Positions 1 to 64,000 of a stretch of 64,000 bases of DNA are shown piece after piece. The position numbers were made by a program, and so were the translations under genes. Source of the stretch: Porticoccaceae bacterium (lineage in GTDB: Bacteria; Pseudomonadota; Gammaproteobacteria; Pseudomonadales; Porticoccaceae); NCBI GenBank assembly GCA_002702725.1, contig PABE01000114.1, positions 35,843-99,842 on the forward strand, given 5' to 3'. Numbering within the stretch: position 1 is the stretch's first letter; the number at the start of each line of letters is the position of its first letter. The notes under the pieces are model-generated. The model saw nothing but the letters and a program-made list of their open reading frames with translations, did no database searches and had not been told where the DNA came from.

Positions 1-1
1 C

Positions 2-400
2 TTCGAATTGCACAAGGTTTTGAAGCTCCGCGATCGCGGATACGACTTCGTCAAGAGTCGGCAGTTCTATTCCCTTGGTAGACTCTCCGTGTTCCATGGG
101 CATGAACTACCGCGCGGACTGACGGACCCCGTAAACGTCGCCCGGGGTGTCTGGAATCGGGTGCGCGAATCGGCGATTGTCAACCACTGGCACCGAACAT
201 CGACTCACGTCGATACCAGCGGTTTGAAAACGCGCACCGATGCCTGCTATAGCATAGGCTGCATGTGCGATATGCAGCCGAACTATGCCCCCGTGAACGC
301 TTGGAACCTCGGCTACGCGGAAGTTGAGATCGGCGAGAAGGGCACTTGGAACGTACAGCTGAAGATTGTCGACCGTGGGCAAGTCTATTCGGTGTGTTGA
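2..400 (+). CDS. metallophosphoesterase-like protein, C-terminal fragment (5' end lies outside the window)
   Basis: The frame is open to the window edge. Motifs VFHGHE and NHWHR align with RFHHGDE and GHWHQ of the minus-strand phosphoesterase at 48613-49722. Confidence 0.5.
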   Translation, partial: FELHKVLKLRDRGYDFVKSRQFYSLGRLSVFHGHELPRGLTDPVNVARGVWNRVRESAIVNHWHRTSTHVDTSGLKTRTDACYSIGCMCDMQPNYAPVNAWNLGYAEVEIGEKGTWNVQLKIVDRGQVYSVC

Positions 401-702
401 TGTTCCTGCTAATCAACGGAAAGCGGTATCAACTCAAGTTAGTACGACGCATTGTCAACAATGACAACGAGGCGGACGGAGAGTGTGACGCCCCACACGT
501 CAAAGGTAAACAGATTCGAATTCGGTCGGATCTAACCGGTCGGCGTCTTCTTGATGTGCTGATTCACGAGTTCTTGCACGGCGCGTTTTGGCACCTCAGC
601 GAAGAGTCTGTCGAGCAAACTGCTTCAGAAATGGCGGCCTTTCTGTGGCGGCTTGGGTATCGCCTTCCACCGGACTGGAAGCAACGCAACAAGCTAGGTT
701 AG
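400..702 (+). CDS. small HExxH (zincin-motif) protein, function unknown
   Basis: The ATG at 400 overlaps the upstream TGA (TGATG). The motif IHEFLH is at 565-579. I chose the internal ATG rather than the 346 start given in the ORF track. Confidence 0.5.
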   Translation: MFLLINGKRYQLKLVRRIVNNDNEADGECDAPHVKGKQIRIRSDLTGRRLLDVLIHEFLHGAFWHLSEESVEQTASEMAAFLWRLGYRLPPDWKQRNKLG

Positions 703-716
703 CTTGCCTTTGCGTA

Positions 717-744
717 TTGACCGCTGCTTGTCGTCCGGTATACT
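717..744 (+). promoter_or_regulatory. sigma70-like promoter candidate (TTGACC-N16-TATACT)
   Basis: A near-consensus -35 (717-722) and -10 (739-744) lie in the 85-nt gap upstream of the CDS at 788. Confidence 0.5.
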
Positions 745-787
745 GAGATAGTCGCAAGTAAGTTTTCTTTCGCTATCAGAGTAGATA

Positions 788-1234
788 ATGGCCATTGGAA
801 TCATGCCGGAAGGCAACATCGCGTACTGCGCGGAACACAACCTGCAGACAACACAGAAGCTTTGGTGTTTTTGCGTCGAAGACGGAGAAGAGCCAAACCC
901 AGAGTGCAGCGAATGTGGCGGTGCTGGCTACACACCGATCGTTAAGCGACCCTACGAGGTCTACATCAACGAGGACAATTTCAGACTGATTTGGAATGAC
1001 CTCGGTGTTGAACTCGGCGACGGCATGTTCGGGTTGATCCATCCCGTGATGCTCCGGAGGCGACTGAACAACCCCGAGCTATCCGTAAGGCAACAAGCCG
1101 TAAATACGCAACCCGGGGATGCACCTACGATCTTCGGCGGTATTACCCTGAGTCAAGCCGTCGGGTATTATACGAGGCTTCGGGACATCTGCGACGAGGC
1201 AGAGAAACGCGAAGTACATGTTGTCTGGGGTTAG
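788..1234 (+). CDS. hypothetical protein with a CxxCGGAG zinc-finger-like motif
   Basis: 148-aa ORF that follows the promoter candidate. It contains the motif CSECGGAGYT. Confidence 0.55.
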   Translation: MAIGIMPEGNIAYCAEHNLQTTQKLWCFCVEDGEEPNPECSECGGAGYTPIVKRPYEVYINEDNFRLIWNDLGVELGDGMFGLIHPVMLRRRLNNPELSVRQQAVNTQPGDAPTIFGGITLSQAVGYYTRLRDICDEAEKREVHVVWG

Positions 1235-1239
1235 GCAAT

Positions 1240-1728
1240 ATGGACGATTCACAAACAGTTACGAGGGAACTTGTGGGTAAACAAGAATCGGCCGCTCAGG
1301 AGGTCAGAGCCAAGCCGTTTTCTGACATATTCAGAGAATCGCTCGAAGAGCAGTTCGCTTCTCTCTCCGAGGCCTCGGAGAAAACCGGCGTGTCTCTTTC
1401 CGTACTTACCCGCTACAAGAATGGGACTCGGTCGTTGCGGCTTGATACGGTCGAGAAAGTTTGGCCACACCTTGGCATTCGGCTCGAACCACCGTCATTC
1501 GCAGAGACGGTGCGTACGCAAGGTCTACAGAAAGCGGTGATCGAAATGGTGCAGTCTCTTGCACTCCCGGACTTGGAGCTAGCGCGTCGATGCGGCCTTA
1601 ATCAACCGACCTTATGGCGATTCCTGCATGGCAAGAACGTCATTAAGCTCGAGGCAATGAGCAAGTTGTGGGCGGTGCTTCCGATCCGCGCGTATCGCGG
1701 CAAACGTCGCATCGATCTTATTCAATAG
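1240..1728 (+). CDS. DNA-binding protein with two HTH-like segments
   Basis: Two similar segments: SEKTGVSLSVLTRYKNGTRSLRLDTVEKVW and ARRCGLNQPTLWRFLHGKNVIKLEAMSKLW. Both look like XRE-type HTH. Confidence 0.55.
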   Translation: MDDSQTVTRELVGKQESAAQEVRAKPFSDIFRESLEEQFASLSEASEKTGVSLSVLTRYKNGTRSLRLDTVEKVWPHLGIRLEPPSFAETVRTQGLQKAVIEMVQSLALPDLELARRCGLNQPTLWRFLHGKNVIKLEAMSKLWAVLPIRAYRGKRRIDLIQ

Positions 1729-1764
1729 CGTCATTTGCCGCCATTTGTGCATTTTTGCTATGCT

Positions 1765-1801
1765 GGGCATCAGGGGTATTTCTACCTTGATGCCCTTTTT
1801 G
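1765..1801 (+). terminator. intrinsic terminator candidate
   Basis: Stem GGGCATCA (1765-1772) pairs with TGATGCCC (1788-1795), followed by TTTTTG. It lies downstream of the CDS that ends at 1728. Confidence 0.55.
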
Positions 1802-1819
1802 TTTAGGAGAAACGCACAA

Positions 1820-2023
1820 ATGGCAAATACGTTGCGGAACGTTCAGTTTCCGAATCCATCAGGAAGCACGCAGGGGCAGATGCAGGTGTTCGGTGTCGCC
1901 ACCGGTGCATCACAGCGCGCTAACCGGACTTCCAGCACTCAGCGTGAGTCTGCCTACCGCGCCCGGAAGGCAAATGCCCGGACTGCGGCTGCAGCGTCTG
2001 GCACCATCGACGTCACGCGGTAA
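1820..2023 (+). CDS. small basic hypothetical protein (67 aa)
   Basis: The ATG at 1820 is preceded by TAGGAGA (1804-1810). The longer start in the ORF track (1745) would run through the terminator hairpin. Confidence 0.45.
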   Translation: MANTLRNVQFPNPSGSTQGQMQVFGVATGASQRANRTSSTQRESAYRARKANARTAAAASGTIDVTR

Positions 2024-2030
2024 TTGATAG

Positions 2031-2804
2031 ATGCCGCGTCGGCCAACACGCGCTAACAAGCTGCTTAAGCACAGCCCGCTCGAGGTGATCGAGCGGGCTA
2101 AATCGCATGGGGTCGAGGAAGTAATCGTCAGCTTTTCCGGCGGCAAAGATGCGATTGTTACGTTGGATCTCTGCGTTCAACACTTCAAGCGGGTCGAGGC
2201 ATTCTTTCAATACGTCGTGCCAGGCTTGAGCTACGAAGAGGAGCCGCTGATCTGGGCAGAACGCACGTACGGCATCAAGATCTTCCGTACGCCTCACTGG
2301 GTGCTCAGCCGACTATTCCGCGAGTCGACTTTCAGGCACCCGACGCAAAGATCACGAGAGATGCCACTCGTGAAGGCTAGGCACGTTGAGAACAACGTAC
2401 GTAGGCATTTCGGAATCCGATGGATCGCAAGCGGGGAGAAAACTTGCGACAGCCCGCAACGAAATGGCTACATCAGGCACAGCAAAGGGGTCGAAGAGAA
2501 CCGACTTCGGTTCTATCCGGTCGGATACTGGTCCGACACAGCCGTGCTCAGTTACATGAGTCTTAACAGACTCCCGACCCCCGTGCAGTATCGGATACTC
2601 TCTGGAGACAAGCAATTCGGTGGCTTTGGTATGGATTCGATGGCGGCCGTTTACGAGAAGTTCCCTGAAGACTTTGCGAAGATCCGTAAAGTCTTTCCAT
2701 TGATCGAGGCTCAAGTTGTCAGACACCGTCTCAAGCAAAAAGCGAAGTCAGTTTCAGAAGTACCAGACGCAGACCATTCATCGGTCGCAGTTGAAAGAGG
2801 CTGA
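2031..2804 (+). CDS. PAPS reductase / PP-loop ATP-pyrophosphatase family protein (IbrA/DndC-like)
   Basis: The PP-loop motif VSFSGGKDAIVTLDL is present. The gene lies directly upstream of a ParB-like gene. Confidence 0.7.
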   Translation: MPRRPTRANKLLKHSPLEVIERAKSHGVEEVIVSFSGGKDAIVTLDLCVQHFKRVEAFFQYVVPGLSYEEEPLIWAERTYGIKIFRTPHWVLSRLFRESTFRHPTQRSREMPLVKARHVENNVRRHFGIRWIASGEKTCDSPQRNGYIRHSKGVEENRLRFYPVGYWSDTAVLSYMSLNRLPTPVQYRILSGDKQFGGFGMDSMAAVYEKFPEDFAKIRKVFPLIEAQVVRHRLKQKAKSVSEVPDADHSSVAVERG

Positions 2805-3570
2805 TTACAACCCGCGAAAGATCAACAAGGTCCAGGCCAAACGGCTCAGAGACGGGATCAAGATGCACGGGTTGGTTGGCGGGATTATCTGGAACAAGCG
2901 GACTGGAAACATCGTTTCCGGCCATCAACGGCTTTCACAGCTCGACGAGCTAGAAGGGACGCAGGACTACTCGCTCGATGTCGACGTGATCGACGTGAAC
3001 GAGAAGCGAGAGCGGGCAATCAACGTTCTGCTCAACAACCACACGGCTCAAGGTGAGTTTGACGGCGACAAGCTGGCGGAGGTCATTGAGTATTTGCGCG
3101 AAGAGCAAATCAGCGTTGAGCAGACTGGCTTCAATATGGCCGATTTGCAGGTCATGCTCGGGGATGATTTCCTGACCGGCGAGATGGGCGAGCAACGAGA
3201 TGTCGAGGCTGATGCGATCGCCGCGTTGACAAAGGTGCGCGGCGACAGCAAGGAGAACGAGAGCGAGTTCTTCGGCAACGAAAAAGAGTCGATCAGCACT
3301 ACGGTCCCAACGCCGCCGGTAGAGAAGGACGAGACCGGAGCGCCAATAGGCGAACCAAAGTCCAACTACAAGGACGAGCTGAAGCAACGCAAGGGTGATC
3401 TGCTGGCGGAGAACGCCGAAGAGGAAGACGCAGATTTTGCGGTCACCCTCGTGTTCGACAACAACAAGATGTTAGTCAAGTTCTTGTCGCACATCGGTCT
3501 GGACGTTGAGAAACGGTATTTCGACCGGTTTGAAGTCGAGACGGCTCTCGGTATTGATCTCACCGACTAG
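2716..3570 (+). CDS. ParB N-terminal-domain (ParB/Srx-like nuclease) protein with an acidic C-terminal half
   Basis: Motif GGIIWNKRTGNIVSGHQRLSQL (ParB-type GxxR box). The start is uncertain: a TTG at 2716 overlaps the upstream gene by 89 nt. Confidence 0.65.
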   Translation: MSDTVSSKKRSQFQKYQTQTIHRSQLKEADYNPRKINKVQAKRLRDGIKMHGLVGGIIWNKRTGNIVSGHQRLSQLDELEGTQDYSLDVDVIDVNEKRERAINVLLNNHTAQGEFDGDKLAEVIEYLREEQISVEQTGFNMADLQVMLGDDFLTGEMGEQRDVEADAIAALTKVRGDSKENESEFFGNEKESISTTVPTPPVEKDETGAPIGEPKSNYKDELKQRKGDLLAENAEEEDADFAVTLVFDNNKMLVKFLSHIGLDVEKRYFDRFEVETALGIDLTD

Positions 3571-3578
3571 GTGGTGTT

Positions 3579-4376
3579 TTGGAAACGCAACTTCTAGACA
3601 AGATGGGGAACGAGATAAAGGTTCCCCCGCGATTCAGCGGAGACGCCAAGAGGTTTGCCGCTCTTGTCTCTTCGCTGGAGCCACATCACTGCGCTTTCCC
3701 TACCGGATATCCGCTTCACCCCGACTCTGGCGAGCCGTGCCGATGCAAGAAGACGTCGGAAGGTGTCTGCAGGCTTCATAGCGAGAACCTTTTACCGCGC
3801 GTCATTAACGACGCACCGAGCGGACGGATTCGTGATGGCCTGATCTCCGCGTTCAAGGACTCGCGGCTGACAGATACTCGTCCGAACATCGCGATCGAAG
3901 AGTTTCTGCTCAGCGAGCGGATGAAAATGATCGAGAACGGCGAGTCGCGCCGTTTCATCGAATATGTCGAATCAGCCACATCTCGGCTTCGAGATTTGTT
4001 TGATGCCATGAAGGCGGCAATCAGCGCGGGTGATCAAGAAGAGTTTGCGAATCTGATGAAGAAGCTCGATCGAGCGATCACCAGCATCAACAAAGTCGTC
4101 GACAACCGACACAAGCATCACTCAGCACTTCGGGAGTTGAGCGATGCCAACGGGTCATCGATCCGGATGAAAGAGACGGCCAGTCGCATCGCGATTAACG
4201 AGCGGCAGGTAATCTCATTCGACACCGCCGTGATCACGATGCGGGAAATGGTCGATCTGTTTCACTTGGCCGTAAACTCCGTCGTGACCAGCAAACAGGA
4301 GCGAAACGAGGTCTATCAGAAACTGTCACACAGCATGTATTCGATCGCCGGTCGCCTAAAGCCGGAGACTCAATAG
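3579..4376 (+). CDS. hypothetical protein; candidate small terminase subunit by position only
   Basis: Its stop overlaps the GTG start of the large terminase. I recognised no motif. An alternative ATG start exists at 3603. Confidence 0.35.
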   Translation: METQLLDKMGNEIKVPPRFSGDAKRFAALVSSLEPHHCAFPTGYPLHPDSGEPCRCKKTSEGVCRLHSENLLPRVINDAPSGRIRDGLISAFKDSRLTDTRPNIAIEEFLLSERMKMIENGESRRFIEYVESATSRLRDLFDAMKAAISAGDQEEFANLMKKLDRAITSINKVVDNRHKHHSALRELSDANGSSIRMKETASRIAINERQVISFDTAVITMREMVDLFHLAVNSVVTSKQERNEVYQKLSHSMYSIAGRLKPETQ

Positions 4377-6412
4377 TGTTTCAGAATTTGATTGACGAGG
4401 CTCGTCAGGAAACGTCGCAGAACTTCCTGACCAAGAGCCTCGACAGTTTCTACAACATCGGCGAAGACGCGCGAGTCGAGCACGCTAGAAAACTGGCCGC
4501 AACGGGAAACCCATTTCCGTTGATTGCTCTGCAGTGGCCCGACGACTTGGTCATCAAAGACAAAAAGCTCGAGCAGTATTTCGAAGGAGAGGTCGGCAAC
4601 CCAGACAATCCTTGCCTGCGGATCGACCCGTGGCAGCGGTTGGTGATTCGCGCGGCATTTGACGTTACTGTCGGTGAGATTGCGATGAAGGGCTGTACGG
4701 GGGCCGGAAAAGGCTTCACGTCGGCGATCGTCGCTAATCTCCTGTTTGACGTCTTCAATCCATGCCGGATCAATGTGACGTCCGAGACGTTCCGTCACGC
4801 CAGTGAGAACCTGTTCGGTGAAATCTCGGTGTGGCGCGACAAGATGTCCAACCCTGGGCCCGGCAATCTGGTCAGCTGCCAGCTCGGCGACACAAAACGT
4901 CACTACATCACCGTCCTAAACCCGAGTCCGCACGGGAAAGGGGAGGCGTTTTCGGGTATGCACTCGGAAATGACCGTCTATTTCTTTGACGAGGCATCTG
5001 GCGTACCTGAGATCCACTACACGAACGCGTTGAAGAACGCGCGGAAGATCTTCGCGTTGTCAAACCCGCGTATTACCGAGGGTTGGTTCCGAGACTTGTA
5101 CCGACCCTTGCGTGGGGAAGGCACAAAGGAGGAGAAGAACGATCGTGAAAACGCGACGAACTATTGTACTGGTCGGATCGGCCGCCGACTTTGCGTGACC
5201 ATTCCCGGCGACGCGTGTGCCAATGTTCGATTCGGCCGGATCAAGAACCCGGTAGCTCCCCGCCGTGGAGTCGTGATCGAAGGGAAAGAGTACGGACCGG
5301 CAGAGCGGATCCCAGACGAAGACTTCGAGAAAGTCAAAGCCCTCGTGCCTCGGCAGATCGACTTGGAGCAATACCAGTCGATCATCGACACGTCAAAAGA
5401 GCCTTGGGAAGTCGAATGCTACGCGCACGCAAGGTTCCCGACGGAAGACCCAGTGCGTCAGGTCATTCTCGGGTCCAATCTGGAGCGACACGTCGAAGAA
5501 TACCGAAGACGGGCTGGACGCATTGCCGTAACATGCTTTGGCCTTGACGTGGCCCGGTCAAAGAGCGGTGACGAAACGATTCTGATGGCAGGCAGTGTTG
5601 ATGGCGTGGCAAGAAAGCATGCCTGGAAAGATGACGACAACATGCGTCATGTCAAGAAGATCTTGCGACTTTGTGAATCGGAGTACGGCATCGATCTTCG
5701 TGACGGAACCAACCCGATTTGCATCGACTACGCGGGGGGATACGGTGCGGGCGTAGGCGACCGGCTACAGGAACTTGGCTGTTGGGTGATCAAGTTCCAG
5801 CCGGCTGGTCGAGCGGTTGTCGAGACCGGCGGCATTTACGTCAACGCCCGCGCTGAGTGGTACATGTTGCTAGGCCGTCGTTTTGACCCAAATGACATCT
5901 GGCAAGAAAAACCCTGGCCTTTTCCGCCGGACGATGAACTGATCGAAGAGTTGACCAGTCCCGTCAAATTTCCGGCTCGAGGCGGAACCGCCTGGCAGAT
6001 CGAGCCAAAGGATGACATCAAGAAACGCCTCGGTCGGTCTCCCGACTCGGCTGACGCTATGGTCTGTTTGTACCGAGCCGTGTTCGAGCTCTATGAGCTT
6101 GAGAACGTCATGCGACAACACAATGAGTATGAAGTCATTGCGGAGGCAGCCACTTCCGATCCAATCGTGTTGGGGCAACATCTTGATAACCCTCGCATCC
6201 GCAGAGCAAACGATCCTGTGAAGACGCCGGAAGAGCAAGAGTATGAACGTGTCGACCCACCGGTCCGGATGACAGAGGGGATTGAGTCACGTCCGATTGA
6301 AGAGATCATCGACGATTTCGCTGACTTTGTCAGCGGATACGAAAGGGGATCGAATCAGCGGGTAAAGCCTCCGACGTTGGACTTCTTTGATAACGATGGG
6401 GACGACTGGTGA
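4376..6412 (+). CDS. terL: terminase large subunit
   Basis: 678 aa. It has a Walker A-like GCTGAGKGFTS and a Walker B-like VYFFDEASG, and sits immediately before the portal gene. Confidence 0.85.
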   Translation: MFQNLIDEARQETSQNFLTKSLDSFYNIGEDARVEHARKLAATGNPFPLIALQWPDDLVIKDKKLEQYFEGEVGNPDNPCLRIDPWQRLVIRAAFDVTVGEIAMKGCTGAGKGFTSAIVANLLFDVFNPCRINVTSETFRHASENLFGEISVWRDKMSNPGPGNLVSCQLGDTKRHYITVLNPSPHGKGEAFSGMHSEMTVYFFDEASGVPEIHYTNALKNARKIFALSNPRITEGWFRDLYRPLRGEGTKEEKNDRENATNYCTGRIGRRLCVTIPGDACANVRFGRIKNPVAPRRGVVIEGKEYGPAERIPDEDFEKVKALVPRQIDLEQYQSIIDTSKEPWEVECYAHARFPTEDPVRQVILGSNLERHVEEYRRRAGRIAVTCFGLDVARSKSGDETILMAGSVDGVARKHAWKDDDNMRHVKKILRLCESEYGIDLRDGTNPICIDYAGGYGAGVGDRLQELGCWVIKFQPAGRAVVETGGIYVNARAEWYMLLGRRFDPNDIWQEKPWPFPPDDELIEELTSPVKFPARGGTAWQIEPKDDIKKRLGRSPDSADAMVCLYRAVFELYELENVMRQHNEYEVIAEAATSDPIVLGQHLDNPRIRRANDPVKTPEEQEYERVDPPVRMTEGIESRPIEEIIDDFADFVSGYERGSNQRVKPPTLDFFDNDGDDW

Positions 6413-6777
6413 TATTTCGGCGGATTTTAGAACGAATTCGACAGCGGCGCAGGCAGCGACAAATCGCCAGAATGAAAAGGTGGAGGGATCAAGACTTCCA
6501 GTTCCTCCGGGGCGAATACGTCAAACTCAAATCGCAGTTCAAAGAGTCAGACAGGGTTCACGAGAGCGAGAAGGCTGTTCTGCGTGATCGTCTGGAGGCG
6601 ACCGAGCAGCAGTCAGAGAAGACTTCCAGGGAGCTTGAGCTCGCGAAGATGGAGAATCAACTTCTCGTGAACGTCATCGAACGTGACCGCCGGAGAGTTG
6701 AAGCGGAAACTGCTGCAGCGACCAGGAAAATCAGCGACGCGATGACGGGCCTTCTGCGTGACGACGGTGGTGATTAG
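6409..6777 (+). CDS. coiled-coil, arginine-rich hypothetical protein
   Basis: GTGA overlap with the terL stop. The sequence is charged and heptad-like. Confidence 0.5.
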   Translation: MIFRRILERIRQRRRQRQIARMKRWRDQDFQFLRGEYVKLKSQFKESDRVHESEKAVLRDRLEATEQQSEKTSRELELAKMENQLLVNVIERDRRRVEAETAAATRKISDAMTGLLRDDGGD

Positions 6778-6843
6778 CGCTTTTAGGAGCGGGTGGGCTT
6801 AAGCAGTATTCTGTAAAGTTGGCCCCAATCACACGGATAGAAA

Positions 6844-8295
6844 ATGTCGAGTATCACCCAACACTCTTTGTCGCGCGCTCGCCAACTAAGCGATGGGTAT
6901 CTAGAAACCATCCATCGTAAACGTGCTGATCGCTCGGGGTCTTCTGGCGGTGCTTACGAGCAAGTCAGCGGGATCGGTCTGTTTGGCCAGCGGTCGAATT
7001 TCTCCAATTCGCGGCAGTTCTATGACGCCTTTCGCGACACAGCGTTTACCGCGATCAGACCGGTCGCTACCCGCTTCGCCCAGCAGCCACTCCGTGTTGC
7101 CGTAACGCCACGCCGCTCGCAACGGACGAGTTTCAGCTCGATGGTGAAGTCGCTTCGCGGCGAAGGTTTCATCGGCAGCGGATTCGAGGGCCGGCAGAAG
7201 AGCTACCGGCGCGCCATGCCGGAGGCCATCAAGCAAATGCTGCCGCCTGACAGCATCGTTCTGGATGAGCACATCGTGACGGAGGCCTTCCGGCGCCCGA
7301 ACATCTGGCACAGCGACTACAGCACTTTGTACAGCGTCGCCGCATCGATGCTGTGTTGTGGTTCGGCTTTGATTACCTGGGACGAGGAAAACCTCTCGGC
7401 CGGCGAGAGCGGAGAAGAGTCCCCCTCCGTGTATTACATTCCAATGCACTGGGTGGAGCCCAAGGAGAACGTTCTCCAAGGCTGGACGATTACTCCGCCG
7501 CACACAGGCGAATCGTTTGATGTCGAGCCTGGCGAATACGTTTACTTCCAGATGCCTGACCCCGGGGATCCATTCAACACCGTTTCGCCGATGCGAGCAG
7601 CTGCCCGCGCAATTAACACAGCGGACAAGATCCACGACGCCAACTACAACGGCCTCCAGAACCTAATCAATCCGAGCTACGCGATCGTCGCCGGCAAGAT
7701 CGAGCAGCCTACCGGTGGCCAGGCCAGGCGGCCGGAACTTCGCGGCGAACAGCGCCGGAAGCTGACCGAGTTGATTAAACGGTATGCCGCCGGTGTCTTG
7801 CGGAACGGTGATCCGATCATCCTCGATGGAATCATCGAAGACGTCAAACCACTCGGTACGGTGCAGCGCGACGTCGACTATTCCGGCGGCAATGCGATGA
7901 CCGAGCGGAAGATCATGCAGGCCTTCGGTGTCAGCCCCGTGGTCGCCGGCTACGCAGAGAACGCGAACCGGGCGGGATCAAATGTTGCGCACGAAGTGTT
8001 CTACGACGTCGTTCTAAACCCACTGCTATTGCAAGCAGGCCGATCTCTCACGCATACGCTTGGTCCGAAATACTCTACGGATCAGTATCGTGTGACCGTC
8101 TACATGGAGTCAGCACAGGTTAACGACCCTGACTCAAAGCTTCGTCGCGTGGCGTTGTTCAAAGACCGATTGAGTGACCAGGAGGCTCGCCGCTTCATGC
8201 GGACAGGTGAGCTCGACATCGAGGATGAGGATAAGACATTTGAGCAAGAAAGGCAGCAACGCCAGCGCGAACAGAACAATCCAGTGGGAAGGTAA
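6844..8295 (+). CDS. portal protein (HK97-family-like)
   Basis: 483 aa, lying between the terminase and the prohead protease. The segment RKIMQAFGVSPVVAGY resembles the conserved portal C-terminal motif. Confidence 0.8.
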   Translation: MSSITQHSLSRARQLSDGYLETIHRKRADRSGSSGGAYEQVSGIGLFGQRSNFSNSRQFYDAFRDTAFTAIRPVATRFAQQPLRVAVTPRRSQRTSFSSMVKSLRGEGFIGSGFEGRQKSYRRAMPEAIKQMLPPDSIVLDEHIVTEAFRRPNIWHSDYSTLYSVAASMLCCGSALITWDEENLSAGESGEESPSVYYIPMHWVEPKENVLQGWTITPPHTGESFDVEPGEYVYFQMPDPGDPFNTVSPMRAAARAINTADKIHDANYNGLQNLINPSYAIVAGKIEQPTGGQARRPELRGEQRRKLTELIKRYAAGVLRNGDPIILDGIIEDVKPLGTVQRDVDYSGGNAMTERKIMQAFGVSPVVAGYAENANRAGSNVAHEVFYDVVLNPLLLQAGRSLTHTLGPKYSTDQYRVTVYMESAQVNDPDSKLRRVALFKDRLSDQEARRFMRTGELDIEDEDKTFEQERQQRQREQNNPVGR

Positions 8296-8323
8296 TCCCG
8301 GCGATCAGTTCTATGAATCCGGT

Positions 8324-8527
8324 GTGTTTGTCGGCACGCCTGAAGGCGACCTGAACGAGAGGCGGCAATTGGCTCAGGCCTTACATGGTTTGTATGCCGC
8401 GATCACAGAAAACCTTGGCAAAACCGGCAAATACGCGGAGATCGGATTTGCCGTCCAGATCGTTGACGGCAAGCTCAAGATCTGCGAGGCGTCAACAAAA
8501 AGGACATTCAAGCCAGCAAAAGAATAG
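8324..8527 (+). CDS. possible small ORF (67 aa) downstream of the portal gene
   Basis: GTG at 8324 in the frame of ORF 8174-8527. The upstream part of that ORF overlaps the portal gene, and I recognised no motif. Confidence 0.25.
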   Translation: MFVGTPEGDLNERRQLAQALHGLYAAITENLGKTGKYAEIGFAVQIVDGKLKICEASTKRTFKPAKE

Positions 8528-8645
8528 CGCTTTTTGACTTAAGCGTATGACTTTTGCAAATATCAGATTTGATGCGAATCGCATTTGATCCGAGGTTAGC
8601 ACAAGCAACCCGGTAGCTGCACCAAGCGGCTGCCGGGTTTTTTCG
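8521..8645 (+). promoter_or_regulatory. conserved promoter-box-terminator cassette, copy A
   Basis: It shares three blocks with 21547-21680: TAGCGCTTTTTGAC (8525-8538), TTTGATCC, and the 20-mer GAGGTTAGCACAAGCAACCC (8592-8611). TTGACT lies at 8534-8539 and a -10-like AATAT at 8559-8563. Confidence 0.6.
8607..8644 (+). terminator. intrinsic terminator inside cassette A
   Basis: AACCCGGTAGC pairs with GCTGCCGGGTT (one G-T wobble), followed by TTTTTT. It ends 2-14 nt before the protease start codon. Confidence 0.65.
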
Positions 8646-8657
8646 TTGGGACATGCT

Positions 8658-10163
8658 ATGGCACTCATTGACTTGATTAAACACGCACGCAGTGGCAATG
8701 GACTCATTGCTACCGCTGCCCCGTATCTCAAGGAAATGCAAGCCTGTTTGAAAGGCGAAGGTGCCTGCCCAGCGAAACTGTTCGGTCTCGATAGCGCTGA
8801 TGCCTGGAAGAAGGCTCTGGAAGAGGCCGACGAGAAGCTCACATACTGCGATCCAAACGGCGGGATCAAGAGCGTCAAGTCAGAGAAGGCCGAGCTGAGT
8901 GAAGGTTCGATCCTCGACTACGACGCGATCCTGTCGACAAGTCAAAAAGACCGAGACGGTGACATTCTTCGCACAGAGGGCATGCAGCTTGAGCCTGGCA
9001 TGCCGCTGCTTTGGCAGCACATGTGGAACCAGCCGATCGGCAAGATGCTCAGCATCGTGGAGCAGAACGACCGCCATGTCGTTTGCAAATACGCCGTTGC
9101 TGATACGGAAATGGGACGCGATGCCGCGAAGCTAATCCGCATGGGCGCCCTTCGAAAAAGTCATGGGTTCATGCCAATCCCCGGCTATTTCGAAATGATC
9201 GACGTCGAAAAGTCGGCTGATGGATCAATGACGCCTGCCGGCTATGACATCAAACGCTGCTCGGTGTACGAGTCCAGTGTCGTGAGCATTCCGGCCAACG
9301 CCGGCACACGCATCTTGCGGACCTACGAGAAAGAAGCTTCCGCAATCTTCACGGCGGTTGAGCAAAAGCAGCTTGAGAGTGAAGTGTTCAGCCGATGGGC
9401 CAAGGGCCTGTACGACAACCGTCAGCGGTTCTTCCCTGGAGCCGATTTTGGGCGACTCGAAAAGATGATGACCGAGATGAAAAAGACGGTCGAGGATATG
9501 GTGACTGCCAAGACTCCTGGGCAGAAGGACATGCAGTCCGACAGCCGTCCGAAGTGCAGCGAGTGTGAAGACGGCTATTGCGATGAAAGCGGCACGTGCG
9601 ACCACTGCGGTCATGTCATGCCGAAGTCTGGAAAGTCGGCAGGTCAACCCGCGTTCATCAAGTCATTTGACGAATCGGTTGCGATGACCAAGTCCTACGG
9701 GATGCCAGATTCGCTGCCTGGTTCATTCGAATCCGTTCAACGCGCCCTCAGTCGAAAGGCTGAAGACTACCTCGAGGATAACGGGGTCGATGTCGGCGAC
9801 TACGAGTACGTAACCCTGATCGCCACTTTCAGCGACAGTGCGATCGTCTGCAAGCGGAACTACCGCAAAGACTCTGAGTACTGTTACCGCCTCATGTGGG
9901 AAATGACCGAAGGCAAGCCGGCATTTACCGGCCAGCCCGAGAAGGTCGAGATCGAAGCCACCGTGGTCAGCAAGGCACTCGACGCCAGCGGCGCCCGCAT
10001 CAAAGAGATGGGTGCTGACGCCTACGCCAAGAAGCTTGTCAGTTCGGCTTTCGCCGACGGCGAGCTGAGCGATGAGACCAAGAAATCAATCAACACGCTC
10101 GCGGCGCTGATCAACCAGCCAGAAGAGCAAACCAACCCATTGACCGCTTTGTTTGGCGGTTAA
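8658..10163 (+). CDS. HK97-family prohead protease fused to a long C-terminal (scaffold-like) extension
   Basis: Protease motifs seen: DRDGDILR, PLLWQHMWNQPIG, SHGFMP and YESSVVSIPANAG. The ATG at 8658 is preferred over the TTG at 8646. A Cys/His cluster lies at 9555-9614. Confidence 0.8.
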   Translation: MALIDLIKHARSGNGLIATAAPYLKEMQACLKGEGACPAKLFGLDSADAWKKALEEADEKLTYCDPNGGIKSVKSEKAELSEGSILDYDAILSTSQKDRDGDILRTEGMQLEPGMPLLWQHMWNQPIGKMLSIVEQNDRHVVCKYAVADTEMGRDAAKLIRMGALRKSHGFMPIPGYFEMIDVEKSADGSMTPAGYDIKRCSVYESSVVSIPANAGTRILRTYEKEASAIFTAVEQKQLESEVFSRWAKGLYDNRQRFFPGADFGRLEKMMTEMKKTVEDMVTAKTPGQKDMQSDSRPKCSECEDGYCDESGTCDHCGHVMPKSGKSAGQPAFIKSFDESVAMTKSYGMPDSLPGSFESVQRALSRKAEDYLEDNGVDVGDYEYVTLIATFSDSAIVCKRNYRKDSEYCYRLMWEMTEGKPAFTGQPEKVEIEATVVSKALDASGARIKEMGADAYAKKLVSSAFADGELSDETKKSINTLAALINQPEEQTNPLTALFGG

Positions 10164-10215
10164 TCACTACCCGTCGCCGACCGCATCATGTTCGGCCGCA
10201 AATTAGGAGATCTAC

Positions 10216-11853
10216 GTGATCAAAGTGACGAAGGCGCTTGCTGCGCACGCGGCCGAACATCTCGGCCTCGATTCTGATCTTGCCAAGGACTACAAGGCAA
10301 ACGAAGACGCAATCCGCAAGTGCGTTTCGGAAGCCTTGACCGAAGGTAAGTTGGAAATCGGACAACTGCAAAAGTTGATGGAAACGCCTGCCGAAGACGA
10401 GGCCAGCACGAAGGCCAAGCAGATGATCGGCGAGGCTGTCGGTGAAGCAATGGCTCCGTTTGCGAAGGGCCTGAGCGATTTGACCGATACCCTCAGCAAA
10501 GCGTTTGGCTCCGGCCAAGCGGCCACGGGTGAGACCAAGGAAACCAAGGGCGAAGGCGCTGGCGCCAAGGCCTATGGTGCGGCCGGTTCGAACCAAGGCG
10601 GAGAATCGACCCCTCCCCGCGTGAAGTGTGTCTCCGAACTGTACGACCGCACGACCAAGTCGGCGACTCGTCCCAACGGTATGCCGTACGCGATCAAGGG
10701 CGACGACGACGGAACTCCCGGTCGTGACCTGATGCACCCCAGTCAGTTTGACAAGGCTGTGTCGGGTGCGTGGTTGAAGTTCATGATCAACCGCCAGGCC
10801 AAAGTGGACAACCACAGCGTGCCGAACGGTCTGAAAATGACCGATCACGACTGGGCGTTGGTCAAGTATGCGGCCAACGAGATGCCGTTCCTCGGCCCTG
10901 TCGGCATGAAGAGCGAAGACGACGACGCCAGCTCCGGTTGGGCCAAGGGAACGCGGCTCAACGACATGCAGGTCAAGACGTTGCTTGACGACGCGACCTC
11001 CGGCGGTTTGGAAGCAGTTCCAATCGTGTTCGACGACATCGCCATTCTGACCCCGTTGCTCAACGGCGAGTTGTTCCCCTACGTCGATGTCCGCACCACG
11101 ACCCGTCGTCGTGTGGAAGGCTTCGCGATGGGCAACCCTTCGGTCTACTGGACGGCTGAAGGGTCCACCCCGACCGTGTTCAGCACCGACGACTTCATCT
11201 CGGCCTTCGACACCAACGTCCACCCCTGTACGGGAACGATGGAAGTCGGCCTGGACTTCGAGGCGGATTCGCCCGTCGGCATCGCCGATCTGTTGATCAG
11301 CCGCTACGGCCAGCAAATGGCTACCGAGTTGGACAACGTCATCGCGACTGGCTCCGGCACCGGCCGACCGCTTGGTATTTTCAACACGGTTGGGTTGACC
11401 TCGCTCAGCACCGCGAACGGAACCGGTGGTCCCTGGACGATCGGCGACATCGACAAGCTGTATTACGGCGTCGATGCGGCCTTCCGCCAGGAAGCCGGCA
11501 ACCGATTGGTCTTCGTCGGCAACGACGTGACCTACCAGCGTCTGCGTTCGATCCAAGTCGGAACCTCCGACCAGCGCCGGGTGCTCGGAATGAGCTACCT
11601 CGGAACCGGTCGTCCGATGATCAACGACGTCATGTATGCCCGCAACACGGGGATCGGAAACGGTTCGTTGGCAGCCTGCTGCTTGAACCGCTACGTCATC
11701 TACCGCCGGGCAGGTTTCTCGGTTCGCCGCGAAACCGGTGGTACGACCTTGGCGGCCAAGAACTTGAGCCAGTACATCTTCCGCATGCGGGTAGGTGGCC
11801 AGCTCAACCACAGTTCGGCCGCAGTCATCTACGACGGTGACGGCCAAACCTAA
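10216..11853 (+). CDS. major capsid protein (HK97 fold)
   Basis: The GTG start is preceded by AGGAGA. The gene follows the prohead protease. The segment LLDDATSGGLEAVPIVFDD is typical of HK97-type capsid proteins, and the N-terminal part is delta-domain-like. Confidence 0.85.
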   Translation: MIKVTKALAAHAAEHLGLDSDLAKDYKANEDAIRKCVSEALTEGKLEIGQLQKLMETPAEDEASTKAKQMIGEAVGEAMAPFAKGLSDLTDTLSKAFGSGQAATGETKETKGEGAGAKAYGAAGSNQGGESTPPRVKCVSELYDRTTKSATRPNGMPYAIKGDDDGTPGRDLMHPSQFDKAVSGAWLKFMINRQAKVDNHSVPNGLKMTDHDWALVKYAANEMPFLGPVGMKSEDDDASSGWAKGTRLNDMQVKTLLDDATSGGLEAVPIVFDDIAILTPLLNGELFPYVDVRTTTRRRVEGFAMGNPSVYWTAEGSTPTVFSTDDFISAFDTNVHPCTGTMEVGLDFEADSPVGIADLLISRYGQQMATELDNVIATGSGTGRPLGIFNTVGLTSLSTANGTGGPWTIGDIDKLYYGVDAAFRQEAGNRLVFVGNDVTYQRLRSIQVGTSDQRRVLGMSYLGTGRPMINDVMYARNTGIGNGSLAACCLNRYVIYRRAGFSVRRETGGTTLAAKNLSQYIFRMRVGGQLNHSSAAVIYDGDGQT

Positions 11854-11889
11854 TCGGTAACGGCGGACTGAGCCCATCCGCCGTGTTCA

Positions 11890-11927
11890 CAGCCCCCGGG
11901 GTTTGCTCCACCCTGGGGGCTGTTTTT
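11890..11927 (+). terminator. intrinsic terminator after the capsid gene
   Basis: CAGCCCCCGGG pairs with CCCTGGGGGCTG, followed by TTTTT. A second hairpin, CGGCGGA/TCCGCCG, lies at 11861-11883. Confidence 0.7.
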
Positions 11928-11955
11928 CTGTCAGGAGCATCGAGGGGGATCTCGA

Positions 11956-12546
11956 GTGGTTAATGACTTGATTCGGCTCGTCGCTTTGACAGCCAAAGAC
12001 GAAACGCTGTACCCGGTTCGGGTGAAGCTGCGCGATAAACTCGCCGAGCTCGAACTGCAACCATCAACTCCGTTTGAGCCGCTCAAACCTGGCGAACCGA
12101 CGTCAGTGACTTTCGCGGTCAACCATATCCTGGCGTTCATCGAAAAGACCGTCCTTCCGGGTTGGCTCCCAAAGGACACGAACGAGACGGCCAAAGCGAA
12201 GATGGCGGAACGTTGCGATCTGCTGCAGAAGCTGGCCGCATCCATCAACCTCGACGTGTTGGACAAAGACAAAGAATCGGTGATGGTTTTTGAACCGACC
12301 GTGAAGTCTTCGCCGCTAGGCGTTGAGCCAGCAGTTGAGCCGGAGGCGGAACCAGCGGCGAACATCGTCGACACGTTTGCTCTTCAGGCACGTGTCGCCA
12401 ATCGGCTGAAAGAAATACTCGACGAAAACGACGTTGACGCTACGTCGGTCGATGAAGTCAGAAAGTTCATTGAGTCAGCGAACGTAGACGACATGAAGGG
12501 GATCGGAAAAGCAAGTTTGGAGAAAGTCAGGGCCGCAGTGAAGTAG
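11956..12546 (+). CDS. hypothetical head-module protein
   Basis: 196-aa ORF with a GTG start, placed between the capsid and connector genes. Confidence 0.5.
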   Translation: MVNDLIRLVALTAKDETLYPVRVKLRDKLAELELQPSTPFEPLKPGEPTSVTFAVNHILAFIEKTVLPGWLPKDTNETAKAKMAERCDLLQKLAASINLDVLDKDKESVMVFEPTVKSSPLGVEPAVEPEAEPAANIVDTFALQARVANRLKEILDENDVDATSVDEVRKFIESANVDDMKGIGKASLEKVRAAVK

Positions 12547-12626
12547 CGTTAGTCTCTCACGACCGCGAATCCTGAATAAAACTGAGCTTTTCGCGACTGG
12601 CGAAACCGATCACTTCGAGGGGAAAT

Positions 12627-13244
12627 ATGGCAAACCAAAACAGCACCGGCAGCAGCAACTCCAACAACCAACAAAGCAATCGGCCAGCATCCGTGACAAA
12701 GCAACGGTATGCGATTGAGGTTGCCCACAAGCGGAACAACGGCTTGATGTTCGGGCCGCTCAGCCAACGACTTCGCGGACGCTGGGAGGCGAACAAGATT
12801 GTTCGGTTTCCGATCAGTGAAAACTCAGGCCTGGCCGGATTGATGGATGCTGCTCCGGAAATCCCTGGGATGTACATCTGGATTGACTTGGAAAAACGGT
12901 CGGCCGGTGCAAAAGACCCGCTGGAATGCACTGAGTCCGGCAAACGGATCATGGCCAAGATTCAGTCACACTACAAGCAGGTCGAGAGCGCCGTAGTCAG
13001 TCCGGCCGAACCGATCGAAATCACCGGCATGACCGACGATCAGATCAAAGACTTCCTTTACTGGATGCGGCGATCGGTTGATGACGGCCATGCGGTGGCA
13101 GTGGCAAACAGCCCTGAGCTTCCTCCGATGGAGAAGATCAAGCAAATGCCAGGTCGGCGGACGCTCAACCACGCGTTTCCGACGACGAACCCCGAAACAC
13201 GCCAGTTCGAAGAGCCTTACGAGTTCTTCGTTCCGGCGAAATAG
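12627..13244 (+). CDS. hypothetical head-module protein
   Basis: 205-aa ORF with an ATG start preceded by GAGGGG. The N-terminus is low-complexity and N/Q/S-rich. Confidence 0.55.
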   Translation: MANQNSTGSSNSNNQQSNRPASVTKQRYAIEVAHKRNNGLMFGPLSQRLRGRWEANKIVRFPISENSGLAGLMDAAPEIPGMYIWIDLEKRSAGAKDPLECTESGKRIMAKIQSHYKQVESAVVSPAEPIEITGMTDDQIKDFLYWMRRSVDDGHAVAVANSPELPPMEKIKQMPGRRTLNHAFPTTNPETRQFEEPYEFFVPAK

Positions 13245-13325
13245 CATCCCACCGGTGTCCCCCTCGCCACGGGATACCCACCTCGTGCTTCGGCGCGGGG
13301 TGGGATCAAACAACGGGAGCAAACG

Positions 13326-13454
13326 ATGAAGAAGATGGCTGACATGGTGTGCCCAAATTGCAAGGGCGCCAAACAAAAAGACGGGAAGGTTTGTGGGAAG
13401 TGCGGAGGAACCGGACTTCGAAACAAGAACCCGGTACGCGGGGTTGAGAAATGA
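13326..13454 (+). CDS. 42-aa zinc-ribbon mini-protein (two CxxCxGxG motifs); not in the supplied ORF track
   Basis: My translation is MKKMADMVCPNCKGAKQKDGKVCGKCGGTGLRNKNPVRGVEK. GGGAG lies 8 nt upstream, and the stop forms an ATGA overlap with the next start at 13451. Confidence 0.55.
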   Translation: MKKMADMVCPNCKGAKQKDGKVCGKCGGTGLRNKNPVRGVEK

Positions 13455-14215
13455 CGTTTGTTACCCAGGATGAAGTCGCTCAGGCGGTACTTGGCGTTGC
13501 TGGCTGGTCATCCATGTCAGCAGTCGACCAATACTTGCTCGAGCCGATCATCACTGGGGTCGAGGCTGCCATCGCGGTACACCTCGGTTTGAACACGTCA
13601 CGAACAACGCGTGAAGAGATCCTCGCCCTGCACCATACGTTTCCGAAGCACTCGCTCGAGGTGGACGAGACGCGATGGGGCACGGATCTGATTTACCTGA
13701 AGCATACCCCTGTCACCGTGAGTGGTTTGACGGTCTATGCTCACGAGTCCGAGGAGCCCTCATCGTGGACTTCGAACGAAGAGCTGACTGCTGGCACTGA
13801 CTTCCAGCTGGAAGACGTTGTCTCGATCAGCCTGGATGGCACACCGACTGACATGTCGATGACCGGAGCGCTGCGGCGACTCGGTGGTTCGACTTGGCCC
13901 GTTCGGCCAGGTTGCGTGCGGGTGACATACACCGGTGGGTTTGATTCGACCATGCTCACCAACAACTGGGAACTCGTCAAGATGGCGACGTTCACCTGCA
14001 TCCGGGACCATTACGCGACGGCCAAAAAGGCGTATGGAATTCAAGGTGCTGGAGCGACAGGACCACTTAAAAGCGAATCGATCGGCAAGTATTCATACAC
14101 GATTGACTCAGACGGCAGCCGAACACTGAGTCTGAACGGAACGTCGCTTGGCGGCCTGACCACTTCAGCGCGTGCGATTTTGAGCCCACTGGTTGACTAC
14201 GGGATCTACTTCTAG
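13451..14215 (+). CDS. head-tail connector/adaptor-like protein
   Basis: Called from its position after the capsid block. The N-terminus (QDEVAQAVLGV...) resembles gp6-type connector proteins. Confidence 0.45.
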   Translation: MTFVTQDEVAQAVLGVAGWSSMSAVDQYLLEPIITGVEAAIAVHLGLNTSRTTREEILALHHTFPKHSLEVDETRWGTDLIYLKHTPVTVSGLTVYAHESEEPSSWTSNEELTAGTDFQLEDVVSISLDGTPTDMSMTGALRRLGGSTWPVRPGCVRVTYTGGFDSTMLTNNWELVKMATFTCIRDHYATAKKAYGIQGAGATGPLKSESIGKYSYTIDSDGSRTLSLNGTSLGGLTTSARAILSPLVDYGIYF

Positions 14216-14586
14216 TGAGCGTCAGCACGATAGCTACCGGAGATACGGTCCAGATCTACGCGGAAGCGTCAGATGATTGGACTGACAACCAGCGTGTGAC
14301 TTTGCAGACGGCCGATGTTGACTGCAAAGTTCAGATGCTATCAGCGGACGAAAGCGACGGGTTCCTTTCAGACGCTGAAGCTAAAGGGGTCCAAGTGTTG
14401 TTCGCGAGCGATCCGAGTTTGAACTCGCGTTGCTACTTGAAACATACCGCCAGGGCAGATGGCTCCATCTCTGCGAGATGGTTCAAAGTTATGGGGACGT
14501 TTGAGGAAGGGCGGCCTGGGCAAACATTGCTATGGGTCGCCATGTGCGAAGAGCTTACCGGCGCGGGAGCACCGACAGTTGTCTGA
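14215..14586 (+). CDS. head-tail joining / head-closure-like protein
   Basis: 123 aa. The call rests on position and size. Confidence 0.4.
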   Translation: MSVSTIATGDTVQIYAEASDDWTDNQRVTLQTADVDCKVQMLSADESDGFLSDAEAKGVQVLFASDPSLNSRCYLKHTARADGSISARWFKVMGTFEEGRPGQTLLWVAMCEELTGAGAPTVV

Positions 14587-14941
14587 CATCCAGTACACGA
14601 ACCGAAACGCGGCTTTTATCCGGCGGCTCAAGCGGGACATCGGTCGCAATATGGACGCTACTGGCGACTGGATGGTCAGAGAGATGGCCAAGAAGATGAG
14701 CATTCCGGCTCCTCCAGCCAGTCAGCCTGGAGAGTATCCACGGAAGCGTACTGGCCGCTTGGTAGACAGCATCAAGAAAACACGACGTGGCATGACCATG
14801 CGAGTTGGCCCCCGCGTGAGGTACGCAAAAGACTTGGCGGCCATGCGGCGAAAGCTTGCCCCTGAGTTCTTGCTCGAGAATCGCCGGGCGATCTTCCAAC
14901 GGATTATTGGAGGGCGTAGTGGCTATCGACGCGGTTCTTAG
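14579..14941 (+). CDS. HK97 gp10-like tail/neck component
   Basis: The motif YPRKRTGRLVDSI resembles the gp10-family TGxLxxSI box. A TTG start at 14579 was chosen to avoid a long overlap, so the start is uncertain. Confidence 0.5.
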   Translation: MSDIQYTNRNAAFIRRLKRDIGRNMDATGDWMVREMAKKMSIPAPPASQPGEYPRKRTGRLVDSIKKTRRGMTMRVGPRVRYAKDLAAMRRKLAPEFLLENRRAIFQRIIGGRSGYRRGS

Positions 14942-15356
14942 CGGGCTAGAGGCACTGATCACTGAAAAGAACGGCAGCGGCCAGGATCTGGAGTTTCTGC
15001 AAGGCCTTGGCGTCGAAGTCGTTCCGCCGTCGTCATCTGCGCAGTTTCCATACGTCGTCATCCGCGATGTCGACGAGACGGAGGAGTTTGCGACCGACGC
15101 CAGCAAGTTCCATAGCGTAGGGCTCACGATATCGCTACTCGTCAAACAGAAGGACGATGCTGAAACAAGATTTGCGTCACTGAAAAGTGCGTTAGCCACC
15201 AAACTCGAAGACCCCCAAGCGTTTTCCCAATACATCACGAGTGATCAAGTGTGTGTCTGGGATATCAGTTTCGGTGACACCAATCTTGTGCCGCGCGACT
15301 CTCATATCTGGGAATACGCGTGGATATTAGAGTTTAAGACCAAAACCCTGCGATGA
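14919..15356 (+). CDS. tail completion / terminator-like protein
   Basis: GTG at 14919. The pattern VAIDAVLSGLEALI...FPYVVI resembles the DUF3168/gp11-like pattern. The gene lies directly before the major tail protein. Confidence 0.4.
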   Translation: MAIDAVLSGLEALITEKNGSGQDLEFLQGLGVEVVPPSSSAQFPYVVIRDVDETEEFATDASKFHSVGLTISLLVKQKDDAETRFASLKSALATKLEDPQAFSQYITSDQVCVWDISFGDTNLVPRDSHIWEYAWILEFKTKTLR

Positions 15357-15368
15357 GGAAATTAAGAG

Positions 15369-15815
15369 ATGCCTGCAAATACGGATGTAGCATCTGGACG
15401 GTACGCCTGTGCGAAGCTTTCCGACGACTCGACATTGTACGAGATCACCGGTTGGACGATGCAGGACTCCGAGGATGACGTCAACTACGTCAGTTGTGAA
15501 ACCGACGGCGCACGAAAGCGCGTTGACGGTAACACGGATACCCAAGGCACGCTATCCGGCGTGTTCAACACCGAAAACCCAATCACGGATCAGATCGACA
15601 AGGGAGACCTTGTTGTTCTGCACCTGTTCGTCCGCAAGCCGACGGCCAGCTACACGGGGCTGTACCACAAAGTCCCAGCCAAGATCCTCAGCGTCGATGA
15701 GACAGCCGACGTCGAAGGCGCCGCGCCGCACCGGTGGACTGCCAACTGGGTGTTGCACACGACGACAGCGGATCCGGCGCTGCTGAAGAACCAAACGGTT
15801 CCGGCGTTGACTTAA
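15369..15815 (+). CDS. major tail (tube) protein candidate
   Basis: 148 aa, preceded by a GAGGAA ribosome-binding site. It is the gene before the chaperone pair and the tape measure. Confidence 0.55.
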   Translation: MPANTDVASGRYACAKLSDDSTLYEITGWTMQDSEDDVNYVSCETDGARKRVDGNTDTQGTLSGVFNTENPITDQIDKGDLVVLHLFVRKPTASYTGLYHKVPAKILSVDETADVEGAAPHRWTANWVLHTTTADPALLKNQTVPALT

Positions 15816-15855
15816 TAGTCACAGATCCGGCAGGGTTTACTTTTAGGGGGAAAGT

Positions 15856-16341
15856 ATGAGTGTTGCAGTAGCGTTTGGGACGGATTTGGACATCGAGATC
15901 GGCGGAGAGAAAATCTCTCTCCCGCCGCTCACGATGTACGATCTGGCTCGGCTAGAGAATGCCTACATCGAGCACCTGTTTGAGAAGGTGAAGATCGACA
16001 CGCAGTTGTCTACGCCTGAGGAAAAGAAAGAGGCCGTGGCAAAGGTCCGCGAAACTCGCTTGATGCTCAGCGAAGATGCGATGCCGTTGCTCCAGTGGAT
16101 TGTCAAGAACGGTGAGGGGCAAGTGGCTGCGTTGCGACAGTGTCTGGAGCCCAAATACCCAGGCAAGTTCACAAAGCAAGACATCGCCAAATGGATGTTC
16201 TATGACGCCGTGGACAAGCAGCACTTTCAACGGTGGATGGTCGTCTCTGGGATCTTGGCGGACCCTACGAGTCCGTCGATGACGACGGAACCGGAAACGG
16301 AAGAAAAGACGGTCCAGCCGGATTCAGCATCAACGACCTGA
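15856..16341 (+). CDS. tail assembly chaperone (gpG-like)
   Basis: Acidic 161-aa protein directly upstream of the tape measure. Its 3' end overlaps an ORF in the -1 frame. Confidence 0.6.
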   Translation: MSVAVAFGTDLDIEIGGEKISLPPLTMYDLARLENAYIEHLFEKVKIDTQLSTPEEKKEAVAKVRETRLMLSEDAMPLLQWIVKNGEGQVAALRQCLEPKYPGKFTKQDIAKWMFYDAVDKQHFQRWMVVSGILADPTSPSMTTEPETEEKTVQPDSASTT

Positions 16342-16598
16342 TTTGGTGTTTGTGCCGGCCAGCAGGCATCGCAGGGGTGTCGGGTTACGGCATGCTCCCT
16401 TCAGAGGCTTCGCAGCTGACATTGGCGCAAGTCATGAATCTGCTGCGGCCAGCTGACGAGCACCGAAAAGGAAAGCCAAAACGCGTTGGAAAACGTGAGA
16501 GGTTGGCCTATCAACAGGAGCTTGAGGATTTGAAGTCTGCGGCGGACGATCTCCGCCTTGCGATGGAAGCAATAGAGAGAAAGAACAATGCCCAGTGA
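16233..16598 (+). CDS. -1 frame extension of the tail chaperone (gpT-like part of a putative G-T fusion)
   Basis: This ORF is in the -1 frame relative to 15856-16341 and overlaps it by 109 nt. It ends inside the tape-measure start region. Confidence 0.45.
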   Translation: MDGRLWDLGGPYESVDDDGTGNGRKDGPAGFSINDLIWCLCRPAGIAGVSGYGMLPSEASQLTLAQVMNLLRPADEHRKGKPKRVGKRERLAYQQELEDLKSAADDLRLAMEAIERKNNAQ

Positions 16599-18786
16599 AG
16601 GCGAAATCGGAACTGGGATTGTCAAGATCAAGGTGGACTTCACCTACCTTGACAACCAACTCCGTCGCGTCAACCGCAAAATCCAGTCGTTCAAGTTCGC
16701 GCCGATCCAGCTGAAGCTGGATAACAGCCGAATGATCAAGGACTTGGAGCGGTTTGGCAAAGTCCTCTATCGCTTTAAGGGTGCAGCAGAACGTCCGATC
16801 CACGTCCGCGTGGACACCTACAAAGCCAAGCAGGATCTGCGGCAACTGCGTGAGTCTTATCGCCGGGCGGCGCAAGGCCCGACTTTTCCGACACGCGTTC
16901 CTGGCGCAAATCCAGGCATGGCTCCAGGCAATCGCGGCGGCATTGGTCGTATTGCAGCCGGCGTGTTTGGCGGAAACATTGCATCGAATCTCGGCATGCG
17001 TGCCGCTGGAATGGCCAGGAACGCGGCCGTGTCGTTTGTTGGTGGCGGCCTTCAGCTCAACGCTGAAGTCGAAGCCTACAACAACTCTCTCGGCATTCTG
17101 CTGAAGGACCAAGAAAAGGCCAACAAACTCTTCCGTGAATTGCAGAAGATGGACCTTGAGCTGCCGGTTGATATCGGCATGCTAGCCCAAAACGCACAGA
17201 AGCTTGCTGGTGCGGGGTTTGATCCGAACAAGATCGAAGGCATGATGCGAACGATCACGGATGCCGCATCGATCAGCCCGATGGGGACCAACGAAGGGAC
17301 GTCTCGTCTCGTCCGCGCTCTCACGCAGATGCGTGGTAAAGGCAACATCCAGTTGGAAGACCTCAACCAGATCGCGGAACTCGGTATCCCGATCCGTCAA
17401 TTGATCCAACAGCAGTTCGGCATGTCTGCACAGGATCTTGGCGAGCGGACTCGTGACGGTTCGATGACGGTTGACCAAGCCATTGAGGGGATTCTCGACG
17501 GTTTCGACAGTAGCTTCGGAGGAGCACTCGAAGCGAGGGCCGGAACATTTAGCGGCATGATCGATCAGGTCAACGATCGTTTCAAGGCTCTGCGCCGCGA
17601 GATGATGGAGCCGTTCTTCGAGGCATTGCGATCTCAGCTTGAGGATCTGACTGGCTGGATGGCATCGGCCGAATTCGACAACCTCACTAAAAGTCTCGAA
17701 AACCTCGGTCGTGTTGTCAGCGAAGTTGTCCGAAGAAACACCGGTGGTGGCGGACCGAACAGTGAGGAGGGCTGGTTGAACTGGGGTGCTAGGAACCTCA
17801 CGGCTGGTTTTCAGTTGATGACGATGGATGAAGGTCTAGGCTACGCGCCTGGCGATCCGCGACAAGCACGCACCGAAGACATCGACAAATACCTGCGGCA
17901 ATTCATCCGTGGCGAGGAGATTTCTAAAGCCCAGAGCAAGATGCTGCAGATCGCCTTCGAACAGCAGCAACAATTCCAGAATGCCTGGCACGTAGCCAAA
18001 CGGCGTGGCGACAAAGAGGACATGGCCCGCCTTGAGGCGATTGATACTGAAGTAGGCACGTACGCCAAAGAGGAAAGGGCGGCCGAGGCAAGGCAAAAAC
18101 GGGAAGAGCAGGAATCCAAACGTGCCCAGATGACTTCTCAGGCCATCGAGCGTTTTGCTGGTTCATTCGGGGCGTTAGGGATTCGAGCCGAAGGTCGAAC
18201 CGGCATTTACAACGCATTGGCCTCTGCTGTGCAAGGGTTCGGCGGCGGAGAGGCTCCAACTCCGATGCAACAGGGCCTCAACGGCGGGATCACGACGGCA
18301 ATCAACGGGCTCAACAGCGCCGTCGGAAAAGCGGTCGACTTCGGCAAGAACTGGGGCAAAGGGGCCTCTGAAGCCTACAAAGAACGCCTGATCAACGAAG
18401 GCAAGAGCGAGAACCAGTTTGCTCGAAGCGAGTTTCAGAATCGCCTGGACAAGATGATCGCGGAAAATCCCGCGATCGCAGAGCGGTTGAAGAACACTGA
18501 GTTCTTCTCTGAGATGGTTCAGAACAAGGACGGCACGTTCGATACCAAGTTCAGCGTCGGAAAGCTTGGAAAAGGCGGTCCAGGAATGGCGCAGTTCACC
18601 GGTTTCGAGAGCCTCAACAAGATGCTGCAAGGTCAGGTCGACCAGGCCAACATGACGAAGTACGCGGAGGAGACGGCCAAAGCTGCTAAAGATCTGGTCG
18701 ATGGAATGAACAAGAACAATGACAAGCAGGACAAAGTGATTGAACTGCTCGGGAAAAAACCTGTTGGCATGGTGGGGGAAGGATGA
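16588..18786 (+). CDS. tail tape measure protein
   Basis: 732 aa and alpha-helical. The segment LVRALTQMRGKGNIQLEDLNQIAELGIPIRQLI matches the conserved tape-measure domain. Confidence 0.85.
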   Translation: MPSEGEIGTGIVKIKVDFTYLDNQLRRVNRKIQSFKFAPIQLKLDNSRMIKDLERFGKVLYRFKGAAERPIHVRVDTYKAKQDLRQLRESYRRAAQGPTFPTRVPGANPGMAPGNRGGIGRIAAGVFGGNIASNLGMRAAGMARNAAVSFVGGGLQLNAEVEAYNNSLGILLKDQEKANKLFRELQKMDLELPVDIGMLAQNAQKLAGAGFDPNKIEGMMRTITDAASISPMGTNEGTSRLVRALTQMRGKGNIQLEDLNQIAELGIPIRQLIQQQFGMSAQDLGERTRDGSMTVDQAIEGILDGFDSSFGGALEARAGTFSGMIDQVNDRFKALRREMMEPFFEALRSQLEDLTGWMASAEFDNLTKSLENLGRVVSEVVRRNTGGGGPNSEEGWLNWGARNLTAGFQLMTMDEGLGYAPGDPRQARTEDIDKYLRQFIRGEEISKAQSKMLQIAFEQQQQFQNAWHVAKRRGDKEDMARLEAIDTEVGTYAKEERAAEARQKREEQESKRAQMTSQAIERFAGSFGALGIRAEGRTGIYNALASAVQGFGGGEAPTPMQQGLNGGITTAINGLNSAVGKAVDFGKNWGKGASEAYKERLINEGKSENQFARSEFQNRLDKMIAENPAIAERLKNTEFFSEMVQNKDGTFDTKFSVGKLGKGGPGMAQFTGFESLNKMLQGQVDQANMTKYAEETAKAAKDLVDGMNKNNDKQDKVIELLGKKPVGMVGEG

Positions 18787-19508
18787 TAGAGGTCCACACA
18801 GTTTACTTTGACGGCACGGGGCGGACTCGCACGGACTTCAAGCGACTACGCGACGTGTTCATCCATAGCTTCCGGGCTCATATGCCGGATGCGAGGTTGC
18901 ACGTCCACAACATCCCCCCGTGCGCACTTGGCCGGCAGTACAAACTCGCTAGCAACACGTACAAGCTGACAAAGTGGGCTGAGATCGCCGAGAAGGCGAC
19001 CGGTCCGACAGTCATTTGCGACTGCGACCTCATGTTTGACGGTCGCATCGACGACGCGTTTGACTACGACTTCGACTTGGCCTACGCGCAACGGTACGGG
19101 CGATTCCCCTTCAACTGCGGCGTGATCTTCCTGCGGCCGACGGAGACAGCGCGCGAAGTCATGCGGCAATGGAAGGCGATTAACGACAAGATGTTCGCAG
19201 ACGCCACGTTTCATCTCCGCTACACCGACAAGTATGCGGGGATGAACCAGGCGGCATGGGGATACATGCGCGAGACTGGCAAACTACCTGAGACGGTCAT
19301 TCAGGTGCCGCACAAGTACAACGCTTGTGAGGATGAATGGCTCCGCGTTGAAGACATCCGCGTGTACCACCTGAAGACTACGTTGCGGCAGGCCTGCCTA
19401 ATACCTCCAGATCAACTACGTCGAAAAGACCTCCGGCCGATTGTCGAGAAGTTCCACGCATGGGAAGCACAAGGTGAAATTAATTTCCGAGGAGTACCGA
19501 CAGCTTAA
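18783..19508 (+). CDS. nucleotide-diphospho-sugar (GT-A type) glycosyltransferase-like protein
   Basis: DxD-type VICDCDLMFD and NCGVIFLRPT motifs. ATGA overlap with the tape-measure stop. Confidence 0.5.
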   Translation: MIEVHTVYFDGTGRTRTDFKRLRDVFIHSFRAHMPDARLHVHNIPPCALGRQYKLASNTYKLTKWAEIAEKATGPTVICDCDLMFDGRIDDAFDYDFDLAYAQRYGRFPFNCGVIFLRPTETAREVMRQWKAINDKMFADATFHLRYTDKYAGMNQAAWGYMRETGKLPETVIQVPHKYNACEDEWLRVEDIRVYHLKTTLRQACLIPPDQLRRKDLRPIVEKFHAWEAQGEINFRGVPTA

Positions 19509-19992
19509 CGCCGAGCTCCACCAGAGGTCGGATGTCGGGTACGGGGGAAAAGGATACCGGCACGCCTCGGATGTGAGGAAGTTCGCCGACCGCCTGTCCG
19601 CGCGAACCGTGCTCGACTACGGGTGCGGCAAGGCAACGTTATCCGAGCACTTGGCGATGAAGGTCATCAACTACGATCCAGCGATAGAAGAGTTCGCGTC
19701 TCCCCCAGATCAACAAGACATCGTAGTTTGCACCGACGTGCTCGAGCACATTGAGCCTGACCTCCTCCAGAACGTGCTTCGACACATTGATGGGTTAGCG
19801 ATCTCCGGAATCTTTGCCGTGATAGCAACCCGGCCAGATGGCAGCAAACTTCTGGCTGATGGGTCAAACCCACACAAAATCATCAAACCAGCGCGGTGGT
19901 GGGGAGAAACGTTGGCCAGTGTTTGGGGGAGGTTGAGTTTGATCGAGAGGAAAGGCGAAGTGCAGGTCACAGTCGATAAGGTCTTGGGTTAA
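19474..19992 (+). CDS. class I SAM-dependent methyltransferase
   Basis: Motif I VLDYGCGKATL and VVCTDVLEHI. The start is uncertain (GTG 19474 or TTG 19441). Confidence 0.65.
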   Translation: MKLISEEYRQLNAELHQRSDVGYGGKGYRHASDVRKFADRLSARTVLDYGCGKATLSEHLAMKVINYDPAIEEFASPPDQQDIVVCTDVLEHIEPDLLQNVLRHIDGLAISGIFAVIATRPDGSKLLADGSNPHKIIKPARWWGETLASVWGRLSLIERKGEVQVTVDKVLG

Positions 19993-20900
19993 TGGCACAG
20001 GTCGTAGAAGGCGGATCAAACGGTTGGGTTGAGGTTGGCGGTCACCCCGACCTCAGCATGAAGCTGGTCATGAGCCGCACTACGCGCAGCATCACCCGCG
20101 TGTTCATGATCGAGTCGCCGACCGGCGTGTACGATGAGGTTAATGCCTTCTTGGCGGAATGCCGACCGGCTTTTTCCCCGCCGGGAAAATACCCGATCCT
20201 CGGCGTGCAGCTGTACGTGGACACCGTCAACATTGAACCATACGGAGCGGTCGGCAAAGATGACTTAGGAAAGCCTGTCCAAATCAACGGGTTTCCGTCG
20301 TACGAGTCGTTCAAAGCGACTGTCACCTACACGCCGTTGCCGTACCAGCCGAAAAACCCAAACCAACCTTCTCCCGATCCACTTCTGGACAACCTCGAGA
20401 TCGTCGCGAATGTCGGCGCCGAGGCGATGTCCCTCCCTGGCTCTCAGTTGTACTGGGCCGGCGGAACAAAGGTCACGAACGATCCAACGGTTGCCGCGTC
20501 GATCCGGATCGACACGATCGACTACCAGATCACGAAGCATCACCTCAGGCGAACTGACATCCCGTGGGATGCGATCCGTACGATCAACAGTCGAGTCAAC
20601 GAAGCCGCGTTCAGTGACTCACACCCCATCTTCCCTGGAGTCAAGCAGGAATCGCTGCTGTTTCGTGGCGCGCAGATCTCAATTCGGTTTTCTGGTGACG
20701 GGACGATCGAGAACTCGTTGACGTACAACTTCTCGGAGCGTACAGCGACGCACGACGGGGTGGACGTGAGCTGGAACCACCTGTACGACTCGCAAGCGGG
20801 TCAGCAGAAATTCCGGAAGGTCTACAAGGACTCGGCGAACAACAAGCCGCTCTACTCTACGTCCACTCAATCGGAAATTGAGGCGATCTTCGACACATGA
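19992..20900 (+). CDS. tail-distal structural protein candidate
   Basis: 302 aa. TAATG overlap with the upstream gene. Called on position alone. Confidence 0.35.
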   Translation: MAQVVEGGSNGWVEVGGHPDLSMKLVMSRTTRSITRVFMIESPTGVYDEVNAFLAECRPAFSPPGKYPILGVQLYVDTVNIEPYGAVGKDDLGKPVQINGFPSYESFKATVTYTPLPYQPKNPNQPSPDPLLDNLEIVANVGAEAMSLPGSQLYWAGGTKVTNDPTVAASIRIDTIDYQITKHHLRRTDIPWDAIRTINSRVNEAAFSDSHPIFPGVKQESLLFRGAQISIRFSGDGTIENSLTYNFSERTATHDGVDVSWNHLYDSQAGQQKFRKVYKDSANNKPLYSTSTQSEIEAIFDT

Positions 20901-21544
20901 TGTTGAGCATGCGGCAATCTGGGGCCGGCCCTCTTAAGCGGTGGTCGGCCGGCGATGCTATCGTTCAGTCCAGGCTGAACGGTATGGTTGACGGTATTAA
21001 CCGCGCCAACGCGTTGTCGGTAGGCAATACATCCGGCAGCGTGCTGCTCGCGCAGACTGTGGCCGAGAGCTCGAGCTACCCCGCCGCATCGACAAACCCC
21101 AATGTCTACCCGTTCCGATGGTGTGGTTTAACGGATCCGGCTGACACGCGATTTACGGCCGCCGGTCGTGTTTCGCTGTCGGCAGACACGGCAGTATTCG
21201 GCATCAGCGGCTATGTCCTGAACATCGCGGCGACAAGTTCTGACGACCCTAGCAATTACATCCCAGAAAACTCACTGATCCTTCTTTCCCCGTGTAACCT
21301 CGGGTTCTGGGTCACCTTCTACAGCGTCTTTCGGCTGTATCGGTTCACTTTGACCTCAGTGTTCACGAGTAATACGGCGACGGCCAATATCAGCGAGATG
21401 TCCGGGACTTCTGCGTTCACGGGGGTTGATCTCAAAGACCCAGAGGCAGTGTTTGACACTCTGGAGTCGGGAGATACCGGCCTCTGCGTGTATCAAGACG
21501 GCCAGTGGTTTGCGATTCAGGCCCCATGCCCCGTGACGACCTAA
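20897..21544 (+). CDS. hypothetical structural protein
   Basis: 215 aa with an ATGA overlap. I recognised no motif. Confidence 0.4.
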   Translation: MMLSMRQSGAGPLKRWSAGDAIVQSRLNGMVDGINRANALSVGNTSGSVLLAQTVAESSSYPAASTNPNVYPFRWCGLTDPADTRFTAAGRVSLSADTAVFGISGYVLNIAATSSDDPSNYIPENSLILLSPCNLGFWVTFYSVFRLYRFTLTSVFTSNTATANISEMSGTSAFTGVDLKDPEAVFDTLESGDTGLCVYQDGQWFAIQAPCPVTT

Positions 21545-21546
21545 CC

Positions 21547-21680
21547 AGATTAGCGCTTTTTGACCTATCTGGTTTATCTGCGAATATGACGTTTGATCCA
21601 TAGAGATATTCGAGGTTAGCACAAGCAACCCGAAATTCTGCCAGTGCGCAGGGTTTCGGGTTTTTTCGTGCCTTGAGGGG
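21547..21680 (+). promoter_or_regulatory. conserved promoter-box-terminator cassette, copy B
   Basis: It carries TAGCGCTTTTTGAC (21551-21564), TTGACC (21560-21565), AATAT (21583-21587), TTTGATCC and the 20-mer GAGGTTAGCACAAGCAACCC (21612-21631). Confidence 0.6.
21627..21667 (+). terminator. intrinsic terminator inside cassette B
   Basis: AACCCGAAA pairs with TTTCGGGTT, followed by TTTTTT. It ends 19 nt before the ATG at 21686. Confidence 0.65.
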
Positions 21681-21685
21681 TTCAG

Positions 21686-21886
21686 ATGAACAAAGCAAAG
21701 GTTTGGAAATTCGTAAAGGGTGCGTTGATCGCATCCGCTGGCGCCGCCCTGGCTTATTTGGGCGGACAAGTAATTCCAGCGTTGGAAGTAGCTGGTACGT
21801 CGGCCACGATCGTCGCGATCGCTTCGGCATTGGTGAACCTTGGAAAGGTGATCCTGCAGAAGATCGACGACGGGGCCGCACAGTAA
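21686..21886 (+). CDS. small two-TM membrane protein (holin-like by size, topology and position)
   Basis: 66 aa with two hydrophobic stretches (GALIASAGAALAYLGG and TSATIVAIASALVNL). It is the first gene after cassette B. Confidence 0.5.
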   Translation: MNKAKVWKFVKGALIASAGAALAYLGGQVIPALEVAGTSATIVAIASALVNLGKVILQKIDDGAAQ

Positions 21887-22176
21887 TGCTCTGGATAATT
21901 CGTCGATTCAACGCCCGCAGGAAACTGCGGGCTTTGCCGCCTGAGCAGCGCGAAGTCGCTTTGGCGATGGCGGCCGATTGCTGCCACAACGCGGCGACAG
22001 CCGAAGACTGCGAACTGCTCGCCAAGAACAAACTTGAGAGCGATCCGCCTGTCGGTTTCGGCGTCGTCGAGATTCTCGCAGTGATCCAAGTACTCATTGC
22101 GATCTGGAAGTTCATCGACTCGATGGGCTGGCTTGATCGTGCAAACCGACCAATGCTCGAGAAGGAATTGCTGTGA
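21886..22176 (+). CDS. small protein with a C-terminal TM segment
   Basis: The ATG at 21886 forms a TAATG overlap. The TM segment is VGFGVVEILAVIQVLIAIW. This is an internal start within track ORF 21673-22176. Confidence 0.45.
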   Translation: MLWIIRRFNARRKLRALPPEQREVALAMAADCCHNAATAEDCELLAKNKLESDPPVGFGVVEILAVIQVLIAIWKFIDSMGWLDRANRPMLEKELL

Positions 22177-22436
22177 CCTATTTCTTTGTCGCGCTCGTCG
22201 TCATGAGCCTCGTGTATTTCGCGTGGCAGGCGTTTGTCAAATTCCGTCCAAAACGTGAAGTCCAGCAATTGGATGTTGATCCTGCGGACGTCGATCGCAA
22301 TCGGATGGAAGCGCACCGATGTTACGAATGGCTGCGGAAATACCTTGAGTTTGCTGGTGAGACGGAAGCACGGCAGCACCTCAACAAATCTGCGGCCAGC
22401 CTTTACACCAGCGAACCCAAAAGCACGCAGTCATGA
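22173..22436 (+). CDS. small protein with an N-terminal TM segment
   Basis: GTGA overlap. The TM segment is YFFVALVVMSLVYFAW. Confidence 0.5.
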   Translation: MTYFFVALVVMSLVYFAWQAFVKFRPKREVQQLDVDPADVDRNRMEAHRCYEWLRKYLEFAGETEARQHLNKSAASLYTSEPKSTQS

Positions 22437-22867
22437 ACTTAAACAAAACCGTTGGGCTGGTTTTGGCATTGAGCTTAGCGTTCCTCGCCGGGCAGTTCTT
22501 CAGCGGCAGTGGCGGCTTCTCGATTCCGGACTTTGGCGGTGTCATTCCGATCGTCGAACCGAAGGTCAACGGCGAAGGCTGGTTGGTCATGGTCGACGAG
22601 CTAAGTGATCCGCTGACGGTGACTGTCGATGCCGCCAGGAACATGGAGTGGCAAGAGAAGCTGACCAGCAAAGAGATCAAGTTCGCACGCTACGACGATG
22701 ACGACGCCGTGGCGGAGAGCTACGTCAAAGCGCTCAGCGAAAAAGTACCAGGCGTGTTGCTTATGGAAGACGAAGCCGACGGCAGGAAGGTCGTGGCGAC
22801 AAAGGCTTTGACCAAAGACGACACGCTCAGTTCGATCACCGCATTTGTGGACGCCCATACCAAATGA
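22433..22867 (+). CDS. membrane-anchored or secreted protein
   Basis: ATGA overlap. The N-terminal anchor is VGLVLALSLAFLAGQFF. Confidence 0.5.
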   Translation: MNLNKTVGLVLALSLAFLAGQFFSGSGGFSIPDFGGVIPIVEPKVNGEGWLVMVDELSDPLTVTVDAARNMEWQEKLTSKEIKFARYDDDDAVAESYVKALSEKVPGVLLMEDEADGRKVVATKALTKDDTLSSITAFVDAHTK

Positions 22868-23745
22868 CGAAAGTCGGCGAAATCGTAAAGACGGCTCCTG
22901 GCCAGCTTGATGAAATCATCGGGCCAGAGGGTAACCGGATCAAACTCGGGCTGCGGAAGCCGCCAAAAGAGTTGCCGGTCACATACGCGCCGTTGGTCGG
23001 GGCTTTGCCTCGCCTGTTGACCTACGATGAGATTAAGGCAAGGTGCGAAAGCGTCGACCGCCGCCCCTCCCGTGATCGATGGGGCCCAGACACGATCAAG
23101 GACCAAGATGGCCGAGGAGCCTGCCAAGGGTATGCGTCTGCCGGCATGGCCGAGCGTGTCCGAGAATCTAGCGGTCAGAAGCGAGTCGTCTTGTCTGGCG
23201 ACTTCTCTTACTCGCTTGCCAATGGCGGCCGAGACCAGGGGTCTGCTTTGTCGCGCGGCTTCATGGCGGCTACCCAGGTCGGCTATGCCCCTGAAGACAC
23301 GCCCGGCCTGAAGCGATGGGAATACCGCAAATCGCACATGCCGCAGGCTGCGTTCGCGGCTGCTAGCCGGTTCAAGGGTATCGACGGATTCTACTGCGAA
23401 ACGCAGCAGGAATTCTTCACGGCTCTTGCCCTCGGCATGATCGGCGTGATCGCCGTACACGTTGCCGGCGCTTTTTCGCAACTCGACAACTACGGGATCA
23501 GTCAAGGCGGCAACGGCGATGGTAACCACGCCGTGTGTGCGGACGACTTGGTCTACGACCGTCGGCTCGGCGGATTCAAGATCGACTCACCAAACAGTTG
23601 GAAGCGGACTTGGGGGGATAACGGACGTTGTTACTACACGTTCGAACGTCACCTTCGCCGCACTATCGAAGTTCACAAGTTCTACGTCTTCCCGATTCTT
23701 ACGCAGGATCCACAAGGCGATAACCCACCTCAGGTGCTCGTATGA
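22864..23745 (+). CDS. papain-family (C1-like) cysteine peptidase; candidate lysis enzyme
   Basis: Three papain-type segments are present: QDGRGACQGYASAG (Cys box), GDGNHAVCADDLVY (His box) and NSWKRTWGDNGRCYY (Asn/Trp box). Confidence 0.65.
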   Translation: MTKVGEIVKTAPGQLDEIIGPEGNRIKLGLRKPPKELPVTYAPLVGALPRLLTYDEIKARCESVDRRPSRDRWGPDTIKDQDGRGACQGYASAGMAERVRESSGQKRVVLSGDFSYSLANGGRDQGSALSRGFMAATQVGYAPEDTPGLKRWEYRKSHMPQAAFAAASRFKGIDGFYCETQQEFFTALALGMIGVIAVHVAGAFSQLDNYGISQGGNGDGNHAVCADDLVYDRRLGGFKIDSPNSWKRTWGDNGRCYYTFERHLRRTIEVHKFYVFPILTQDPQGDNPPQVLV

Positions 23746-24434
23746 AAACTCTAGCATGGATGTTCAGCTCGGCGACCGTCGCCGCGCTTGTCTCTTTGAT
23801 CGGCGTCACGGACCAAGAACCACAGACCGCTGTCGACGTCCCTGTCGCAAGCGCGCCAGTTGAAGCCGAAGTAGCTCCGGCTACGACGGTGGAGAGTTCA
23901 GACTGCTGCAGCGGGAGCTGTAACTGCTGCACGTGCGACAAAGACGCGAAGGCGGAAGCGGAGCCGGCCGAAAAGGCTGAAGTCGAGACTGCAAGTCGCC
24001 CGGAACCGAAGTTCGCGGTCGGAGAGATCGTCAGTGCAAACGGCGAGAAGTTGCGAATTAAAAGTGCCTTCTACGACGGCGATGAGTGGAAATATAAGGC
24101 TGAAGCCGTAGCGAGTACACCCGTGTACTCCTCGTCAACCGGTTCGATTGCTTCCGGGTTCTACGACGGTACGAGCAAGTGGGATTACCCAGGCGACATC
24201 GCCCAACACTTGCTGAATCATCCGAACCATCAGTTCAGCTACTCGCAAGTGGCCGGGAAGTCCAAGGACGAACTCGAGGCAATGCACGACGCTCACCATG
24301 ATCAGATGTCCGGCGTCTCTGGCCAAAGTGTTGGGGCATACCGGGTCACGAGCCCTGGGCTGTTGTCGTATCCGATGTTCCAGAGCTCTGGTCGCAGTTC
24401 GTATTGCCCCAGCGGTCGCTGCCCGTTTCAGTAA
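23742..24434 (+). CDS. secreted protein with a signal peptide and a CC/CxxC cluster
   Basis: The N-terminus MKTLAWMFSSATVAALVSLIGV is signal-peptide-like. A cysteine cluster SSDCCSGSCNCCTCD follows. Confidence 0.55.
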   Translation: MKTLAWMFSSATVAALVSLIGVTDQEPQTAVDVPVASAPVEAEVAPATTVESSDCCSGSCNCCTCDKDAKAEAEPAEKAEVETASRPEPKFAVGEIVSANGEKLRIKSAFYDGDEWKYKAEAVASTPVYSSSTGSIASGFYDGTSKWDYPGDIAQHLLNHPNHQFSYSQVAGKSKDELEAMHDAHHDQMSGVSGQSVGAYRVTSPGLLSYPMFQSSGRSSYCPSGRCPFQ

Positions 24435-24446
24435 CACGGAATCAGC

Positions 24447-24650
24447 ATGCCGACAAAAGTAAGTCTCGACGAGGCCACGACCGAGATCTCACGGCGAGCC
24501 TCGCACAAACGCGACAAACTCTGCAAGGTTGACACCGAAGTCTGCCTTGCAGCGTTTTTTGATTACCTGAATGAACTTCCGGCAGACGAGGCCTTTGCTC
24601 TGGTGAGTAAAGGCATGGCTGCGTCAGTACGGCGTAAAGCCCGAGGGTAG
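24447..24650 (+). CDS. hypothetical protein (67 aa)
   Basis: ORF only. Confidence 0.4.
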   Translation: MPTKVSLDEATTEISRRASHKRDKLCKVDTEVCLAAFFDYLNELPADEAFALVSKGMAASVRRKARG

Positions 24651-24652
24651 AG

Positions 24653-24973
24653 ATGCCAAGTAAATCCATTTCAAGCACGACGTCTGGCCTCGGCCCGGAT
24701 GGCATCTACTGTCCGTACGAGAAGACGCAGCTCTACATCACAGCCCCTGATTGGAGCGGCAGTAAGGCACTACAGCTTTGGACCGCGCCAACTGACGCGG
24801 ACTCCAACGACTTTGTTCCAGAAATGGCATCCACCTCTGACGACACGGTCTTCGAGACCAGTGCCGACGGCCGCGTGCAGATCCTGGGCCCCTGCTGGGT
24901 TCGACCTTATCTGACGAACCCTGGCACCGGCGTGACTCTCACCGTCTCCGATCCGACCACTGGCATCAGCTAA
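24653..24973 (+). CDS. hypothetical protein (106 aa)
   Basis: ORF that starts 3 nt after the previous stop. Confidence 0.45.
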   Translation: MPSKSISSTTSGLGPDGIYCPYEKTQLYITAPDWSGSKALQLWTAPTDADSNDFVPEMASTSDDTVFETSADGRVQILGPCWVRPYLTNPGTGVTLTVSDPTTGIS

Positions 24974-25007
24974 GCCGGAACCAGCAGAGCACTAGGAGAC
25001 ACCAGCC

Positions 25008-25832
25008 GTGACGATCTCTAGAACACTCGAGCGATGCGTTCAGCGCCCTCTACGGCGCGGTGTTTCACGCGATGGTGTGTTATCCGGTTCTGGCTATACG
25101 TTTTCAGACTCGGACGCCGAAGCCTACGTCACATTGGTCGAAACCGCAGACGGAGAAACGCTTGAAAATGGCGTTAAAGAGGCAATCGACAATTTTGTCG
25201 CCGGGTGCAAGACGGATGGGATTTGGGCGGATATCAACGCTGCGGTGATACTTGCAGGGGCAAGAACCCTAACAGGGGCACTGGTGCCGTTGAAGGGAAC
25301 CGCACCGACGAACGTCAACTTTGTCAGTGGCGACTATAGCCGCACCAACGGATTGACTGGTAATGGGAGCACGAAATACCTGAACAGCAATCGAGCTGCC
25401 GATGCCGATGACTTCGAGGATATGCACCTGTCGGTATACGTCACAGGCAGCAGGGAAACCGGAGTCGGCGGTTACATTGGCGGTTCTGCATCATCGCCGC
25501 ACGCGGTGCTTGGTAACGCAACGGGGTTTAGAGCGCGAGTCAACTCGGCGACACTGAGAACACTTGGCACTGGAACAACAGTCCCTAGCTGTATCGCTGT
25601 TAGCCGTCCCAATGCTGCAGGCTATGACTGGTGTGGCCTTGGCCAATCGGGAAATCAAGTAGACGCGAGAGTCGGCGGGGAGACTGGAGACATCACAGTT
25701 TTTGCCCGTGGCGGAGCGTCGCTTTCCGCGTGTCGACTAGCGTTCTACTCAATTGGATCGGCGACGACGCTGGCTGACTTAGACTCGCGGATTGCAACTC
25801 TCGTTTCAGCAATAGGGACGGCACTGGCATGA
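25008..25832 (+). CDS. hypothetical virion-associated protein
   Basis: 274-aa ORF with a GTG start. G/T/S-rich and likely beta-rich. Confidence 0.45.
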   Translation: MTISRTLERCVQRPLRRGVSRDGVLSGSGYTFSDSDAEAYVTLVETADGETLENGVKEAIDNFVAGCKTDGIWADINAAVILAGARTLTGALVPLKGTAPTNVNFVSGDYSRTNGLTGNGSTKYLNSNRAADADDFEDMHLSVYVTGSRETGVGGYIGGSASSPHAVLGNATGFRARVNSATLRTLGTGTTVPSCIAVSRPNAAGYDWCGLGQSGNQVDARVGGETGDITVFARGGASLSACRLAFYSIGSATTLADLDSRIATLVSAIGTALA

Positions 25833-26224
25833 GTGAGCAAGAACTGGCCATTATTGTTGCTATTGGTGATGCGTTGCGTGCGAGTCCTCTTTCATGGAAC
25901 CAAATCCCAGAACAGCAAAAGGCAATGATCATCGAGATCATGCGCCCCAAGCCAACCTTCGACAACGAACAGAGGACATTTCTTGAGCGTTGGTGGATGG
26001 CCATTGATGATGCAGAACTTGCTTCGATTAACGCCAAACTTCCAGCAAACACGGTAGTTAGCCCCCGCATTGATGGCGACGGTGGCAAGTGGATTTGCGC
26101 GGACTTGTTCACCGACGCAGTTGAGGCCAGCGGACGACTACACGCGATTCTTGATGACTTGCTTGGACTGACGCTGCACTATCTGACCGAGGACTACTGG
26201 ACAGTTGATGATTCGCCGCCGTAA
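25829..26224 (+). CDS. hypothetical protein (131 aa)
   Basis: ATGA overlap with the upstream gene. Confidence 0.5.
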   Translation: MSEQELAIIVAIGDALRASPLSWNQIPEQQKAMIIEIMRPKPTFDNEQRTFLERWWMAIDDAELASINAKLPANTVVSPRIDGDGGKWICADLFTDAVEASGRLHAILDDLLGLTLHYLTEDYWTVDDSPP

Positions 26225-26349
26225 CTCCCAGAAACCCGTAGTCAGAACAAGAGAACGACACCACTAACGCTTAACGATCCATTATCTGAAGAACACAAGA
26301 AGTGACGCTTGCTAGTCAGTAAGCATTCTAAATAAGGAAGGAACCTGAA

Positions 26350-26697
26350 ATGCCAGCAGCTGGGCGAGCGAAAGTGGAGATCTCCGAAAACGGAGACACG
26401 TACGACGACAGTGAAGAGTATCTGGACTGTGAGTTCGAGGGCTGGTACGTCATCGAGATTGACGGGACTGTCGACACGAGCACAGTCATCAAGCCGTGGA
26501 TTTCATTTGGCGGAACGAGCACGCCGAACTGGAAAGAAATCCCAGATCCGGATGCAAGTTCTTACACGCCGTTCACATTCACGGCAACTGGCGTCAAGAC
26601 ATTGATGGTGCCTGGAAACTCGAAAGTCAAATTCGTAACTACTGACTACGATTCTTCTACCGGAACTAATGCGCGAAGGACTCGCGCCGCAAAATAA
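26350..26697 (+). CDS. hypothetical structural protein (115 aa)
   Basis: Preceded by AAGGAAGGAA. It is the first gene of a tightly coupled block. Confidence 0.5.
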   Translation: MPAAGRAKVEISENGDTYDDSEEYLDCEFEGWYVIEIDGTVDTSTVIKPWISFGGTSTPNWKEIPDPDASSYTPFTFTATGVKTLMVPGNSKVKFVTTDYDSSTGTNARRTRAAK

Positions 26698-26707
26698 AGG
26701 TGCCTAG

Positions 26708-27148
26708 TTGAGTACCACATCTCACTACGACATCTTGCAGCGTGTGATCACAAAGCTGAAAGCACTCAGCTTATCTCCGGTGTCGTCATCTCAAATATAC
26801 GCCTGTGAATTTCCCTTCGACAGGCATGTGGTTCCTGGAATCGCATGCAGCGAAATAGAGGAACACGAAGGCGCTGGAACAAACGAGAAGGATGACTTCA
26901 TGTACGGAGTCATGCTCACGAGGGTGTTTGGCGGATCCGGCCAGGGCGATTACCACCAGGATCAGTCTGCGTGGAGGCAGAAAGTTCGCAGCCACTTTCA
27001 TCGCCAGCTTCTTGGAAATATCGACAACGAGATCATAACAAAGGTGAGCCCAGGAAGAATCAATCTCACTAAACAGTGGAGAGACTGGGGCATCGACGGT
27101 AACACAATGGAAATCTGGACTTGGGTCAGGGAAGGCCGAGATAGCTAA
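26708..27148 (+). CDS. neck / tail-completion-like protein (weak call)
   Basis: 146 aa. The N-terminal pattern (YDILQRVITKLKAL...) resembles tail-completion proteins. This is a memory-based resemblance only. Confidence 0.3.
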   Translation: MSTTSHYDILQRVITKLKALSLSPVSSSQIYACEFPFDRHVVPGIACSEIEEHEGAGTNEKDDFMYGVMLTRVFGGSGQGDYHQDQSAWRQKVRSHFHRQLLGNIDNEIITKVSPGRINLTKQWRDWGIDGNTMEIWTWVREGRDS

Positions 27149-28098
27149 TGTCAACTTGCATGTCAATCGGATCGGCAGCAAAGCTTGCCGTACAGGGCGG
27201 CGGAACTGCACCAAGAACATTCAACTCCAGCAGCGAGCGGTACGACTTTCTGTATGAAACGCTGACAAAGAAGCAGCGCCGCGTAGGCAATCGCACCATC
27301 AAAGGCGACTTGTCTGACTGGGAAGAGCGAAACGTCGAAGGCGCATCGCTATGCTCTGGGGTAATTGCTTTCAACGCAAGCCCACTGTGGTTTTCCAACT
27401 GGATGACCAGAATCATCGGAACCACAACGAACGGCAACAATGGTGACGGCGATGCGATTTACGAGCCAGGCACATCGCTTCCTTCGTTCGATGTTCTGAT
27501 CGACAAAGAGGCTGACACGTTCCACTTCTACGACTGCATGGTCAATCGTTGCATCATTCGCGGCCAGAATGTCCCAAGCGAAGAAGAGCCAGAAGTCATC
27601 AATGTTGTTGTTCAGTTGATCGCAAAGCAGCGAGTCCTGACCACCTCTTGGCCTGATCCAGAGCCTTCTCTCTCGACGAGTTCCAACGCGCTACCGGACG
27701 TAATGGGCAAATCTGTGCTCACGATGGACAGCACTGAATACGCATACGACAGTTTCGTGCTATCGATCGACCACGGTCTTATTCCGAAGTTCCGGAACAG
27801 CCTGAACATCAGCTGTATTCGTCCTGGGATGCGAAAGGTTCGCCTGCAGACGAACAACCCATTCTTGTCGGCAAGCTTCTCTGCGCTGCACGACACTCTT
27901 GCCTCTCCGATCGGCGGAAGCCTGAAGTTCGAGAGGGGTGATGCTTACACCGAGTTTGCTTTCGGCACCTTGGACAACATGGGCGAAGACCCGAATGTTC
28001 GTGGCAAAACTGAAATTGTCCACGCACTTGACTTCCAGTGCCTGAAGGACGCTAGCGCCGGATCGCCTGAGATCACAGGGACCACCCACCTGGGATAA
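27148..28098 (+). CDS. tube-like structural protein (weak call)
   Basis: 316 aa with a TAATG overlap. The pattern AKLAVQ...FLYETL...GVIAFNASP...MTRIIG resembles ~300-aa phage tail-tube proteins. Not verified. Confidence 0.3.
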   Translation: MSTCMSIGSAAKLAVQGGGTAPRTFNSSSERYDFLYETLTKKQRRVGNRTIKGDLSDWEERNVEGASLCSGVIAFNASPLWFSNWMTRIIGTTTNGNNGDGDAIYEPGTSLPSFDVLIDKEADTFHFYDCMVNRCIIRGQNVPSEEEPEVINVVVQLIAKQRVLTTSWPDPEPSLSTSSNALPDVMGKSVLTMDSTEYAYDSFVLSIDHGLIPKFRNSLNISCIRPGMRKVRLQTNNPFLSASFSALHDTLASPIGGSLKFERGDAYTEFAFGTLDNMGEDPNVRGKTEIVHALDFQCLKDASAGSPEITGTTHLG

Positions 28099-28106
28099 TA
28101 TAAGCC

Positions 28107-28925
28107 TTGGAAGAATACATCGACGAAAGCCGACGCAGGAAGCTGCGCAATACCCCGACGATCGAAGAGATTGAACGTCGGGATATGGTCGCCATGGCCT
28201 ACATGAACTCGACTGCTTTTGGCAGTGGCATGAGTGTCATGGGCGCTGTGAGAGCGCAAAAGCCCATCGATGTACCAGAGCCAAAGTTTGTTGAGAATGA
28301 CACTGGCACATTCAAGCCTGGCACTCTCACTCACATGGTCATGGCAAACGCTGATGATCTCGCCACTGAGATCCCAAGAGAGCAGTTTGACCCGATTGAC
28401 ACAAATGTTGCTCCGTCACCACGCGAGCCGCTGCCGAGCGTTGATGATTTTCCGCTCGGTTTACCGGGGGAACAGGTGATGGCTGGCGCCGTGAGCCCCG
28501 AAGCTCCGGCGCCAGTCTCCCCCACTCCTATATTTGTGCAGCCTGAGCCTCAGCCTCAGCTTGACAGAATAGTGGAGCCGCCACCTCCACAGCCGCCACC
28601 AGCCGTTCCAAGAAGTTCAGTTCCAGATATTCCGGAACCGGATATTGGATTCGAGCAGTCACCGCCTCTGCCGTGGCTTCCTTTTGTTCCTCCTGTCCCG
28701 ATGGAAGCCTTTGAGAAAGATGCTTCCAGCAACCAAGAGGGGATTAACGGCCCGCAGGAGTACACAGAGGAGGCATTCCAGAGATTTGCCTACTCCTACA
28801 AGAACTTCCTGCACACGCTCGGCAGCATTCTTTACGGAATGACCGACAGGACGGACGAAGCCTTGGCGAGAATCCGCGAGCTTGAAACTCAGCTCGACCG
28901 AAGATACAAGAGGCGTTATCAGTGA
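28107..28925 (+). CDS. proline-rich hypothetical protein
   Basis: 272 aa with a central P-rich tract (PPPPQPPPAVP) and a C-terminal coiled-coil-like end. The TTG start is uncertain. Confidence 0.45.
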   Translation: MEEYIDESRRRKLRNTPTIEEIERRDMVAMAYMNSTAFGSGMSVMGAVRAQKPIDVPEPKFVENDTGTFKPGTLTHMVMANADDLATEIPREQFDPIDTNVAPSPREPLPSVDDFPLGLPGEQVMAGAVSPEAPAPVSPTPIFVQPEPQPQLDRIVEPPPPQPPPAVPRSSVPDIPEPDIGFEQSPPLPWLPFVPPVPMEAFEKDASSNQEGINGPQEYTEEAFQRFAYSYKNFLHTLGSILYGMTDRTDEALARIRELETQLDRRYKRRYQ

Positions 28926-29665
28926 TTATCAAGTACGGAAGCTATTCATTCGCTGATGGTGAATGCTCGATGATCAACTTCTCTGCGCAGCCAAAGCTAA
29001 CGCCTCGGCGAGTCAGAAGGAGCACGATCGTTCGGATGCAGTGCGCTGGCGAGTTTTGCTTTTCTGGTGCCGTAGATCAAGACGCTGTCAAGGCAAAGAT
29101 TGTTACTGCAAAGGCTGCGCTCGACCAAGACTACCAAGACTTGGTGATGCTACATAGCGACGGAACGACAGAGAGTCCGTATAAGCTTGAGAGTGGCGCA
29201 GCAAACAATGCCACTGGAAACATTGTCTATTACCAGAACTGGCCGTCCACGGCTCCAGAAGATTACGCCACGACGAAGCAGTTTCAGTTCGGCGTAGAGG
29301 CTGAATTCTACGATCCAAACCTGAGCCTCCTTGATTTCAGTCAGTCGATTCGGATTACCGGGACTACTGGTCCGATCAAGAGATGGATTCGCCTGCTGGA
29401 TGGAACATGGCAATCTCGCGTCATCCATACATCAAGCACGAAGAGGATCATCCAGGAAGGAAGGGCACTTGGTTTTGGCGCCTATCCTGTAGAACCGCCG
29501 CCAATTCTTGCTGAGATCTATGAGCATCTTGACCAAAGGCAGATCTTCCAGGAAGGCCCAAGCATTTTCTACTCTCGGCCTTACGAGTATCTGAAGACGT
29601 GGAGATATGTCTTCGAGACTCCGCTTGAGTTCACCCCGCTCAATGTCTATCCGCTGCTACGATGA
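28922..29665 (+). CDS. hypothetical structural protein (247 aa)
   Basis: GTGA overlap with the upstream gene. Confidence 0.5.
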   Translation: MIIKYGSYSFADGECSMINFSAQPKLTPRRVRRSTIVRMQCAGEFCFSGAVDQDAVKAKIVTAKAALDQDYQDLVMLHSDGTTESPYKLESGAANNATGNIVYYQNWPSTAPEDYATTKQFQFGVEAEFYDPNLSLLDFSQSIRITGTTGPIKRWIRLLDGTWQSRVIHTSSTKRIIQEGRALGFGAYPVEPPPILAEIYEHLDQRQIFQEGPSIFYSRPYEYLKTWRYVFETPLEFTPLNVYPLLR

Positions 29666-31089
29666 CCATCAAGATAACCTACGGCGATGCCAAGATCTGG
29701 AGCGCCGACCTTCTCATCAGTGCTGGCGCTCAACCAAGTCGATTTATCCTTGAAGGTGATATCCAAGGTGATCTCGATGATGTCGCGCCGATTCTCAGAA
29801 TTGACGATGGCGACACAGAGAGGATATTCGCAGACACTAGACTTCTGTCGATTGAGAACCGGCCATGTAGGTGGGGCGACGAGCTTTCATCCTATTACGT
29901 CATTGAAGATAAGAGATGGAAGTGGTGGGACATATTTGCTTCCTGTGACTACAACCGCCTGAAGTGCGACGGAGACAGGTATAACGACGCAACGTGTGGC
30001 GAGATCTTCGGAGATCTGCTGACACTCGCTGGCGAGGCGATCTTTGATGTCGGCAGCGCTAGTGACGCAATCTATCCGGTACTGCACTATGACGAGCAGG
30101 TTCCTGTTGGCAGGATGCTTCAGGACCTCTGTGAGCTGACAAAGCATACCATCGGATTCAAGGAAGATGGCAGCGTTAAGGTTTTTCAGCTAGGCCAGGG
30201 AAAGCTCCCGAATATCTCTGCGATCAAGAGTTTTCGACAATACACCAACCGAACAATCAATGACTTCAAAGTCATATCCAAGCCCACTCTTTTTGAGAGC
30301 CTGATCTCTGTCAACCCAGTTGGGATGGAATCAACTGGCGAGATCGTTGATCTGGATTCCGTCAGCTACAAGCCTGCTGCGGGATGGAGCGGAGAATGGC
30401 CAGGGCAGTTTAGCGGAGTTGCCTCTGCTTCTCAGTGGCTGGCGAACAAAAGCGTTTACCGACTGTTTGAGCCAAGCAGTGTGGAGAACGACCAGACGGC
30501 AGCTGCGTTCCCGCTAGATGGTCTGGAAATACTGGAAAACGGCGATTGCGCATATAACAGTATGAGAGGAGGAGTTTGCATTGACTATGTCATTGGCGAA
30601 TTCTGGCCTGAGTACCACCGAGGGGATGTCGAGACATCTGCAACAGACCACTGGTTTGGCGATGTTTCCGTAAAGGAAAACATCTTTCAGTTCGGCAGGC
30701 CTGTATTCAAGGTTGATGACGGCGCCGTATCTGAGCCAGTGCTGAAGATCAAGGCTTGGCATCGGCAGCGAGATGACGCCAATGGAGACTTCATTTTCGA
30801 GAGCCTTGGAAACGGTCCTGTTCGCGAGGCTTCTTGGGTTCAGCCTGTTGTCATCCACGATGAAGGGACAAATCTGACTGATGTTGGGAATCAGCTGACT
30901 GAATACAGGCGGATCTGCATCCAAGAGTCCAATATCGACACATCGATGGTTGTTTATGACGGGATCCAGAGTGTCGAAGTCAATGGAAATGTAAGGTCAA
31001 TTCGGCACAAGCTCAATCTGACAGCAAGCTCTGGTGGCGCTGACACGGAAGTTTACATAGGCGATGGCTGGGACGGCCTGCAGGTATGA
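29662..31089 (+). CDS. hypothetical large structural protein (475 aa; hub- or fibre-like by size)
   Basis: ATGA overlap. Its Arg codons are mostly AGA/AGG. Confidence 0.5.
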   Translation: MTIKITYGDAKIWSADLLISAGAQPSRFILEGDIQGDLDDVAPILRIDDGDTERIFADTRLLSIENRPCRWGDELSSYYVIEDKRWKWWDIFASCDYNRLKCDGDRYNDATCGEIFGDLLTLAGEAIFDVGSASDAIYPVLHYDEQVPVGRMLQDLCELTKHTIGFKEDGSVKVFQLGQGKLPNISAIKSFRQYTNRTINDFKVISKPTLFESLISVNPVGMESTGEIVDLDSVSYKPAAGWSGEWPGQFSGVASASQWLANKSVYRLFEPSSVENDQTAAAFPLDGLEILENGDCAYNSMRGGVCIDYVIGEFWPEYHRGDVETSATDHWFGDVSVKENIFQFGRPVFKVDDGAVSEPVLKIKAWHRQRDDANGDFIFESLGNGPVREASWVQPVVIHDEGTNLTDVGNQLTEYRRICIQESNIDTSMVVYDGIQSVEVNGNVRSIRHKLNLTASSGGADTEVYIGDGWDGLQV

Positions 31090-31778
31090 CGCGCGGAGTA
31101 TCCGACCCTTTATTCATGGGGTCGCAGTGGCACGACTGTAAAAACGCCAGCGGGTCTAGCATCCCTCCGTACGGTGTAGCCGAAACGGTTGGCATGACGA
31201 CGATCACCGTCGATGGTGTGTCGAAGCCAGCGATATCCGTCCAGGCGCCAACGACAAACAATCCGGAAAAGCTGGTGTTTACTGGTCCGATGGGATGCCC
31301 GGCTGGTGGAACCGGGATTTGCCATGCGGAAGTTATTGGGTATGCAGCGCACTCCGGAACGCTCAGTACAAGCGCCAACTACGGGCTAGATGATGACGGC
31401 CCGCTACTTCAGGAAAAGGTTGGGAATTTCCGGGGGATTGGCGGAACATTCACGTCTGGTGGAAACAGCGTATCGCTCTTCTATCGGACGCCGAACACTG
31501 GCGCCAAGAAGATACTATTCACGATTGTTTCCGCGAGTGGATCGTCTGCAACAGTTCAGGTCAACAAGGCTACATGCAACCTGACGGAGATTGATGGGAT
31601 TGGCGTCAGTTGTTTGCTGACTGTGTACGACGACCTCGGGTGCCTATTGTCAGCTGCGGATTCCGCTGCGTGGGTCGGAAAGAAGGGAACTGCGGTGTTG
31701 ATGCAGTCACTTGACGAGGACTCCTGTGAGCCAACTGGCTCGTGCAGATGGGTCATTGACGCACTGTGCTGTCCATAG
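31086..31778 (+). CDS. hypothetical structural protein with a Cys-rich C-terminus
   Basis: ATGA overlap. The protein ends ...CRWVIDALCCP. Confidence 0.5.
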   Translation: MTRGVSDPLFMGSQWHDCKNASGSSIPPYGVAETVGMTTITVDGVSKPAISVQAPTTNNPEKLVFTGPMGCPAGGTGICHAEVIGYAAHSGTLSTSANYGLDDDGPLLQEKVGNFRGIGGTFTSGGNSVSLFYRTPNTGAKKILFTIVSASGSSATVQVNKATCNLTEIDGIGVSCLLTVYDDLGCLLSAADSAAWVGKKGTAVLMQSLDEDSCEPTGSCRWVIDALCCP

Positions 31779-31787
31779 GAGAGATAT

Positions 31788-32372
31788 ATGTCACTCCTGA
31801 CAATGCTGTGCTGTTGCGACGAATCGAGCAGTTCTTCTTCATCCAGCAGTTCATCAAGTTCGAGCAGTAGTTCGTCGAGTTCTAGCAGTTCGTCCAGCAG
31901 CTCGGAAAGCTCAAGCAGTTCTTCGTCGTCAAGCTCAAGCAGCGATTCATCAAGCAGCAGTTCGTCTTCGTCGAGCAGTTCGTCGTCAAGCTCCAGTAGC
32001 AGTTCGTCGAGCAGTTCGAGTTCATCGAGTTCGAGCAGCTCAAGTAGCTCAAGCAGTGACTCGTCTAGTAGCTCGTCCAGCGATTCGCTCAGCAGCGAGA
32101 GTGCCAGCGAAAGCACAAGCTCTGAATCTGTCTCGTTAAGCGACAGCGTGCCTAGCGAGGAGGATCCTTGCGCCTGCCCAAGCCCTCCTGTTGTTGTGCC
32201 CGGTGGACCACAGCCTCCATGCGGCGATGTGTATTTCGGCCCATGCGTGGCAACGCTTCCAGGCGAAAACTGCGACAGCCTGCAATGTACGTTTGAGTTT
32301 GATGGAACGAGATGGAGATTGATCCTTAACTGCTACGGCGAGAAGGTAGAGGAGATCCCAAGTTGCCCATAA
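31788..32372 (+). CDS. poly-serine repeat protein with a Cys-rich C-terminal domain
   Basis: AGGAGAG lies 7 nt upstream of the ATG. The product is MSLLTMLCCCDE, then a tract of about 125 residues that is mostly Ser with sparse D/E, then a Cys-rich ~60-aa domain. Confidence 0.7.
   Translation: MSLLTMLCCCDESSSSSSSSSSSSSSSSSSSSSSSSSSSESSSSSSSSSSSSDSSSSSSSSSSSSSSSSSSSSSSSSSSSSSSSSSSSSSDSSSSSSSDSLSSESASESTSSESVSLSDSVPSEEDPCACPSPPVVVPGGPQPPCGDVYFGPCVATLPGENCDSLQCTFEFDGTRWRLILNCYGEKVEEIPSCP
31824..32160 (+). repeat. low-complexity serine-coding tract
   Basis: Near-continuous Ser codons using all six codons (AGC, AGT, TCG, TCA, TCT, TCC) in an irregular order. Confidence 0.9.
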
Positions 32373-33580
32373 GCACCCAATGTGAGCATCTTAGTGACGG
32401 AAAATGCGAGATCGCATCAAAGCACGCTGGAATGCCGATCGTGGTAAACAGCAGTGGATGCGAGGCGTGCCTTGCTAATCCGAATCCAAAGCAGATGAAC
32501 CACCCCATGGCAAGCATGTGCGTTGTTGCCATGATCAAAGCCGATAGGTTCAGGACGCCTGAGTATCGCGAGATATCAAAGCACATCCAGTCGCCCGAGG
32601 AAAGGTGCGAGAACACTGGAACCTGCAAGGAAAATGCATTCGGCCCAGGAACTGAACTTAAAGAGATCGTTCCCAAGTTCTTCGAGCGAGGCAAGTGTTC
32701 GTGCAAGAGCTACGCTGCCAAGATGGATCGGTGGGGCGTAGACGAGTGCGAGCAGCGATTTGAAGAGATCGTCGATCACTTAGTCAAGCAGGCAAGCGGA
32801 TGGGCGGTGCCAGCCTTTGCTTCTCGCGTTGTCGCGCGGCGATGGCTGCGCATGGCAATCGATAATGCAAAGTCTGACTGGCCTTTTGTGTGGGCATACT
32901 ACGCAAAAGAGGCAAAGGGAGATGAGCTTCGGTACTCGATTCGATCGCTTCTCAAATGGAAGCCTGACGCGAGAGTGATCTTAATTGGCGACAAACCTGA
33001 CTGGTATGGCGGAGAGTTTTACGAGAAGCCAAGGATCGGACCAACGAGCTTTCAGGCATTCAAGGACTGCTACTCGAAGCTCCAGATGGCAGCAACGATC
33101 GTAGACAAGTTCGTCTGGATGATGGACGACATATACTGGGTCAGCGACTTTAAGATGTATCACGCCACTAGCCCGAAGTATGTTCGGCATGTTACACAAG
33201 AGCAGTTCTACAACTGGAAGCCAAAGAATGCTTGGGCGAAGACTCGCGCCAACGCCTATTCATACCTACTTGAAAACAGTCTTCCGACGTACGACTTTGC
33301 TGGTCACCTTCCGCAGCCAATCCGATCCAAGACATTCTTGGAAATGGAAGACGAACTTGGGTTGCTGGAAGAGTATCGAAACTGGGAGTGCATTTACTTC
33401 AACAAGTATTACTCTCAGCACGCCATACCTTACGCAAGCAAGTATACAAGAGTTACCAAGGAGCCGAAAAGAATCTCTCCGAAAGGTGTTCTGCTCAATC
33501 ACACGAGTTCGACGTACGGCGGGATGGTGCGCGAGTATCTTGAGAGTGCATTCCCAGAAAAGTGCGCGGTGGAGAAATGA
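32363..33580 (+). CDS. Stealth-like hexose-1-phosphate transferase with a Cys-rich N-terminal region
   Basis: GDELRYSIRSL, RVILIGDKPDWY and FVWMMDDIYWV match my recollection of Stealth conserved region 2 (ELRYSLRS ... IVTD.Q.P.WL ... F.Y.NDD.F). The start is uncertain (TTG 32363 or ATG 32432). Confidence 0.5.
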   Translation: MPISTQCEHLSDGKCEIASKHAGMPIVVNSSGCEACLANPNPKQMNHPMASMCVVAMIKADRFRTPEYREISKHIQSPEERCENTGTCKENAFGPGTELKEIVPKFFERGKCSCKSYAAKMDRWGVDECEQRFEEIVDHLVKQASGWAVPAFASRVVARRWLRMAIDNAKSDWPFVWAYYAKEAKGDELRYSIRSLLKWKPDARVILIGDKPDWYGGEFYEKPRIGPTSFQAFKDCYSKLQMAATIVDKFVWMMDDIYWVSDFKMYHATSPKYVRHVTQEQFYNWKPKNAWAKTRANAYSYLLENSLPTYDFAGHLPQPIRSKTFLEMEDELGLLEEYRNWECIYFNKYYSQHAIPYASKYTRVTKEPKRISPKGVLLNHTSSTYGGMVREYLESAFPEKCAVEK

Positions 33581-34212
33581 CATACGATGCCACAGTGATT
33601 ATCCCGTGGAGGGAGTGCCCATCGAGGCGACCCGGATTTGACTGGGTCCTTCGGTACTATCGCCATCGTTTTGACAAGGTGATTGTCAGCGAGCAAAGCG
33701 ACGGAAAGTTCAACAAGTCAGCTGCAATCAACAGCGCGATCAAGCACTGCAATCCAAAGCCAGAGGACGTTTTTGTAATAGCTGACGCCGACTGTTTTAT
33801 TGCTGACTGGGCAATGGAGGCTGGGATCAGCAAGGCGAAAGTGTCAAACAAGCTCGTCAGGCCGCACAAGAGATATCTTCGCACGAGCAAAGAACAAGCA
33901 GAATTTATCCTTCAGCAAGACCCAACCAAAAAGATATTCTTTCACTGGTTCCACAAGAAATTCAACCGCTTCAAAGCAAAGGGCGGTGTGTGGATCATTC
34001 GATTTGAAGTCTTCGATAGAACTGGCTGGATGGACGAGGGGTACGTTGGATGGGGTGGAGAGGATAGCGATTTCATTGCGAGATGCGGATCCGTTGTGAT
34101 GAATGGACCGCTCTACCACATCTGGCATGAGCCAGCGCCAGACAAGAGTTTTTCAAGTCCTGGATGCAAGCGTTTTCACGAGAAGTTTCGCCGCAGGAAA
34201 AAAAGACGATGA
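33577..34212 (+). CDS. GT-A fold glycosyltransferase (GT2 / beta-4-GalT C-terminal type)
   Basis: Motifs TVIIPW, FNKSAAINSAI, DxD-type VIADADC, GWGGEDSDF and LYHIWH. ATGA overlap at 33577. Confidence 0.7.
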   Translation: MTYDATVIIPWRECPSRRPGFDWVLRYYRHRFDKVIVSEQSDGKFNKSAAINSAIKHCNPKPEDVFVIADADCFIADWAMEAGISKAKVSNKLVRPHKRYLRTSKEQAEFILQQDPTKKIFFHWFHKKFNRFKAKGGVWIIRFEVFDRTGWMDEGYVGWGGEDSDFIARCGSVVMNGPLYHIWHEPAPDKSFSSPGCKRFHEKFRRRKKRR

Positions 34213-35027
34213 AGCGAGCGATCTTCTTTGAAGTGAAGAGATGCTACAGAATTTACATGTGGCCTATCTTCCGCGAGATGGAAAGGCGTGGCTACAAGTG
34301 CTATTTCGCTGGTCCTAAAACTAGACGATCGAAGTGGTACTGCGACTACGGTTTTGTGTGGAATGGGCATGATCACCGAGTGTCTAAGTTCAACAGATAC
34401 CTCAAAGAATCTGGCATTCCACATTCGTTCATTGAGTCTGGGTATTTCTCGCAACTGAATCACTCGTTTGTCAGCAGAGCTGGGTCAATCGGACGGTTTC
34501 TCTTCCTTGACGAAAAGATTGAAGATCCAACTGGAGAAGACATGGATCTGGTACAGCGCAAGAGCAGTTCATACGTCCCAGGATACACATACAAATACCT
34601 TGGCCATATTGCTGGGATGCTTCAACTGCAAAAGGACACATCGATCAAGACGCAGAGCGACTTCAAGGACTCGCAAGAATTCGTTGACAGGGTTGAGTCA
34701 GATCACCCGAATGACAATGTGATATTCAGGCCACACCCTTACGAACGAAACGTGAGACTGCGAACCAGTAGCCCATTGAGTAGAAGTAGAACTATGTGGG
34801 ATCACGTTCTTCCAGCACGGAAGGTTGTCGGAATCAATAGCACTTCGCTTTACGAGTCGGTTCTCGCGGGTAAAGAAGTCGTGGCTTACGGAGATTGTGC
34901 TTTAAGCAGGAATCCTGACAACCACATTGGCGTCGTTGCTGAAATCATCAAGAGGGAAATCCACGTCGATGCGGACAGGTGTGGGGATCAGCTCGAAAGA
35001 AGCCTTGGAGACGAAGCACCACGATGA
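34209..35027 (+). CDS. capsule-synthesis-like (KpsC/KpsS- or TagF-like) glycosyl/phosphotransferase
   Basis: FRPHPYE ... KVVGINSTSLYESVLAGKEVVAYGDC resembles the HP ... NSTvGfEAl..GkpV..G signature. ATGA overlap at 34209. Confidence 0.45.
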   Translation: MKRAIFFEVKRCYRIYMWPIFREMERRGYKCYFAGPKTRRSKWYCDYGFVWNGHDHRVSKFNRYLKESGIPHSFIESGYFSQLNHSFVSRAGSIGRFLFLDEKIEDPTGEDMDLVQRKSSSYVPGYTYKYLGHIAGMLQLQKDTSIKTQSDFKDSQEFVDRVESDHPNDNVIFRPHPYERNVRLRTSSPLSRSRTMWDHVLPARKVVGINSTSLYESVLAGKEVVAYGDCALSRNPDNHIGVVAEIIKREIHVDADRCGDQLERSLGDEAPR

Positions 35028-35578
35028 GGCAAAAGATTACGGAGATATTCAGGCTTGCGAGGCTTTGTGGATCGCTTGGGTGCGAGAGCTACCTTGAGGT
35101 CGGATGTGCTGACGGAGAGACTTTTCTTTCGATCGGAAGCACGATGAAGAAAGCCGTGGCTGTAGACATGCCCGGAATGAAATGGGGGACCGTCAAAACT
35201 GGCCCAGTTCTGGCGAGAAGAGTTTCAGACATGCGAACAAAACTCGGTGTCGACTCGCACCTCATAATTGGCGATTCTTCTGACGACAGTGTTGTTGACA
35301 GAGCGATGAAGCTTGGACCGTATGATCTTGTTTTCATAGATGGTGACCACACATACGATGGAGTTAAGCGTGACTACGAAAACTATGGCCCTATGGCAAC
35401 AAAAGCCATCGCGTTTCATGACATCATTGGAAACGGCATGAAGTTTCGTGACGGAAGCAAGGTTGAGGTTCCTATCCTATGGAAAGAGATATCTTCGTCT
35501 CTAAAGACAGTCGAGTTCTCGGAAACTTGGGGCCAGATGCCAATGGGGATCGGCGTGATCCTTGTCGGCGAGAGATAA
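35024..35578 (+). CDS. class I SAM-dependent methyltransferase (Methyltransf_24-like)
   Basis: Motifs YLEVGCADGETF and VFIDGDHTYDGVKRDYENY. ATGA overlap at 35024. Confidence 0.65.
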   Translation: MRQKITEIFRLARLCGSLGCESYLEVGCADGETFLSIGSTMKKAVAVDMPGMKWGTVKTGPVLARRVSDMRTKLGVDSHLIIGDSSDDSVVDRAMKLGPYDLVFIDGDHTYDGVKRDYENYGPMATKAIAFHDIIGNGMKFRDGSKVEVPILWKEISSSLKTVEFSETWGQMPMGIGVILVGER

Positions 35579-35910
35579 AGTCCTGGGGAATAGCAACCAG
35601 CGTCTTCACGAACAAAGACACTCACGTTTCGGTTGCTGAGATTCTGTCTGGAGGGAAGTCCAGCGTTCACAGGCACATCAAGTTCGACAACATCCTGTGC
35701 GTAATAAGTGGGCAGATTCGAGTCGATACCGACAAAGACAGGTACTTTCTTTCGCGCGGCGAGTCAGTGAGGATTCCATCTGGATTGCTCCATTCGTTTT
35801 TTGCAGAGCAGGATTCGGTGGTGGCAGAAGTCTATGTTCCTCCTGGGACCATGGGCGGCGCAGAGTTCAAAGATATACACAGGGTCATTGGCCCTTCAGA
35901 AGGAAACTAG
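35479..35910 (+). CDS. cupin-domain protein
   Basis: Motifs GGKSSVHRHIKFDN and GESVRIPSGLLHSF (G-x5-P-x-G-x2-H). The start is uncertain: an ATG at 35479 overlaps the methyltransferase by 100 nt. Confidence 0.55.
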   Translation: MERDIFVSKDSRVLGNLGPDANGDRRDPCRREIKSWGIATSVFTNKDTHVSVAEILSGGKSSVHRHIKFDNILCVISGQIRVDTDKDRYFLSRGESVRIPSGLLHSFFAEQDSVVAEVYVPPGTMGGAEFKDIHRVIGPSEGN

Positions 35911-35921
35911 GGAGAAGTGAA

Positions 35922-37994
35922 ATGGCATACGGTGGTAACAGCTCTGCTGCAGGGTACGGATACAGTACTGCTGGAAACAAATCAATTGGCGATGCTGCCA
36001 GGAAATACATGAGCAAGCAAACTCCAGCGCAATCGCGCTATCAATCCAGCCAGTACGATTACAGTGGCGTTCTTGGTCAAAACAGTCCGATCAATCGAGA
36101 TCCAAACTCCGCAGCAAGGGCAAGGTCACTGCCTGGAAGCCAGTACAGCGCAGCTGCAGAGTCTGCTTATCAATCCAGCCAGCCTCAAATCAGCAGTGGA
36201 GTGCCAAACTCGCAGTACGGCGAGGCGGCAAGGCAACTTGCTCAGCAGCAACAAGCATTGCAGCGAGATCAACAAGCGCTGAATAGCTTTCGCGCGGACG
36301 CAAACGATATCCACCAGCAATCCCTGTCGAGTGCTGCTGCGCGACGTGCGTCAAATCCTGCTTTGCAAACCTACCAGAACATCCAGGACTCAATGCAGAA
36401 ATCTGGCCAAGCTGCGATGGGTGACTACGCAGGGCAGACGAATGCGCTTGCAAACTCGATGGCAAGTCGTGGCGCTGCTGCCGAAGCTTACGGCAACGCT
36501 CGATATCAGGCTGCGCAAAATCCAGTGACGTACAAGGGTGTTACTGTCAACCCTGCTGCAATCGCTGCAAATAAGACGATGAGCCCTGGCCGTGCTGCGA
36601 TGCTTGCGGCAAACGGGTACGAGGTATCTCCCGAGGGTGTTGTGCAGCAACAGGGACCAAAGAAGATCGTTGGCCAGAACATCGGCGGGACCGCTGCGGA
36701 AGTTGCCCAGCAAATCTACGGAGGCACTGGCGCTGATCTTGCCGCAGAGGCTCGTCGGATCGGCCAAGCTCGTTATCGCTACGGGATTCCTGAGGATGGT
36801 GGAGGATCTACTCCACAGACTCGGGAGGATCTGATCAATGCTCGCAATGATTTGACTATGCAGGAAAAACAGGATTACATTTCCAAGAGTCAACAGCGAG
36901 ACAATCCTTACAGTCCCGAACGGATGGCTCGCATGGAGCGATACAACAATCGCCAACAACAGAAGGCGACTGCTGGTCAGATCGCACAACAGCAGGCGAG
37001 AAACGCACAGCTCGGTCAACTTGCTCAGGCCGCTGCGATGGGAAGTGCTCCTGCGGCAGAAGCGTTGGGGCAGATTGCGAGGAGCCAAGCGTACGCACAG
37101 CAGGGCATGATGCAGAACCAACTTGGCTATGCTCAGATTGCGTCCGATCAAGCTGCGCGGCAAGCAGAGCAGCAGTGGAGAGAAAAGCAGTCTGAAAGAC
37201 AGAACCGACTGGACATGGCGAATGCTGCAATTCAACAAGCCGAAGTCGAGAGGGCTCGTGCGAGAGATGCGAGGGAATCCAAAATTGCAGACGCAAAGCT
37301 AGCGCAGGCCGAGTTCGAGTTGGACCAGGCAAAGAGGGAGGCTGGCAATCAGGCTCCTGGGTTTAACGATCTAGTGAACCAAGCGCTGACGCAGTACCCA
37401 GAAGCAACTCCGGCTGACGCAAGACAGATGGCGATGGTTGCCCAAGGAACCGACTCGATTAACCGTGCTGTTGAGGCAGGTGATCGCGGAGCTGCTTTGT
37501 TATCGACCGTTCCGGCGAGCGCTGAATATGGCCAAGCGATGGAGCCGATGGCTGCTGTCGATGACTACCTAAGCCGAGTATCCCAGTCGATTGGACTCGG
37601 CAATGAAGGCATTGGCAGTGTATCACCAGAGATGCTGATGAATGGATTCTCGGAGAACGGATTGAGCGCTGCTGATGCTCGCAAGTTTGCAGAAAAGCAA
37701 CTGAAGGGGATTGGCGCGAATAACACCATGAATGCGTCTCCTGGTGTTCCGACAATCGAAGAGCTTCACTCAGTTGGCCAAGTGACAGACGACACCTTCG
37801 ATCGCATCCAAAGATTGAATGCCGCAAGGAAGGCGATTGGCATGCCGCTGCTAACTCTCAGTGGAAAGGCGCTGCCGAAAGAAATGGGGCGAGCAAAGAC
37901 TTATGAAAGCGGATATGCAAGCGTTCCAGGGCCAGTTGGCGCTATTTCTGAGTTCGCTATGACCCTTCAGGATCTGCTCGAAGGCAATAAATAG
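35922..37994 (+). CDS. Q/A-rich 690-aa protein (internal-virion or ejection-protein-like by composition and position)
   Basis: The ATG at 35922 is preceded by GGGAGAAG. The upstream part of track ORF 35697-37994 overlaps the cupin gene. The product is extremely Q/A/S-rich and coiled-coil-like. Confidence 0.6.
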   Translation: MAYGGNSSAAGYGYSTAGNKSIGDAARKYMSKQTPAQSRYQSSQYDYSGVLGQNSPINRDPNSAARARSLPGSQYSAAAESAYQSSQPQISSGVPNSQYGEAARQLAQQQQALQRDQQALNSFRADANDIHQQSLSSAAARRASNPALQTYQNIQDSMQKSGQAAMGDYAGQTNALANSMASRGAAAEAYGNARYQAAQNPVTYKGVTVNPAAIAANKTMSPGRAAMLAANGYEVSPEGVVQQQGPKKIVGQNIGGTAAEVAQQIYGGTGADLAAEARRIGQARYRYGIPEDGGGSTPQTREDLINARNDLTMQEKQDYISKSQQRDNPYSPERMARMERYNNRQQQKATAGQIAQQQARNAQLGQLAQAAAMGSAPAAEALGQIARSQAYAQQGMMQNQLGYAQIASDQAARQAEQQWREKQSERQNRLDMANAAIQQAEVERARARDARESKIADAKLAQAEFELDQAKREAGNQAPGFNDLVNQALTQYPEATPADARQMAMVAQGTDSINRAVEAGDRGAALLSTVPASAEYGQAMEPMAAVDDYLSRVSQSIGLGNEGIGSVSPEMLMNGFSENGLSAADARKFAEKQLKGIGANNTMNASPGVPTIEELHSVGQVTDDTFDRIQRLNAARKAIGMPLLTLSGKALPKEMGRAKTYESGYASVPGPVGAISEFAMTLQDLLEGNK

Positions 37995-38167
37995 CCGATC
38001 CGGCGAGTATCAGCAGCGGAAGAACCTCTCCGGCTATGACAGGATCAAATCTCCGGTCTTCCCTTCTTCCAGCTCCATACTTGAGCGAGTTGTGATGGTA
38101 ACTAAACAGTATCCACGCAGCAACAATCGCAATAAAAAGCACGACAAGACGACGTACTAGGGCCATC

Positions 38168-41100
38168 ATGGTTGATCTTCTCCGAGCTGCTAGGCTAGGC
38201 ACTACGCCAGCCATCCAGGACAACGAAAAAAAGCAGCAGCGACTAACTCCGATCAGGGCGGCTACTAACCGCGCTGAGCCAGATCAGTCTATCTTATCAA
38301 GTCTTGCTAGTACAGGCTTGAGTGGACTGGCGAAAGTCGGGAACTTTTTGGACCTTCCTGGTTCGGTCGTGCGCGATGTCAGCACCTGGCTCCCAGGCGG
38401 AATCGAAGCGCAGAATCCAGTCGATCAGTTTCTTTCCCCATTCACTTCAGAGAACCGTGTCTCCGGCGAAGACATGCTCCAGTCAGCAGGTCTTGCTGGC
38501 GAGAACACTTGGGGCGGATTGGCTGGTGGAATCGCAACCGAAATCGCGCTTGACCCTTTGACTTATTTGAGTTTTGGCGCGTCGGCTGTCGGAAAAGCTG
38601 GAACAGCCGCTGGCAAGGCTGGCCTCACTAAGAACGCCAAGTCGGTCGCGAACGAACTTGCTGGCCGAACTCTAGGCAAGGAGTCAGGCAAAAGGCTTGG
38701 TGCTACCAGCGCGAGGCAAACGCTAACGCCGCGCAATCTGATTGACGCTGCTGCGGATCCAGCGGAAGCGATGAAGCGATTCAAGGTGGCTGGTGGCACT
38801 GATGCGATGCTCGATGAGAAGCTCGGTGGAGTTGCGAAGTTTTCTGTTCCATTCTTGTCGAAGCGATACGGAGATACTGTCCCCGCCCTGCGCGAACGAG
38901 TCCTGGGGACTACCGACCTGACGCCTTCGCAGCTCGGCGCTAAGCCTTGGATGAAGGGTGGCGATGGCCCAAGCGGTCCCGATGCAGGTAGTGCCGCAAA
39001 GCCAAAGTCACCTCTGGATCCGAATGCTGACACTGGCCTGAAGAACCCGACGCCTGAAGAGTTCTCGGCTATCTCTCCGAACCACGCTCGGTTCAACCAA
39101 GAACTAGATGGTCTTCAACAGAGTGGTATTCTTGACGACGCTGACTCTGAGATCCTTCGCGGAATCTTTAGCCAATCAGACCTTGGCGGATTCGATCGAG
39201 TTTACTTCCGTCCAGTCAAAGAGATCTCGCCTGAGGCTACTCCCGAGATCGTGTCTGCATACGGCGCGAATGTTCCAGAAATTGGCGGTGCTGCAACAAA
39301 GACTCCCGATGGCGGATTTGATATCCAGCTTTCTCAAAAGGCGCTGGCTGATGGAAACTACGTCGACACCGGAATTGACACTCTCGTTCATGAGATCGGC
39401 CATGCTTTTTTGGAGACAACGAAGAAGCCACAGGGCGAGGCTGGCGTTGATGTTGTTTCTGAGTTCGACAATCTGATCAAAGACGGGACTCTCGGTCGAT
39501 ACTTCTCCGACAACTACGGCCCTGAGAAGGCAGCATACTTCGGACAAAATCCGCACGAGGCATTCGCTCAACTGTTCGCCGACTCGGTTATCAAGCGCAA
39601 GGGCCAAGAGATGCCCAAGCCAATCGAGTCATTCTTGGGCAAGGTGCGCAAGTTTGTTTCAGACATGCTCTCAAAGGTCCTTGGAAACAAGCAGCTGAGC
39701 GGTGAGGCAAGGCTGCGAACCGATGCGATGATTGACTTGGTCGGAGGATTTATCGGTCCAGATCAATACAAGTCGATTATCGGAAAGGCTGACTCTGCAT
39801 CGTCCAAACTGGATTTCTACAAGCCAGCTACGAGAAAGATGCCTGGCATCGAGCCTGATGCCACTGGGATGTTCAGTCAAGTCGCCAGATCTCTTGACGC
39901 CATATTCCGCGAGTCGAGTTCGCTTCCTGCTGACCAGATGCTTGCTAGGCTGAGAAAAATGCCTGGAGTCAAAGAGGAGGAGATTGCTGACCTTGGTCTT
40001 GACAAGCTCAGTGGAAAGCGACTCAGTCGAAATGACATCACTGACCACCTCAGCAAAAACATGCTCACCATGGAGGAGGCGATCAATACTGGAGACCGCG
40101 CTGGTTTCAGTGATCTTGCAGTTCCTGGTGGCGATGATGGAACTTACCGAGAACTTATCCTCAAGGCCAATGCAGGTGGAAAGCGAATTGAGGGCGGCGC
40201 CGATACTCACTGGATGGGCGATGATTCGATTGCGCATATCCGGCTTGACGATGTTTCGCTTGCGAACGGAGAGAAGATTCTGCGAGTCAATGAGATCCAG
40301 AGCGATTGGATCCAGGGGCTGCGCAAGTTCGGAACGAAAACCGAAGATTTGCAAAGCGAAGCGAAGTCCATCAAGAAGGAAATGTCTGGCAACGCAGTTG
40401 AGCTTTTTCTCACAAGGCAGCAGATCAAACAGCTTGGAGAAAACGCACCCCCAGAGTTGCTTGCAAAAGAACAGTCATTGACTCAGAGTGTCGAGCAAGC
40501 AAGCTCTCGCATAACTCAGATCGGAAAGATGCCAGCCGATGCCCCGATGAAGAAGTCGTGGGACAGCATGGCCATCAAAAAGATCTTCGACTATGCAGTC
40601 GCAAATGGGTATGACGGAGTTTCATTCGTCGACGGCCAGGATATCGCAAAGGTTGTTCAAGGTCCTGCTGATGCACTAAGTGGCTTCTATAACAAGGTTC
40701 AAACTCTCGCCGGAAAAATTGCAAAGAAATACGGAAGCGGAAAGGTATCGAACGAGAAGCTGGCCGGTCAATTCATCAACGACAGCGAGGAATTGCGCCG
40801 TGGTGTGACGTTCCCTGTCACGGACGAGATGCGAAACACGATTGGCTCAGGTGGACAGCCGAGATACAAACCAGCGGAAAAAGTGGCCGAAGCCGCCAGC
40901 GCTGCTAAACAAGGAGCAACTAAGGCGGCATCGTACGCAAACGACATGGCAAGGAGAGCGTTGTCGTCAGTCGGTGAGCTTGCGCTAGATAAAGATCTTG
41001 GTGCTGCTGTCGGCGCCACAATGGACACTGTTGGAGGATTCTTCAAAAACTCTGCGCCAGTGAGATACCTTCGCGCCACCATCACCCCAGAGATGCTTGG

Positions 41101-43966
41101 CGCTTCAACCGAGCTTGGGCAGGAGATCGGCCAAAAGCGATTCGAGGCTTTGCAAGAGACGAAATATGAGATGCGGAAGCGAATGTTTCCGATCGCAAAG
41201 CAATTCCTCCAGAGCGAAGCACTTGACTACGAAAAGCTCGTCGAAAAGCTTGGCGATGCGAAGAAGGCAAGAGGCGTTCTTAACACGAATTACCTGGAGG
41301 TGACTCGCTATCTTGAAGGTGGCACGGAACTTCTGGCTAAGGGCCAATCTCCAAAACTACCCGACGAACTGAAGCCGCTCATTCCTGCGATGGATGACAT
41401 TCGCACTGCGCTGGATGAGATCAGGCAGACCGAAATCAACAGCGGCCTCAAGTCTCCTCAGCTGGACGACATGTTCATCGACTACTTGCCTCGCCAGTTA
41501 CAAGGGTTCCCGAACGACAAGTCGACTGGTTCTGGGAACTTAGGCAAGTTGTTTGAATTCGGAACTCCTTACCAGAAGCAACGCAAAGAATTTTTGCGAA
41601 ATCTTCCAGGCGGAACATCCTCGATCAACAAACTGTCTCTTGATCCGCTTGTTTCGGGAATCGCCCATAGCTACCCTGGGTCTAAGATACCGGACGATGT
41701 CCTTCAGGAAGCAAAGAAGTACCTGCGTGAATCATACGGCGGTGGTCAAGCAGGAAATAGAGAGCGAGATAGTATCTTCCATCTTGACATGGATGACAAC
41801 AACAACGACTTGGATAAGCTTGCTCGGTGGATCACTGGTCTAGATCCAAGACATGCTGAACTCCAGGTTCCTGTATTCAAGCTTGATCCTGTTCAAAACG
41901 TGATGAACCGAATCGAATCTGGGCTTGCAGCGTCTTCGGCTGCTGATTTTACCACTGCGATGATTGCAAAAGCGGCTACCGAAGCTGGCGAAAATATATC
42001 AGATCCGAACTTGTACGATATCCTGGTGGATAAGTTTGCAGTCGACGGCGCGGACGGCGACAAGATCAAGGAAATCGTCATCGGAAAGATGGGAGAAACC
42101 TTTCAGACTAAGCGTTTCGCGATGCAAGATGCTGCTGACAAGCTTGCGAGATCTCAGGTCGATGAATTGATTGCGAAATCGAATGTTACTGAAGATGGGA
42201 TCTTGTTTGACGAGCCAGTCGTTGGTTCGATCGGTACAAGCAAGGCTAAGTTCCTCGGTGTCAAGGGTGATCAAGTTATCTATCAGTCTTCTGGCAAGAA
42301 AGGCTATGCTCCGCTTGACTCCATCGGTGGAAAAACTGTATCAGAAAACGATGTTCTCAAACAGTTTTCTATTCCTCAGCAACTGAGTGATGCGACATTC
42401 AGGTATCTCAAGGGGTTTACTTCGCCTGAGGCACCCGATGCTATTCGCAAAGCACTGGGTCAAATCACTAGCCTATATAAGAGTCAGTTGACGATTCCTT
42501 GGCCAGCGTTCCATGTGCGCAACCTGCTGAGTGGTCAGTATGCAAACTGGCTGAACAACGCAACTGACCCTCGATATTCCGGTCCTCGCGCGATGGTCGA
42601 GCCGATTCGCGATGCGGACAGAGTTTTCAGAGGAGAATCCATACCTGACATCCTGAGCATTCCAGCGATTAAGGAGCTGGGGATAACCGATGAGTCTCAG
42701 GCTATGGAGTGGCTGCGCCAGGAGATCTTTGCAAACAAGCTTGTCGACTTTGGCCAAGGGATTTCAGCAGAGGCAGCTGCGAACAACTTGTCAGATATTC
42801 GCTCTCAGGTTGTCGGCCAAGTTCCGAAGAAGCGACGAGACATACTCGCTAAGTTGCCTCCGAGGCCGATTGGCGCATCGAAAGCGCAATCGTTCAATCC
42901 GTTGGCCGGAGCAGGAATCCTTGGTGCGACAGAGGATACATTTGGTCCGTATCGCTGGGGTCGGCAGGTTGGTGCATACACCGAGGGAATGAACCGCATT
43001 GCTCCTTTCATAGCATTTCTTCGGCAGGGGATGGACTCGCAAGAAGCTATGCGTCGAGTTCTTGCTGCACAGTTCGACTACAGCAAGATGACTCCGGCAG
43101 ATCGTGACATCAAATTGTTGATTCCGTTTTATGGATTTTCGCGAAACGTCCTGCCGTTCGTCGTCGGCAATCTTGTTCGCGATCCAGGCGGCGCGTTAGG
43201 GATGACAGTTCGCGCCACAAGAAACGCATCGGCAAGTCAGCCGTTGCCAGACTATCTTGCTGGCCAAACTGCAATCCCGTTTGGTACGCGAGGTGATGTG
43301 TCGGAGGGTAATTCGTCGTTCCTGACAGGATTTGGATTGCCGCACGAAGACACTCTTGGTCTGGCTGGTCTAGTAACAGGCGATCCAGCAGATGGCTTCA
43401 GGAATATTTTGTCTCGGATGAATCCGCTTGCCAAATCGCCGCTTGAATTGGCGTTTGGTGAGTCTACTTTCTTTGATGCCCCTGGAGGTGGGAGAGCACT
43501 GAAAGATCTTGATCCATTGGTTGGCCGTATTGGATCGAATATCAAAGACTTGGCGACTGGGTCTGATACCATGCGTGCTCAACCAGTCATGGGATCTCCA
43601 TTACTAGAGCATGCGTTAGCTAACAGTCCGTTCAGCCGCGTCTTGACGACAGCGAGAACTATTACCGATCCAAGAAAGTGGAAGAACCCACTGAAACTTG
43701 GCCTCAATCTAGGCACAGGGATGAGAGTGACCGACGTAAGCGAAAGCTCATGGGACGCAACAGTCAGCGACTTGATCTCAGAGAGAATGAGAGAGCTAGG
43801 CAGTCGCGATTTTGTCAGGAGCTATTTTCCGCAATATGCGCAAGAAGCAATGACAGACGAACAGCTTTCAGAAGCAAACTCACTGGAAGAGTTGATGAAC
43901 TGGTTAGCGAATAGAGCTAAACAGCGCAAGGCCGATCGAGAGGCTAAAGCCAATGCGCAAAACTAA
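38168..43966 (+). CDS. giant 1932-aa protein with a zincin HExxH motif (polyvalent/ejection-protein-like)
   Basis: Uninterrupted 5.8-kb ORF. VHEIGHAF lies at 39386-39409 (HEIGH at 39389-39403), with a downstream NPHEAFAQLF at about 39548-39577. It is the last gene of the plus-strand arm. Confidence 0.75.
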   Translation: MVDLLRAARLGTTPAIQDNEKKQQRLTPIRAATNRAEPDQSILSSLASTGLSGLAKVGNFLDLPGSVVRDVSTWLPGGIEAQNPVDQFLSPFTSENRVSGEDMLQSAGLAGENTWGGLAGGIATEIALDPLTYLSFGASAVGKAGTAAGKAGLTKNAKSVANELAGRTLGKESGKRLGATSARQTLTPRNLIDAAADPAEAMKRFKVAGGTDAMLDEKLGGVAKFSVPFLSKRYGDTVPALRERVLGTTDLTPSQLGAKPWMKGGDGPSGPDAGSAAKPKSPLDPNADTGLKNPTPEEFSAISPNHARFNQELDGLQQSGILDDADSEILRGIFSQSDLGGFDRVYFRPVKEISPEATPEIVSAYGANVPEIGGAATKTPDGGFDIQLSQKALADGNYVDTGIDTLVHEIGHAFLETTKKPQGEAGVDVVSEFDNLIKDGTLGRYFSDNYGPEKAAYFGQNPHEAFAQLFADSVIKRKGQEMPKPIESFLGKVRKFVSDMLSKVLGNKQLSGEARLRTDAMIDLVGGFIGPDQYKSIIGKADSASSKLDFYKPATRKMPGIEPDATGMFSQVARSLDAIFRESSSLPADQMLARLRKMPGVKEEEIADLGLDKLSGKRLSRNDITDHLSKNMLTMEEAINTGDRAGFSDLAVPGGDDGTYRELILKANAGGKRIEGGADTHWMGDDSIAHIRLDDVSLANGEKILRVNEIQSDWIQGLRKFGTKTEDLQSEAKSIKKEMSGNAVELFLTRQQIKQLGENAPPELLAKEQSLTQSVEQASSRITQIGKMPADAPMKKSWDSMAIKKIFDYAVANGYDGVSFVDGQDIAKVVQGPADALSGFYNKVQTLAGKIAKKYGSGKVSNEKLAGQFINDSEELRRGVTFPVTDEMRNTIGSGGQPRYKPAEKVAEAASAAKQGATKAASYANDMARRALSSVGELALDKDLGAAVGATMDTVGGFFKNSAPVRYLRATITPEMLGASTELGQEIGQKRFEALQETKYEMRKRMFPIAKQFLQSEALDYEKLVEKLGDAKKARGVLNTNYLEVTRYLEGGTELLAKGQSPKLPDELKPLIPAMDDIRTALDEIRQTEINSGLKSPQLDDMFIDYLPRQLQGFPNDKSTGSGNLGKLFEFGTPYQKQRKEFLRNLPGGTSSINKLSLDPLVSGIAHSYPGSKIPDDVLQEAKKYLRESYGGGQAGNRERDSIFHLDMDDNNNDLDKLARWITGLDPRHAELQVPVFKLDPVQNVMNRIESGLAASSAADFTTAMIAKAATEAGENISDPNLYDILVDKFAVDGADGDKIKEIVIGKMGETFQTKRFAMQDAADKLARSQVDELIAKSNVTEDGILFDEPVVGSIGTSKAKFLGVKGDQVIYQSSGKKGYAPLDSIGGKTVSENDVLKQFSIPQQLSDATFRYLKGFTSPEAPDAIRKALGQITSLYKSQLTIPWPAFHVRNLLSGQYANWLNNATDPRYSGPRAMVEPIRDADRVFRGESIPDILSIPAIKELGITDESQAMEWLRQEIFANKLVDFGQGISAEAAANNLSDIRSQVVGQVPKKRRDILAKLPPRPIGASKAQSFNPLAGAGILGATEDTFGPYRWGRQVGAYTEGMNRIAPFIAFLRQGMDSQEAMRRVLAAQFDYSKMTPADRDIKLLIPFYGFSRNVLPFVVGNLVRDPGGALGMTVRATRNASASQPLPDYLAGQTAIPFGTRGDVSEGNSSFLTGFGLPHEDTLGLAGLVTGDPADGFRNILSRMNPLAKSPLELAFGESTFFDAPGGGRALKDLDPLVGRIGSNIKDLATGSDTMRAQPVMGSPLLEHALANSPFSRVLTTARTITDPRKWKNPLKLGLNLGTGMRVTDVSESSWDATVSDLISERMRELGSRDFVRSYFPQYAQEAMTDEQLSEANSLEELMNWLANRAKQRKADREAKANAQN

Positions 43967-44130
43967 CATCCTCCAGCTCGAACACAAATCTGTCTACGAA
44001 TGTTTTCAATCTTGTCCGGTGCAGCAGCAGGTCAGCACTAGCGCCTCCGCAGTATACTCCCTGCATGGCACTTCGCATTCCTATGAACTGATGCTTGGAT
44101 AGTCGAAGCGTTGACATGAGTGGAGACATT

Positions 44131-45045
44131 AAAAACCTTGACTTATCTTACCATGTCGTACCATAACGTAACCCAACCCAACGGAACATGCTTTAACTTA
44201 ACAAAGCAAAACTCGCGTTAACCGGCGATACTACTTATTGAAAAGACTAAGTGTCTCTCCAATAGAAATCTCACTTGTAGACTTCTGGACCTTTGTTGCG
44301 ATCTTTTTCGCAGATGTCTTCTTTGAAAACAGCGATATAGCTCCCATCTGCGCCGAAGCTACCACATGCTGTCTCTTGTAATCTTCCGGAAGAGAGTCGA
44401 ACTTAACGACACTCAGTTTGTCGAGAGTCCTTTTTGACGCCCGAAGTATCCTAACTCTGTCGCTTTCGGTTGTGTCGACAATCTCCTCGTCATCGAGTCG
44501 CTTTAGCCCAACCCCTCGCTCTACCCCGAAGACAATACCACATTCGAGCAGTAAGCTTCGCCTCGCCGTGACTAGCGATGAAGATGCATGCTTACGCACG
44601 TCCCGGCCAATGGCCGTGCTAATTTCATCGTATGTTATTAACTGACCGACACTGGCAGCTTTGAGCATAGACTCAATAATTCGAGTGTCGGATGATTTTT
44701 CGTGGATCATGGTGCATCTTCATCCTGAAAGGATCGTTATCCGAAAAAACCTTGACTTGTCTTGGCGCACTGCAACCAAACGAAACATAACGCAACAGGA
44801 CCAAACAAAACGAGCCCTAACGAAACGCAATGCGTTGAAATAAAAAACCTTGACTTGTCTTACCAAAGCGCAACTCAACTCAACGAAACCAAACCCAACC
44901 TGACCCAACGAAACTAAACGCGACTAATTGTATTGTTGTTGTGTTAAAAAGCCTTGACTTACCTCTCCGTGTCACAACGCAACTCACTCCAACGCAACCA
45001 TACTCAGCACAACGCATCTAAACACAACGAGAATCAGTGCCAAGA
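44131..45045 (+). repeat. array of A-tract+CCTTGACTT motifs with AACGNAAC-rich, A/C-skewed spacers
   Basis: Motif AAAAA(A)CCTTGACTT(A/G)(T/C)CT at 44131, 44744, 44842 and 44946, with a degenerate fifth copy at 45753. At least 11 AACG(N)AAC-type words on the plus strand lie between 44770 and 45035. Confidence 0.8.
44231..44710 (-). CDS. winged-HTH-like regulator candidate (159 aa)
   Basis: The segment LITYDEISTAIGRDVRKHASSSLVTARRSL is HTH-like. The gene is flanked on both sides by the CCTTGACTT motif. Confidence 0.45.
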   Translation of the reverse strand: MIHEKSSDTRIIESMLKAASVGQLITYDEISTAIGRDVRKHASSSLVTARRSLLLECGIVFGVERGVGLKRLDDEEIVDTTESDRVRILRASKRTLDKLSVVKFDSLPEDYKRQHVVASAQMGAISLFSKKTSAKKIATKVQKSTSEISIGETLSLFNK

Positions 45046-45684
45046 CTAAACCCAGTCAACATCCTCAACGGAAAATCGACCGTAATAGCCGTTGTTTCTT
45101 GGGCGGAATCTGCCAACTCCGATGAACGAACCGGCGTCACGAAGGTGCTCAGTGAATACGTCTTTCGTGATAATCTCGTCAAGCACTAGGAACTCAACGA
45201 CACCATCCCAATTCTGAACAAGCGGAAAGCACTTCTCTACTCGCTTGCTTCCTCCGCGCCGACCGTCGCTTGGAACGTGCAGCCATTCTCCGTGGATGTC
45301 GTCGATCTTTGTGTCAAGAACGAGCGGCTCGACCACAAGAATCCCGGCTTCAAAGTGCTTTGTAAATGTTGACTTTCCTTTGCCTGGGATCTGGATTGAT
45401 TTGTACTTTGCGGCTTCGGCCAGGCAGTTCTTAAAGCACATTGGTGGAATGAACAAATTGCCTTCTTTTGTAACGTGGCAGCGTTCTTTCCACACTCGCT
45501 TTTCAAAGTCTGCGTGAGTCTCGTCGCGACTCTTTTCGGACTGAATGAATCGGCCTTGGGAGTACGGGCTTGCACTCTTCAGGCGGCAGATTGCTTTCTT
45601 CACAGGTATTCTCGCATCTTCAAGTATCACAGCAGACGAAAGGCACTGCTGACTGCCTTTGTGCTCATGCACATGACAAGACAA
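45046..45684 (-). CDS. hypothetical protein (212 aa)
   Basis: ORF with a conserved-looking C-terminus GVGRFRPRNNGYYGRFSV. I could not identify the family. Confidence 0.5.
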   Translation of the reverse strand: MSCHVHEHKGSQQCLSSAVILEDARIPVKKAICRLKSASPYSQGRFIQSEKSRDETHADFEKRVWKERCHVTKEGNLFIPPMCFKNCLAEAAKYKSIQIPGKGKSTFTKHFEAGILVVEPLVLDTKIDDIHGEWLHVPSDGRRGGSKRVEKCFPLVQNWDGVVEFLVLDEIITKDVFTEHLRDAGSFIGVGRFRPRNNGYYGRFSVEDVDWV

Positions 45685-45848
45685 TCATACCCAAGTTGCG
45701 GAAGACGTCAACCAAAATCCACAAAAAAATCCCAGGCTTGGGACCTGGGATTAAAAACCATGACATACCGTGACAGAACTCATCGTACTTTAACACAACG
45801 CATCTTGACGTATCAGGACGTGCTACGCCGTACGTCGACGTGTTGATC

Positions 45849-45901
45849 AAAAAACCCAGCGCCGCAAGCTAGGAGGGTGGCATTGTGCCCGCGGCGCTGG
45901 G
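45849..45901 (-). terminator. intrinsic terminator (minus strand)
   Basis: Inverted repeat CCCAGCGCCGC (45855-45865) / GCGGCGCTGGG (45891-45901), with a T-run on the minus strand (45849-45854). It lies 16 nt after the stop of 45917-46423. Confidence 0.6.
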
Positions 45902-45916
45902 GTGCTGGTTGAATCG

Positions 45917-46423
45917 CTATGCGCTGTAGTCAGGCAGCGCTTCGCAGACCTCGTAAAGAAACTCGACGGTCACGAGACCGCCAGCAGTGAATTTCTCGTC
46001 CGATGCAGTTCCACCAGTCTGGCAAGTGTAGAGCGATACTGTCGTTTCACTTGCAATGACTGCATGCGCAATCATGCTTGTGACTTTCGTATTCGCTGTC
46101 AGCGCAGACGTGAGCCCGTAAAGATCTGGATCTGCGGCAGTTCCAACTCCGATTTTTGCGAAATTGTCTGACCCGGAGCCGTCGCCGGTTACAGCCGTGT
46201 CGATTCGAGCACGAACTGCCTTGACAACAGCCCCCGCTGGAAGAGTATTTGTCAAGTCGACCTTGAGCGAGTTTGTCAATGTGACTTGCTCGCTGAAAGA
46301 CACCAAGTCTGTGATGTCTTGCTCGACCTCAACCTCTTCCAAGATCTCCTTGATCTCGTCCGCAGCTGCCTTGTTGCCAAGCGCCGTCTGTAGGGACCGC
46401 ACGGTCCCGCTCTTCAGTGTCAT
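45917..46423 (-). CDS. hypothetical protein (168 aa)
   Basis: ATGA overlap with the upstream gene, and followed by a terminator. Confidence 0.55.
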   Translation of the reverse strand: MTLKSGTVRSLQTALGNKAAADEIKEILEEVEVEQDITDLVSFSEQVTLTNSLKVDLTNTLPAGAVVKAVRARIDTAVTGDGSGSDNFAKIGVGTAADPDLYGLTSALTANTKVTSMIAHAVIASETTVSLYTCQTGGTASDEKFTAGGLVTVEFLYEVCEALPDYSA

Positions 46424-46953
46424 AAATCCTCGTCTCCTTCAAATCGCGGCATCTGCGCCGCTAAAGCACCTTCGATATCTGGGCCACGCCACCCAGGTGG
46501 TTTCCTTACTTTTCCGTTCTCGTCTTTGTGGGCGCCGGGGCCAAACTTTCGGTCGTTTGCGTCACACACTTCCAGCGTCGGAAGAAAGTCGCTTACTCCC
46601 ATCGCAAGAAGCATCCAGTGGCAGACGTATTGGGTATCAATGCAGCCGTCAGTTGATTCCTTCAGGCTGAACTGGCTATCGGCCAAGTTGATCAGATCGA
46701 GCTTTCCGGCGTCGTTGAATCCGATCTTAAACCCAAGAGCCTCGATAGTTTCCCTTGCCTCTTCAAGGATCAGCGAAGCACCCAAGCGTCTGACATCAGC
46801 CCCCGGATCTCCGGGGAATGGCAAGACTGGCTGGTTTCCTTGATCCATAAAAGCAAGAACTCGCTTGGCCACATCGCTCTTGCTGCAAGGAGCAGACGAT
46901 TTGATAAATTCGCGGTATTCATCCTGCGCCTTAATCTGTTCTTCGCTAAGCAT
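46420..46953 (-). CDS. MazG-like nucleotide pyrophosphohydrolase (all-alpha NTP-PPase)
   Basis: RRLGASLILEEARETIEAL ... DGCIDTQYV ... ENGKVRKPPGWRGPDIE follows the pattern of phage MazG/HisE-like proteins. Confidence 0.5.
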   Translation of the reverse strand: MLSEEQIKAQDEYREFIKSSAPCSKSDVAKRVLAFMDQGNQPVLPFPGDPGADVRRLGASLILEEARETIEALGFKIGFNDAGKLDLINLADSQFSLKESTDGCIDTQYVCHWMLLAMGVSDFLPTLEVCDANDRKFGPGAHKDENGKVRKPPGWRGPDIEGALAAQMPRFEGDEDL

Positions 46954-47467
46954 TGAGTGCGTCCCTGCAAGTGATAGCTACGGCAAGTGCCTGCCAAACG
47001 TGACTTGAGATTCCGTACAGCGGGCCTTGGTTTTTCTTTGTTCCAACCTGCGGTACTTTTCCACCACCAGTTGGTTCGTACATGTCGATTATGGCCTGAC
47101 GGACGTTCGAGTCGCCTGCTCTGCTGTTCTTGCAAATATGTAGCAAGATAGCCGGTATCCCCTCAGAATCCTGCTTTCGGTAGAGTAGCTTTGCAGGTGT
47201 GCCAGAAGAGCCAAGTTCATAAGCCTCCTGGAATCTCCCAATCCAGCGTACCGTCTCGAACGTGGATGATCCGACAGCGAGCCCATAACTGGCCACCATT
47301 TCGATTGCTAGCTCTGATTCGCCAAAGTACCGATCACGAATCATCTGCAGCAAATCTTCGTTCGCGCAGTATCCGTGCTCGATTACTTCCGTTCCGTCGA
47401 TCCAAGCCCAGGCGCTTTGCCAAGTACCTGGATCAACACCAACGACTCTCGGTCCAATCCTTGACAC
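46946..47467 (-). CDS. RuvC-like Holliday junction resolvase
   Basis: Motifs VVGVDPG, ELAIEMV and HVWQALAVAI. A GTG start at 47467 was chosen so that the gene does not overlap ssb. Confidence 0.55.
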   Translation of the reverse strand: MSRIGPRVVGVDPGTWQSAWAWIDGTEVIEHGYCANEDLLQMIRDRYFGESELAIEMVASYGLAVGSSTFETVRWIGRFQEAYELGSSGTPAKLLYRKQDSEGIPAILLHICKNSRAGDSNVRQAIIDMYEPTGGGKVPQVGTKKNQGPLYGISSHVWQALAVAITCRDALNA

Positions 47468-47477
47468 AAATGGCTTC

Positions 47478-47897
47478 CTAGAAAGGAATGTCGTCAGCAG
47501 TTTCGTAACTTGAACTGCTTTGCTGCTGCTGTCGTGGCTTTCCGTTCGACTGGGCGCCACTGCCATCGCCCTTGCCGCCAAGCATCTGCATCTTGTCGCC
47601 GATGACACTCAGCTTGGATCGCTTCTGGCCATCAGATTCCCACTGGTCAAGTTTGAGACGCCCTTCAACAAGGATGTTCGATCCCTTCTGCAGGTATTCG
47701 CCGCACACTTCAGCCGTTCGCCCAAAGAACGTCACGTCGACAAATGTCGTTTCATCTGTCCACTCGCCGTTCTTCTTAACGCGATCATTTACCGCGAGAC
47801 CAAGCGTTGTGATCGCAGTTCCGCTTTGCGCGTACTTGATCTCGATGTCTCGCGTGACGTTTCCGGCGAGAATAACTCTGTTGAATGACGCTGCCAT
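47478..47897 (-). CDS. ssb: single-stranded DNA-binding protein
   Basis: The OB-fold N-terminus is NRVILAGNVTRDIEIKY, and the acidic C-terminal tip is ...DDIPF. Confidence 0.9.
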   Translation of the reverse strand: MAASFNRVILAGNVTRDIEIKYAQSGTAITTLGLAVNDRVKKNGEWTDETTFVDVTFFGRTAEVCGEYLQKGSNILVEGRLKLDQWESDGQKRSKLSVIGDKMQMLGGKGDGSGAQSNGKPRQQQQSSSSYETADDIPF

Positions 47898-48535
47898 TAC
47901 GCAACTGCCTCTTCTTCTGGGGTGCTGATTCCAACAGCCTCAAGAACCTTGACTTCCAGTTCGTGAAGCGTTCCACTGTTCTCGATCTTGCAGTCAGCCA
48001 TCTGGGCAACTGCCATCTTTTCGCTAGCGTGACTGACGTTCGTATCGATTCGTGGATTCTCTACCCACAAGATGATCCCACCCAGCGACTTGATGTACTC
48101 ACCTTCGTTCGGAAAACGAACATCGCTAATCACGAAGCAAGGTGGAGGCATCTTCGCAGCCTTCGCAAACTGCTCAAGATCCTGAATCTTCTTGTCAACT
48201 TGCTTGATCCAGCAGTCGGCGCCGAACATGTTCCGGCAAACCTCAGTGCCGAAATACTGCAAGTGATGACGAACATCTTCGGACTTCTTCGCCTCATCCC
48301 AGCCAACTGCGTCAACAAGTTTGCTGAGACGATTGAGCCAGGTAATTGGGACATCAGGATCGTTTGTGATCCCGTTGCTGCCCTGCCTGGCAACGACAAT
48401 CGGGTCGAGCTTTAGAAGCCCATCTCTGACAGAGTCCGCAAAAGCAAGCTTTGTGTACCCTCTCTCAACCAGGAAAGACGCGGCAGTATCTTTGCCGTGC
48501 CTCATCTTCCCGCATATACCTACTAAATTTGCCAC
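47897..48535 (-). CDS. dNMP-kinase-like P-loop protein
   Basis: Motifs GICGKMRHGKDT, LQYFGTEVCR and ISDVRFPNEGEYIK. The GTG start is preceded by GGAGGA. Confidence 0.65.
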   Translation of the reverse strand: MANLVGICGKMRHGKDTAASFLVERGYTKLAFADSVRDGLLKLDPIVVARQGSNGITNDPDVPITWLNRLSKLVDAVGWDEAKKSEDVRHHLQYFGTEVCRNMFGADCWIKQVDKKIQDLEQFAKAAKMPPPCFVISDVRFPNEGEYIKSLGGIILWVENPRIDTNVSHASEKMAVAQMADCKIENSGTLHELEVKVLEAVGISTPEEEAVA

Positions 48536-48576
48536 CGCTATCCTCCGGGTGCGTTTGGAGAAATTACATTCGCCAG

Positions 48577-48605
48577 ATTCTACGTCCGGTTGCGAAACTT
48601 GTCAA
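48577..48605 (-). promoter_or_regulatory. sigma70-like promoter (TTGACA-N17-TAGAAT, minus strand)
   Basis: -35 at 48600-48605 and -10 at 48577-48582, in the gap upstream of the kinase-ssb-ruvC-mazG genes. Confidence 0.6.
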
Positions 48606-48612
48606 CCAGAAT

Positions 48613-49722
48613 TTAATCGCAAAAAACTTCGCGAACGTCAACAGCGCCTGGCCGGTCCCGGTCAATCACGATGAATGTCTGCGATGGATGCGAGAAAGCA
48701 GCCTTCACTCGGCGCTGTGCGTAGGCGTTGTACCCAATCAAGCAATTGCAGCTGACGAACTTCGGGTGGCGAAGGAATTGGTGCCAATGGCCGAAGACAT
48801 CCAGGTCGCTCTTTAGGCCATCGTCCCAGTTGCGGATTGCCTTCAGGACAGGAATGGTGATCCCCCCTACCCCGCCGTTGTATCGAATCTCGTCTCCGTG
48901 GTGGAAGCGAACTCGCTTGCCTTCGATGTTGGCGAGATTGAAGTAGGAGTTCACAACGTGCCATTTGACTTTTGGCTCGTTGCGATAGTCCTTCTCCATC
49001 CACTTGTAAAGCAGCCACTCGTAGCTCTGCTTATGCGCCGTGGAGACGCGAGGCTTCTGGGAGATTCTCCCGTGGTTTCCAGCCGACGTGTAAATGTCGA
49101 CCTGCTCAACCCCAGTCTCCTTCACGATCGTATCAATCGCCGAGTGCAAGTGATCACGAGCGAACATCAGCGCCTCGGTTGGCGACAGGTAGTTCGATTC
49201 CTTCTGATCGTCGTGGAGGTGGCCGGTGATCATGTCACCGAGGACCGGAATCGCAATCCGATGGATGTTTGAGATCGACCGGACAGAATCCAGCAGCAGC
49301 AAGAACCGCTGTACGCATTTTTCAACACGCTTCGCAGCAATGTCCAGGTTGAACTCGTTAAGACCGTTGATCGTTGACGGATCTACCTGTTCTTCGCAGT
49401 GCCAGTCAGTCAAGACCAACATTGCAGTTGCGTCTCCACCGGAGTAACTCGGCTCTGGCTCATAGGTCTCGTACATCTCTGGAGTGGAAGAATCCAAAGA
49501 CTCCAGGACTTCTGATTGGGCGAGAAGCAACTCGACATCGTCTTCAAGCTGTTTGCGCTGCGCTCTCTCGGTCGTCAGTTCTCTGTAGTAGCTCTTGGCC
49601 TTTTTCTCGGCATCAAGGGCGCGACGAAGGAACAGTGCTGGCTCCACGCTGTTTGGGGGCATGGCTGCCAAGTCAGTGAGCGGGACCTGTGAAAGCAAGT
49701 CTGCTGGGGGTGCATCGGTCAT
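48613..49722 (-). CDS. calcineurin-like metallophosphoesterase
   Basis: Motifs LVLTDWHCEE, VLGDMITGH, AGNHGR, FHHGDE and GHWHQ. Confidence 0.75.
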   Translation of the reverse strand: MTDAPPADLLSQVPLTDLAAMPPNSVEPALFLRRALDAEKKAKSYYRELTTERAQRKQLEDDVELLLAQSEVLESLDSSTPEMYETYEPEPSYSGGDATAMLVLTDWHCEEQVDPSTINGLNEFNLDIAAKRVEKCVQRFLLLLDSVRSISNIHRIAIPVLGDMITGHLHDDQKESNYLSPTEALMFARDHLHSAIDTIVKETGVEQVDIYTSAGNHGRISQKPRVSTAHKQSYEWLLYKWMEKDYRNEPKVKWHVVNSYFNLANIEGKRVRFHHGDEIRYNGGVGGITIPVLKAIRNWDDGLKSDLDVFGHWHQFLRHPKFVSCNCLIGYNAYAQRRVKAAFSHPSQTFIVIDRDRPGAVDVREVFCD

Positions 49723-49901
49723 CGCTGGGGGCCTTTGAGATAGCGCGTGAAACGATCGAAGGTGAATGTCAGACCCATGCGAGCCTTGGCGGCTTCGTAC
49801 AGGAACCTCCGAGAGTGATGAGAAAGCTTTCCGGTGTGGTAGTCACTTAGAAAACTGTCCCATTCTTTCTTCTTAGCGCCACTCAATTCGCTGACTTTCA
49901 T
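49719..49901 (-). CDS. small hypothetical protein (60 aa)
   Basis: The internal ATG at 49901 is preceded by GGAGAGAGAAGG. The stop overlaps the next start. Confidence 0.4.
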   Translation of the reverse strand: MKVSELSGAKKKEWDSFLSDYHTGKLSHHSRRFLYEAAKARMGLTFTFDRFTRYLKGPQR

Positions 49902-49981
49902 CGGCCTTCTCTCTCCGTGAAAAGGAAAAGGGCGTCCCTGCCCAAGAGAAGAGAGCGTCATGCTCTGGGGTGGTGGTCTCT

Positions 49982-50326
49982 CTACACGCCTTGAAGGACG
50001 TGCTTCCTCTCGATGGTTAGTTTACCGAGAGATGGGTGGTCGACGACATCGAGCTCTTCAGTGGCCAGGAACGATCGAGTAAACGAATCTCCAGGGCGAC
50101 CTGAGTAGAACGGCGTGACGAGGATATTGACTTCTGCGCCTTCATTGGCTGCAAATCCAAACCCGCTGCTAGCCGCAGGGATCTTTTGAGTTGAGACCCG
50201 GCTTCCGTCCGAGTAAACCTCAATCTGCCAGGAGTCCAGATCAGCGCCGCAGCAATCTCCACCGCAGCACTGGTTAATCTCTTGTCTGAAGTAAAGGATT
50301 TCAGTGTCTTGCACGCTTGCCTCCAT
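49982..50326 (-). CDS. hypothetical protein (114 aa) with a CCGGDCCG motif
   Basis: The ORF is preceded by AGGAAG and by the TTTGCGCATATAA motif. Confidence 0.5.
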   Translation of the reverse strand: MEASVQDTEILYFRQEINQCCGGDCCGADLDSWQIEVYSDGSRVSTQKIPAASSGFGFAANEGAEVNILVTPFYSGRPGDSFTRSFLATEELDVVDHPSLGKLTIERKHVLQGV

Positions 50327-51177
50327 GATGATGAACTTCCTCTCTCACAATGTTATATGCGCAAAGCCCAAAGTGACGCCAATCAGATGGTGGAATTTTC
50401 TGAAGGGGATGAGTCGTTGCAGGTTTTTTCCATTGAGGGAAGTGAATATGGATTGTTGTGCAGAGTAGCACGGCAAGATGAATCACCAGTTGCGTGACTT
50501 CCGAGAGGAGCCACAAACAAACTGAATCTTCCCTTCTTCCATGGAGAATTCCTCAGCGGCGCGAACCAAGAATCTATCCCAGTGTTGACTCATGCCAGCA
50601 GAAAACTCAGTTAGAACACACATCATTAACGACTCAACCATCGCATTCGAGTGTCCACCCTCTGAAAGACTTCCTGCCTTGCGCGCGAATTTTTTTCAGT
50701 GCATTGAGTGATTTGCAGAAGAGAGTCGGTCTGTTGCGCGCGCAAAGAGTCGTTTGAGTAGCAAAGTCGCTGAAGGGTTCATACGCGCGCACCCTGGGCC
50801 TTAGTGGGGCGGCCAAGATGGCAAAAGACACTCTCGCGTAGTACCAAAAGCCGGGGTTTCCCCTCGACACCGAAGCAAAGCTAGCGTATTTCAGCCCTTA
50901 TAGGTGCAGTACATCAACTGTTATCACCGTCCGGTAACTGCGCGTCCACTAGCTCGTCGGCCTGCTAACCCAGTGCGCCACTCATAGCTTAGGAGCCTTG
51001 GCGTAGTGATGCCTACGTTTCCGACTCGGTCGCTTACTTGCCATCGCTGACAAGTGGACTTCCACAGATTGGGTACAACGCTCAAACGAGTGCCCCGGCA
51101 AGCACGCCTGTGGCGTATTACACTCGCCGGTTGCAGCCTGACATTTGGGATCAGGCGCCCATGTCTGACATGCGGGT

Positions 51178-51447
51178 TCAGACGCCCGTTGCGGTCCCAT
51201 GGTTTTTCGGGGGCCACTGCTTAATGAGATTGCCGTCCTTGTCCTTCTTGTTGTCTTCGTATATTCGCTTGACAACTCCGCTGGCGTGCAGCCAGTCCCA
51301 GTATTGCTTATCTCTGACGCGAACCTGCGACAGCCGAAGGCCTGCGTGTTTTCCGAACATGACGATGAGCTTAGCCTCTGCTTTGGCTCGCCTCATGCCG
51401 ACTATGTTGTTCGCGCCACGCTTGCGATATTTCTTTTTCTTAGCCAT
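51178..51447 (-). CDS. DUF3820-like small basic protein
   Basis: VMFGKHAGLRLSQV...YWDWL resembles the FGKYKG...L..V...Y..WL signature. Confidence 0.4.
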   Translation of the reverse strand: MAKKKKYRKRGANNIVGMRRAKAEAKLIVMFGKHAGLRLSQVRVRDKQYWDWLHASGVVKRIYEDNKKDKDGNLIKQWPPKNHGTATGV

Positions 51448-52144
51448 TTGTTTCCGCTTCTAAACGCTTTGCTGCCTGATCGCACCAAGCTTCACTGCAT
51501 TCAATGCCAATAGCCTTTCTGCCCTCGCGCACTGCCGCAATCAGTGTTGACCCTGATCCCGCAAATGGATCCAAAACAGTCTCCCCGAATCGCGAACTGC
51601 TTTCGATCATCTCCTGCAGTAACATCACTGGCTTCTCCGTTGGATGGTGCCCTTTTCGCCCATTCCTGCGCTGGTATCGAAGGATACTCCCTTTTCGCAG
51701 TTTTGACGCCAAGCCCTCCTTGCCGCGATGCCTAGAAGCCCTATCCGCCTTGGCGAAGAACATAATCGGTTCGTGCTGTTTCGCCCATGGCGATTTAAGG
51801 TCGCCACCAGACAGTGATACCTTGTCCCAGATCAGCTGGACTGGCTTCGTGATCTTCAGTGTTGACAAATCAAATTCGCCAAACACGTATGCGTGCCTCG
51901 CAATATTCAGTTTTCCGACTGCCAGATCTAGGCACGCTGCAACATCCAGCGACCCGTCATCACCTGGTATCTTTTCGCCGTCGGTCCATCCTGATTTATA
52001 ATCAACGCCGTATGGCGGATCGGTGACAATTAGGTCAACCGTCTGAAGCAATGGCAAAACGTCACGGCAGTCACCGTGATACAGCACCGCCTCATCGCTC
52101 TCCCAGTATGGAGACAATGCCTGTGCAATAATGCCATCAACCAC
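51440..52144 (-). CDS. DNA N6-adenine/N4-cytosine methyltransferase (beta class)
   Basis: The motif order is IVTDPPYGV (motif IV) and then VLDPFAGSGST (motif I). The GTG start is preceded by AGGAA. Confidence 0.85.
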   Translation of the reverse strand: MVDGIIAQALSPYWESDEAVLYHGDCRDVLPLLQTVDLIVTDPPYGVDYKSGWTDGEKIPGDDGSLDVAACLDLAVGKLNIARHAYVFGEFDLSTLKITKPVQLIWDKVSLSGGDLKSPWAKQHEPIMFFAKADRASRHRGKEGLASKLRKGSILRYQRRNGRKGHHPTEKPVMLLQEMIESSSRFGETVLDPFAGSGSTLIAAVREGRKAIGIECSEAWCDQAAKRLEAETNG

Positions 52145-52208
52145 AGATCATTCCTCAATAAATACTTTCAAGCTGTTGCTTCATTCTATGATAACCGGCC
52201 TCTTGTAG

Positions 52209-52273
52209 TGGCGTGTGCCGGAGTCGAACCGACGTTTTCCTCTCACGCCCAATTGCCAGTAGCGGTGACTGGC
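52209..52273 (-). other. tRNA-like fragment: acceptor/T-arm minihelix plus an upstream 6-bp hairpin. It is not a complete tRNA.
   Basis: The minus strand reads GGCGTGA-GAGGAAAAC-GTCGG-TTCGACT-CCGGC-ACACGCC-A. This is a canonical T-loop with a 5-bp T-stem. The 3' acceptor strand pairs with a 5' strand only 9 nt upstream. I could not fold a D-arm or an anticodon arm. Confidence 0.5.
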
Positions 52274-52309
52274 GGAACCACCAGCTAGGGAATAATCCGA
52301 TGCATGTTG

Positions 52310-52480
52310 CTATGGGTAAATCCGCCCGACGTGGGCGCCGAGAAAAATCGCGGCTCCATACGACAGTGCAGTCATAAAGTTTGAGAATTCAGTGCCGCCT
52401 GTGATTTCTGCGCACGCAAAGAAAACAAGCATTGATAACAACAAAGCAACTGTCGAAAGCAAGAACCTGGTTCTGCTCAT
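52310..52480 (-). CDS. 56-aa membrane protein or lipoprotein candidate (not in the ORF track)
   Basis: My translation is MSRTRFLLSTVALLLSMLVFFACAEITGG...AAIFLGAHVGRIYP. It has a lipobox-like VFFAC. Confidence 0.35.
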   Translation of the reverse strand: MSRTRFLLSTVALLLSMLVFFACAEITGGTEFSNFMTALSYGAAIFLGAHVGRIYP

Positions 52481-52492
52481 TGCTGACCCATT

Positions 52493-52744
52493 TTATCTGG
52501 TGTTTTTTGGTGCGTACTCGCGCAGCTCGGAATCTGCGTATCCTTCGTTGTCTAGCCACCATCCATACATGTCGTTGTCGCAGCGAAGGAACGGTGGCTT
52601 TTCGTCGTGACTGTCTCGCTCTCTTTCGATGTACCAGTCAAAGCCGACGCTGTTCCACCAGTTTTGCCAGCGGTGGATGGCATTTTCCAGTTCTCTTCTT
52701 CTTGGCTTACGCCTGAACAGTCTCGAAAGCATCCGCCTACCCAA
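52493..52744 (-). CDS. hypothetical Trp-rich protein (83 aa)
   Basis: ORF only. Confidence 0.4.
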   Translation of the reverse strand: MGRRMLSRLFRRKPRRRELENAIHRWQNWWNSVGFDWYIERERDSHDEKPPFLRCDNDMYGWWLDNEGYADSELREYAPKNTR

Positions 52745-53222
52745 TCAAGTGCGAAATCCGATTGCCAGCATCTACCTGCTCATGCTGATATCGACACTGC
52801 ATCAAGTACGCATCCTCAGGCGAATCCTCGTAGAAGTCCCTTAGGATTGAGATCGCTCTGAAGCCAAGCTTCTTGAGGAACAGTTGTGCTGGAAGGTTTT
52901 TCTCGCGAACCTCCAGCATGATTCGGTTTCTGCGGTCGGCGCTGAGCTTTCCCTGAAGCTTTGCGATCATCGACCTGCCAACCCCATTATTGCGGTTTCC
53001 TGGCAGCACAGCCAAATTCAGTAAGTGAAGCCTGTTTTTGTGCAGCTCGTAGATCATGAACCCGATGACTTGTTCATCCTCTTCGGACACCATGCCGATG
53101 CAGTTTCTTTGGCGAAGGCAGCGGATGAACTCCTCTTCGCTCCATGGAAACTCAAAGCTTTGGTTCTCGATTTCCAAGACCTGCGGCATGTCCCGACGAA
53201 TCATCCAGCGAATGTGTGCCAC
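52737..53222 (-). CDS. GNAT N-acetyltransferase (RimI-like)
   Basis: Motifs VLEIENQSFEFPWSEEEF, LLNLAVLPGNRNNGVGRSMI and LEVREKNLPAQLFLKKLGF. Confidence 0.75.
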   Translation of the reverse strand: MAHIRWMIRRDMPQVLEIENQSFEFPWSEEEFIRCLRQRNCIGMVSEEDEQVIGFMIYELHKNRLHLLNLAVLPGNRNNGVGRSMIAKLQGKLSADRRNRIMLEVREKNLPAQLFLKKLGFRAISILRDFYEDSPEDAYLMQCRYQHEQVDAGNRISHLIG

Positions 53223-53257
53223 CAGTTCACTCCTTGATTGCAGACTATCAAGCTATA

Positions 53258-53446
53258 TTACTTGCCGTCATCGGTAGGGTTTTTCTTAATTGCCTCAAGA
53301 ACCTCATCGAGGTTGTACTTGTTAAAACGACCGATTCTGTAGAACGGTATCTTTCCGTCGCTTGCAAGTCTGCTGATGCAGTTTGGAGTGACTCCGAGCT
53401 TTTCAGCAATTTCGTTTCTACTGAGAAGATCTTCCGCTGGATTCAT
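53258..53446 (-). CDS. excisionase-family / MerR-like HTH protein (62 aa)
   Basis: LSRNEIAEKLGVTPNCISRLASDGKIPFYRIGRFNKYNLDEV is the Xis/AlpA-type pattern. GGAGG lies upstream of the ATG. Confidence 0.65.
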   Translation of the reverse strand: MNPAEDLLSRNEIAEKLGVTPNCISRLASDGKIPFYRIGRFNKYNLDEVLEAIKKNPTDDGK

Positions 53447-53498
53447 GCTAGGTCCTCCACAATCTATATGCGCAAACCTGATCGTCCGTGAACGAATG

Positions 53499-53578
53499 TG
53501 AGAAGATTTGGGAAGATGTGGGAAAATATGAGAAGATGTGAGAAAACTTGAGAAAATCTGGGAATGGATCGGAATGTC
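53499..53578. repeat. eight direct repeats of TG(A/G)GAA(A/G)AT(N) with an exact 10-bp period
   Basis: The units are tgagaagatt, tgggaagatg, tgggaaaata, tgagaagatg, tgagaaaact, tgagaaaatc, tgggaatgga and tcggaatgtc. Confidence 0.9.
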
Positions 53579-53638
53579 GCGATGTATGCAATGTTTCGTG
53601 GCAAAACCGAAACTCGCCCGAAATCTATATGCGCCAAG

Positions 53639-54010
53639 TCATAATCTCTTGACCATGTCTGCTGCTTTTTCGAGCAAGATGACTCGCGGAGCTACCGATG
53701 CCTTCAGTGCTTGGCTACCACCGATCATTGCTGGGGTGACAAGCATTACAGCGACCATGAGTGGTGCAATGATGATCGGCTCCATTTGGTTTTCCTTGAT
53801 GGCTTTCCACTTCCAGATCGGAACAAAAACCAGCACAAGGATTGCAAATAAGCAAGTCAAGAACAAAAGCATCCCTGACCAAAACATCCAAGAAACGTAC
53901 TCCTGCGCCACTAACGGCGCCTGGTCCATGACAAATCCACCAGCGTCATTCGCTGCGGACTCGACTGCATCCAAGTATCCGTTGATTCTTTGCTTGATCT
54001 CTTCGTCCAT
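53639..54010 (-). CDS. two-TM membrane protein (123 aa)
   Basis: Hydrophobic segments WMFWSGMLLFLTCLFAILVLVFV and IIIAPLMVAVMLVTPAMI. Confidence 0.55.
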   Translation of the reverse strand: MDEEIKQRINGYLDAVESAANDAGGFVMDQAPLVAQEYVSWMFWSGMLLFLTCLFAILVLVFVPIWKWKAIKENQMEPIIIAPLMVAVMLVTPAMIGGSQALKASVAPRVILLEKAADMVKRL

Positions 54011-54025
54011 CTTCCTGGCCTTTGG

Positions 54026-54595
54026 TTATTTGTGCAGCGGGAACGGCGACACGATGATATCTGGCTCCATGTAGACAGGCTTTGCTTGACCATCTGGTCC
54101 TTTGAGCATGATCCAGGTAGCAGCAAGGCCTTCAGGCATGAACAAGCCGTTCGGGTCTGCTTGCGGCATCTGTTGCACTCGACCGTTATCGCTCATTGTG
54201 TGAATGCCCAAAAAGCGGTCGGCATCCACTAATGTTTTCGGGTTAGTAAACTGCACGCTATACGGGAGGCCAAATCCGATTGCTTCGCCGATAAAGATGA
54301 GTTCCCCGTTCAGGTTGACGATGTAGCAGTACGTCGTGATTTCTTTGTCGCGAAGCTCAAGGATGTCCTTTGCTAGCTTTCGCTCTGTGAATCGAGTGAT
54401 ATCGGGCATCCCGATCTGGCGATCTGCCTCTGCCAACCTTTGCTTTGTTTCGGCTGACTGTCGTGTATCTGCATCGTTTCCTGACAGCGCATTTGATCCG
54501 TCGAAGCTGCGGATGGCGCCTATGATTAAGCCTGCAAGGATCGCGATGATTGCAATCACAACAAGAGCTTCAACAACTGAGAATGCCTTACGCAT
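54026..54595 (-). CDS. prepilin-type (type IV pilin / pseudopilin-like) protein
   Basis: The N-terminus MRKAFSVVEALVVIAIIAILAGLIIGAI has a class III signal-like shape, with Glu at +5 after the predicted cleavage site. Confidence 0.6.
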   Translation of the reverse strand: MRKAFSVVEALVVIAIIAILAGLIIGAIRSFDGSNALSGNDADTRQSAETKQRLAEADRQIGMPDITRFTERKLAKDILELRDKEITTYCYIVNLNGELIFIGEAIGFGLPYSVQFTNPKTLVDADRFLGIHTMSDNGRVQQMPQADPNGLFMPEGLAATWIMLKGPDGQAKPVYMEPDIIVSPFPLHK

Positions 54596-54920
54596 CTTTC
54601 AAATCCTCCAGGAAATCGCGAACGTCAGACGGGAGACGATCCCAATCAAGTTCGTTCGCGCGGTGCAGAATCAGGCTTCTCAGCGCAGACTTGTGGTCTT
54701 CGCCTGCCTTGGTGTATTCAACTTGCATCTCTCGAAGGTCGCGAACTGTACCTTCTACATAGCTTTTGTTCTCTCGGTAGATGTCGGTTTTCACTGACTC
54801 AAGTTCAGTTCCGTAGGTCCGCATCACCTGAAGCTTCAGCCAAAGTGCGCCAAAGGCTATGCCGCCAACAACTGCGACAGCCAGAACCAACCCGCCGATC
54901 CAGGTAAGCGCATCTTTCAT
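54588..54920 (-). CDS. N-terminally anchored membrane protein (110 aa)
   Basis: TM segment WIGGLVLAVAVVGGIAFGALW. 8-nt overlap with the pilin-like gene. Confidence 0.5.
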   Translation of the reverse strand: MKDALTWIGGLVLAVAVVGGIAFGALWLKLQVMRTYGTELESVKTDIYRENKSYVEGTVRDLREMQVEYTKAGEDHKSALRSLILHRANELDWDRLPSDVRDFLEDLKDA

Positions 54921-54947
54921 TTGATTTGATCCGTAAGCGGTTAAATG

Positions 54948-55190
54948 TCATTTTCTGCGGAACGCATTCACATCTATAACGACCGTCTCGTATGGTCCGT
55001 ATGTTTCTCTGTCGATAATCTCGCTTGATTCACTGTCGATGATGACGAATGTCCTGCTAGGAAGTGATTTGACAACATCGCCACCTGTATGCGAATCAAA
55101 TAAACCTGTGAATTTTACAATTTGCATAACACCAATTGAGAGCAACAAGCAAAATGCGATTTCCACTAAATCATCGGCAAGCTCTTTCAT
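54948..55190 (-). CDS. small N-terminally anchored membrane protein (80 aa)
   Basis: An internal ATG at 55190 avoids overlap with the upstream gene. TM segment VEIAFCLLLSIGVMQIV. Confidence 0.4.
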   Translation of the reverse strand: MKELADDLVEIAFCLLLSIGVMQIVKFTGLFDSHTGGDVVKSLPSRTFVIIDSESSEIIDRETYGPYETVVIDVNAFRRK

Positions 55191-55201
55191 GCTTTCCCTT
55201 G

Positions 55202-55630
55202 TCACAAAGGCCAGTCTGGAGGAGTTGTTTCTCCAGTCTTTTCGTACTTGTTTTTGTCGCCGACAAAGCGAACCGCAATTGCTAGGCTTTCTGAGCATTG
55301 CTTGTTGAATGTGTGGTCAAAAGCACTGAGAAACTGGAATTCAAATCCGCTGCCGCTAAAAAGACACTCAACCATACTCCATTCACAAGAAAGGGAATCG
55401 TACCCCCATTGTCCAGGAAGCGGATCGGATAAAATCCAAATCGGAATTACGCAGAATCTCTCGTTGCATGCGTTGATGTTGTCAACGATCGTAGAGACAA
55501 TTTTGATAACTTTCTCTGAACTTCCGCCGTGCATTTTGTTTGCATTTGAGGAGACTTCTATCAAGGCCTTCTCTCGCGCGCTTTTGTACTCGCCGATCAC
55601 CCTCTCGGTTCTGCTTGTCATTTCAGCCAC
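55202..55630 (-). CDS. hypothetical protein (142 aa)
   Basis: ORF only. Confidence 0.45.
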   Translation of the reverse strand: MAEMTSRTERVIGEYKSAREKALIEVSSNANKMHGGSSEKVIKIVSTIVDNINACNERFCVIPIWILSDPLPGQWGYDSLSCEWSMVECLFSGSGFEFQFLSAFDHTFNKQCSESLAIAVRFVGDKNKYEKTGETTPPDWPL

Positions 55631-56069
55631 CCAGTTTTCTTAGGATTCCAAGTCTTGCTTCACGCCAAACAAGATCCACCACCTTTAGTGGCCTGAAGCA
55701 GTAATTACAGGCAAGTCTTCCGTTCTTCCAGACGCTTTGCCAAGAGACTGGAAGGTCGTTCGCTGCGTATTCTTCGAGTTTCTGATGCACCTCACTCCCG
55801 GCTTTGGCTTTGGTAACATCCACAAACTTGACGCTGACGAACTTGTCAGTGAACACCTCGAAGTATCCATCCCCATGAGCTACAACAAGAACCTTTGCTC
55901 TGCCGTTTGCCTTAGTGATCTTCTCTTGCCACTCAAGACCTTCGTCTGTCTCAAGCCACACTGGCATTTCTTCTGCCATGCATGACCGCAATAACGCACG
56001 TCCTTTCTCGCTTCTAACAAGCCACTCTCGGAGTGACTTCTTGGAGTTGAACGAAACCTTGCGAGCCAT
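55623..56069 (-). CDS. hypothetical protein (148 aa)
   Basis: ATG at 56069 (MARKVSF...). Confidence 0.45.
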   Translation of the reverse strand: MARKVSFNSKKSLREWLVRSEKGRALLRSCMAEEMPVWLETDEGLEWQEKITKANGRAKVLVVAHGDGYFEVFTDKFVSVKFVDVTKAKAGSEVHQKLEEYAANDLPVSWQSVWKNGRLACNYCFRPLKVVDLVWREARLGILRKLGG

Positions 56070-56107
56070 GACATTACCACAGATGGACAAAAACCGCAAC
56101 TACAAAA

Positions 56108-56275
56108 TCAGGAAAACCACTGATTGCCTTCAAGCGCCTTGTACCAAATGCCAAGCTTGTGCTTGATTTTACGCTGCAATTCGAGTCGGTCTTCGCGGTG
56201 CATGTCTAGCTTGTTCGTGGCGAGAATCAGCTCGGTCGCCGTGAACTCGATGTCTTCTGCGTTGAGCCCTCTCAC
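56108..56275 (-). CDS. small hypothetical protein (55 aa)
   Basis: The GTG at 56275 forms a GTGA overlap with the upstream stop. Confidence 0.3.
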   Translation of the reverse strand: MRGLNAEDIEFTATELILATNKLDMHREDRLELQRKIKHKLGIWYKALEGNQWFS

Positions 56276-56601
56276 TGTTGGCGTCTGGTGCGGAGTCCGA
56301 CCAGGTCGTTTAGGCTCTTTGCCCAGAATTCGTCTGGCGCTCGTGGCGCTGGTGGGTTGCCTTTCCATTTTGCCTTTATGAACTCCGGGTCGTAGTAGTC
56401 TGGGTCCCAAACGGACTTGAGCCAGATAGCATTGGAATTGTCAATCGTTGGCCACTCTTTGCCGCCGATCTTTAGTGTCGGTGTCTTGTCGCGGTCAGCC
56501 ACATGCAGCATGTGCAGCAGCGGGCAGAGACAAATCACCATTCTTCGGTCGTCAACCCTCACCATGGAGCCAGAGCCAGATCCAAGGTGAGCAGCCTGCA
56601 T
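56272..56601 (-). CDS. hypothetical protein; start uncertain
   Basis: ATG at 56601 within track ORF 56272-56757. The longer form would overlap the upstream gene. Confidence 0.35.
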   Translation of the reverse strand: MQAAHLGSGSGSMVRVDDRRMVICLCPLLHMLHVADRDKTPTLKIGGKEWPTIDNSNAIWLKSVWDPDYYDPEFIKAKWKGNPPAPRAPDEFWAKSLNDLVGLRTRRQQ

Positions 56602-56686
56602 GTACCAGGGGGCGAACCAAAAGCTTGGTCTTTGCGATATCCCGCTGGCCCAGCAGAAGTTTCTACCAGAAAGGCCGACTACAGTT

Positions 56687-57106
56687 CTAGCCGCGAGCCT
56701 TGACTGCTCGGACTGCGTCTCGCATCTTTCCGCTTGCGATTCCTTTGTCGAGTGCATACTGCAACACTTCCTTGCGCGCTATTGGTTTGAGTCTCACTAC
56801 CTCTCGGTGGTGCGTCCAGCTGAGTTCCGGCCATCGCTCGGAGGCTTTGAAGGCTCGTGCAATAGCAGCATGTCTTCCGATCATGTCCGCAGTGGTTGGG
56901 TCTGGGACGATGTTGTTGTAGAACGCTTCGCCGAATCGTGCTTCGCCGTAGGTCACAAGATCCCCGATCCACCACGGATGGTTCCTTGCAATCCAGAGCA
57001 GGAAATTGAGGGCGTTCTCCCAATCTTCTCCTTCGGGAGCGCCTTCCATTTCAAGCTGCGTTGGCCTGAGTACAAACGGGCCGATCTTCAGTTCAGGTGC
57101 TTCCAT
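56687..57106 (-). CDS. conserved phage protein of unknown function (WWIGD...YGE...SWTHHREV pattern)
   Basis: ATG at 57106 (MEAPELKIG...). The motifs are remembered from uncharacterised phage and plasmid proteins. Confidence 0.45.
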   Translation of the reverse strand: MEAPELKIGPFVLRPTQLEMEGAPEGEDWENALNFLLWIARNHPWWIGDLVTYGEARFGEAFYNNIVPDPTTADMIGRHAAIARAFKASERWPELSWTHHREVVRLKPIARKEVLQYALDKGIASGKMRDAVRAVKARG

Positions 57107-57332
57107 TTTCGTCGATCTCCTTGAGTTTCTTCTTGGCAAACTGGCGCATCATGTCGCCGATCTCATCGCTAGCTTCGTGATTCACAAACAGGCAGATACA
57201 GAAATGCCATCGCTGTAGCTTTTTGATCCAGCGCTCGCCGTTGCCTTGGCAGTGCTTGCACTTCTGGTACGGCTCGTACTTCGCCGACTCTCCAAGCCCG
57301 TACTTATTCTTCAGTTCGCTCAGACTTGGCAT
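57093..57332 (-). CDS. small zinc-finger-like protein (79 aa)
   Basis: Contains CKHCQGNGERW. Confidence 0.45.
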   Translation of the reverse strand: MPSLSELKNKYGLGESAKYEPYQKCKHCQGNGERWIKKLQRWHFCICLFVNHEASDEIGDMMRQFAKKKLKEIDENGST

Positions 57333-57651
57333 GCTCTTCCTTGATTATGTTGTAGATCTTCATCGCCGCTTCATCGGAAAGCTTCGATGTGTTTACGATC
57401 GAAATTTCACTCCTCGCTTGCTGAACTTTTGCCTCATGAATAATTTCCGGTGTTGCAATTTCTCCCCTGTATGGCCCCCATGCGTTTCTCCTCCCACGAA
57501 TCAAAAGGTCTGGGTTTAGGGTGTACGTGCCACACTTGATGAATCCTTTCGGAGTGATCCTTTCGACAGGAACAATTTGCCACTGTCCAGTGCCGTACCC
57601 AGCCCTGAAAGCTATCTTGTCACCGACTTTCAATTCAGGTGCTTCACTCAT
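57304..57651 (-). CDS. hypothetical protein (115 aa)
   Basis: The N-terminus MSEAPELKVG is shared with the gene at 56687-57106. Confidence 0.45.
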   Translation of the reverse strand: MSEAPELKVGDKIAFRAGYGTGQWQIVPVERITPKGFIKCGTYTLNPDLLIRGRRNAWGPYRGEIATPEIIHEAKVQQARSEISIVNTSKLSDEAAMKIYNIIKEEHAKSERTEE

Positions 57652-58013
57652 GACACAGTGTCCTCCTCGGCTTTTGATTCAAACTTCTGTTTCAGCCTGA
57701 GGAACTCTGTGTATTCTCGTTCCTCGCGCATCTTCTTGTATTCTTCTCGCCTTTTCTCTTCGGCCTGCCTTGCTGCTTCGTATTCATCGTCACCAAAGAA
57801 TCGTCGCATCTTGTCTTCTCGGAAGTTCATCCAATTGAACTCGCCGTATTCGGTGATTTCTCCACGTTCGCCGTCATAGCCTGGGGAACCTTCCAGGCAT
57901 GAGAATGTACCATCGTCGTATCCGATGAAGAGATAGTCTTCTTCGTGCGATACAGTGTGGATTGTCTTCCCTACACAGTTATTGATCATGACTGGATCGT
58001 CGTTGATTCCCAT
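57648..58013 (-). CDS. hypothetical acidic protein (121 aa)
   Basis: ATGA overlap with the downstream gene. Confidence 0.45.
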   Translation of the reverse strand: MGINDDPVMINNCVGKTIHTVSHEEDYLFIGYDDGTFSCLEGSPGYDGERGEITEYGEFNWMNFREDKMRRFFGDDEYEAARQAEEKRREEYKKMREEREYTEFLRLKQKFESKAEEDTVS

Positions 58014-58016
58014 GGC

Positions 58017-58934
58017 TCAATCCAAAACAGGGGTAACGGACCAGTCGAAGTCGATCTCCAACCGGCGATTCAAAGTGTGACAAGTGCGAGCAACCCAGTA
58101 GTGTGGCGCGAACTGCTCGACTGCTTCGCGTTTCTTTTCTGTGAGGCTATGGCGGTGGTCGTAGATCCCAATGAAATCACCGTGCTCTTTCAGCCACTGG
58201 GCTGCCGTCTGCGGTCCAATCCCAACGGCTGACGGAACGTCGTCCTTTCCGGTCAAGCACAGGTAATCCACGATCTGATTAGGCTTAATCCCAACCTTCT
58301 CCTCAACACCTTCTGCGTTCGTGTACTCACCTTTAGACCAAGCGACCACACCGCGACAGATGATTTGGTAGTAGTCTTTGTCTGAAGTGCAGACGACCAC
58401 CTGCCCTCCCCTGACGATGCATCTGGTTGTCATCGTTGCGGCAACATCATCAGCCTCATGCCCGTCAATTTGAATCCACGGAACCTGATAGAATTCACAG
58501 CTGGCTGCGATTACCCTGGCGATGTTGGTGATTTCTTGTGGCCGATCGTTCCTGCTCTTCTTGTACTCAGGGCAGATGTCCTTGCGAATCAGTCCATCTC
58601 TTTCGTCAGATGCGATGACAATCCACCGAGGCTGAACTTTCTTTTCAAGCATTCGGACTCGCCGCATGAACGAGTCCTGCGCCTGCCCCATGTCCTGTGA
58701 CTGTGAGAAATCAGCGCGAATCCAATTCATCGCATCGACAATCAGCATCTTGGGCTTGTCTTCGCCAAGAAACTCCTTCCTCTTCCTGACGACAACCGGC
58801 CAGCAGGCTTGTCGATACCACGGTTGACTTGACAGCAGGATGTCCGTCCCGATTGGCTCAAGTTCCTCGATCGACTTGGTCTTGTCGATGTCGGCCTGTG
58901 CCTGTGCAACTGTTTGAGCTTGCCAATCATTCAT
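58017..58934 (-). CDS. 5'-3' exonuclease / flap endonuclease (PIN-like, Pol I N-terminal type)
   Basis: Motifs MLIVDAMNWIR, ASDERDGLIRKDICPEYKKSR, GHEADDVAATM, CTSDKDYYQI and LTGKDDVPSAVGIGPQTA. Confidence 0.85.
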   Translation of the reverse strand: MNDWQAQTVAQAQADIDKTKSIEELEPIGTDILLSSQPWYRQACWPVVVRKRKEFLGEDKPKMLIVDAMNWIRADFSQSQDMGQAQDSFMRRVRMLEKKVQPRWIVIASDERDGLIRKDICPEYKKSRNDRPQEITNIARVIAASCEFYQVPWIQIDGHEADDVAATMTTRCIVRGGQVVVCTSDKDYYQIICRGVVAWSKGEYTNAEGVEEKVGIKPNQIVDYLCLTGKDDVPSAVGIGPQTAAQWLKEHGDFIGIYDHRHSLTEKKREAVEQFAPHYWVARTCHTLNRRLEIDFDWSVTPVLD

Positions 58935-60577
58935 ATCAGATCCTCCCTGGCGACTTCGCGTACCTTGCTCCGCACGTCATTTGGATTGCGAGGCATGTTT
59001 CTCAGGTTCCTTGGTGGCCAAAACCCGTGTCGCTTTTTGAATAGCGTGAATGCCTGGGCAAAAGACATTGGCCTGTTGGACTTTGACTTCTTGCATGCCC
59101 AATACATCCGGTCCCAAAGCTCCTGGGCAGAGTATTCCTTGGGTTCATGGCTCTTGCGAAGCTCCTCCTCGGAGACGATTCGCATCTTCCCGCTTTTCTC
59201 GATAATCTTTTTTCCGCGAAACGAAGACTCTTGACCGCAACCAACAGGAGGCTCTGGGCATTTAGCGCCAGACATCCGCATCGTCCCGCAGTTGGTGCAG
59301 GTAATGGGCGGTGCCTCAGCCATTTCCTTTTCGATCTTCTTTTGCTCTTCACAGAGCTGCTCCTCAGTCATGCCGAAGATCTTCTGCCAATCTCGATCCA
59401 TGTTTGGTGAACCGAATCGCCAACAGTTGCCACAGTGGTCTGTGATAATGACGTGGTTTGGTGTTTCTGGCGAATAACGAAGCACCCTGCCGACCACTTG
59501 GACGAACGTCTTCAGCGTTCCTATGGGGCAGGCGAGGACGAGGTGATAAGTCGAACATTCATCTATCCCCTCCCTGAGTACAAAACGATTGCATAGGACT
59601 TTTATCTCGCCATTCCGATAGAGAGACATAATCTCGTCCCTTTTGTCCCCCTTAGGGTCTTTTACCAACTCCCCGTCGTGCCACACATCTGTGCCATCAA
59701 TGTGCGCTGCTGGAATTCCTCGCTTGCAAAACTCTTCAGCCATCCAGATCGAAGACTTGACGCACGGAGCAAATAGGAATGTTGGCTTTCGTGCTGGATT
59801 TGCTATCAGCCACTCGTCGATAATTTTTCCGACGACAGCCTGCGAGTAAACATACTTGGTGACATCGCCAACCCGGTATTCTCCCGTAGCCTCCCTGCCA
59901 ACCTTGGAAAGGTCAAGCTCAGAGAATACCTTCACAATGGCTGGTACATGCGCTCCGCACTTGCGCAATTCAGTATTAGTTCCAGCGACGATAATGTCCT
60001 GGTACTTCTTCATTCCGACTGGGCTAGCGGTGATCCCAACTATGCACGCGCCATTGTCTGCTTGCTGTTGCAGGATGTTCATGGCCTGCGGGCCAAGCTG
60101 CGTGTGGGCCTCATCCACCAAAACAATGTTGGCCTTGTGAAGCTTCAGTACAGCATCGTCGCCAAGGCATCTCGAAGCTTCTGTTGGCATCGAGGAGATC
60201 TGCACAGGGTGATCGTGGTCCATCCTGTCAGGCATTGATGCTGCCCGAACACCGAAGTCCATGCCCGACCTTGAGAACACTTCAACCAGCTGCTTGAGGA
60301 GCATCTTTCGGTTGACTTTCAAGTCCACTCGCAGATCGTTTGCTACTGCCCAGCGAGTGACTGCCTCCATGATCTTAGACTTGCCGCCACCAGTAGGGCT
60401 TTGCATGCAGATCCACTTGCCAGGCTCAATGGATTTGATGATCTCTTCAGCGCCGTACAACTGGTGAGGCCAAGGCTTTACCGAGAAATATTTTTCGATG
60501 GTTTCCACCCGCTTACCCCCGAAACTTCCTTTGCCTCGTCCCTGAATGTTTCCCAAGCAAGCTTGAATTCTTTCCAT
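58931..60577 (-). CDS. SF2 DEAD/DEAH-box helicase
   Basis: Motifs QSPTGGGKS (Walker A), VLVDEAH and VVGRVLR. The start may be the GTG at 60508 instead. Confidence 0.8.
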   Translation of the reverse strand: MERIQACLGNIQGRGKGSFGGKRVETIEKYFSVKPWPHQLYGAEEIIKSIEPGKWICMQSPTGGGKSKIMEAVTRWAVANDLRVDLKVNRKMLLKQLVEVFSRSGMDFGVRAASMPDRMDHDHPVQISSMPTEASRCLGDDAVLKLHKANIVLVDEAHTQLGPQAMNILQQQADNGACIVGITASPVGMKKYQDIIVAGTNTELRKCGAHVPAIVKVFSELDLSKVGREATGEYRVGDVTKYVYSQAVVGKIIDEWLIANPARKPTFLFAPCVKSSIWMAEEFCKRGIPAAHIDGTDVWHDGELVKDPKGDKRDEIMSLYRNGEIKVLCNRFVLREGIDECSTYHLVLACPIGTLKTFVQVVGRVLRYSPETPNHVIITDHCGNCWRFGSPNMDRDWQKIFGMTEEQLCEEQKKIEKEMAEAPPITCTNCGTMRMSGAKCPEPPVGCGQESSFRGKKIIEKSGKMRIVSEEELRKSHEPKEYSAQELWDRMYWACKKSKSNRPMSFAQAFTLFKKRHGFWPPRNLRNMPRNPNDVRSKVREVAREDLI

Positions 60578-60963
60578 GCCTGCACGACTTCATTGAGATC
60601 GATAGTGTCTTCCCAGCCGTGGAGAATCCCGAACTCTTTGATCCACTCTCGGGGGTCCACTTCGCAGTATCGATCCACAAGGTGCTCTAGCTCACTCGCG
60701 TCCTCTCTGTCGACAAGCGACTTGTTGGTATCTGTTTTTGCAGACATACCTTCCACTTCATCCAGGCAGGACGACGTGGTCATGTATCTTCCTGAAGCAA
60801 TCTTCCTGCTCAGCTCCCGCACTTTCGATGGAGACAGCTTCGCTATTCGCTTGGCATCCTCTCGGTTTATGTGGATTCCGCCATCCTGAACCACCGAATA
60901 TGCCAGCGGCTCAAGTTTTTCGAGCGGGTTTTCCCCATCGACTTGGTACTTATATCGGATCAT
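60478..60963 (-). CDS. hypothetical protein (161 aa)
   Basis: ATG at 60963 (MIRYKY...). It overlaps the annotated 5' end of the helicase. Confidence 0.4.
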   Translation of the reverse strand: MIRYKYQVDGENPLEKLEPLAYSVVQDGGIHINREDAKRIAKLSPSKVRELSRKIASGRYMTTSSCLDEVEGMSAKTDTNKSLVDREDASELEHLVDRYCEVDPREWIKEFGILHGWEDTIDLNEVVQAWKEFKLAWETFRDEAKEVSGVSGWKPSKNISR

Positions 60964-60991
60964 TCTAACACAGGTAGACAAAAAACGCAAC

Positions 60992-61426
60992 CTACGGCGC
61001 AATACTGAGCCGCTTCCCCTTGCTGATGCTATCTGCGGCGCCGACGACACGGTCGATCATGTTTTTGATCTCGCTTGAGTCCTCCGCGCTCCAGCCGGTG
61101 TCGGTCTTGATTGTCACAAAGCAATCACCGCCGTTTCCTGCTTCTGTCAACTGGTACTCGCATTTGATTTCCAGTTCTTCGGTGATTTCTGTCGTTCCAA
61201 GGGTGTTTCCTTCTTGGACAAACTTGCACGAGAGTTCGCATACCTCTAGGTCGCGCTTCTCTGCTTCCGATGGCGAGTGCCCAACTCTCGACGGCTCGAC
61301 GTACCCAATGCCGTCCATGTAGACAGCGATGTTTCCGCCCAGTACTCGCTGCAGACTGTTGATTCCTTCCTCGGTTTCGTGGAACAGGATTTGGTGTCCA
61401 GAAACCAGTCTCCATCGGCTTTGCAT
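60992..61426 (-). CDS. hypothetical protein (144 aa)
   Basis: ORF only. Confidence 0.45.
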   Translation of the reverse strand: MQSRWRLVSGHQILFHETEEGINSLQRVLGGNIAVYMDGIGYVEPSRVGHSPSEAEKRDLEVCELSCKFVQEGNTLGTTEITEELEIKCEYQLTEAGNGGDCFVTIKTDTGWSAEDSSEIKNMIDRVVGAADSISKGKRLSIAP

Positions 61427-61436
61427 GTCGTGCCCC

Positions 61437-63035
61437 TTAGATTAAAAACCGTCCGTGTTCGTCGACCAGAAACTCGCTCCAGTCATCGCCCTCTAGTATA
61501 ATATATGCCAAACGCTGCTTTGCGCGAGTTGACATGACGTACAAAAGTCGCCGCTCTTCCTCTCGGCGCCTGCCTTTTTTGCTTCCTGGCATCTTTCTTT
61601 GGCATGGTCCAGCAACGAAGACGGTGTCCCACTCCAGGCCCTTTGCAGCATGGCCCGTCAGGACTGCAACGCCATCTTCGGCAACCTGCTTTTCTTGCAT
61701 GTCCATTAGCAGCGACTCAGGAACTGCGGAGAATTCCATGCCCTGGAATTTCATCAGGATCTTGTCCCGCACTGGCTCGTACCGCTCAAGTGTGGTTGTT
61801 CCGAAGATGCCACGAATGACATCCCACGCACTGTGGATCATCTGCTTTGTGAGAGATGGTCCAGTCTTTGTGATAGAATCCGCTATCAGCGTCCCAATTT
61901 CGCCTCCTGCTGCGTCTCGCAGGAACGAATGGTCTAAGAACCCTAGCTTTGCGATGTCGTTCGCTACAGAGCGTTTCTGAGCGTCTGTGATGGTCTTGCC
62001 TAGATACGCACACAGTGAGATGGCGTTCGTTTGATCTGCCATGAAGTTGCAGTATGCACAGAATCTTTCGATGTCGCTGTTTTCTATCGGCAGCGGCCTT
62101 GCAACTGGGATGTTTTCTGACTTCAGGTATCGAGCAATCTCATCGGCCTCTTGGTTGTACCGACAGAGGACTGCAAAATCCTCGTATCCCAAGAGTTCTT
62201 CATCGGACAATTCTTCGATTCGAGCGCGAATTGAGGCAGCGATGTCGTTAGTTTCGATAAAGCTGACCGATCCTTCGCCGCAAGATTCATCTGCTTCCAT
62301 CGGCTCGGAGAACCCGCCGCATGCAATGAGCCGGTTGGCCATCTCGATTATCTCGGACCCGCTTCTGTAGTTCCTCGATAGGTAGTATCGCTCGACCCCA
62401 GGCCTTGCGCAGAACTCTTCCCCCATTTCAGGGCTTGCGCTTCTCCACTCATAGATGCTTTGCCTGAAGTCACCGACGACCATGAGTGATGCAGTTCCAG
62501 GAAAGTCTGCCATCAGGTTTACGCACTGCCACTGGTCGGACGAGTTGTCTTGCGCCTCGTCGACAATAATGTGGCATCCTTCGGGCAGCACCAGTTCAGG
62601 TGATTTTGTAAGCAGTCTATTGCCGTACTGAATGATCTGATCAAAGCCGACGAGTTGCAGTTCCGCAGAGAACCGCTCGTCAAATTTTCTCCCGGTGACT
62701 GGTTTGCATTCCTTTTGCTCTGCTTCGTTGATTACTCCGTTGAATCCGTACGGGAACCCGATTTCACCTGCATGATCTTTGATCCACTGTAGGCAGATTG
62801 CATGGAATGTATCGCACACGACCAGTGGGTTATCAATTCGCTCTCGGATTTCCCTGGCTGCTTTGCGAGTGAATGTGAAGACGATGATGTTTTCTGGTGG
62901 GATGCTAGTATCGATAAGCCATCGCACCCTTTCTTCGAGCGTCCGTGTTTTACCAGATCCAGCGCCAGCGAAGACAGCAGAGACTCTTGCGTCTGTGTGG
63001 GCGATAGCCTGCTGTGTTTCCGAAAGTCCAGCCAC
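61437..63035 (-). CDS. UvrD/Rep-type SF1 helicase
   Basis: Motifs AGAGSGKTRTL, IIVDEAQD, RNYRSGSEII, GHAAKGLEWDTVFV and YVMSTRAKQRL. Confidence 0.85.
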   Translation of the reverse strand: MAGLSETQQAIAHTDARVSAVFAGAGSGKTRTLEERVRWLIDTSIPPENIIVFTFTRKAAREIRERIDNPLVVCDTFHAICLQWIKDHAGEIGFPYGFNGVINEAEQKECKPVTGRKFDERFSAELQLVGFDQIIQYGNRLLTKSPELVLPEGCHIIVDEAQDNSSDQWQCVNLMADFPGTASLMVVGDFRQSIYEWRSASPEMGEEFCARPGVERYYLSRNYRSGSEIIEMANRLIACGGFSEPMEADESCGEGSVSFIETNDIAASIRARIEELSDEELLGYEDFAVLCRYNQEADEIARYLKSENIPVARPLPIENSDIERFCAYCNFMADQTNAISLCAYLGKTITDAQKRSVANDIAKLGFLDHSFLRDAAGGEIGTLIADSITKTGPSLTKQMIHSAWDVIRGIFGTTTLERYEPVRDKILMKFQGMEFSAVPESLLMDMQEKQVAEDGVAVLTGHAAKGLEWDTVFVAGPCQRKMPGSKKGRRREEERRLLYVMSTRAKQRLAYIILEGDDWSEFLVDEHGRFLI

Positions 63036-63386
63036 TCAGTGATCTCCGTAAAAAATGACGTGAACCGTGATTCTTTTTGCAACTGCCCTGCGAATCATGT
63101 CGCGAGTTCCGCTCGACTTGCCGTCCCAGAATGCAATCAACTGTTCTGCGTAGTCTGCCATCTGCTGGTTGCGGATTGGTCCAGCGGCTTTACCATGAGC
63201 GCCCCAGTCAGCTGGGAATCCCTTGACTGGAATTCCATTTTCATTGGCCCATCGTTCGCCTTCTGAGTCAGCGCCGCGAGCCTTTCCGCTGACGACCTCG
63301 GTGATTGTTGGACGAAGGATGTCTAGCATGCGCCGTCCTTCGTCGGTCAGCTTGTAGTCTCTTCCGCCAGCGATGATTGTTTTCAT
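63036..63386 (-). CDS. SLOG-superfamily DUF2493-like protein
   Basis: VVSGKARGADSEGERWA ... PADWGAHGKAAGPIRNQQM ... IAFWDGKSSGTRDMI. Confidence 0.6.
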   Translation of the reverse strand: MKTIIAGGRDYKLTDEGRRMLDILRPTITEVVSGKARGADSEGERWANENGIPVKGFPADWGAHGKAAGPIRNQQMADYAEQLIAFWDGKSSGTRDMIRRAVAKRITVHVIFYGDH

Positions 63387-63401
63387 GTTGCTTCCATTGA
63401 G

Positions 63402-63473
63402 CAGGGTGCTAGGGAATCGAACCCCAATTGTCCGCTCAGAAGGCGGTTGTCTTATCCATTAGACGAGCACCCC
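63402..63473 (-). tRNA. tRNA-Arg (anticodon UCU)
   Basis: Hand fold of 72 nt: GGGGTGC-TC-GTCT-AATGGATA-AGAC-A-ACCGC-CTTCTGA-GCGGA-CAAT-TGGGG-TTCGATT-CCCTA-GCACCCT-G. There is one A-A mismatch at the top of the anticodon stem, and no CCA is encoded. Confidence 0.8.
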
Positions 63474-63502
63474 GTAGGTTATATTTTTCTCAGAATCAGT
63501 CC

Positions 63503-63886
63503 TTATACGTTAGCGGCAGTCTCAAAGGACCGACGCAACTGTGGGTCGATCCTCTCCAACAGATTCGCCAAGAAATAGACCATTTCACGGCCATCGTATT
63601 TGCCGTGCTTGTAAGCCTGATCCACAAGGTCGCTTGCCGTGTCGACAATTCGTTCGTCTTCGCTGGTTCGATCTTTTGTCTCCGCCTCGTGGATAGCCTG
63701 CCATCGCCAACAAGCCTCCTCTTCAGTGACTTCCAGCTCGTCGAACATGGCAGCCAAATTCTTCTTTTCGTGAGCGAGTAATCGGAATTCGTTTTCCACG
63801 TTTTTCAGACGCTCGTGAACGTCATCAGCGTTGCGATTTAGCTGCTGAATCGCTACCAATCGAAAATACTTTTCCCTCTCGTTCAT
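63503..63886 (-). CDS. hypothetical coiled-coil protein (127 aa)
   Basis: ORF only. Confidence 0.45.
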   Translation of the reverse strand: MNEREKYFRLVAIQQLNRNADDVHERLKNVENEFRLLAHEKKNLAAMFDELEVTEEEACWRWQAIHEAETKDRTSEDERIVDTASDLVDQAYKHGKYDGREMVYFLANLLERIDPQLRRSFETAANV

Positions 63887-63913
63887 TGGTTGCCCTTTCA
63901 GAAGTATCTTCCA

Positions 63914-64000
63914 TTAGGTGTTATCGGTAGCCACGAAGACGTGTTCAGATTCACTGAAATGCCGCCTTGCCGTTTCTTCACCCACGTCGTCGTACCATTT
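63914..64000 (-). CDS. 3' end of a minus-strand CDS that continues beyond the window
   Basis: The frame is open from the window edge (KWYDDVGEETARRHFSESEHVFVATDNT-stop). Confidence 0.3.
   Translation of the reverse strand, partial: KWYDDVGEETARRHFSESEHVFVATDNT

Follow-up and report, generated by a model that had tools for sequence, protein, structure and literature searches.

This study describes a window of 64,000 nucleotides, the whole stretch of DNA analysed, from a Porticoccaceae bacterium, in which an arm of virion genes encoding TerL, the portal, the MCP, the TMP and tube genes ends in a gene of 1932 codons with an ATG start (Table 1). The initial annotation had regarded this open reading frame as closing the structural arm, and it is indeed the final gene on the + strand; from 44231 on, the genes lie on the - strand, among them those for MazG, a Holliday-junction resolvase, exonucleases and helicases. 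The start codon is supported by the homologs, which align with the 1932-aa protein from residue 1. Shortly upstream, at 33562-35578, the arm also contains non-structural genes, coding for a glycosyltransferase and a methyltransferase. As a true tape measure (TMP_3) is present in the window, the uncultured phage is probably long-tailed. A terminator closing the arm was represented by a single weak pattern match, which lies within the next gene and is no better than those in shuffled sequences, and no convincing transmembrane segments were found in the 1932-aa protein (maximum Kyte-Doolittle 1.25).

Table 1. Positions in the window of the 1932-aa gene, its modules and motifs, and its upstream neighbour.
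Feature	Position	Strand	Evidence
A/Q-rich 690-aa protein, upstream neighbour, possible partner	35922..37994	+	composition; segment conserved in a related contig (L003)
Whole gene, 1932-aa polyvalent protein	38168..43966	+	terminal gene of virion-gene arm; homolog alignment
N-terminal scaffold module, aa 37-232	38276..38863	+	homolog alignments; packs with C-module in AF2 model
Zincin cargo domain (gluzincin, M34-like 'MPTase'), aa ~296-540	39053..39787	+	alignments, profile searches, AF2
HEIGH catalytic motif, H408, E409, H412	39389..39403	+	the same in all of 40 module copies
E464, predicted third zinc ligand, conserved (E)E.FA..F helix	39557..39559	+	invariant; profile alignments
Domain 2, aa 568-857, common cargo domain without a name, probably enzymatic	39869..40738	+	alignments, profile searches
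Domain 2 signature E709-I-Q711-S712-D713	40292..40306	+	deep alignment
C-terminal scaffold module, aa 941-1932, mostly alpha-helical	40988..43963	+	homolog alignments, AF2 model, structural relatives
Conserved C-core, aa 1409-1865	42392..43762	+	aligns with C-terminal region of phi24B giant gene product

Pfam was matched neither by the whole 1932-aa protein and five segments of it nor by isolated modules taken from several homologs; the NCBIfam search and the search of PDB sequences with the whole protein likewise gave no match, and PHROGs returned one marginal match, to a family of unknown function. A nucleotide search of phage records found no match to the gene, searches with TerL and MCP did not find a close cultured relative, and pattern scans of bacterial genomes and IMG/VR found no close relatives of the protein. 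Homolog alignments, together with profile and structure searches of the kind that the initial annotation had recommended for finding domains, segmented the protein into an N-module, a zincin that is intact, a second domain (domain 2) and a C-module.

The N- and C-modules are common to all homologs (57/57) and form the scaffold of the family. The N-module, which is N-terminal in every homolog, is the best-conserved part, with 35-50% identity to distant homologs, and the C-core carries the motifs PAFHVRN, NRIAPF, QFDYS and IPFYGF. When the inserted part was deleted from the construct, AF2 modelled the two modules as a single all-alpha body (pTM 0.80, pLDDT 77). Nearly half of the homologs (28/57) have 1100-1350 aa and consist of the scaffold without cargo, and the existence of such forms lacking any enzymatic domain speaks for the scaffold serving in structure or delivery. 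The larger homologs contain variable inserts, including ART-PolyVal, LPD22 and DUF3990. The slot of last gene in the structural arm is the same for minimal homologs, ART-bearing homologs and gp37 of the Microbacterium phage Shocker, and the placement in L001, L003 and Shocker equals that of the 1932-aa gene.

A search of BFVD with the scaffold model gave 51 matches at E <= 1e-3, many of which bear the label 'large polyvalent protein associated domain' or carry Zeta toxin, LT_GEWL lysozyme, ART-PolyVal, RelA/SpoT or helicase cargo. With the same model, Foldseek found no match in the PDB, a library in which the T7 ejectosome structures are presumably included, and the scaffold matched none of the Pfam polyvalent-protein models, even at permissive thresholds. 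A Foldseek match to 'core proteins of phage E1004' (E = 4) was dismissed as noise. The polyvalent class proposed by the initial annotation is supported by the presence of ART-PolyVal or LPD22 in the closest homologs and by the polyvalent-annotated structural relatives, and the 1932-aa protein is a new member of this known class.

Concerning the first cargo domain, HEIGH (aa 408-412) is the sole HExxH in the 1932-aa protein, which contains 13 His in total, and 0.005 HExxH would be expected by chance. The HExxH module occurs at varied positions in 19 of the 57 homologs. H408, E409, H412 and E464 were the only invariant columns, both in 16 and in 40 copies, and the 40 copies are otherwise 10-43% identical to the window copy; the invariance of only HEH and the downstream Glu across such divergent copies is the pattern expected of purifying selection on catalysis. 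Judged from this conservation, the module is a genuine, intact gluzincin site, as the initial annotation had proposed in calling it a zincin, with H408, H412 and E464 as the predicted zinc ligands and E409 as the predicted general base. The AF2 topology comprises a three-stranded sheet, the HExxH helix and a Glu helix (pLDDT 85-93); the helix 398-417 (model residues 129-148), inside which HEIGH lies, comes after all three strands (76-81, 107-109 and 115-120 in model numbering), and E464 is located in the predicted helix 462-475. The HMM core of the module covers aa 393-527.

The profile searches of the PDB gave PPEP-1/Zmp1, the Pro-Pro endopeptidase of Clostridioides difficile (8e-4), and anthrax lethal factor (1.6e-3) as the top matches, the matches to M34 being marginal (8e-4 to 4e-3), and the alignments with PPEP-1 and lethal factor span the HExxH and the Glu helix. 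In PPEP-1, the third zinc ligand is carried by the 'EEFFAESF' helix, and E464 aligns with this helix. The initial annotation had sought the third ligand in the segment NPHEAFAQLF; the segment, NPHEAFAQLFAD (aa 461-472, ~52 residues downstream of HEIGH), was correctly chosen, but the conserved residue and predicted ligand is its Glu, E464, and not its His, H463. M34 PPEP-1/Zmp1 and lethal factor share with the window zincin an HExxH and a downstream 'EE.FAE.F' Glu helix at similar spacing, but the likeness is confined to a catalytic core of ~80 residues (E ~1e-3). Pfam gave no match to the zincin (best Reprolysin_3 at 0.06), and the window copy matched none of the MPTase-PolyVal or LPD Pfam models, even at permissive thresholds. 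Foldseek with the model of the two-domain insert found nothing significant in the PDB, zincins being absent from the top matches, and a word-index homolog search with the zincin segment returned essentially nothing. A match of the zincin profile to the ribosomal protein uL18 was judged spurious, as it covers a helical region outside the catalytic motif.

Domain 2 was found by exhaustive search in at least 13,783 protein clusters (50% identity), the representatives of which are nearly all proteins of 1000-8000 aa; the word-index search with the domain-2 profile, like that with the zincin segment, returned almost nothing, reflecting a limit of the tool and not biology. Its signature reads Y.E ... 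H.R ... E.QSDW.Q.GRK ... DAPF.KSW ... GYD ... G, in which E709 is conserved at 97% in the deep alignment, with Y660, E662, H690 and R692 as partner residues. The window copy keeps all 21 mappable positions among the 22 that are strongly conserved, and RVNEIQSDWIQGLRKFG and DYAVANGYDGVSFVDGQD, segments singled out by the initial annotation, are real, being two signature motifs of the domain. Based on this constellation of conserved polar residues, domain 2 is probably enzyme-like. It is linked to the zincin type of the window in 38 of 144 top representatives. Both domain 2 and ART-PolyVal are also found in giants encoded on Pseudomonas megaplasmids of the non-mobilizable class.

By sequence and profile searches, domain 2 had no relative in Pfam, NCBIfam or the PDB, and permissive thresholds gave no match to the MPTase-PolyVal or LPD models of Pfam either. 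An assignment to the GNAT acetyltransferases was considered and rejected: the Foldseek matches were all sub-threshold (E 0.1-1; AtaT at probability 0.77) and there were no Pfam or PDB profile matches. GNAT enzymes bind the pyrophosphate of acetyl-CoA through a Q/R-x-x-G-x-G/A loop before helix alpha-3, and inspection of domain 2 found no canonical acetyl-CoA motif before the helix starting at W798. An identity with LPD23 was also rejected, as LPD23 lies ~1000 residues from domain 2 in a Pseudomonas plasmid giant, and so was an IVP-A of the T7 gp13 type, no similarity to T7 gp13 being found.

Several comparisons place the 1932-aa protein among known systems. In the Stx phage phi24B, gp47 (2811 aa) is abundant in the virion proteome and was proposed to be an encapsidated ejection protein, polyvalent and with a metallopeptidase (bioRxiv 10.64898/2026.04.10.717836). 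The phi24B gene that we compared is vb_24B_48 (2807 aa), taken as gp47 from its size and because it is the sole giant late gene. The C-core matched the phi24B-group profile with an hhalign probability of 93.9% (E 1.5e-7, 392 columns), shuffled and reversed controls giving <= 0.1%, and Jackhmmer started from the phi24B giant protein reached the window protein at 9e-22; a single-pass HMM search gave nothing, the likeness being seen only in profile-profile comparison. By these data, the C-core is remotely homologous to the C-terminus of the phi24B product taken as gp47, over ~450 of the 1188 scaffold residues. Like the 1932-aa gene, gp47 is the last gene of its late operon, giant, polyvalent and equipped with a metallopeptidase. 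As to differences, no counterpart of the N-module was detected (E 0.077), domain 2 is missing from phi24B (E 0.23), and the zincins of the two are only faintly alike; the tail of phi24B is short, and the window phage has a tape measure gene.

The second system is the T7 gp16 family (IVP-D), members of which host lysozyme and cytoplasm-destined cargo such as the N4 vRNAP and the H66 gp60 methylase (Hardies et al. 2016, PMC4819975), and in which VT2-Sakai orf71, an ortholog from a Stx phage, is listed (PMC4819975). The window protein has the IVP-D trait of being large, extensively alpha-helical and encoded after the tail-tube genes, and both it and the T7 gp16 family are large, all-alpha and encoded where the block of tail and internal-protein genes ends; the likeness is nevertheless one of position, composition and logic only. 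The kinship with T7 gp16 drawn by the initial annotation fails as homology: the window scaffold gave hhalign probabilities of 1.2% with T7 gp16 and 0.6% with phiRIO-1 gp37, the phi24B-group profile gave 0.5% and 0.3%, respectively, and profile comparison found no homology with T7 gp16/gp15 or phiRIO-1 gp37/gp36. The carriers with experimental support are podovirus proteins.

A further known system is the class of polyvalent proteins described by Iyer et al. As in that class, the window protein is giant, multidomain and encoded among virion genes, its family combines a zincin with ART-PolyVal and LPD domains in the homologs, and giants of phages and plasmids exchange their cargo domains (Iyer et al. 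2017, J Bacteriol, PMC5512222). The polyvalent MPTase described there has a three-stranded sheet, an HExxH helix and a Glu-bearing second helix, the fold also modelled for the window zincin, with lethal factor as the nearest structure, and was proposed to cut the polyprotein and free its parts (PMC5512222). The arrangement differs, as the window cargo sits inside a split N/C scaffold and not, as in that class, attached to a MuF or portal domain. The cultured Microbacterium phage Shocker supplies a further member, gp37 (1743 aa, 'hypothetical protein'): hhalign gave 98.6% (E 9e-16) with collinear N- and C-modules, which makes gp37 a true scaffold-family protein. Its gene closes the structural genes, before the endolysin/lysis genes, and it has a different middle, in which the window zincin and domain 2 were not detected.

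Taken together, we consider it the better-supported account, held with some reserve, that the 1932-aa protein is a polyvalent protein of the phage type, with a zincin and domain 2 inserted into a conserved carrier scaffold, and that it would be packaged and ejected. The domain architecture, the intact catalytic residues, the placing of cargo within the scaffold and the synteny are direct results of the analysis: the N- and C-modules fold, as modelled, into one large all-alpha carrier body, and the two-domain cargo cassette is inserted at a permissive site between them. This scaffold would direct the protein into the virion and then out at infection. The zincin may cut the polyprotein to free its parts or else cleave host proteins, and domain 2 may act as an effector. 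We infer the link to the virion from the conserved terminal position in the arm and from the distant homology that links the C-core with the phi24B product; packaging, ejection, self-processing and an anti-defence role are likewise inferred. The upstream neighbour, which starts at M76 of a 765-aa open reading frame (A 16%, Q 11%) and a segment of which is conserved in the 1190-aa upstream gene of L003, is a possible partner in the ejectosome/effector pair suggested by the initial annotation, based on adjacency and this partial conservation. As the window contains a tape measure, the analogy with podovirus ejectosomes is not simply transferable.

A rival reading would be a structural virion protein, for example of the tail or baseplate hub or the internal head, that does not enter the host cytoplasm and whose zincin and domain 2 act at the envelope in adsorption or penetration, or only in virion maturation. 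The tape measure and tube protein in the window would make the late arm a tail module, a structural relative in Anabaena phage A-4L is annotated 'Tail protein', and LT_GEWL lysozyme is the cargo of some scaffold relatives. The phi24B authors, moreover, suggested that the gp47 metallopeptidase degrades peptidoglycan (bioRxiv 10.64898/2026.04.10.717836). Nevertheless, the ART, RelA/SpoT, Zeta toxin and helicase cargo on the same scaffold fold point to cytoplasmic targets, the scaffold is globular and all-alpha with no beta-rich fibre or hub fold, and no experimental backing was found for the A-4L annotation. We regard this structural role as rather unlikely.

A role outside the virion, as an intracellular, late-expressed multi-enzyme protein for anti-defence, host takeover or assembly proteolysis whose gene merely happens to come last in the late operon, is improbable in our view. 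It would agree with the interspersed glycosyltransferase and methyltransferase genes, with the giants of the non-mobilizable-class Pseudomonas megaplasmids that bear domain 2 and ART-PolyVal, and with the lack of proteomic evidence for the scaffold family, the literature having yielded no usable virion proteomics of A-4L, TR020 or Cellulophaga phages. Conversely, the terminal position in the structural arm is kept across very divergent phages, including Shocker, the C-core is homologous to the C-terminus of the phi24B giant taken as gp47, a virion-proteome protein, and the scaffold-only homologs would have no enzyme to contribute. Finally, it is very improbable that the HExxH module has degenerated into a non-catalytic remnant retained only as a spacer or structural element, as the missing Pfam match and the marginal E-values to solved zincins might suggest, in view of the four residues that are its sole invariant columns in divergent copies.

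The favoured reading, that of a carrier scaffold with inserted cargo, overturns nothing on present evidence and is consistent with the 2016-2017 framework. A broader proposal, which we put forward tentatively as the less probable extension, is that domain 2 represents a new enzyme superfamily and that the N+C 'split-anchor' scaffold and the phi24B-type C-terminus form an unnamed superfamily of virion carriers. Domain 2 may then be among the commonest cargo domains of injected phage and plasmid giants, often followed by a dedicated zincin, and split-anchor carriers, accepting cargo at permissive positions within the chain, may operate in both long-tailed phages and podoviruses.

Phages and plasmids presumably send polyvalent proteins before or with their DNA, as a payload that disarms the host, and the domains of these proteins are mostly uncharacterised. 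The 1932-aa locus provides a compact and dissectable example, with one scaffold, one protease and one enzyme-like domain, and Shocker gp37, as the cultured member of the family, allows a direct test of virion localisation. As the scaffold exists with and without cargo, it supplies natural controls and a possible chassis for protein delivery into bacteria. Domain 2, an extremely widespread orphan with clear candidate catalytic residues, is a target for the discovery of anti-defence or host-takeover enzymes.

The giant gene was found exactly as the initial annotation had described it, and its start codon appears sound, since several homologs of the product align with it from residue 1. It is the final gene on the + strand (listed below with the other late-arm genes); beyond it, from 44231, come - strand genes for a MazG-like pyrophosphatase, a Holliday-junction resolvase, exonucleases, and helicases.

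Positions (nt) and strands of the giant gene and the late-arm genes upstream of it
Feature	Position	Strand	Remarks
Large terminase	4376-6412	+	
Portal	6844-8295	+	
Protease/scaffold	8646-10163	+	
Major capsid protein	10216-11853	+	
Head-tail adaptor	13451-14215	+	
Tape measure, bona fide	16588-18786	+	TMP_3, 84.9 bits vs cut-off 41
Tube protein	27148-28098	+	Phage_tube_2, 27.8 bits, barely over cut-off 27
Family-2 glycosyltransferase	33562-34212	+	
Methyltransferase	34979-35578	+	Methyltransf_24
A/Q-rich upstream protein	35922-37994	+	690 aa from M76; A 16%, Q 11%
Giant polyvalent-protein gene	38168..43966	+	ATG start, 1932 codons

A search of 5.8 billion proteins returned 57 homologs of the window protein, all metagenomic, and their mapped local alignments revealed a modular plan. 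An N-module (aa ~37-232 of the window protein) and a C-module (aa ~941-1932, its conservation being highest over 1400-1930) were found in every homolog; in 28 homologs of 1100-1350 aa the two are directly joined with nothing more, and larger homologs, up to 3346 aa, carry additional material between them. In the window protein and the homologs nearest to it, the insert comes after the N-module; in the homologs P0016, P0022, P0025, and P0037 it lies just before the C-core (the conserved aa 1409-1865), at the equivalent of window aa ~1314-1397, indicating that the scaffold formed by the two modules accepts inserts at two permissive sites or more. The closest relatives are 42-47% identical over the shared parts and have, just before the C-module, an ART-PolyVal domain absent from the window protein; LPD22 occurs in one homolog and DUF3990 in one. 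These data demonstrate a carrier scaffold with internal cargo, which in the window protein comprises a zincin module followed by a second domain, here called domain 2.

The HEIGH motif reported earlier at 39389-39403 was confirmed at aa 408-412 as the sole HExxH of the protein; as there are only 13 histidines, 0.005 such motifs would be expected by chance. By an iterative profile search limited to the 57 homologs, 19 carry the HExxH module, whose location varies greatly from one to another. When 16 divergent copies were aligned, and later 40 (sharing 10-43% identity with that of the window protein), H408, E409, H412, and E464 were the sole invariant columns, and residues of an '(E)E.FA..F' helix came next in conservation. 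The downstream segment that had been suggested as the source of the third zinc ligand, NPHEAFAQLFAD (aa 461-472), does supply the predicted ligand, specifically by its glutamate (E464), and the module would therefore be a gluzincin. No Pfam model detected it. Profile searches against all PDB sequences were topped by M34 peptidases (Pro-Pro endopeptidase/Zmp1, 8e-4; anthrax lethal factor, 1.6e-3), with alignments covering the HExxH plus the Glu helix, and other zincins (Spartan, ACE, neurolysin) ranked below them. The AlphaFold model of aa 270-930 reached pLDDT 85-93 across the zincin and showed three strands, the HExxH helix, and the Glu helix; Foldseek of this two-domain model returned no zincin among the top matches. 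By its predicted residues, the gluzincin site is intact. Iyer et al. (2017, PMC5512222) describe this same fold, with lethal factor as its nearest solved structure, for a zincin-like MPTase that they name as the most frequent hub domain in polyvalent proteins.

The two other strings quoted in the initial annotation are real and proved to be signature motifs of domain 2 (aa ~568-857), which is common to nine homologs and a Dolichospermum phage giant. Its conserved positions are Y660, E662, H690, R692, G701, L705, E709, Q711, S712, D713, Q716, P793, W798, K804, A810, G814, D816, and G823, with E709 97% conserved in a deep alignment of 277 instances. The window copy keeps all 21 mappable positions of the 22 strongly conserved ones, and the signature is intact as judged from these residues. 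When 1.84 billion cluster representatives were searched exhaustively with HMMER, domain 2 was found in 13,783 proteins at E <= 1e-3 (6,971 at <= 1e-30), nearly all 1000-8000 aa long. No Pfam or NCBIfam model matched it, no PDB sequence did so even with a core-only profile, and Foldseek gave no significant match; a GNAT acetyltransferase assignment, the sole theme to recur among the Foldseek matches, was rejected, as those matches were sub-threshold (E 0.1-1) and no acetyl-CoA loop was seen to support them. Cultured phages with domain 2 include Pelagibacter HTVC028P, Pseudoalteromonas PH1, and the cyanophages with 'lysin' giants. The domain also occurs in a 5000-aa Pseudomonas aeruginosa megaplasmid protein (plasmid p382, NZ_CP115292.1 67300-82302; L009 1-13968) together with nine ART-PolyVal stretches, DUF3990, and LPD23, the namesake of the protein, from which domain 2 is distinct there. 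This megaplasmid is typed non-mobilizable, and the gene adjoins a tyrosine recombinase.

Among the 144 best domain-2 representatives, 38 have a zincin of the window type and only 13 the window-type scaffold, indicating that domain 2 and the zincin form a mobile cassette spread far more widely than this carrier. The zincin follows domain 2 in 34 of the 38 co-occurrences, with gaps from ~50 residues upward; the window protein, with its zincin first, shows the rarer order.

The scaffold was modelled as a delta-insert construct in which aa 37-232 were joined to 941-1932, a junction natural in minimal homologs, using a 45-sequence alignment. The model, a confident one (mean pLDDT 77, pTM 0.80), is a single, mostly alpha-helical body, and no convincing transmembrane segment was found in the scaffold. 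Foldseek returned nothing from the PDB and 51 matches at E <= 1e-3 from BFVD (top 7e-20), many annotated as 'large polyvalent protein associated domain-containing protein' and others named after Zeta-toxin, LT_GEWL lysozyme, ART-PolyVal, RelA/SpoT, or helicase domains. They include cargo-free, ~1100-aa proteins of cultured phages, namely Cellulophaga phi19:3 and phi46:3, Anabaena phage A-4L (annotated 'tail protein'), Arthronema virus TR020, Ralstonia phage Alix, and Arthrobacter phage GurgleFerb, along with a protein of Microbacterium phage Shocker, whose gp37 (1743 aa) is confirmed as a scaffold member by sequence (hhalign 98.6%, E 9e-16).

The terminal position in the virion-gene arm is conserved: the structural arm ends with the gene for the scaffold protein in the case of the minimal homolog P0018, of the ART-bearing P0002, and of Shocker gp37, each time downstream of a tube-protein gene and followed by lysis or divergently oriented replication genes. 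The window shares its tube protein and the 28922-29665 product with L001, a 64-kb contig with a minimal scaffold homolog; with another contig, L003, it shares the 29662-31089 and 31086-31778 products and part of the A/Q-rich protein. An Evr1/Alr sulfhydryl oxidase gene, unusual in a tailed-phage structural module, lies two genes upstream of the minimal scaffold gene (L001 7922-8308).

The initial annotation had drawn a parallel with T7 gp16. Hardies et al. (2016, PMC4819975) established by virion mass spectrometry and HMM-HMM matching that the podovirus internal virion protein D (T7 gp16 family) is large, all-alpha, and encoded after the tubular-tail genes; in their account it 'variably hosts' lysozyme domains as well as cargo bound for the cytoplasm, the N4 virion RNA polymerase being an example. 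The scaffold profile showed no similarity to T7 gp16 or phiRIO-1 gp37 (probability <= 1.2%) and so gives no support for membership in that family. A 2026 preprint on the Stx phage phi24B (10.64898/2026.04.10.717836) describes gp47, a polyvalent protein of 2811 aa that combines LPD5/LPD1/LPD38 with a metallopeptidase domain; it is reported to be abundant in the virion proteome yet missing from the cryo-EM map, and the authors propose it as an encapsidated ejection protein. We compared vb_24B_48 (2807 aa), the last late gene and only giant late gene of the record, taken to be gp47. Within the sequences gathered in this analysis, jackhmmer from its C-terminal 908 residues reached the scaffold family via intermediate giants, including the window protein (E 9e-22, aa 1408-1677). 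As iterative searches may drift, a separate phi24B-group profile of six sequences, none from the scaffold family, was compared with the scaffold profile. The hhalign probability was 93.9% (E 1.5e-7, 392 columns; window aa 1409-1865 against phi24B aa ~2210-2660) with the signature motifs aligned, and column-shuffled and reversed controls gave <= 0.1%. A single-pass HMM search for this link was negative, and the phi24B-group profile likewise showed no similarity to T7 gp16 or phiRIO-1 gp37. We conclude from these profiles that the window C-core shares remote homology with the C-core of a polyvalent protein confirmed in a virion proteome, with vb_24B_48 taken as gp47.

The window phage as a whole is without a close cultured relative: megablast of the giant gene gave zero matches, the TerL search had none at 1e-10, the MCP matched gut Firmicutes phages at merely 24-27% identity, and pattern scans of GTDB genomes and IMG/VR found no relatives. 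Phage tube genes usually precede the tape measure gene; here the order is reversed, with the tape measure ~8 kb upstream of the sole recognisable tube-protein gene and ~10 unannotated genes between and beyond them (second block 25008-38000). The glycosyltransferase and methyltransferase genes, directly upstream of the A/Q-rich and giant genes, may serve to modify the virion or the cargo. A 293-aa late-arm protein (22864-23745) with weak papain-like cysteine peptidase signals (PHROG 'peptidase' 1e-5; Pfam Peptidase_C1 0.006, under cut-off) may be a tail-associated lysin. Between the A/Q-rich and giant genes, the 173-nt 'gap' contains a 69-aa ORF with two hydrophobic helices (37957-38166, -), and L003 has a called minus-strand 68-aa gene at the identical position (9789-9995; 29% identity over 62 aa, pairwise E 7e-10); the late arm thus harbours a conserved gene for a small membrane protein in antisense orientation.

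Concerning function, the scaffold would carry the protein into the particle and then out of it at infection. The podovirus model is not simply transferable, since a true tape measure is encoded and the phage is probably long-tailed; in the virion, the protein may lie in the head interior or in the tail. The zincin may cut the polyprotein at its linkers, for which the low-confidence, low-complexity stretches around aa 233-295, 540-568, and 857-941 are candidates, or else host proteins; both roles were earlier proposed for polyvalent MPTases (PMC5512222). Domain 2 would be an effector enzyme. Since in other phages this scaffold fold carries ART, RelA/SpoT, Zeta toxin, and helicase cargo, which acts on cytoplasmic targets, delivery into the cell is favoured over a purely external role. 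Ejection, and the effector pair with the A/Q-rich protein envisaged earlier, are plausible. The core of the initial annotation, a zincin-bearing polyvalent protein, is supported, and the protein fits an already known class. Among its more novel elements are domain 2, unnamed and extremely abundant, and the split-anchor carrier scaffold, remotely tied to the phi24B protein.

Follow-up and report, generated by a model that had tools for sequence, protein, structure and literature searches.

A phased array of 10-bp repeats beside a small winged-helix gene in an uncultured marine phage: a probable operator for transcription control

What is the function of eight contiguous 10-bp direct repeats that stand in front of a small helix-turn-helix (HTH) gene of a marine phage, and which protein binds them? 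We examined this question in a 64-kb stretch of DNA, hereafter the window (C155:35843-99842). C155 (100,062 bp) is the longest contig of a 165-contig marine MAG and looks like a phage contig of about 100 kb. The window consists of a plus-strand virion arm and a minus-strand early arm, and the early arm encodes two helicases, two exonucleases, a dNMP kinase, a MazG-like enzyme and a DNA methylase. An earlier note on this DNA had proposed that the repeats are the binding array of a small Cox/Apl/Xis-type protein or of an initiator. The array is as follows.

53495 to 53578, minus strand: array 1, eight contiguous 10-bp units with the minus-strand consensus TTCYCAnATy

On the minus strand the units read TTCCGATCCA, TTCCCAGATT, TTCTCAAGTT, TTCTCACATC, TTCTCATATT, TTCCCACATC, TTCCCAAATC and TTCTCACATT. 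The plus-strand frame of the earlier note (53499-53578; tgagaagatt, tgggaagatg, tgggaaaata, tgagaagatg, tgagaaaact, tgagaaaatc, tgggaatgga, tcggaatgtc) gives TGRGAARATn, which is equivalent to TTCYCAnATy on the minus strand. The eight units, their position and the exact 10-bp register claimed in that note were confirmed by direct reading, by Tandem Repeats Finder and by a lag-10 self-match test. Tandem Repeats Finder reported a period of 10 (6.3 copies, score 63) at 53495-53557 and a period of 20 (3.0 copies, 82% matches, score 83) at 53496-53554, and a repeat search found 7 copies with spacings of 10, 10, 10, 10, 10 and 10. The lag-10 self-match was 51/70 in the 80-bp frame. The window mean was 17.4 (sd 4.0), and the maximum among 200 first-order, approximately dinucleotide-preserving shuffles of the window was 39. 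The periodicity of array 1 is thus far above chance expectation. When scored with a weight matrix derived from the array's own units, seven units reached 10.8-13.8 bits, each in the top 0.01% of window 10-mers, and the distal eighth unit (tcggaatgtc) was weak (5.0 bits). The motif TGRGAARAT occurred six times in the 64 kb, five times in array 1 and once inside the HTH gene, 77 bp off. A genome-wide scan of the 3.56-Mb assembly returned two such clusters, of which array 1 is the only one within the window.

It had also been claimed that all sites lie on one face of the helix. The exact 10-bp register held, but the flat single face did not. The helical repeat of B-DNA is about 10.5 bp, so with a period of 10.0 bp successive sites rotate by about -17 degrees, which amounts to about 120 degrees across array 1. 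Such slowly spiralling sites would fit a superhelical wrap or a wrapped filament better than one flat face.

The GC content of array 1 is 0.39, and that of the flanking DNA is 0.48-0.50. The array might act as curved upstream DNA, or as a site for a host nucleoid protein or for RNA polymerase alpha, with no phage protein involved. Short phased A-runs are present in the units, and a wedge model with approximate parameters placed array 1 at about the 95th percentile of the window. However, this curvature is unremarkable, as many places in the window score far higher. The invariant TTC.CA includes G/C pairs that curvature does not need, and isolated copies of the 9-mer recur in two HTH genes. The host sequences also argue against this explanation, which we consider decidedly improbable. 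The two-unit site TTCYCA-N4-TTCYCA was absent from 3.42 Mb of host contigs, with no enrichment over other spacings, and no comparable array was found in 200 related genomes, apart from one perfect tandem repeat. Since neither the host contigs nor the relatives contain such sites, the binder is probably phage-encoded. A host factor is unlikely as the binder, an argument which assumes that the MAG is the true host. The array 1 intergenic region was 100% identical in nine assemblies, with only 0-2 SNPs in the flanks, so population variation is uninformative on array 1.

Array 1 lies within a 192-bp gap and has the following neighbours.

53258 to 53446, minus strand: 62-aa HTH_17 winged-helix gene, the first gene after array 1, whose product is the candidate array binder
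52737 to 53222, minus strand: GNAT acetyltransferase gene, in the same transcription unit, after a 35-nt gap behind the HTH gene
53639 to 54010, minus strand: 123-aa membrane-protein gene, upstream of array 1

The start codon of the 62-aa gene is 52 bp from the array. The stretch from the end of the 123-aa gene to array 1 showed no terminator, so read-through into the array is possible. Membrane and pilin-like genes were observed among the upstream neighbours. The 123-aa protein has one relative, 38% identical and in a non-syntenic context, and a 189-aa neighbour found nothing in IMG/VR. The array 1 region was unmatched in 50,697 phage records, and its sequence has been assembled from many Tara and other ocean samples. 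A coding role was rejected: two ORFs of 47 and 57 aa run across array 1 with neither a Shine-Dalgarno sequence nor relatives. A role as VIPR guide target was rejected as well, as the guide array at 44.1-45.0 kb matches the region only by chance matches of 7-9 nt.

The earlier note had described the 62-aa neighbour as an Xis/MerR-type HTH protein, and both family and fold agreed with this description. The protein matched Pfam HTH_17 (PF12728) with 38.1 bits against a cut-off of 27 (E 1.9e-9, residues 7-56), and a six-frame search (37.3 bits) found its gene to be the sole HTH_17 match on C155. It also matched PHROG 66 (excisionase/regulator), and its match to Phage_Cox (17.8 bits) was under the Pfam cut-off. 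The AlphaFold2 model from the single sequence (pLDDT 84.2) is a beta-alpha-alpha-beta-beta-alpha winged helix (E7-9, H10-17, H21-30, E35-38, E41-45, H46-55) with neither a coiled-coil dimerisation domain nor an effector domain. Its top Foldseek matches were Pukovnik Xis (4j2n), BldC on smeA DNA (6ama, 33% identity) and RdfS (8dgl), with probabilities of 0.98-1.0, TM scores of 0.53-0.71 and weak E-values of 0.016-0.09. These were followed by DNA-binding domains of terminase small subunits (gpNu1-type), RacA, the pSK1 Par domain (8csh) and TubR; across all matches reported, E was 0.016-0.3 and the probability 0.96-1.0. Such weak E-values are to be expected of a small domain (about 55 aligned residues). 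A phmmer search against the PDB listed BldC (6ama) second, at a non-significant E of 0.26, behind a chance dehydratase match. An Arg of the 62-aa protein aligns with Arg30 in the recognition helix of BldC, which contacts guanine (PMC5859096). Among 5.8 billion proteins, the 62-aa protein found only itself.

A 16-nt direct repeat, TTKGCGCATATAGATT on the minus strand, brackets array 1 (53461-53476 and 53622-53637). The promoter-like elements are as follows.

53461 to 53476, minus strand: proximal word TTTGCGCATATAGATT, 25 nt past the last unit, containing TATAGA
53488 to 53493, minus strand: -35-like TTCACG, 18 nt upstream of TATAGA, with 4/6 matches in each hexamer
53622 to 53637, minus strand: distal word TTGGCGCATATAGATT, starting one base beyond the upstream gene's stop codon, pointing into array 1

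The pair TTCACG-N18-TATAGA, described before as promoter-like for the HTH gene, is present but weak. It agrees with the consensus at 8/12 positions, and a strict sigma-70 scan called nothing at the array 1 locus. As the best description of the promoter it gave way to a recurrent word, GCGCATATA(G/A). Words of this family, GCGCATATA(A/G) followed after 7 to 9 nt by GAGAGGAGGA, precede genes on both C155 and C137, the contig that carries the second array, and the leader after GCGCATATA(A/G) is conserved as GCGCATATAAC-A-n-T-A-y-GAGAGGAGGA. No -35 element was conserved among the other GCGCATATA sites on C155 and C137, and the word family was not enriched in host contigs. Judged from these sequence patterns, the GCGCATAYA word may be a phage-specific promoter that does not depend on a -35 element. 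The proximal word ends 2 nt before the GGAGG Shine-Dalgarno sequence of the HTH gene, so near that the leader would be very short, which counts against the promoter reading. No ORF or Shine-Dalgarno sequence follows the distal word. All four array-flanking words are deviant (GCGCATATAG three times, GCGCATACAA once), and the five copies away from the arrays are GCGCATATAA. The word was also tried as an extra array unit and rejected, as the likeness is only weak (3.0 bits in the window, -3.9 bits on C137).

The earlier note had suggested looking for the same repeat near an att site elsewhere in the genome. A second array was found on C137, and no att-like context was seen at array 1. Array 2 (C137:24538-24617) has eight units plus a weak ninth, with the same consensus as array 1; the 16 pooled units of both arrays give TTCYCAnATy, in which TTC.CA is nearly invariant. 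Array 2 separates divergent features. On one side is a gene for a 76-aa, weakly HTH-like protein (HTH-76), preceded by CTTGGCGCATATAGA, the 15 identical bases that its word shares with the distal word in the window. On the other side, GCGCATACAA precedes the scaffold/major-head operon, which comprises a 414-aa gene and the gene for the major head protein. Near array 2 are also genes for an ECF-type sigma factor and, about 600 bp from the array, for a 474-aa protein with two resolvase domains. An RNA element was considered and rejected: there was no Rfam match and no stable fold (z-score +0.76), and array 2 would not be transcribed from its outward-facing flanking words.

C137 proved not to be a separate fragment of an unrelated phage. 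Its last 84 nt are identical to C155:60908-60991, and in the ENA contig NODE_474316 (80,752 bp) C137 runs on into C155 at 60908 and the sequence continues to the end of C155. Loci L076 and L052 both come from NODE_474316; L076 matches C137, and L052 matches C155, at 100% identity. The alternative junction, as in C155, was present on 8 contigs from independent samples. The join in NODE_474316 means that one phage carries both arrays and the identical 62-aa gene. Two mosaic phages, A and B, thus share an identical 39-kb right arm, in which the 62-aa gene and array 1 are found. The left arm of phage B (C137) is its own and contributes array 2, and phage A lacks the HTH-76 gene but retains the 62-aa gene and array 1. 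BLASTP found no homology between the 62-aa and HTH-76 proteins, and homology of the two array-adjacent HTH proteins was rejected on this basis, the AlphaFold2 model of HTH-76 being too poor for comparison (pLDDT 65.5). As the 62-aa protein is present in both phages, the unrelated HTH neighbours are no obstacle, and one protein can serve both arrays.

The two arrays have a common geometry. In both, the units read TTCYCA on the coding strand of the operon downstream. From the last unit to GCGCATA the gap measures 25 nt in the window and 15 nt on C137, a difference of exactly one period, and GCGCATA begins at register position 2 of the array period in both cases. If transcription starts about 7 nt downstream of TATAGA/TACAAG within the word, the arrays would span about -42 to -121 (window) and about -32 to -105 (C137). 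Transcripts from the distal word and upstream read-through would pass through array 1. In addition, an isolated unit lies beyond the proximal word.

53422 to 53430, plus strand: isolated exact consensus unit TGAGAAGAT, in codons 6-8 of the 62-aa HTH gene

This unit has the orientation of the array units, is 77 bp from the nearest of them, across the proximal word, and is the only TGRGAARAT on C155 outside array 1. The HTH-76 gene also carries TGAGAAGAT in its first codons (C137:24464), one of two non-array copies on C137. Both HTH genes thus have the motif within their first ten codons, across a promoter word from the array, and the two proteins are unrelated where it falls. For TGAGAAGAT to fall within 100 bp of an array, one expects an a priori chance of about 6e-3 per locus, for a pattern that was noticed post hoc.

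Taken together, our results suggested that the array is an operator at which a protein of the 62-aa type controls transcription and not excision, to which we give a probability of about 0.55. The product of the adjacent 62-aa HTH_17 gene is most likely the binder. In the proposed mechanism, this MerR-like winged-helix protein (Xis/Cox/Apl/BldC type) would polymerise head-to-tail, with one protomer per 10-bp unit, and the resulting filament would cause some 80 bp of DNA beside phage-specific promoters of the GCGCATATAG type to bend or wrap. In phage A the protein would control its own operon, comprising the HTH gene, the GNAT gene and further genes. Array 1 would there cover about -42 to -121 of the proximal promoter and would also lie in the path of distal-promoter transcripts and of upstream read-through. 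In the sister phage the protein would act on array 2 as well, between HTH-76 and the scaffold/major-head operon, and this would tie an early-arm regulator to late genes. As for the sign, our guess by analogy with Apl and Cox is concentration-dependent autorepression, the protein spreading over the promoter to the isolated unit. Alternatively, it might activate from upstream in the style of Cox at P4 PLL, which the conserved upstream phase permits. At distances of 77 and 79 bp, the isolated units do not share the helical phase of the arrays, which counts against the operator reading.

A different phage protein may bind the array, with the HTH_17 gene merely as its regulated target. The candidates are unannotated products of the shared 39-kb module, or a conserved protein of 84/85 aa. 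About 45 genes, mostly of unknown function, are common to both phages at 100% identity, and the 84/85-aa protein occurs in both at 83% identity, its 84-aa form finding only its two alleles in a homologue search. Small HTH genes commonly adjoin regulatory regions, and the two arrays are oriented oppositely relative to their HTH genes, which favours a different binder and counts against the 62-aa protein. On the other hand, the 62-aa protein is the sole HTH_17 protein and the sole recognisable DNA-binding protein in the early arm, its fold family is known for exactly such site architecture, and the 84-aa protein has no DNA-binding signature. We regard a different binder as rather unlikely.

The arrays could also be iterons of a replication origin or a cis-replication region, which flanking transcription would activate. 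Array 1 stands alone as the unique repeat cluster between genes of the replication/early arm and has promoter-like words on both sides, and P4 ori/crr is a precedent for two clusters in one genome. But the AT-rich unwinding element and the initiator gene that mark an iteron-type origin were both missing at array 1. The flanks have a GC content of 0.48-0.50, the array itself is at 0.39, and the neighbouring genes are the HTH_17, GNAT and membrane-protein genes. Contiguous 10-bp units are atypical of iterons, which are usually 17-22 bp, and array 2 has regulators beside it and head genes downstream. Transcription control accounts better for the exact phase lock with the promoter word and for the isolated units in the HTH genes. 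An origin is thus very unlikely, and with it the initiator offered in the earlier note, to which the tight promoter coupling is also unfavourable.

The Xis fold of the protein raised the classical role of Xis, in which the repeats would be excisionase (RDF) sites of an attachment region. The HTH_17/Xis fold is in keeping with it, and so is the 474-aa two-resolvase-domain protein that the sister phage encodes close to array 2. Profile searches of C155, however, gave no match to tyrosine integrase (PF00589), resolvase (PF00239), Sigma70_r2 or a ParA-type ATPase; the PF00589 and PF00239 matches were confined to other contigs of the assembly. The 100-kb contig with array 1 thus has neither integrase class, and no cognate integrase was found in the same element. 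The contigs retrieved from many samples are collinear through array 1 and showed no host junctions, and the arrays are locked to promoter words. These points make excision sites extremely improbable. Of the Cox/Apl/Xis analogy drawn before, the transcription-switch side was strengthened by the second array accompanied by the 62-aa protein and by the phase lock, but the excision side found no support, with no integrase or resolvase match on C155. The lysis-lysogeny arrangement of Cox and Apl was not found in the window either, as both words point the same way and there are no opposed promoters; array 2 does lie between divergent promoter words.

Similar arrays occur in other viral contigs. Searching IMG/VR for four TGRGAA-N4 units yielded 43 loci. 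Perfect minisatellites make up many of them, and the imperfect arrays, with a conserved hexamer and a variable spacer, fall into known classes.

L016: 10-bp array upstream of ParA-ParB
L017 and relatives: array upstream of an actin-like ALP gene
L044 and L047: array upstream of a gene in the TerS position, before a gpA-type TerL
L025: array beside a P4-type integrase
L029: in an unrelated viral contig, five-unit TTGAGAAnnn array between an HTH_17-like gene and an operon with XRE and serine-integrase genes

The L029 arrangement speaks in favour of the operator reading. Since several classes of array exist, the repeat architecture alone assigns no function, and the context does. The context of array 1 offered only the HTH_17 gene and promoter words, and no partition NTPase, terminase or integrase was found there. 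The pattern of a promoter word plus three units was found in none of the viral contigs; its metagenome matches, an unrelated repeated element and a minisatellite of eukaryotic type, were rejected.

Two of these classes bear on the idea that array 1 is a centromere-like site of a partition system that lacks an NTPase or is unrecognised, like StbA-stbS of R388, pSK1 Par or ParR-parC. This presupposes that the integrase-less phage persists as a plasmid, and no integrase was indeed found in phage A. TGAGAA-type 10-bp arrays stand upstream of ParA-ParB (L016) and of the actin-like ALP gene (L017 and relatives), and Foldseek listed the pSK1 Par DNA-binding domain (8csh) and TubR. The named partition systems also resemble the present locus in having 8-10 phased direct repeats upstream of the binder's gene and a wrapped complex. 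In contrast to them, array 1 belongs to a regulator-GNAT operon: the next gene encodes a GNAT protein and no partition gene is adjacent. A search for AAA_31/ParA on C155 and C137 gave no match. The candidate binder has only 62 aa with no extra domain, and nothing else in phage A points to lysogeny. A centromere is highly improbable.

The operator reading is best compared with known proteins that bind phased repeats. In phage 186, Apl occupies seven direct repeats, spaced 10-11 bp apart, that lie between pR and pL. Its binding is cooperative and requires three or more adjoining sites, and the protein bends the DNA and extends along it beyond the repeats (PMC7498355). Cox of P2 uses at least six 9-bp boxes at 10-11 bp, protects at least about 70 bp and forms a left-handed filament, and the orientation of its boxes decides between repression (Pc) and activation (P4 PLL) (PMC3936717). 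Both resemble the present locus in having a small winged-helix gene beside a site of 6-7 or more direct repeats, one per turn, over at least 70 bp, and their sites are cooperative, bending, spreading, orientation-sensitive and autoregulatory (PMC7498355, PMC3936717). Unlike them, array 1 has eight contiguous units at exactly 10.0 bp and lies upstream of a promoter word, not between face-to-face promoters. Phage A has no immunity repressor or integrase, and the 62-aa protein lacks a long C-terminal oligomerisation tail, with its Phage_Cox score below the cut-off.

Closer in domain plan is BldC of Streptomyces (6ama/6amk), like the 62-aa protein a stand-alone winged HTH of 60-70 aa in HTH_17. 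BldC forms head-to-tail oligomers on 2-4 repeats one turn apart at promoters (PMC5859096), and is a pure transcription regulator with no role in recombination. It differs in its sites, 2-4 repeats of AATTnnnn(C) versus eight of TGRGAARATn here, and in being a cellular developmental regulator, whereas the 62-aa protein is encoded by a phage. The lytic phage D29 has an Xis homologue, Gp36, which acts from two clusters of repeats to repress both early and late genes (PMC12266134). The likeness includes an Xis-type winged HTH, a non-integrating phage and direct repeats at two genome locations, but the Gp36 repeats are GC-rich (GCGGC), number 2-4 and have irregular spacings of 15-19 nt in place of a contiguous 10-bp array. 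On phased repeats, proteins of the Xis/RdfS type assemble head-to-tail into micro-filaments (PMC11963761). Lambda Xis, Pukovnik Xis and RdfS share the fold of the 62-aa model, the latter two being its top structural matches, but they act at att sites together with an integrase, and neither was found on C155. The array is most likely a new example of a known switch type, a phage-specific phased operator working like those of Apl, Cox, BldC and Gp36.

Two bolder ideas go further, and we judge them quite unlikely. One is a portable filament-operator cassette that is swapped at conserved promoter words: mosaic marine phages would exchange the array together with the 62-aa protein, and through it a single early winged-helix protein would gate the late head operon of whichever structural module is joined. 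The other is a minimal NTPase-less system for segregation or anchoring, in which the pair of array and 62-aa protein would let an integrase-less 100-kb phage persist as an episome.

In conclusion, this locus offers a tractable case in an abundant uncultured marine phage, with a 62-aa protein, an 80-bp operator, a second operator and a defined promoter word. The understanding of such switches as a class would be unchanged even if the operator reading were confirmed. Confirmation would support Xis-type winged helices as general filament-forming transcription regulators beyond their role as excisionases, and would extend the idea known from BldC and D29 Gp36 to a phage that does not integrate and whose host lineage has been little studied. 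It would also present a case in which one regulator is wired to different structural modules through a moved operator cassette.

The two phages read from this marine MAG, A (contig C155) and B (contig C137), have in common an identical right arm of about 39 kb, which contains the fibre genes, the polyvalent protein, the VIPR array and the early arm; their left arms differ. The B junction was present on the ENA contig NODE_474316, and the A junction on 8 other contigs.

Window 25066-25149 (C155:60908-60991) and C137:41364-41447: mosaic junction
C155:1-60907: left arm, phage A
C137: left arm, phage B
C155:10080-10334 (outside the window) and C137:20193-20450: 84/85-aa protein, two alleles
C155:30585-31028 (outside the window) and C137:12406-12786: 147-aa protein and 126-aa phage B protein

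Although the left arms otherwise differ, the 84/85-aa protein showed 83% identity between them. No Pfam or PHROG family was found for it, and a large protein search returned only its two alleles. The 147-aa protein has a GcrA/sigma-region-4-like HTH (PHROG 323), and a 30-residue C-terminal motif (…EKI.VL..R.A.GQ.LWHP.D) is conserved between it and the 126-aa protein.

The left arm of phage B carries several host-like genes in database locus L076 (C137:10193-30450). Its 474-aa protein, which adjoins an ECF sigma gene and array 2 (the array on C137 with the consensus of array 1), contains two resolvase catalytic domains in tandem, with no recombinase or zinc-ribbon domain, an unusual architecture.

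L076: PCRF/RF-1 domain protein, 176 aa, release-factor fragment
L076: DNA polymerase III beta clamp gene
L076: thymidylate synthase gene
L076: NAMPT gene plus PRPP-synthase-like gene
C137:22506-23930 (= L008 7506-8930): 474-aa two-resolvase-domain protein

A phage-specific promoter-like word, GCGCATATA(A/G), followed 7-9 nt further on by GAGAGGAGGA, is common to both phages. No -35 conservation was detected among its sites. Phage B encodes an ECF-type sigma factor, and no sigma factor was recognisable in phage A.

Window 30548-30557, + strand: GCGCATATA(A/G) word
Window 50353-50362, - strand: the same word
Window 53464-53473, - strand: the same word
Window 53625-53634, - strand: the same word
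C137:10925, 21226, 24519, 24629 and 37093: the same word

Between the distal word and array 1, the eight 10-bp units beside the 62-aa HTH_17 gene, lies a 6-bp inverted repeat, GTTTCG-N9-CGAAAC (window 53593-53613). It lacks a T-run and is therefore ruled out as a terminator; no significant folding was found for it.

Imperfect 10-bp TTGAGAAG-type arrays were also found in unrelated IMG/VR contigs, where they abut strong extended -10 promoters.

L016 1837-1892: TTGAGAAG-type array
L017 1300-1355, also L020, L028, L031 and L033: the same type
L044 5474-5509 and L047 2683-2738: the same type

Depending on the contig, what follows the array is ParA-ParB, an actin-like ALP gene, or the gene at the TerS position ahead of a gpA-type TerL; the arrays probably serve as centromeres or operators and as sites of the cos/pac type. 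Locus L029 holds a five-unit TTGAGAAnnn array (7798-7843) in a divergent region, flanked on one side by an 86-aa HTH_17-like gene and on the other by an XRE-like gene and then a large serine integrase. This looks like the Cox/Apl-style switch region of an unrelated temperate phage.
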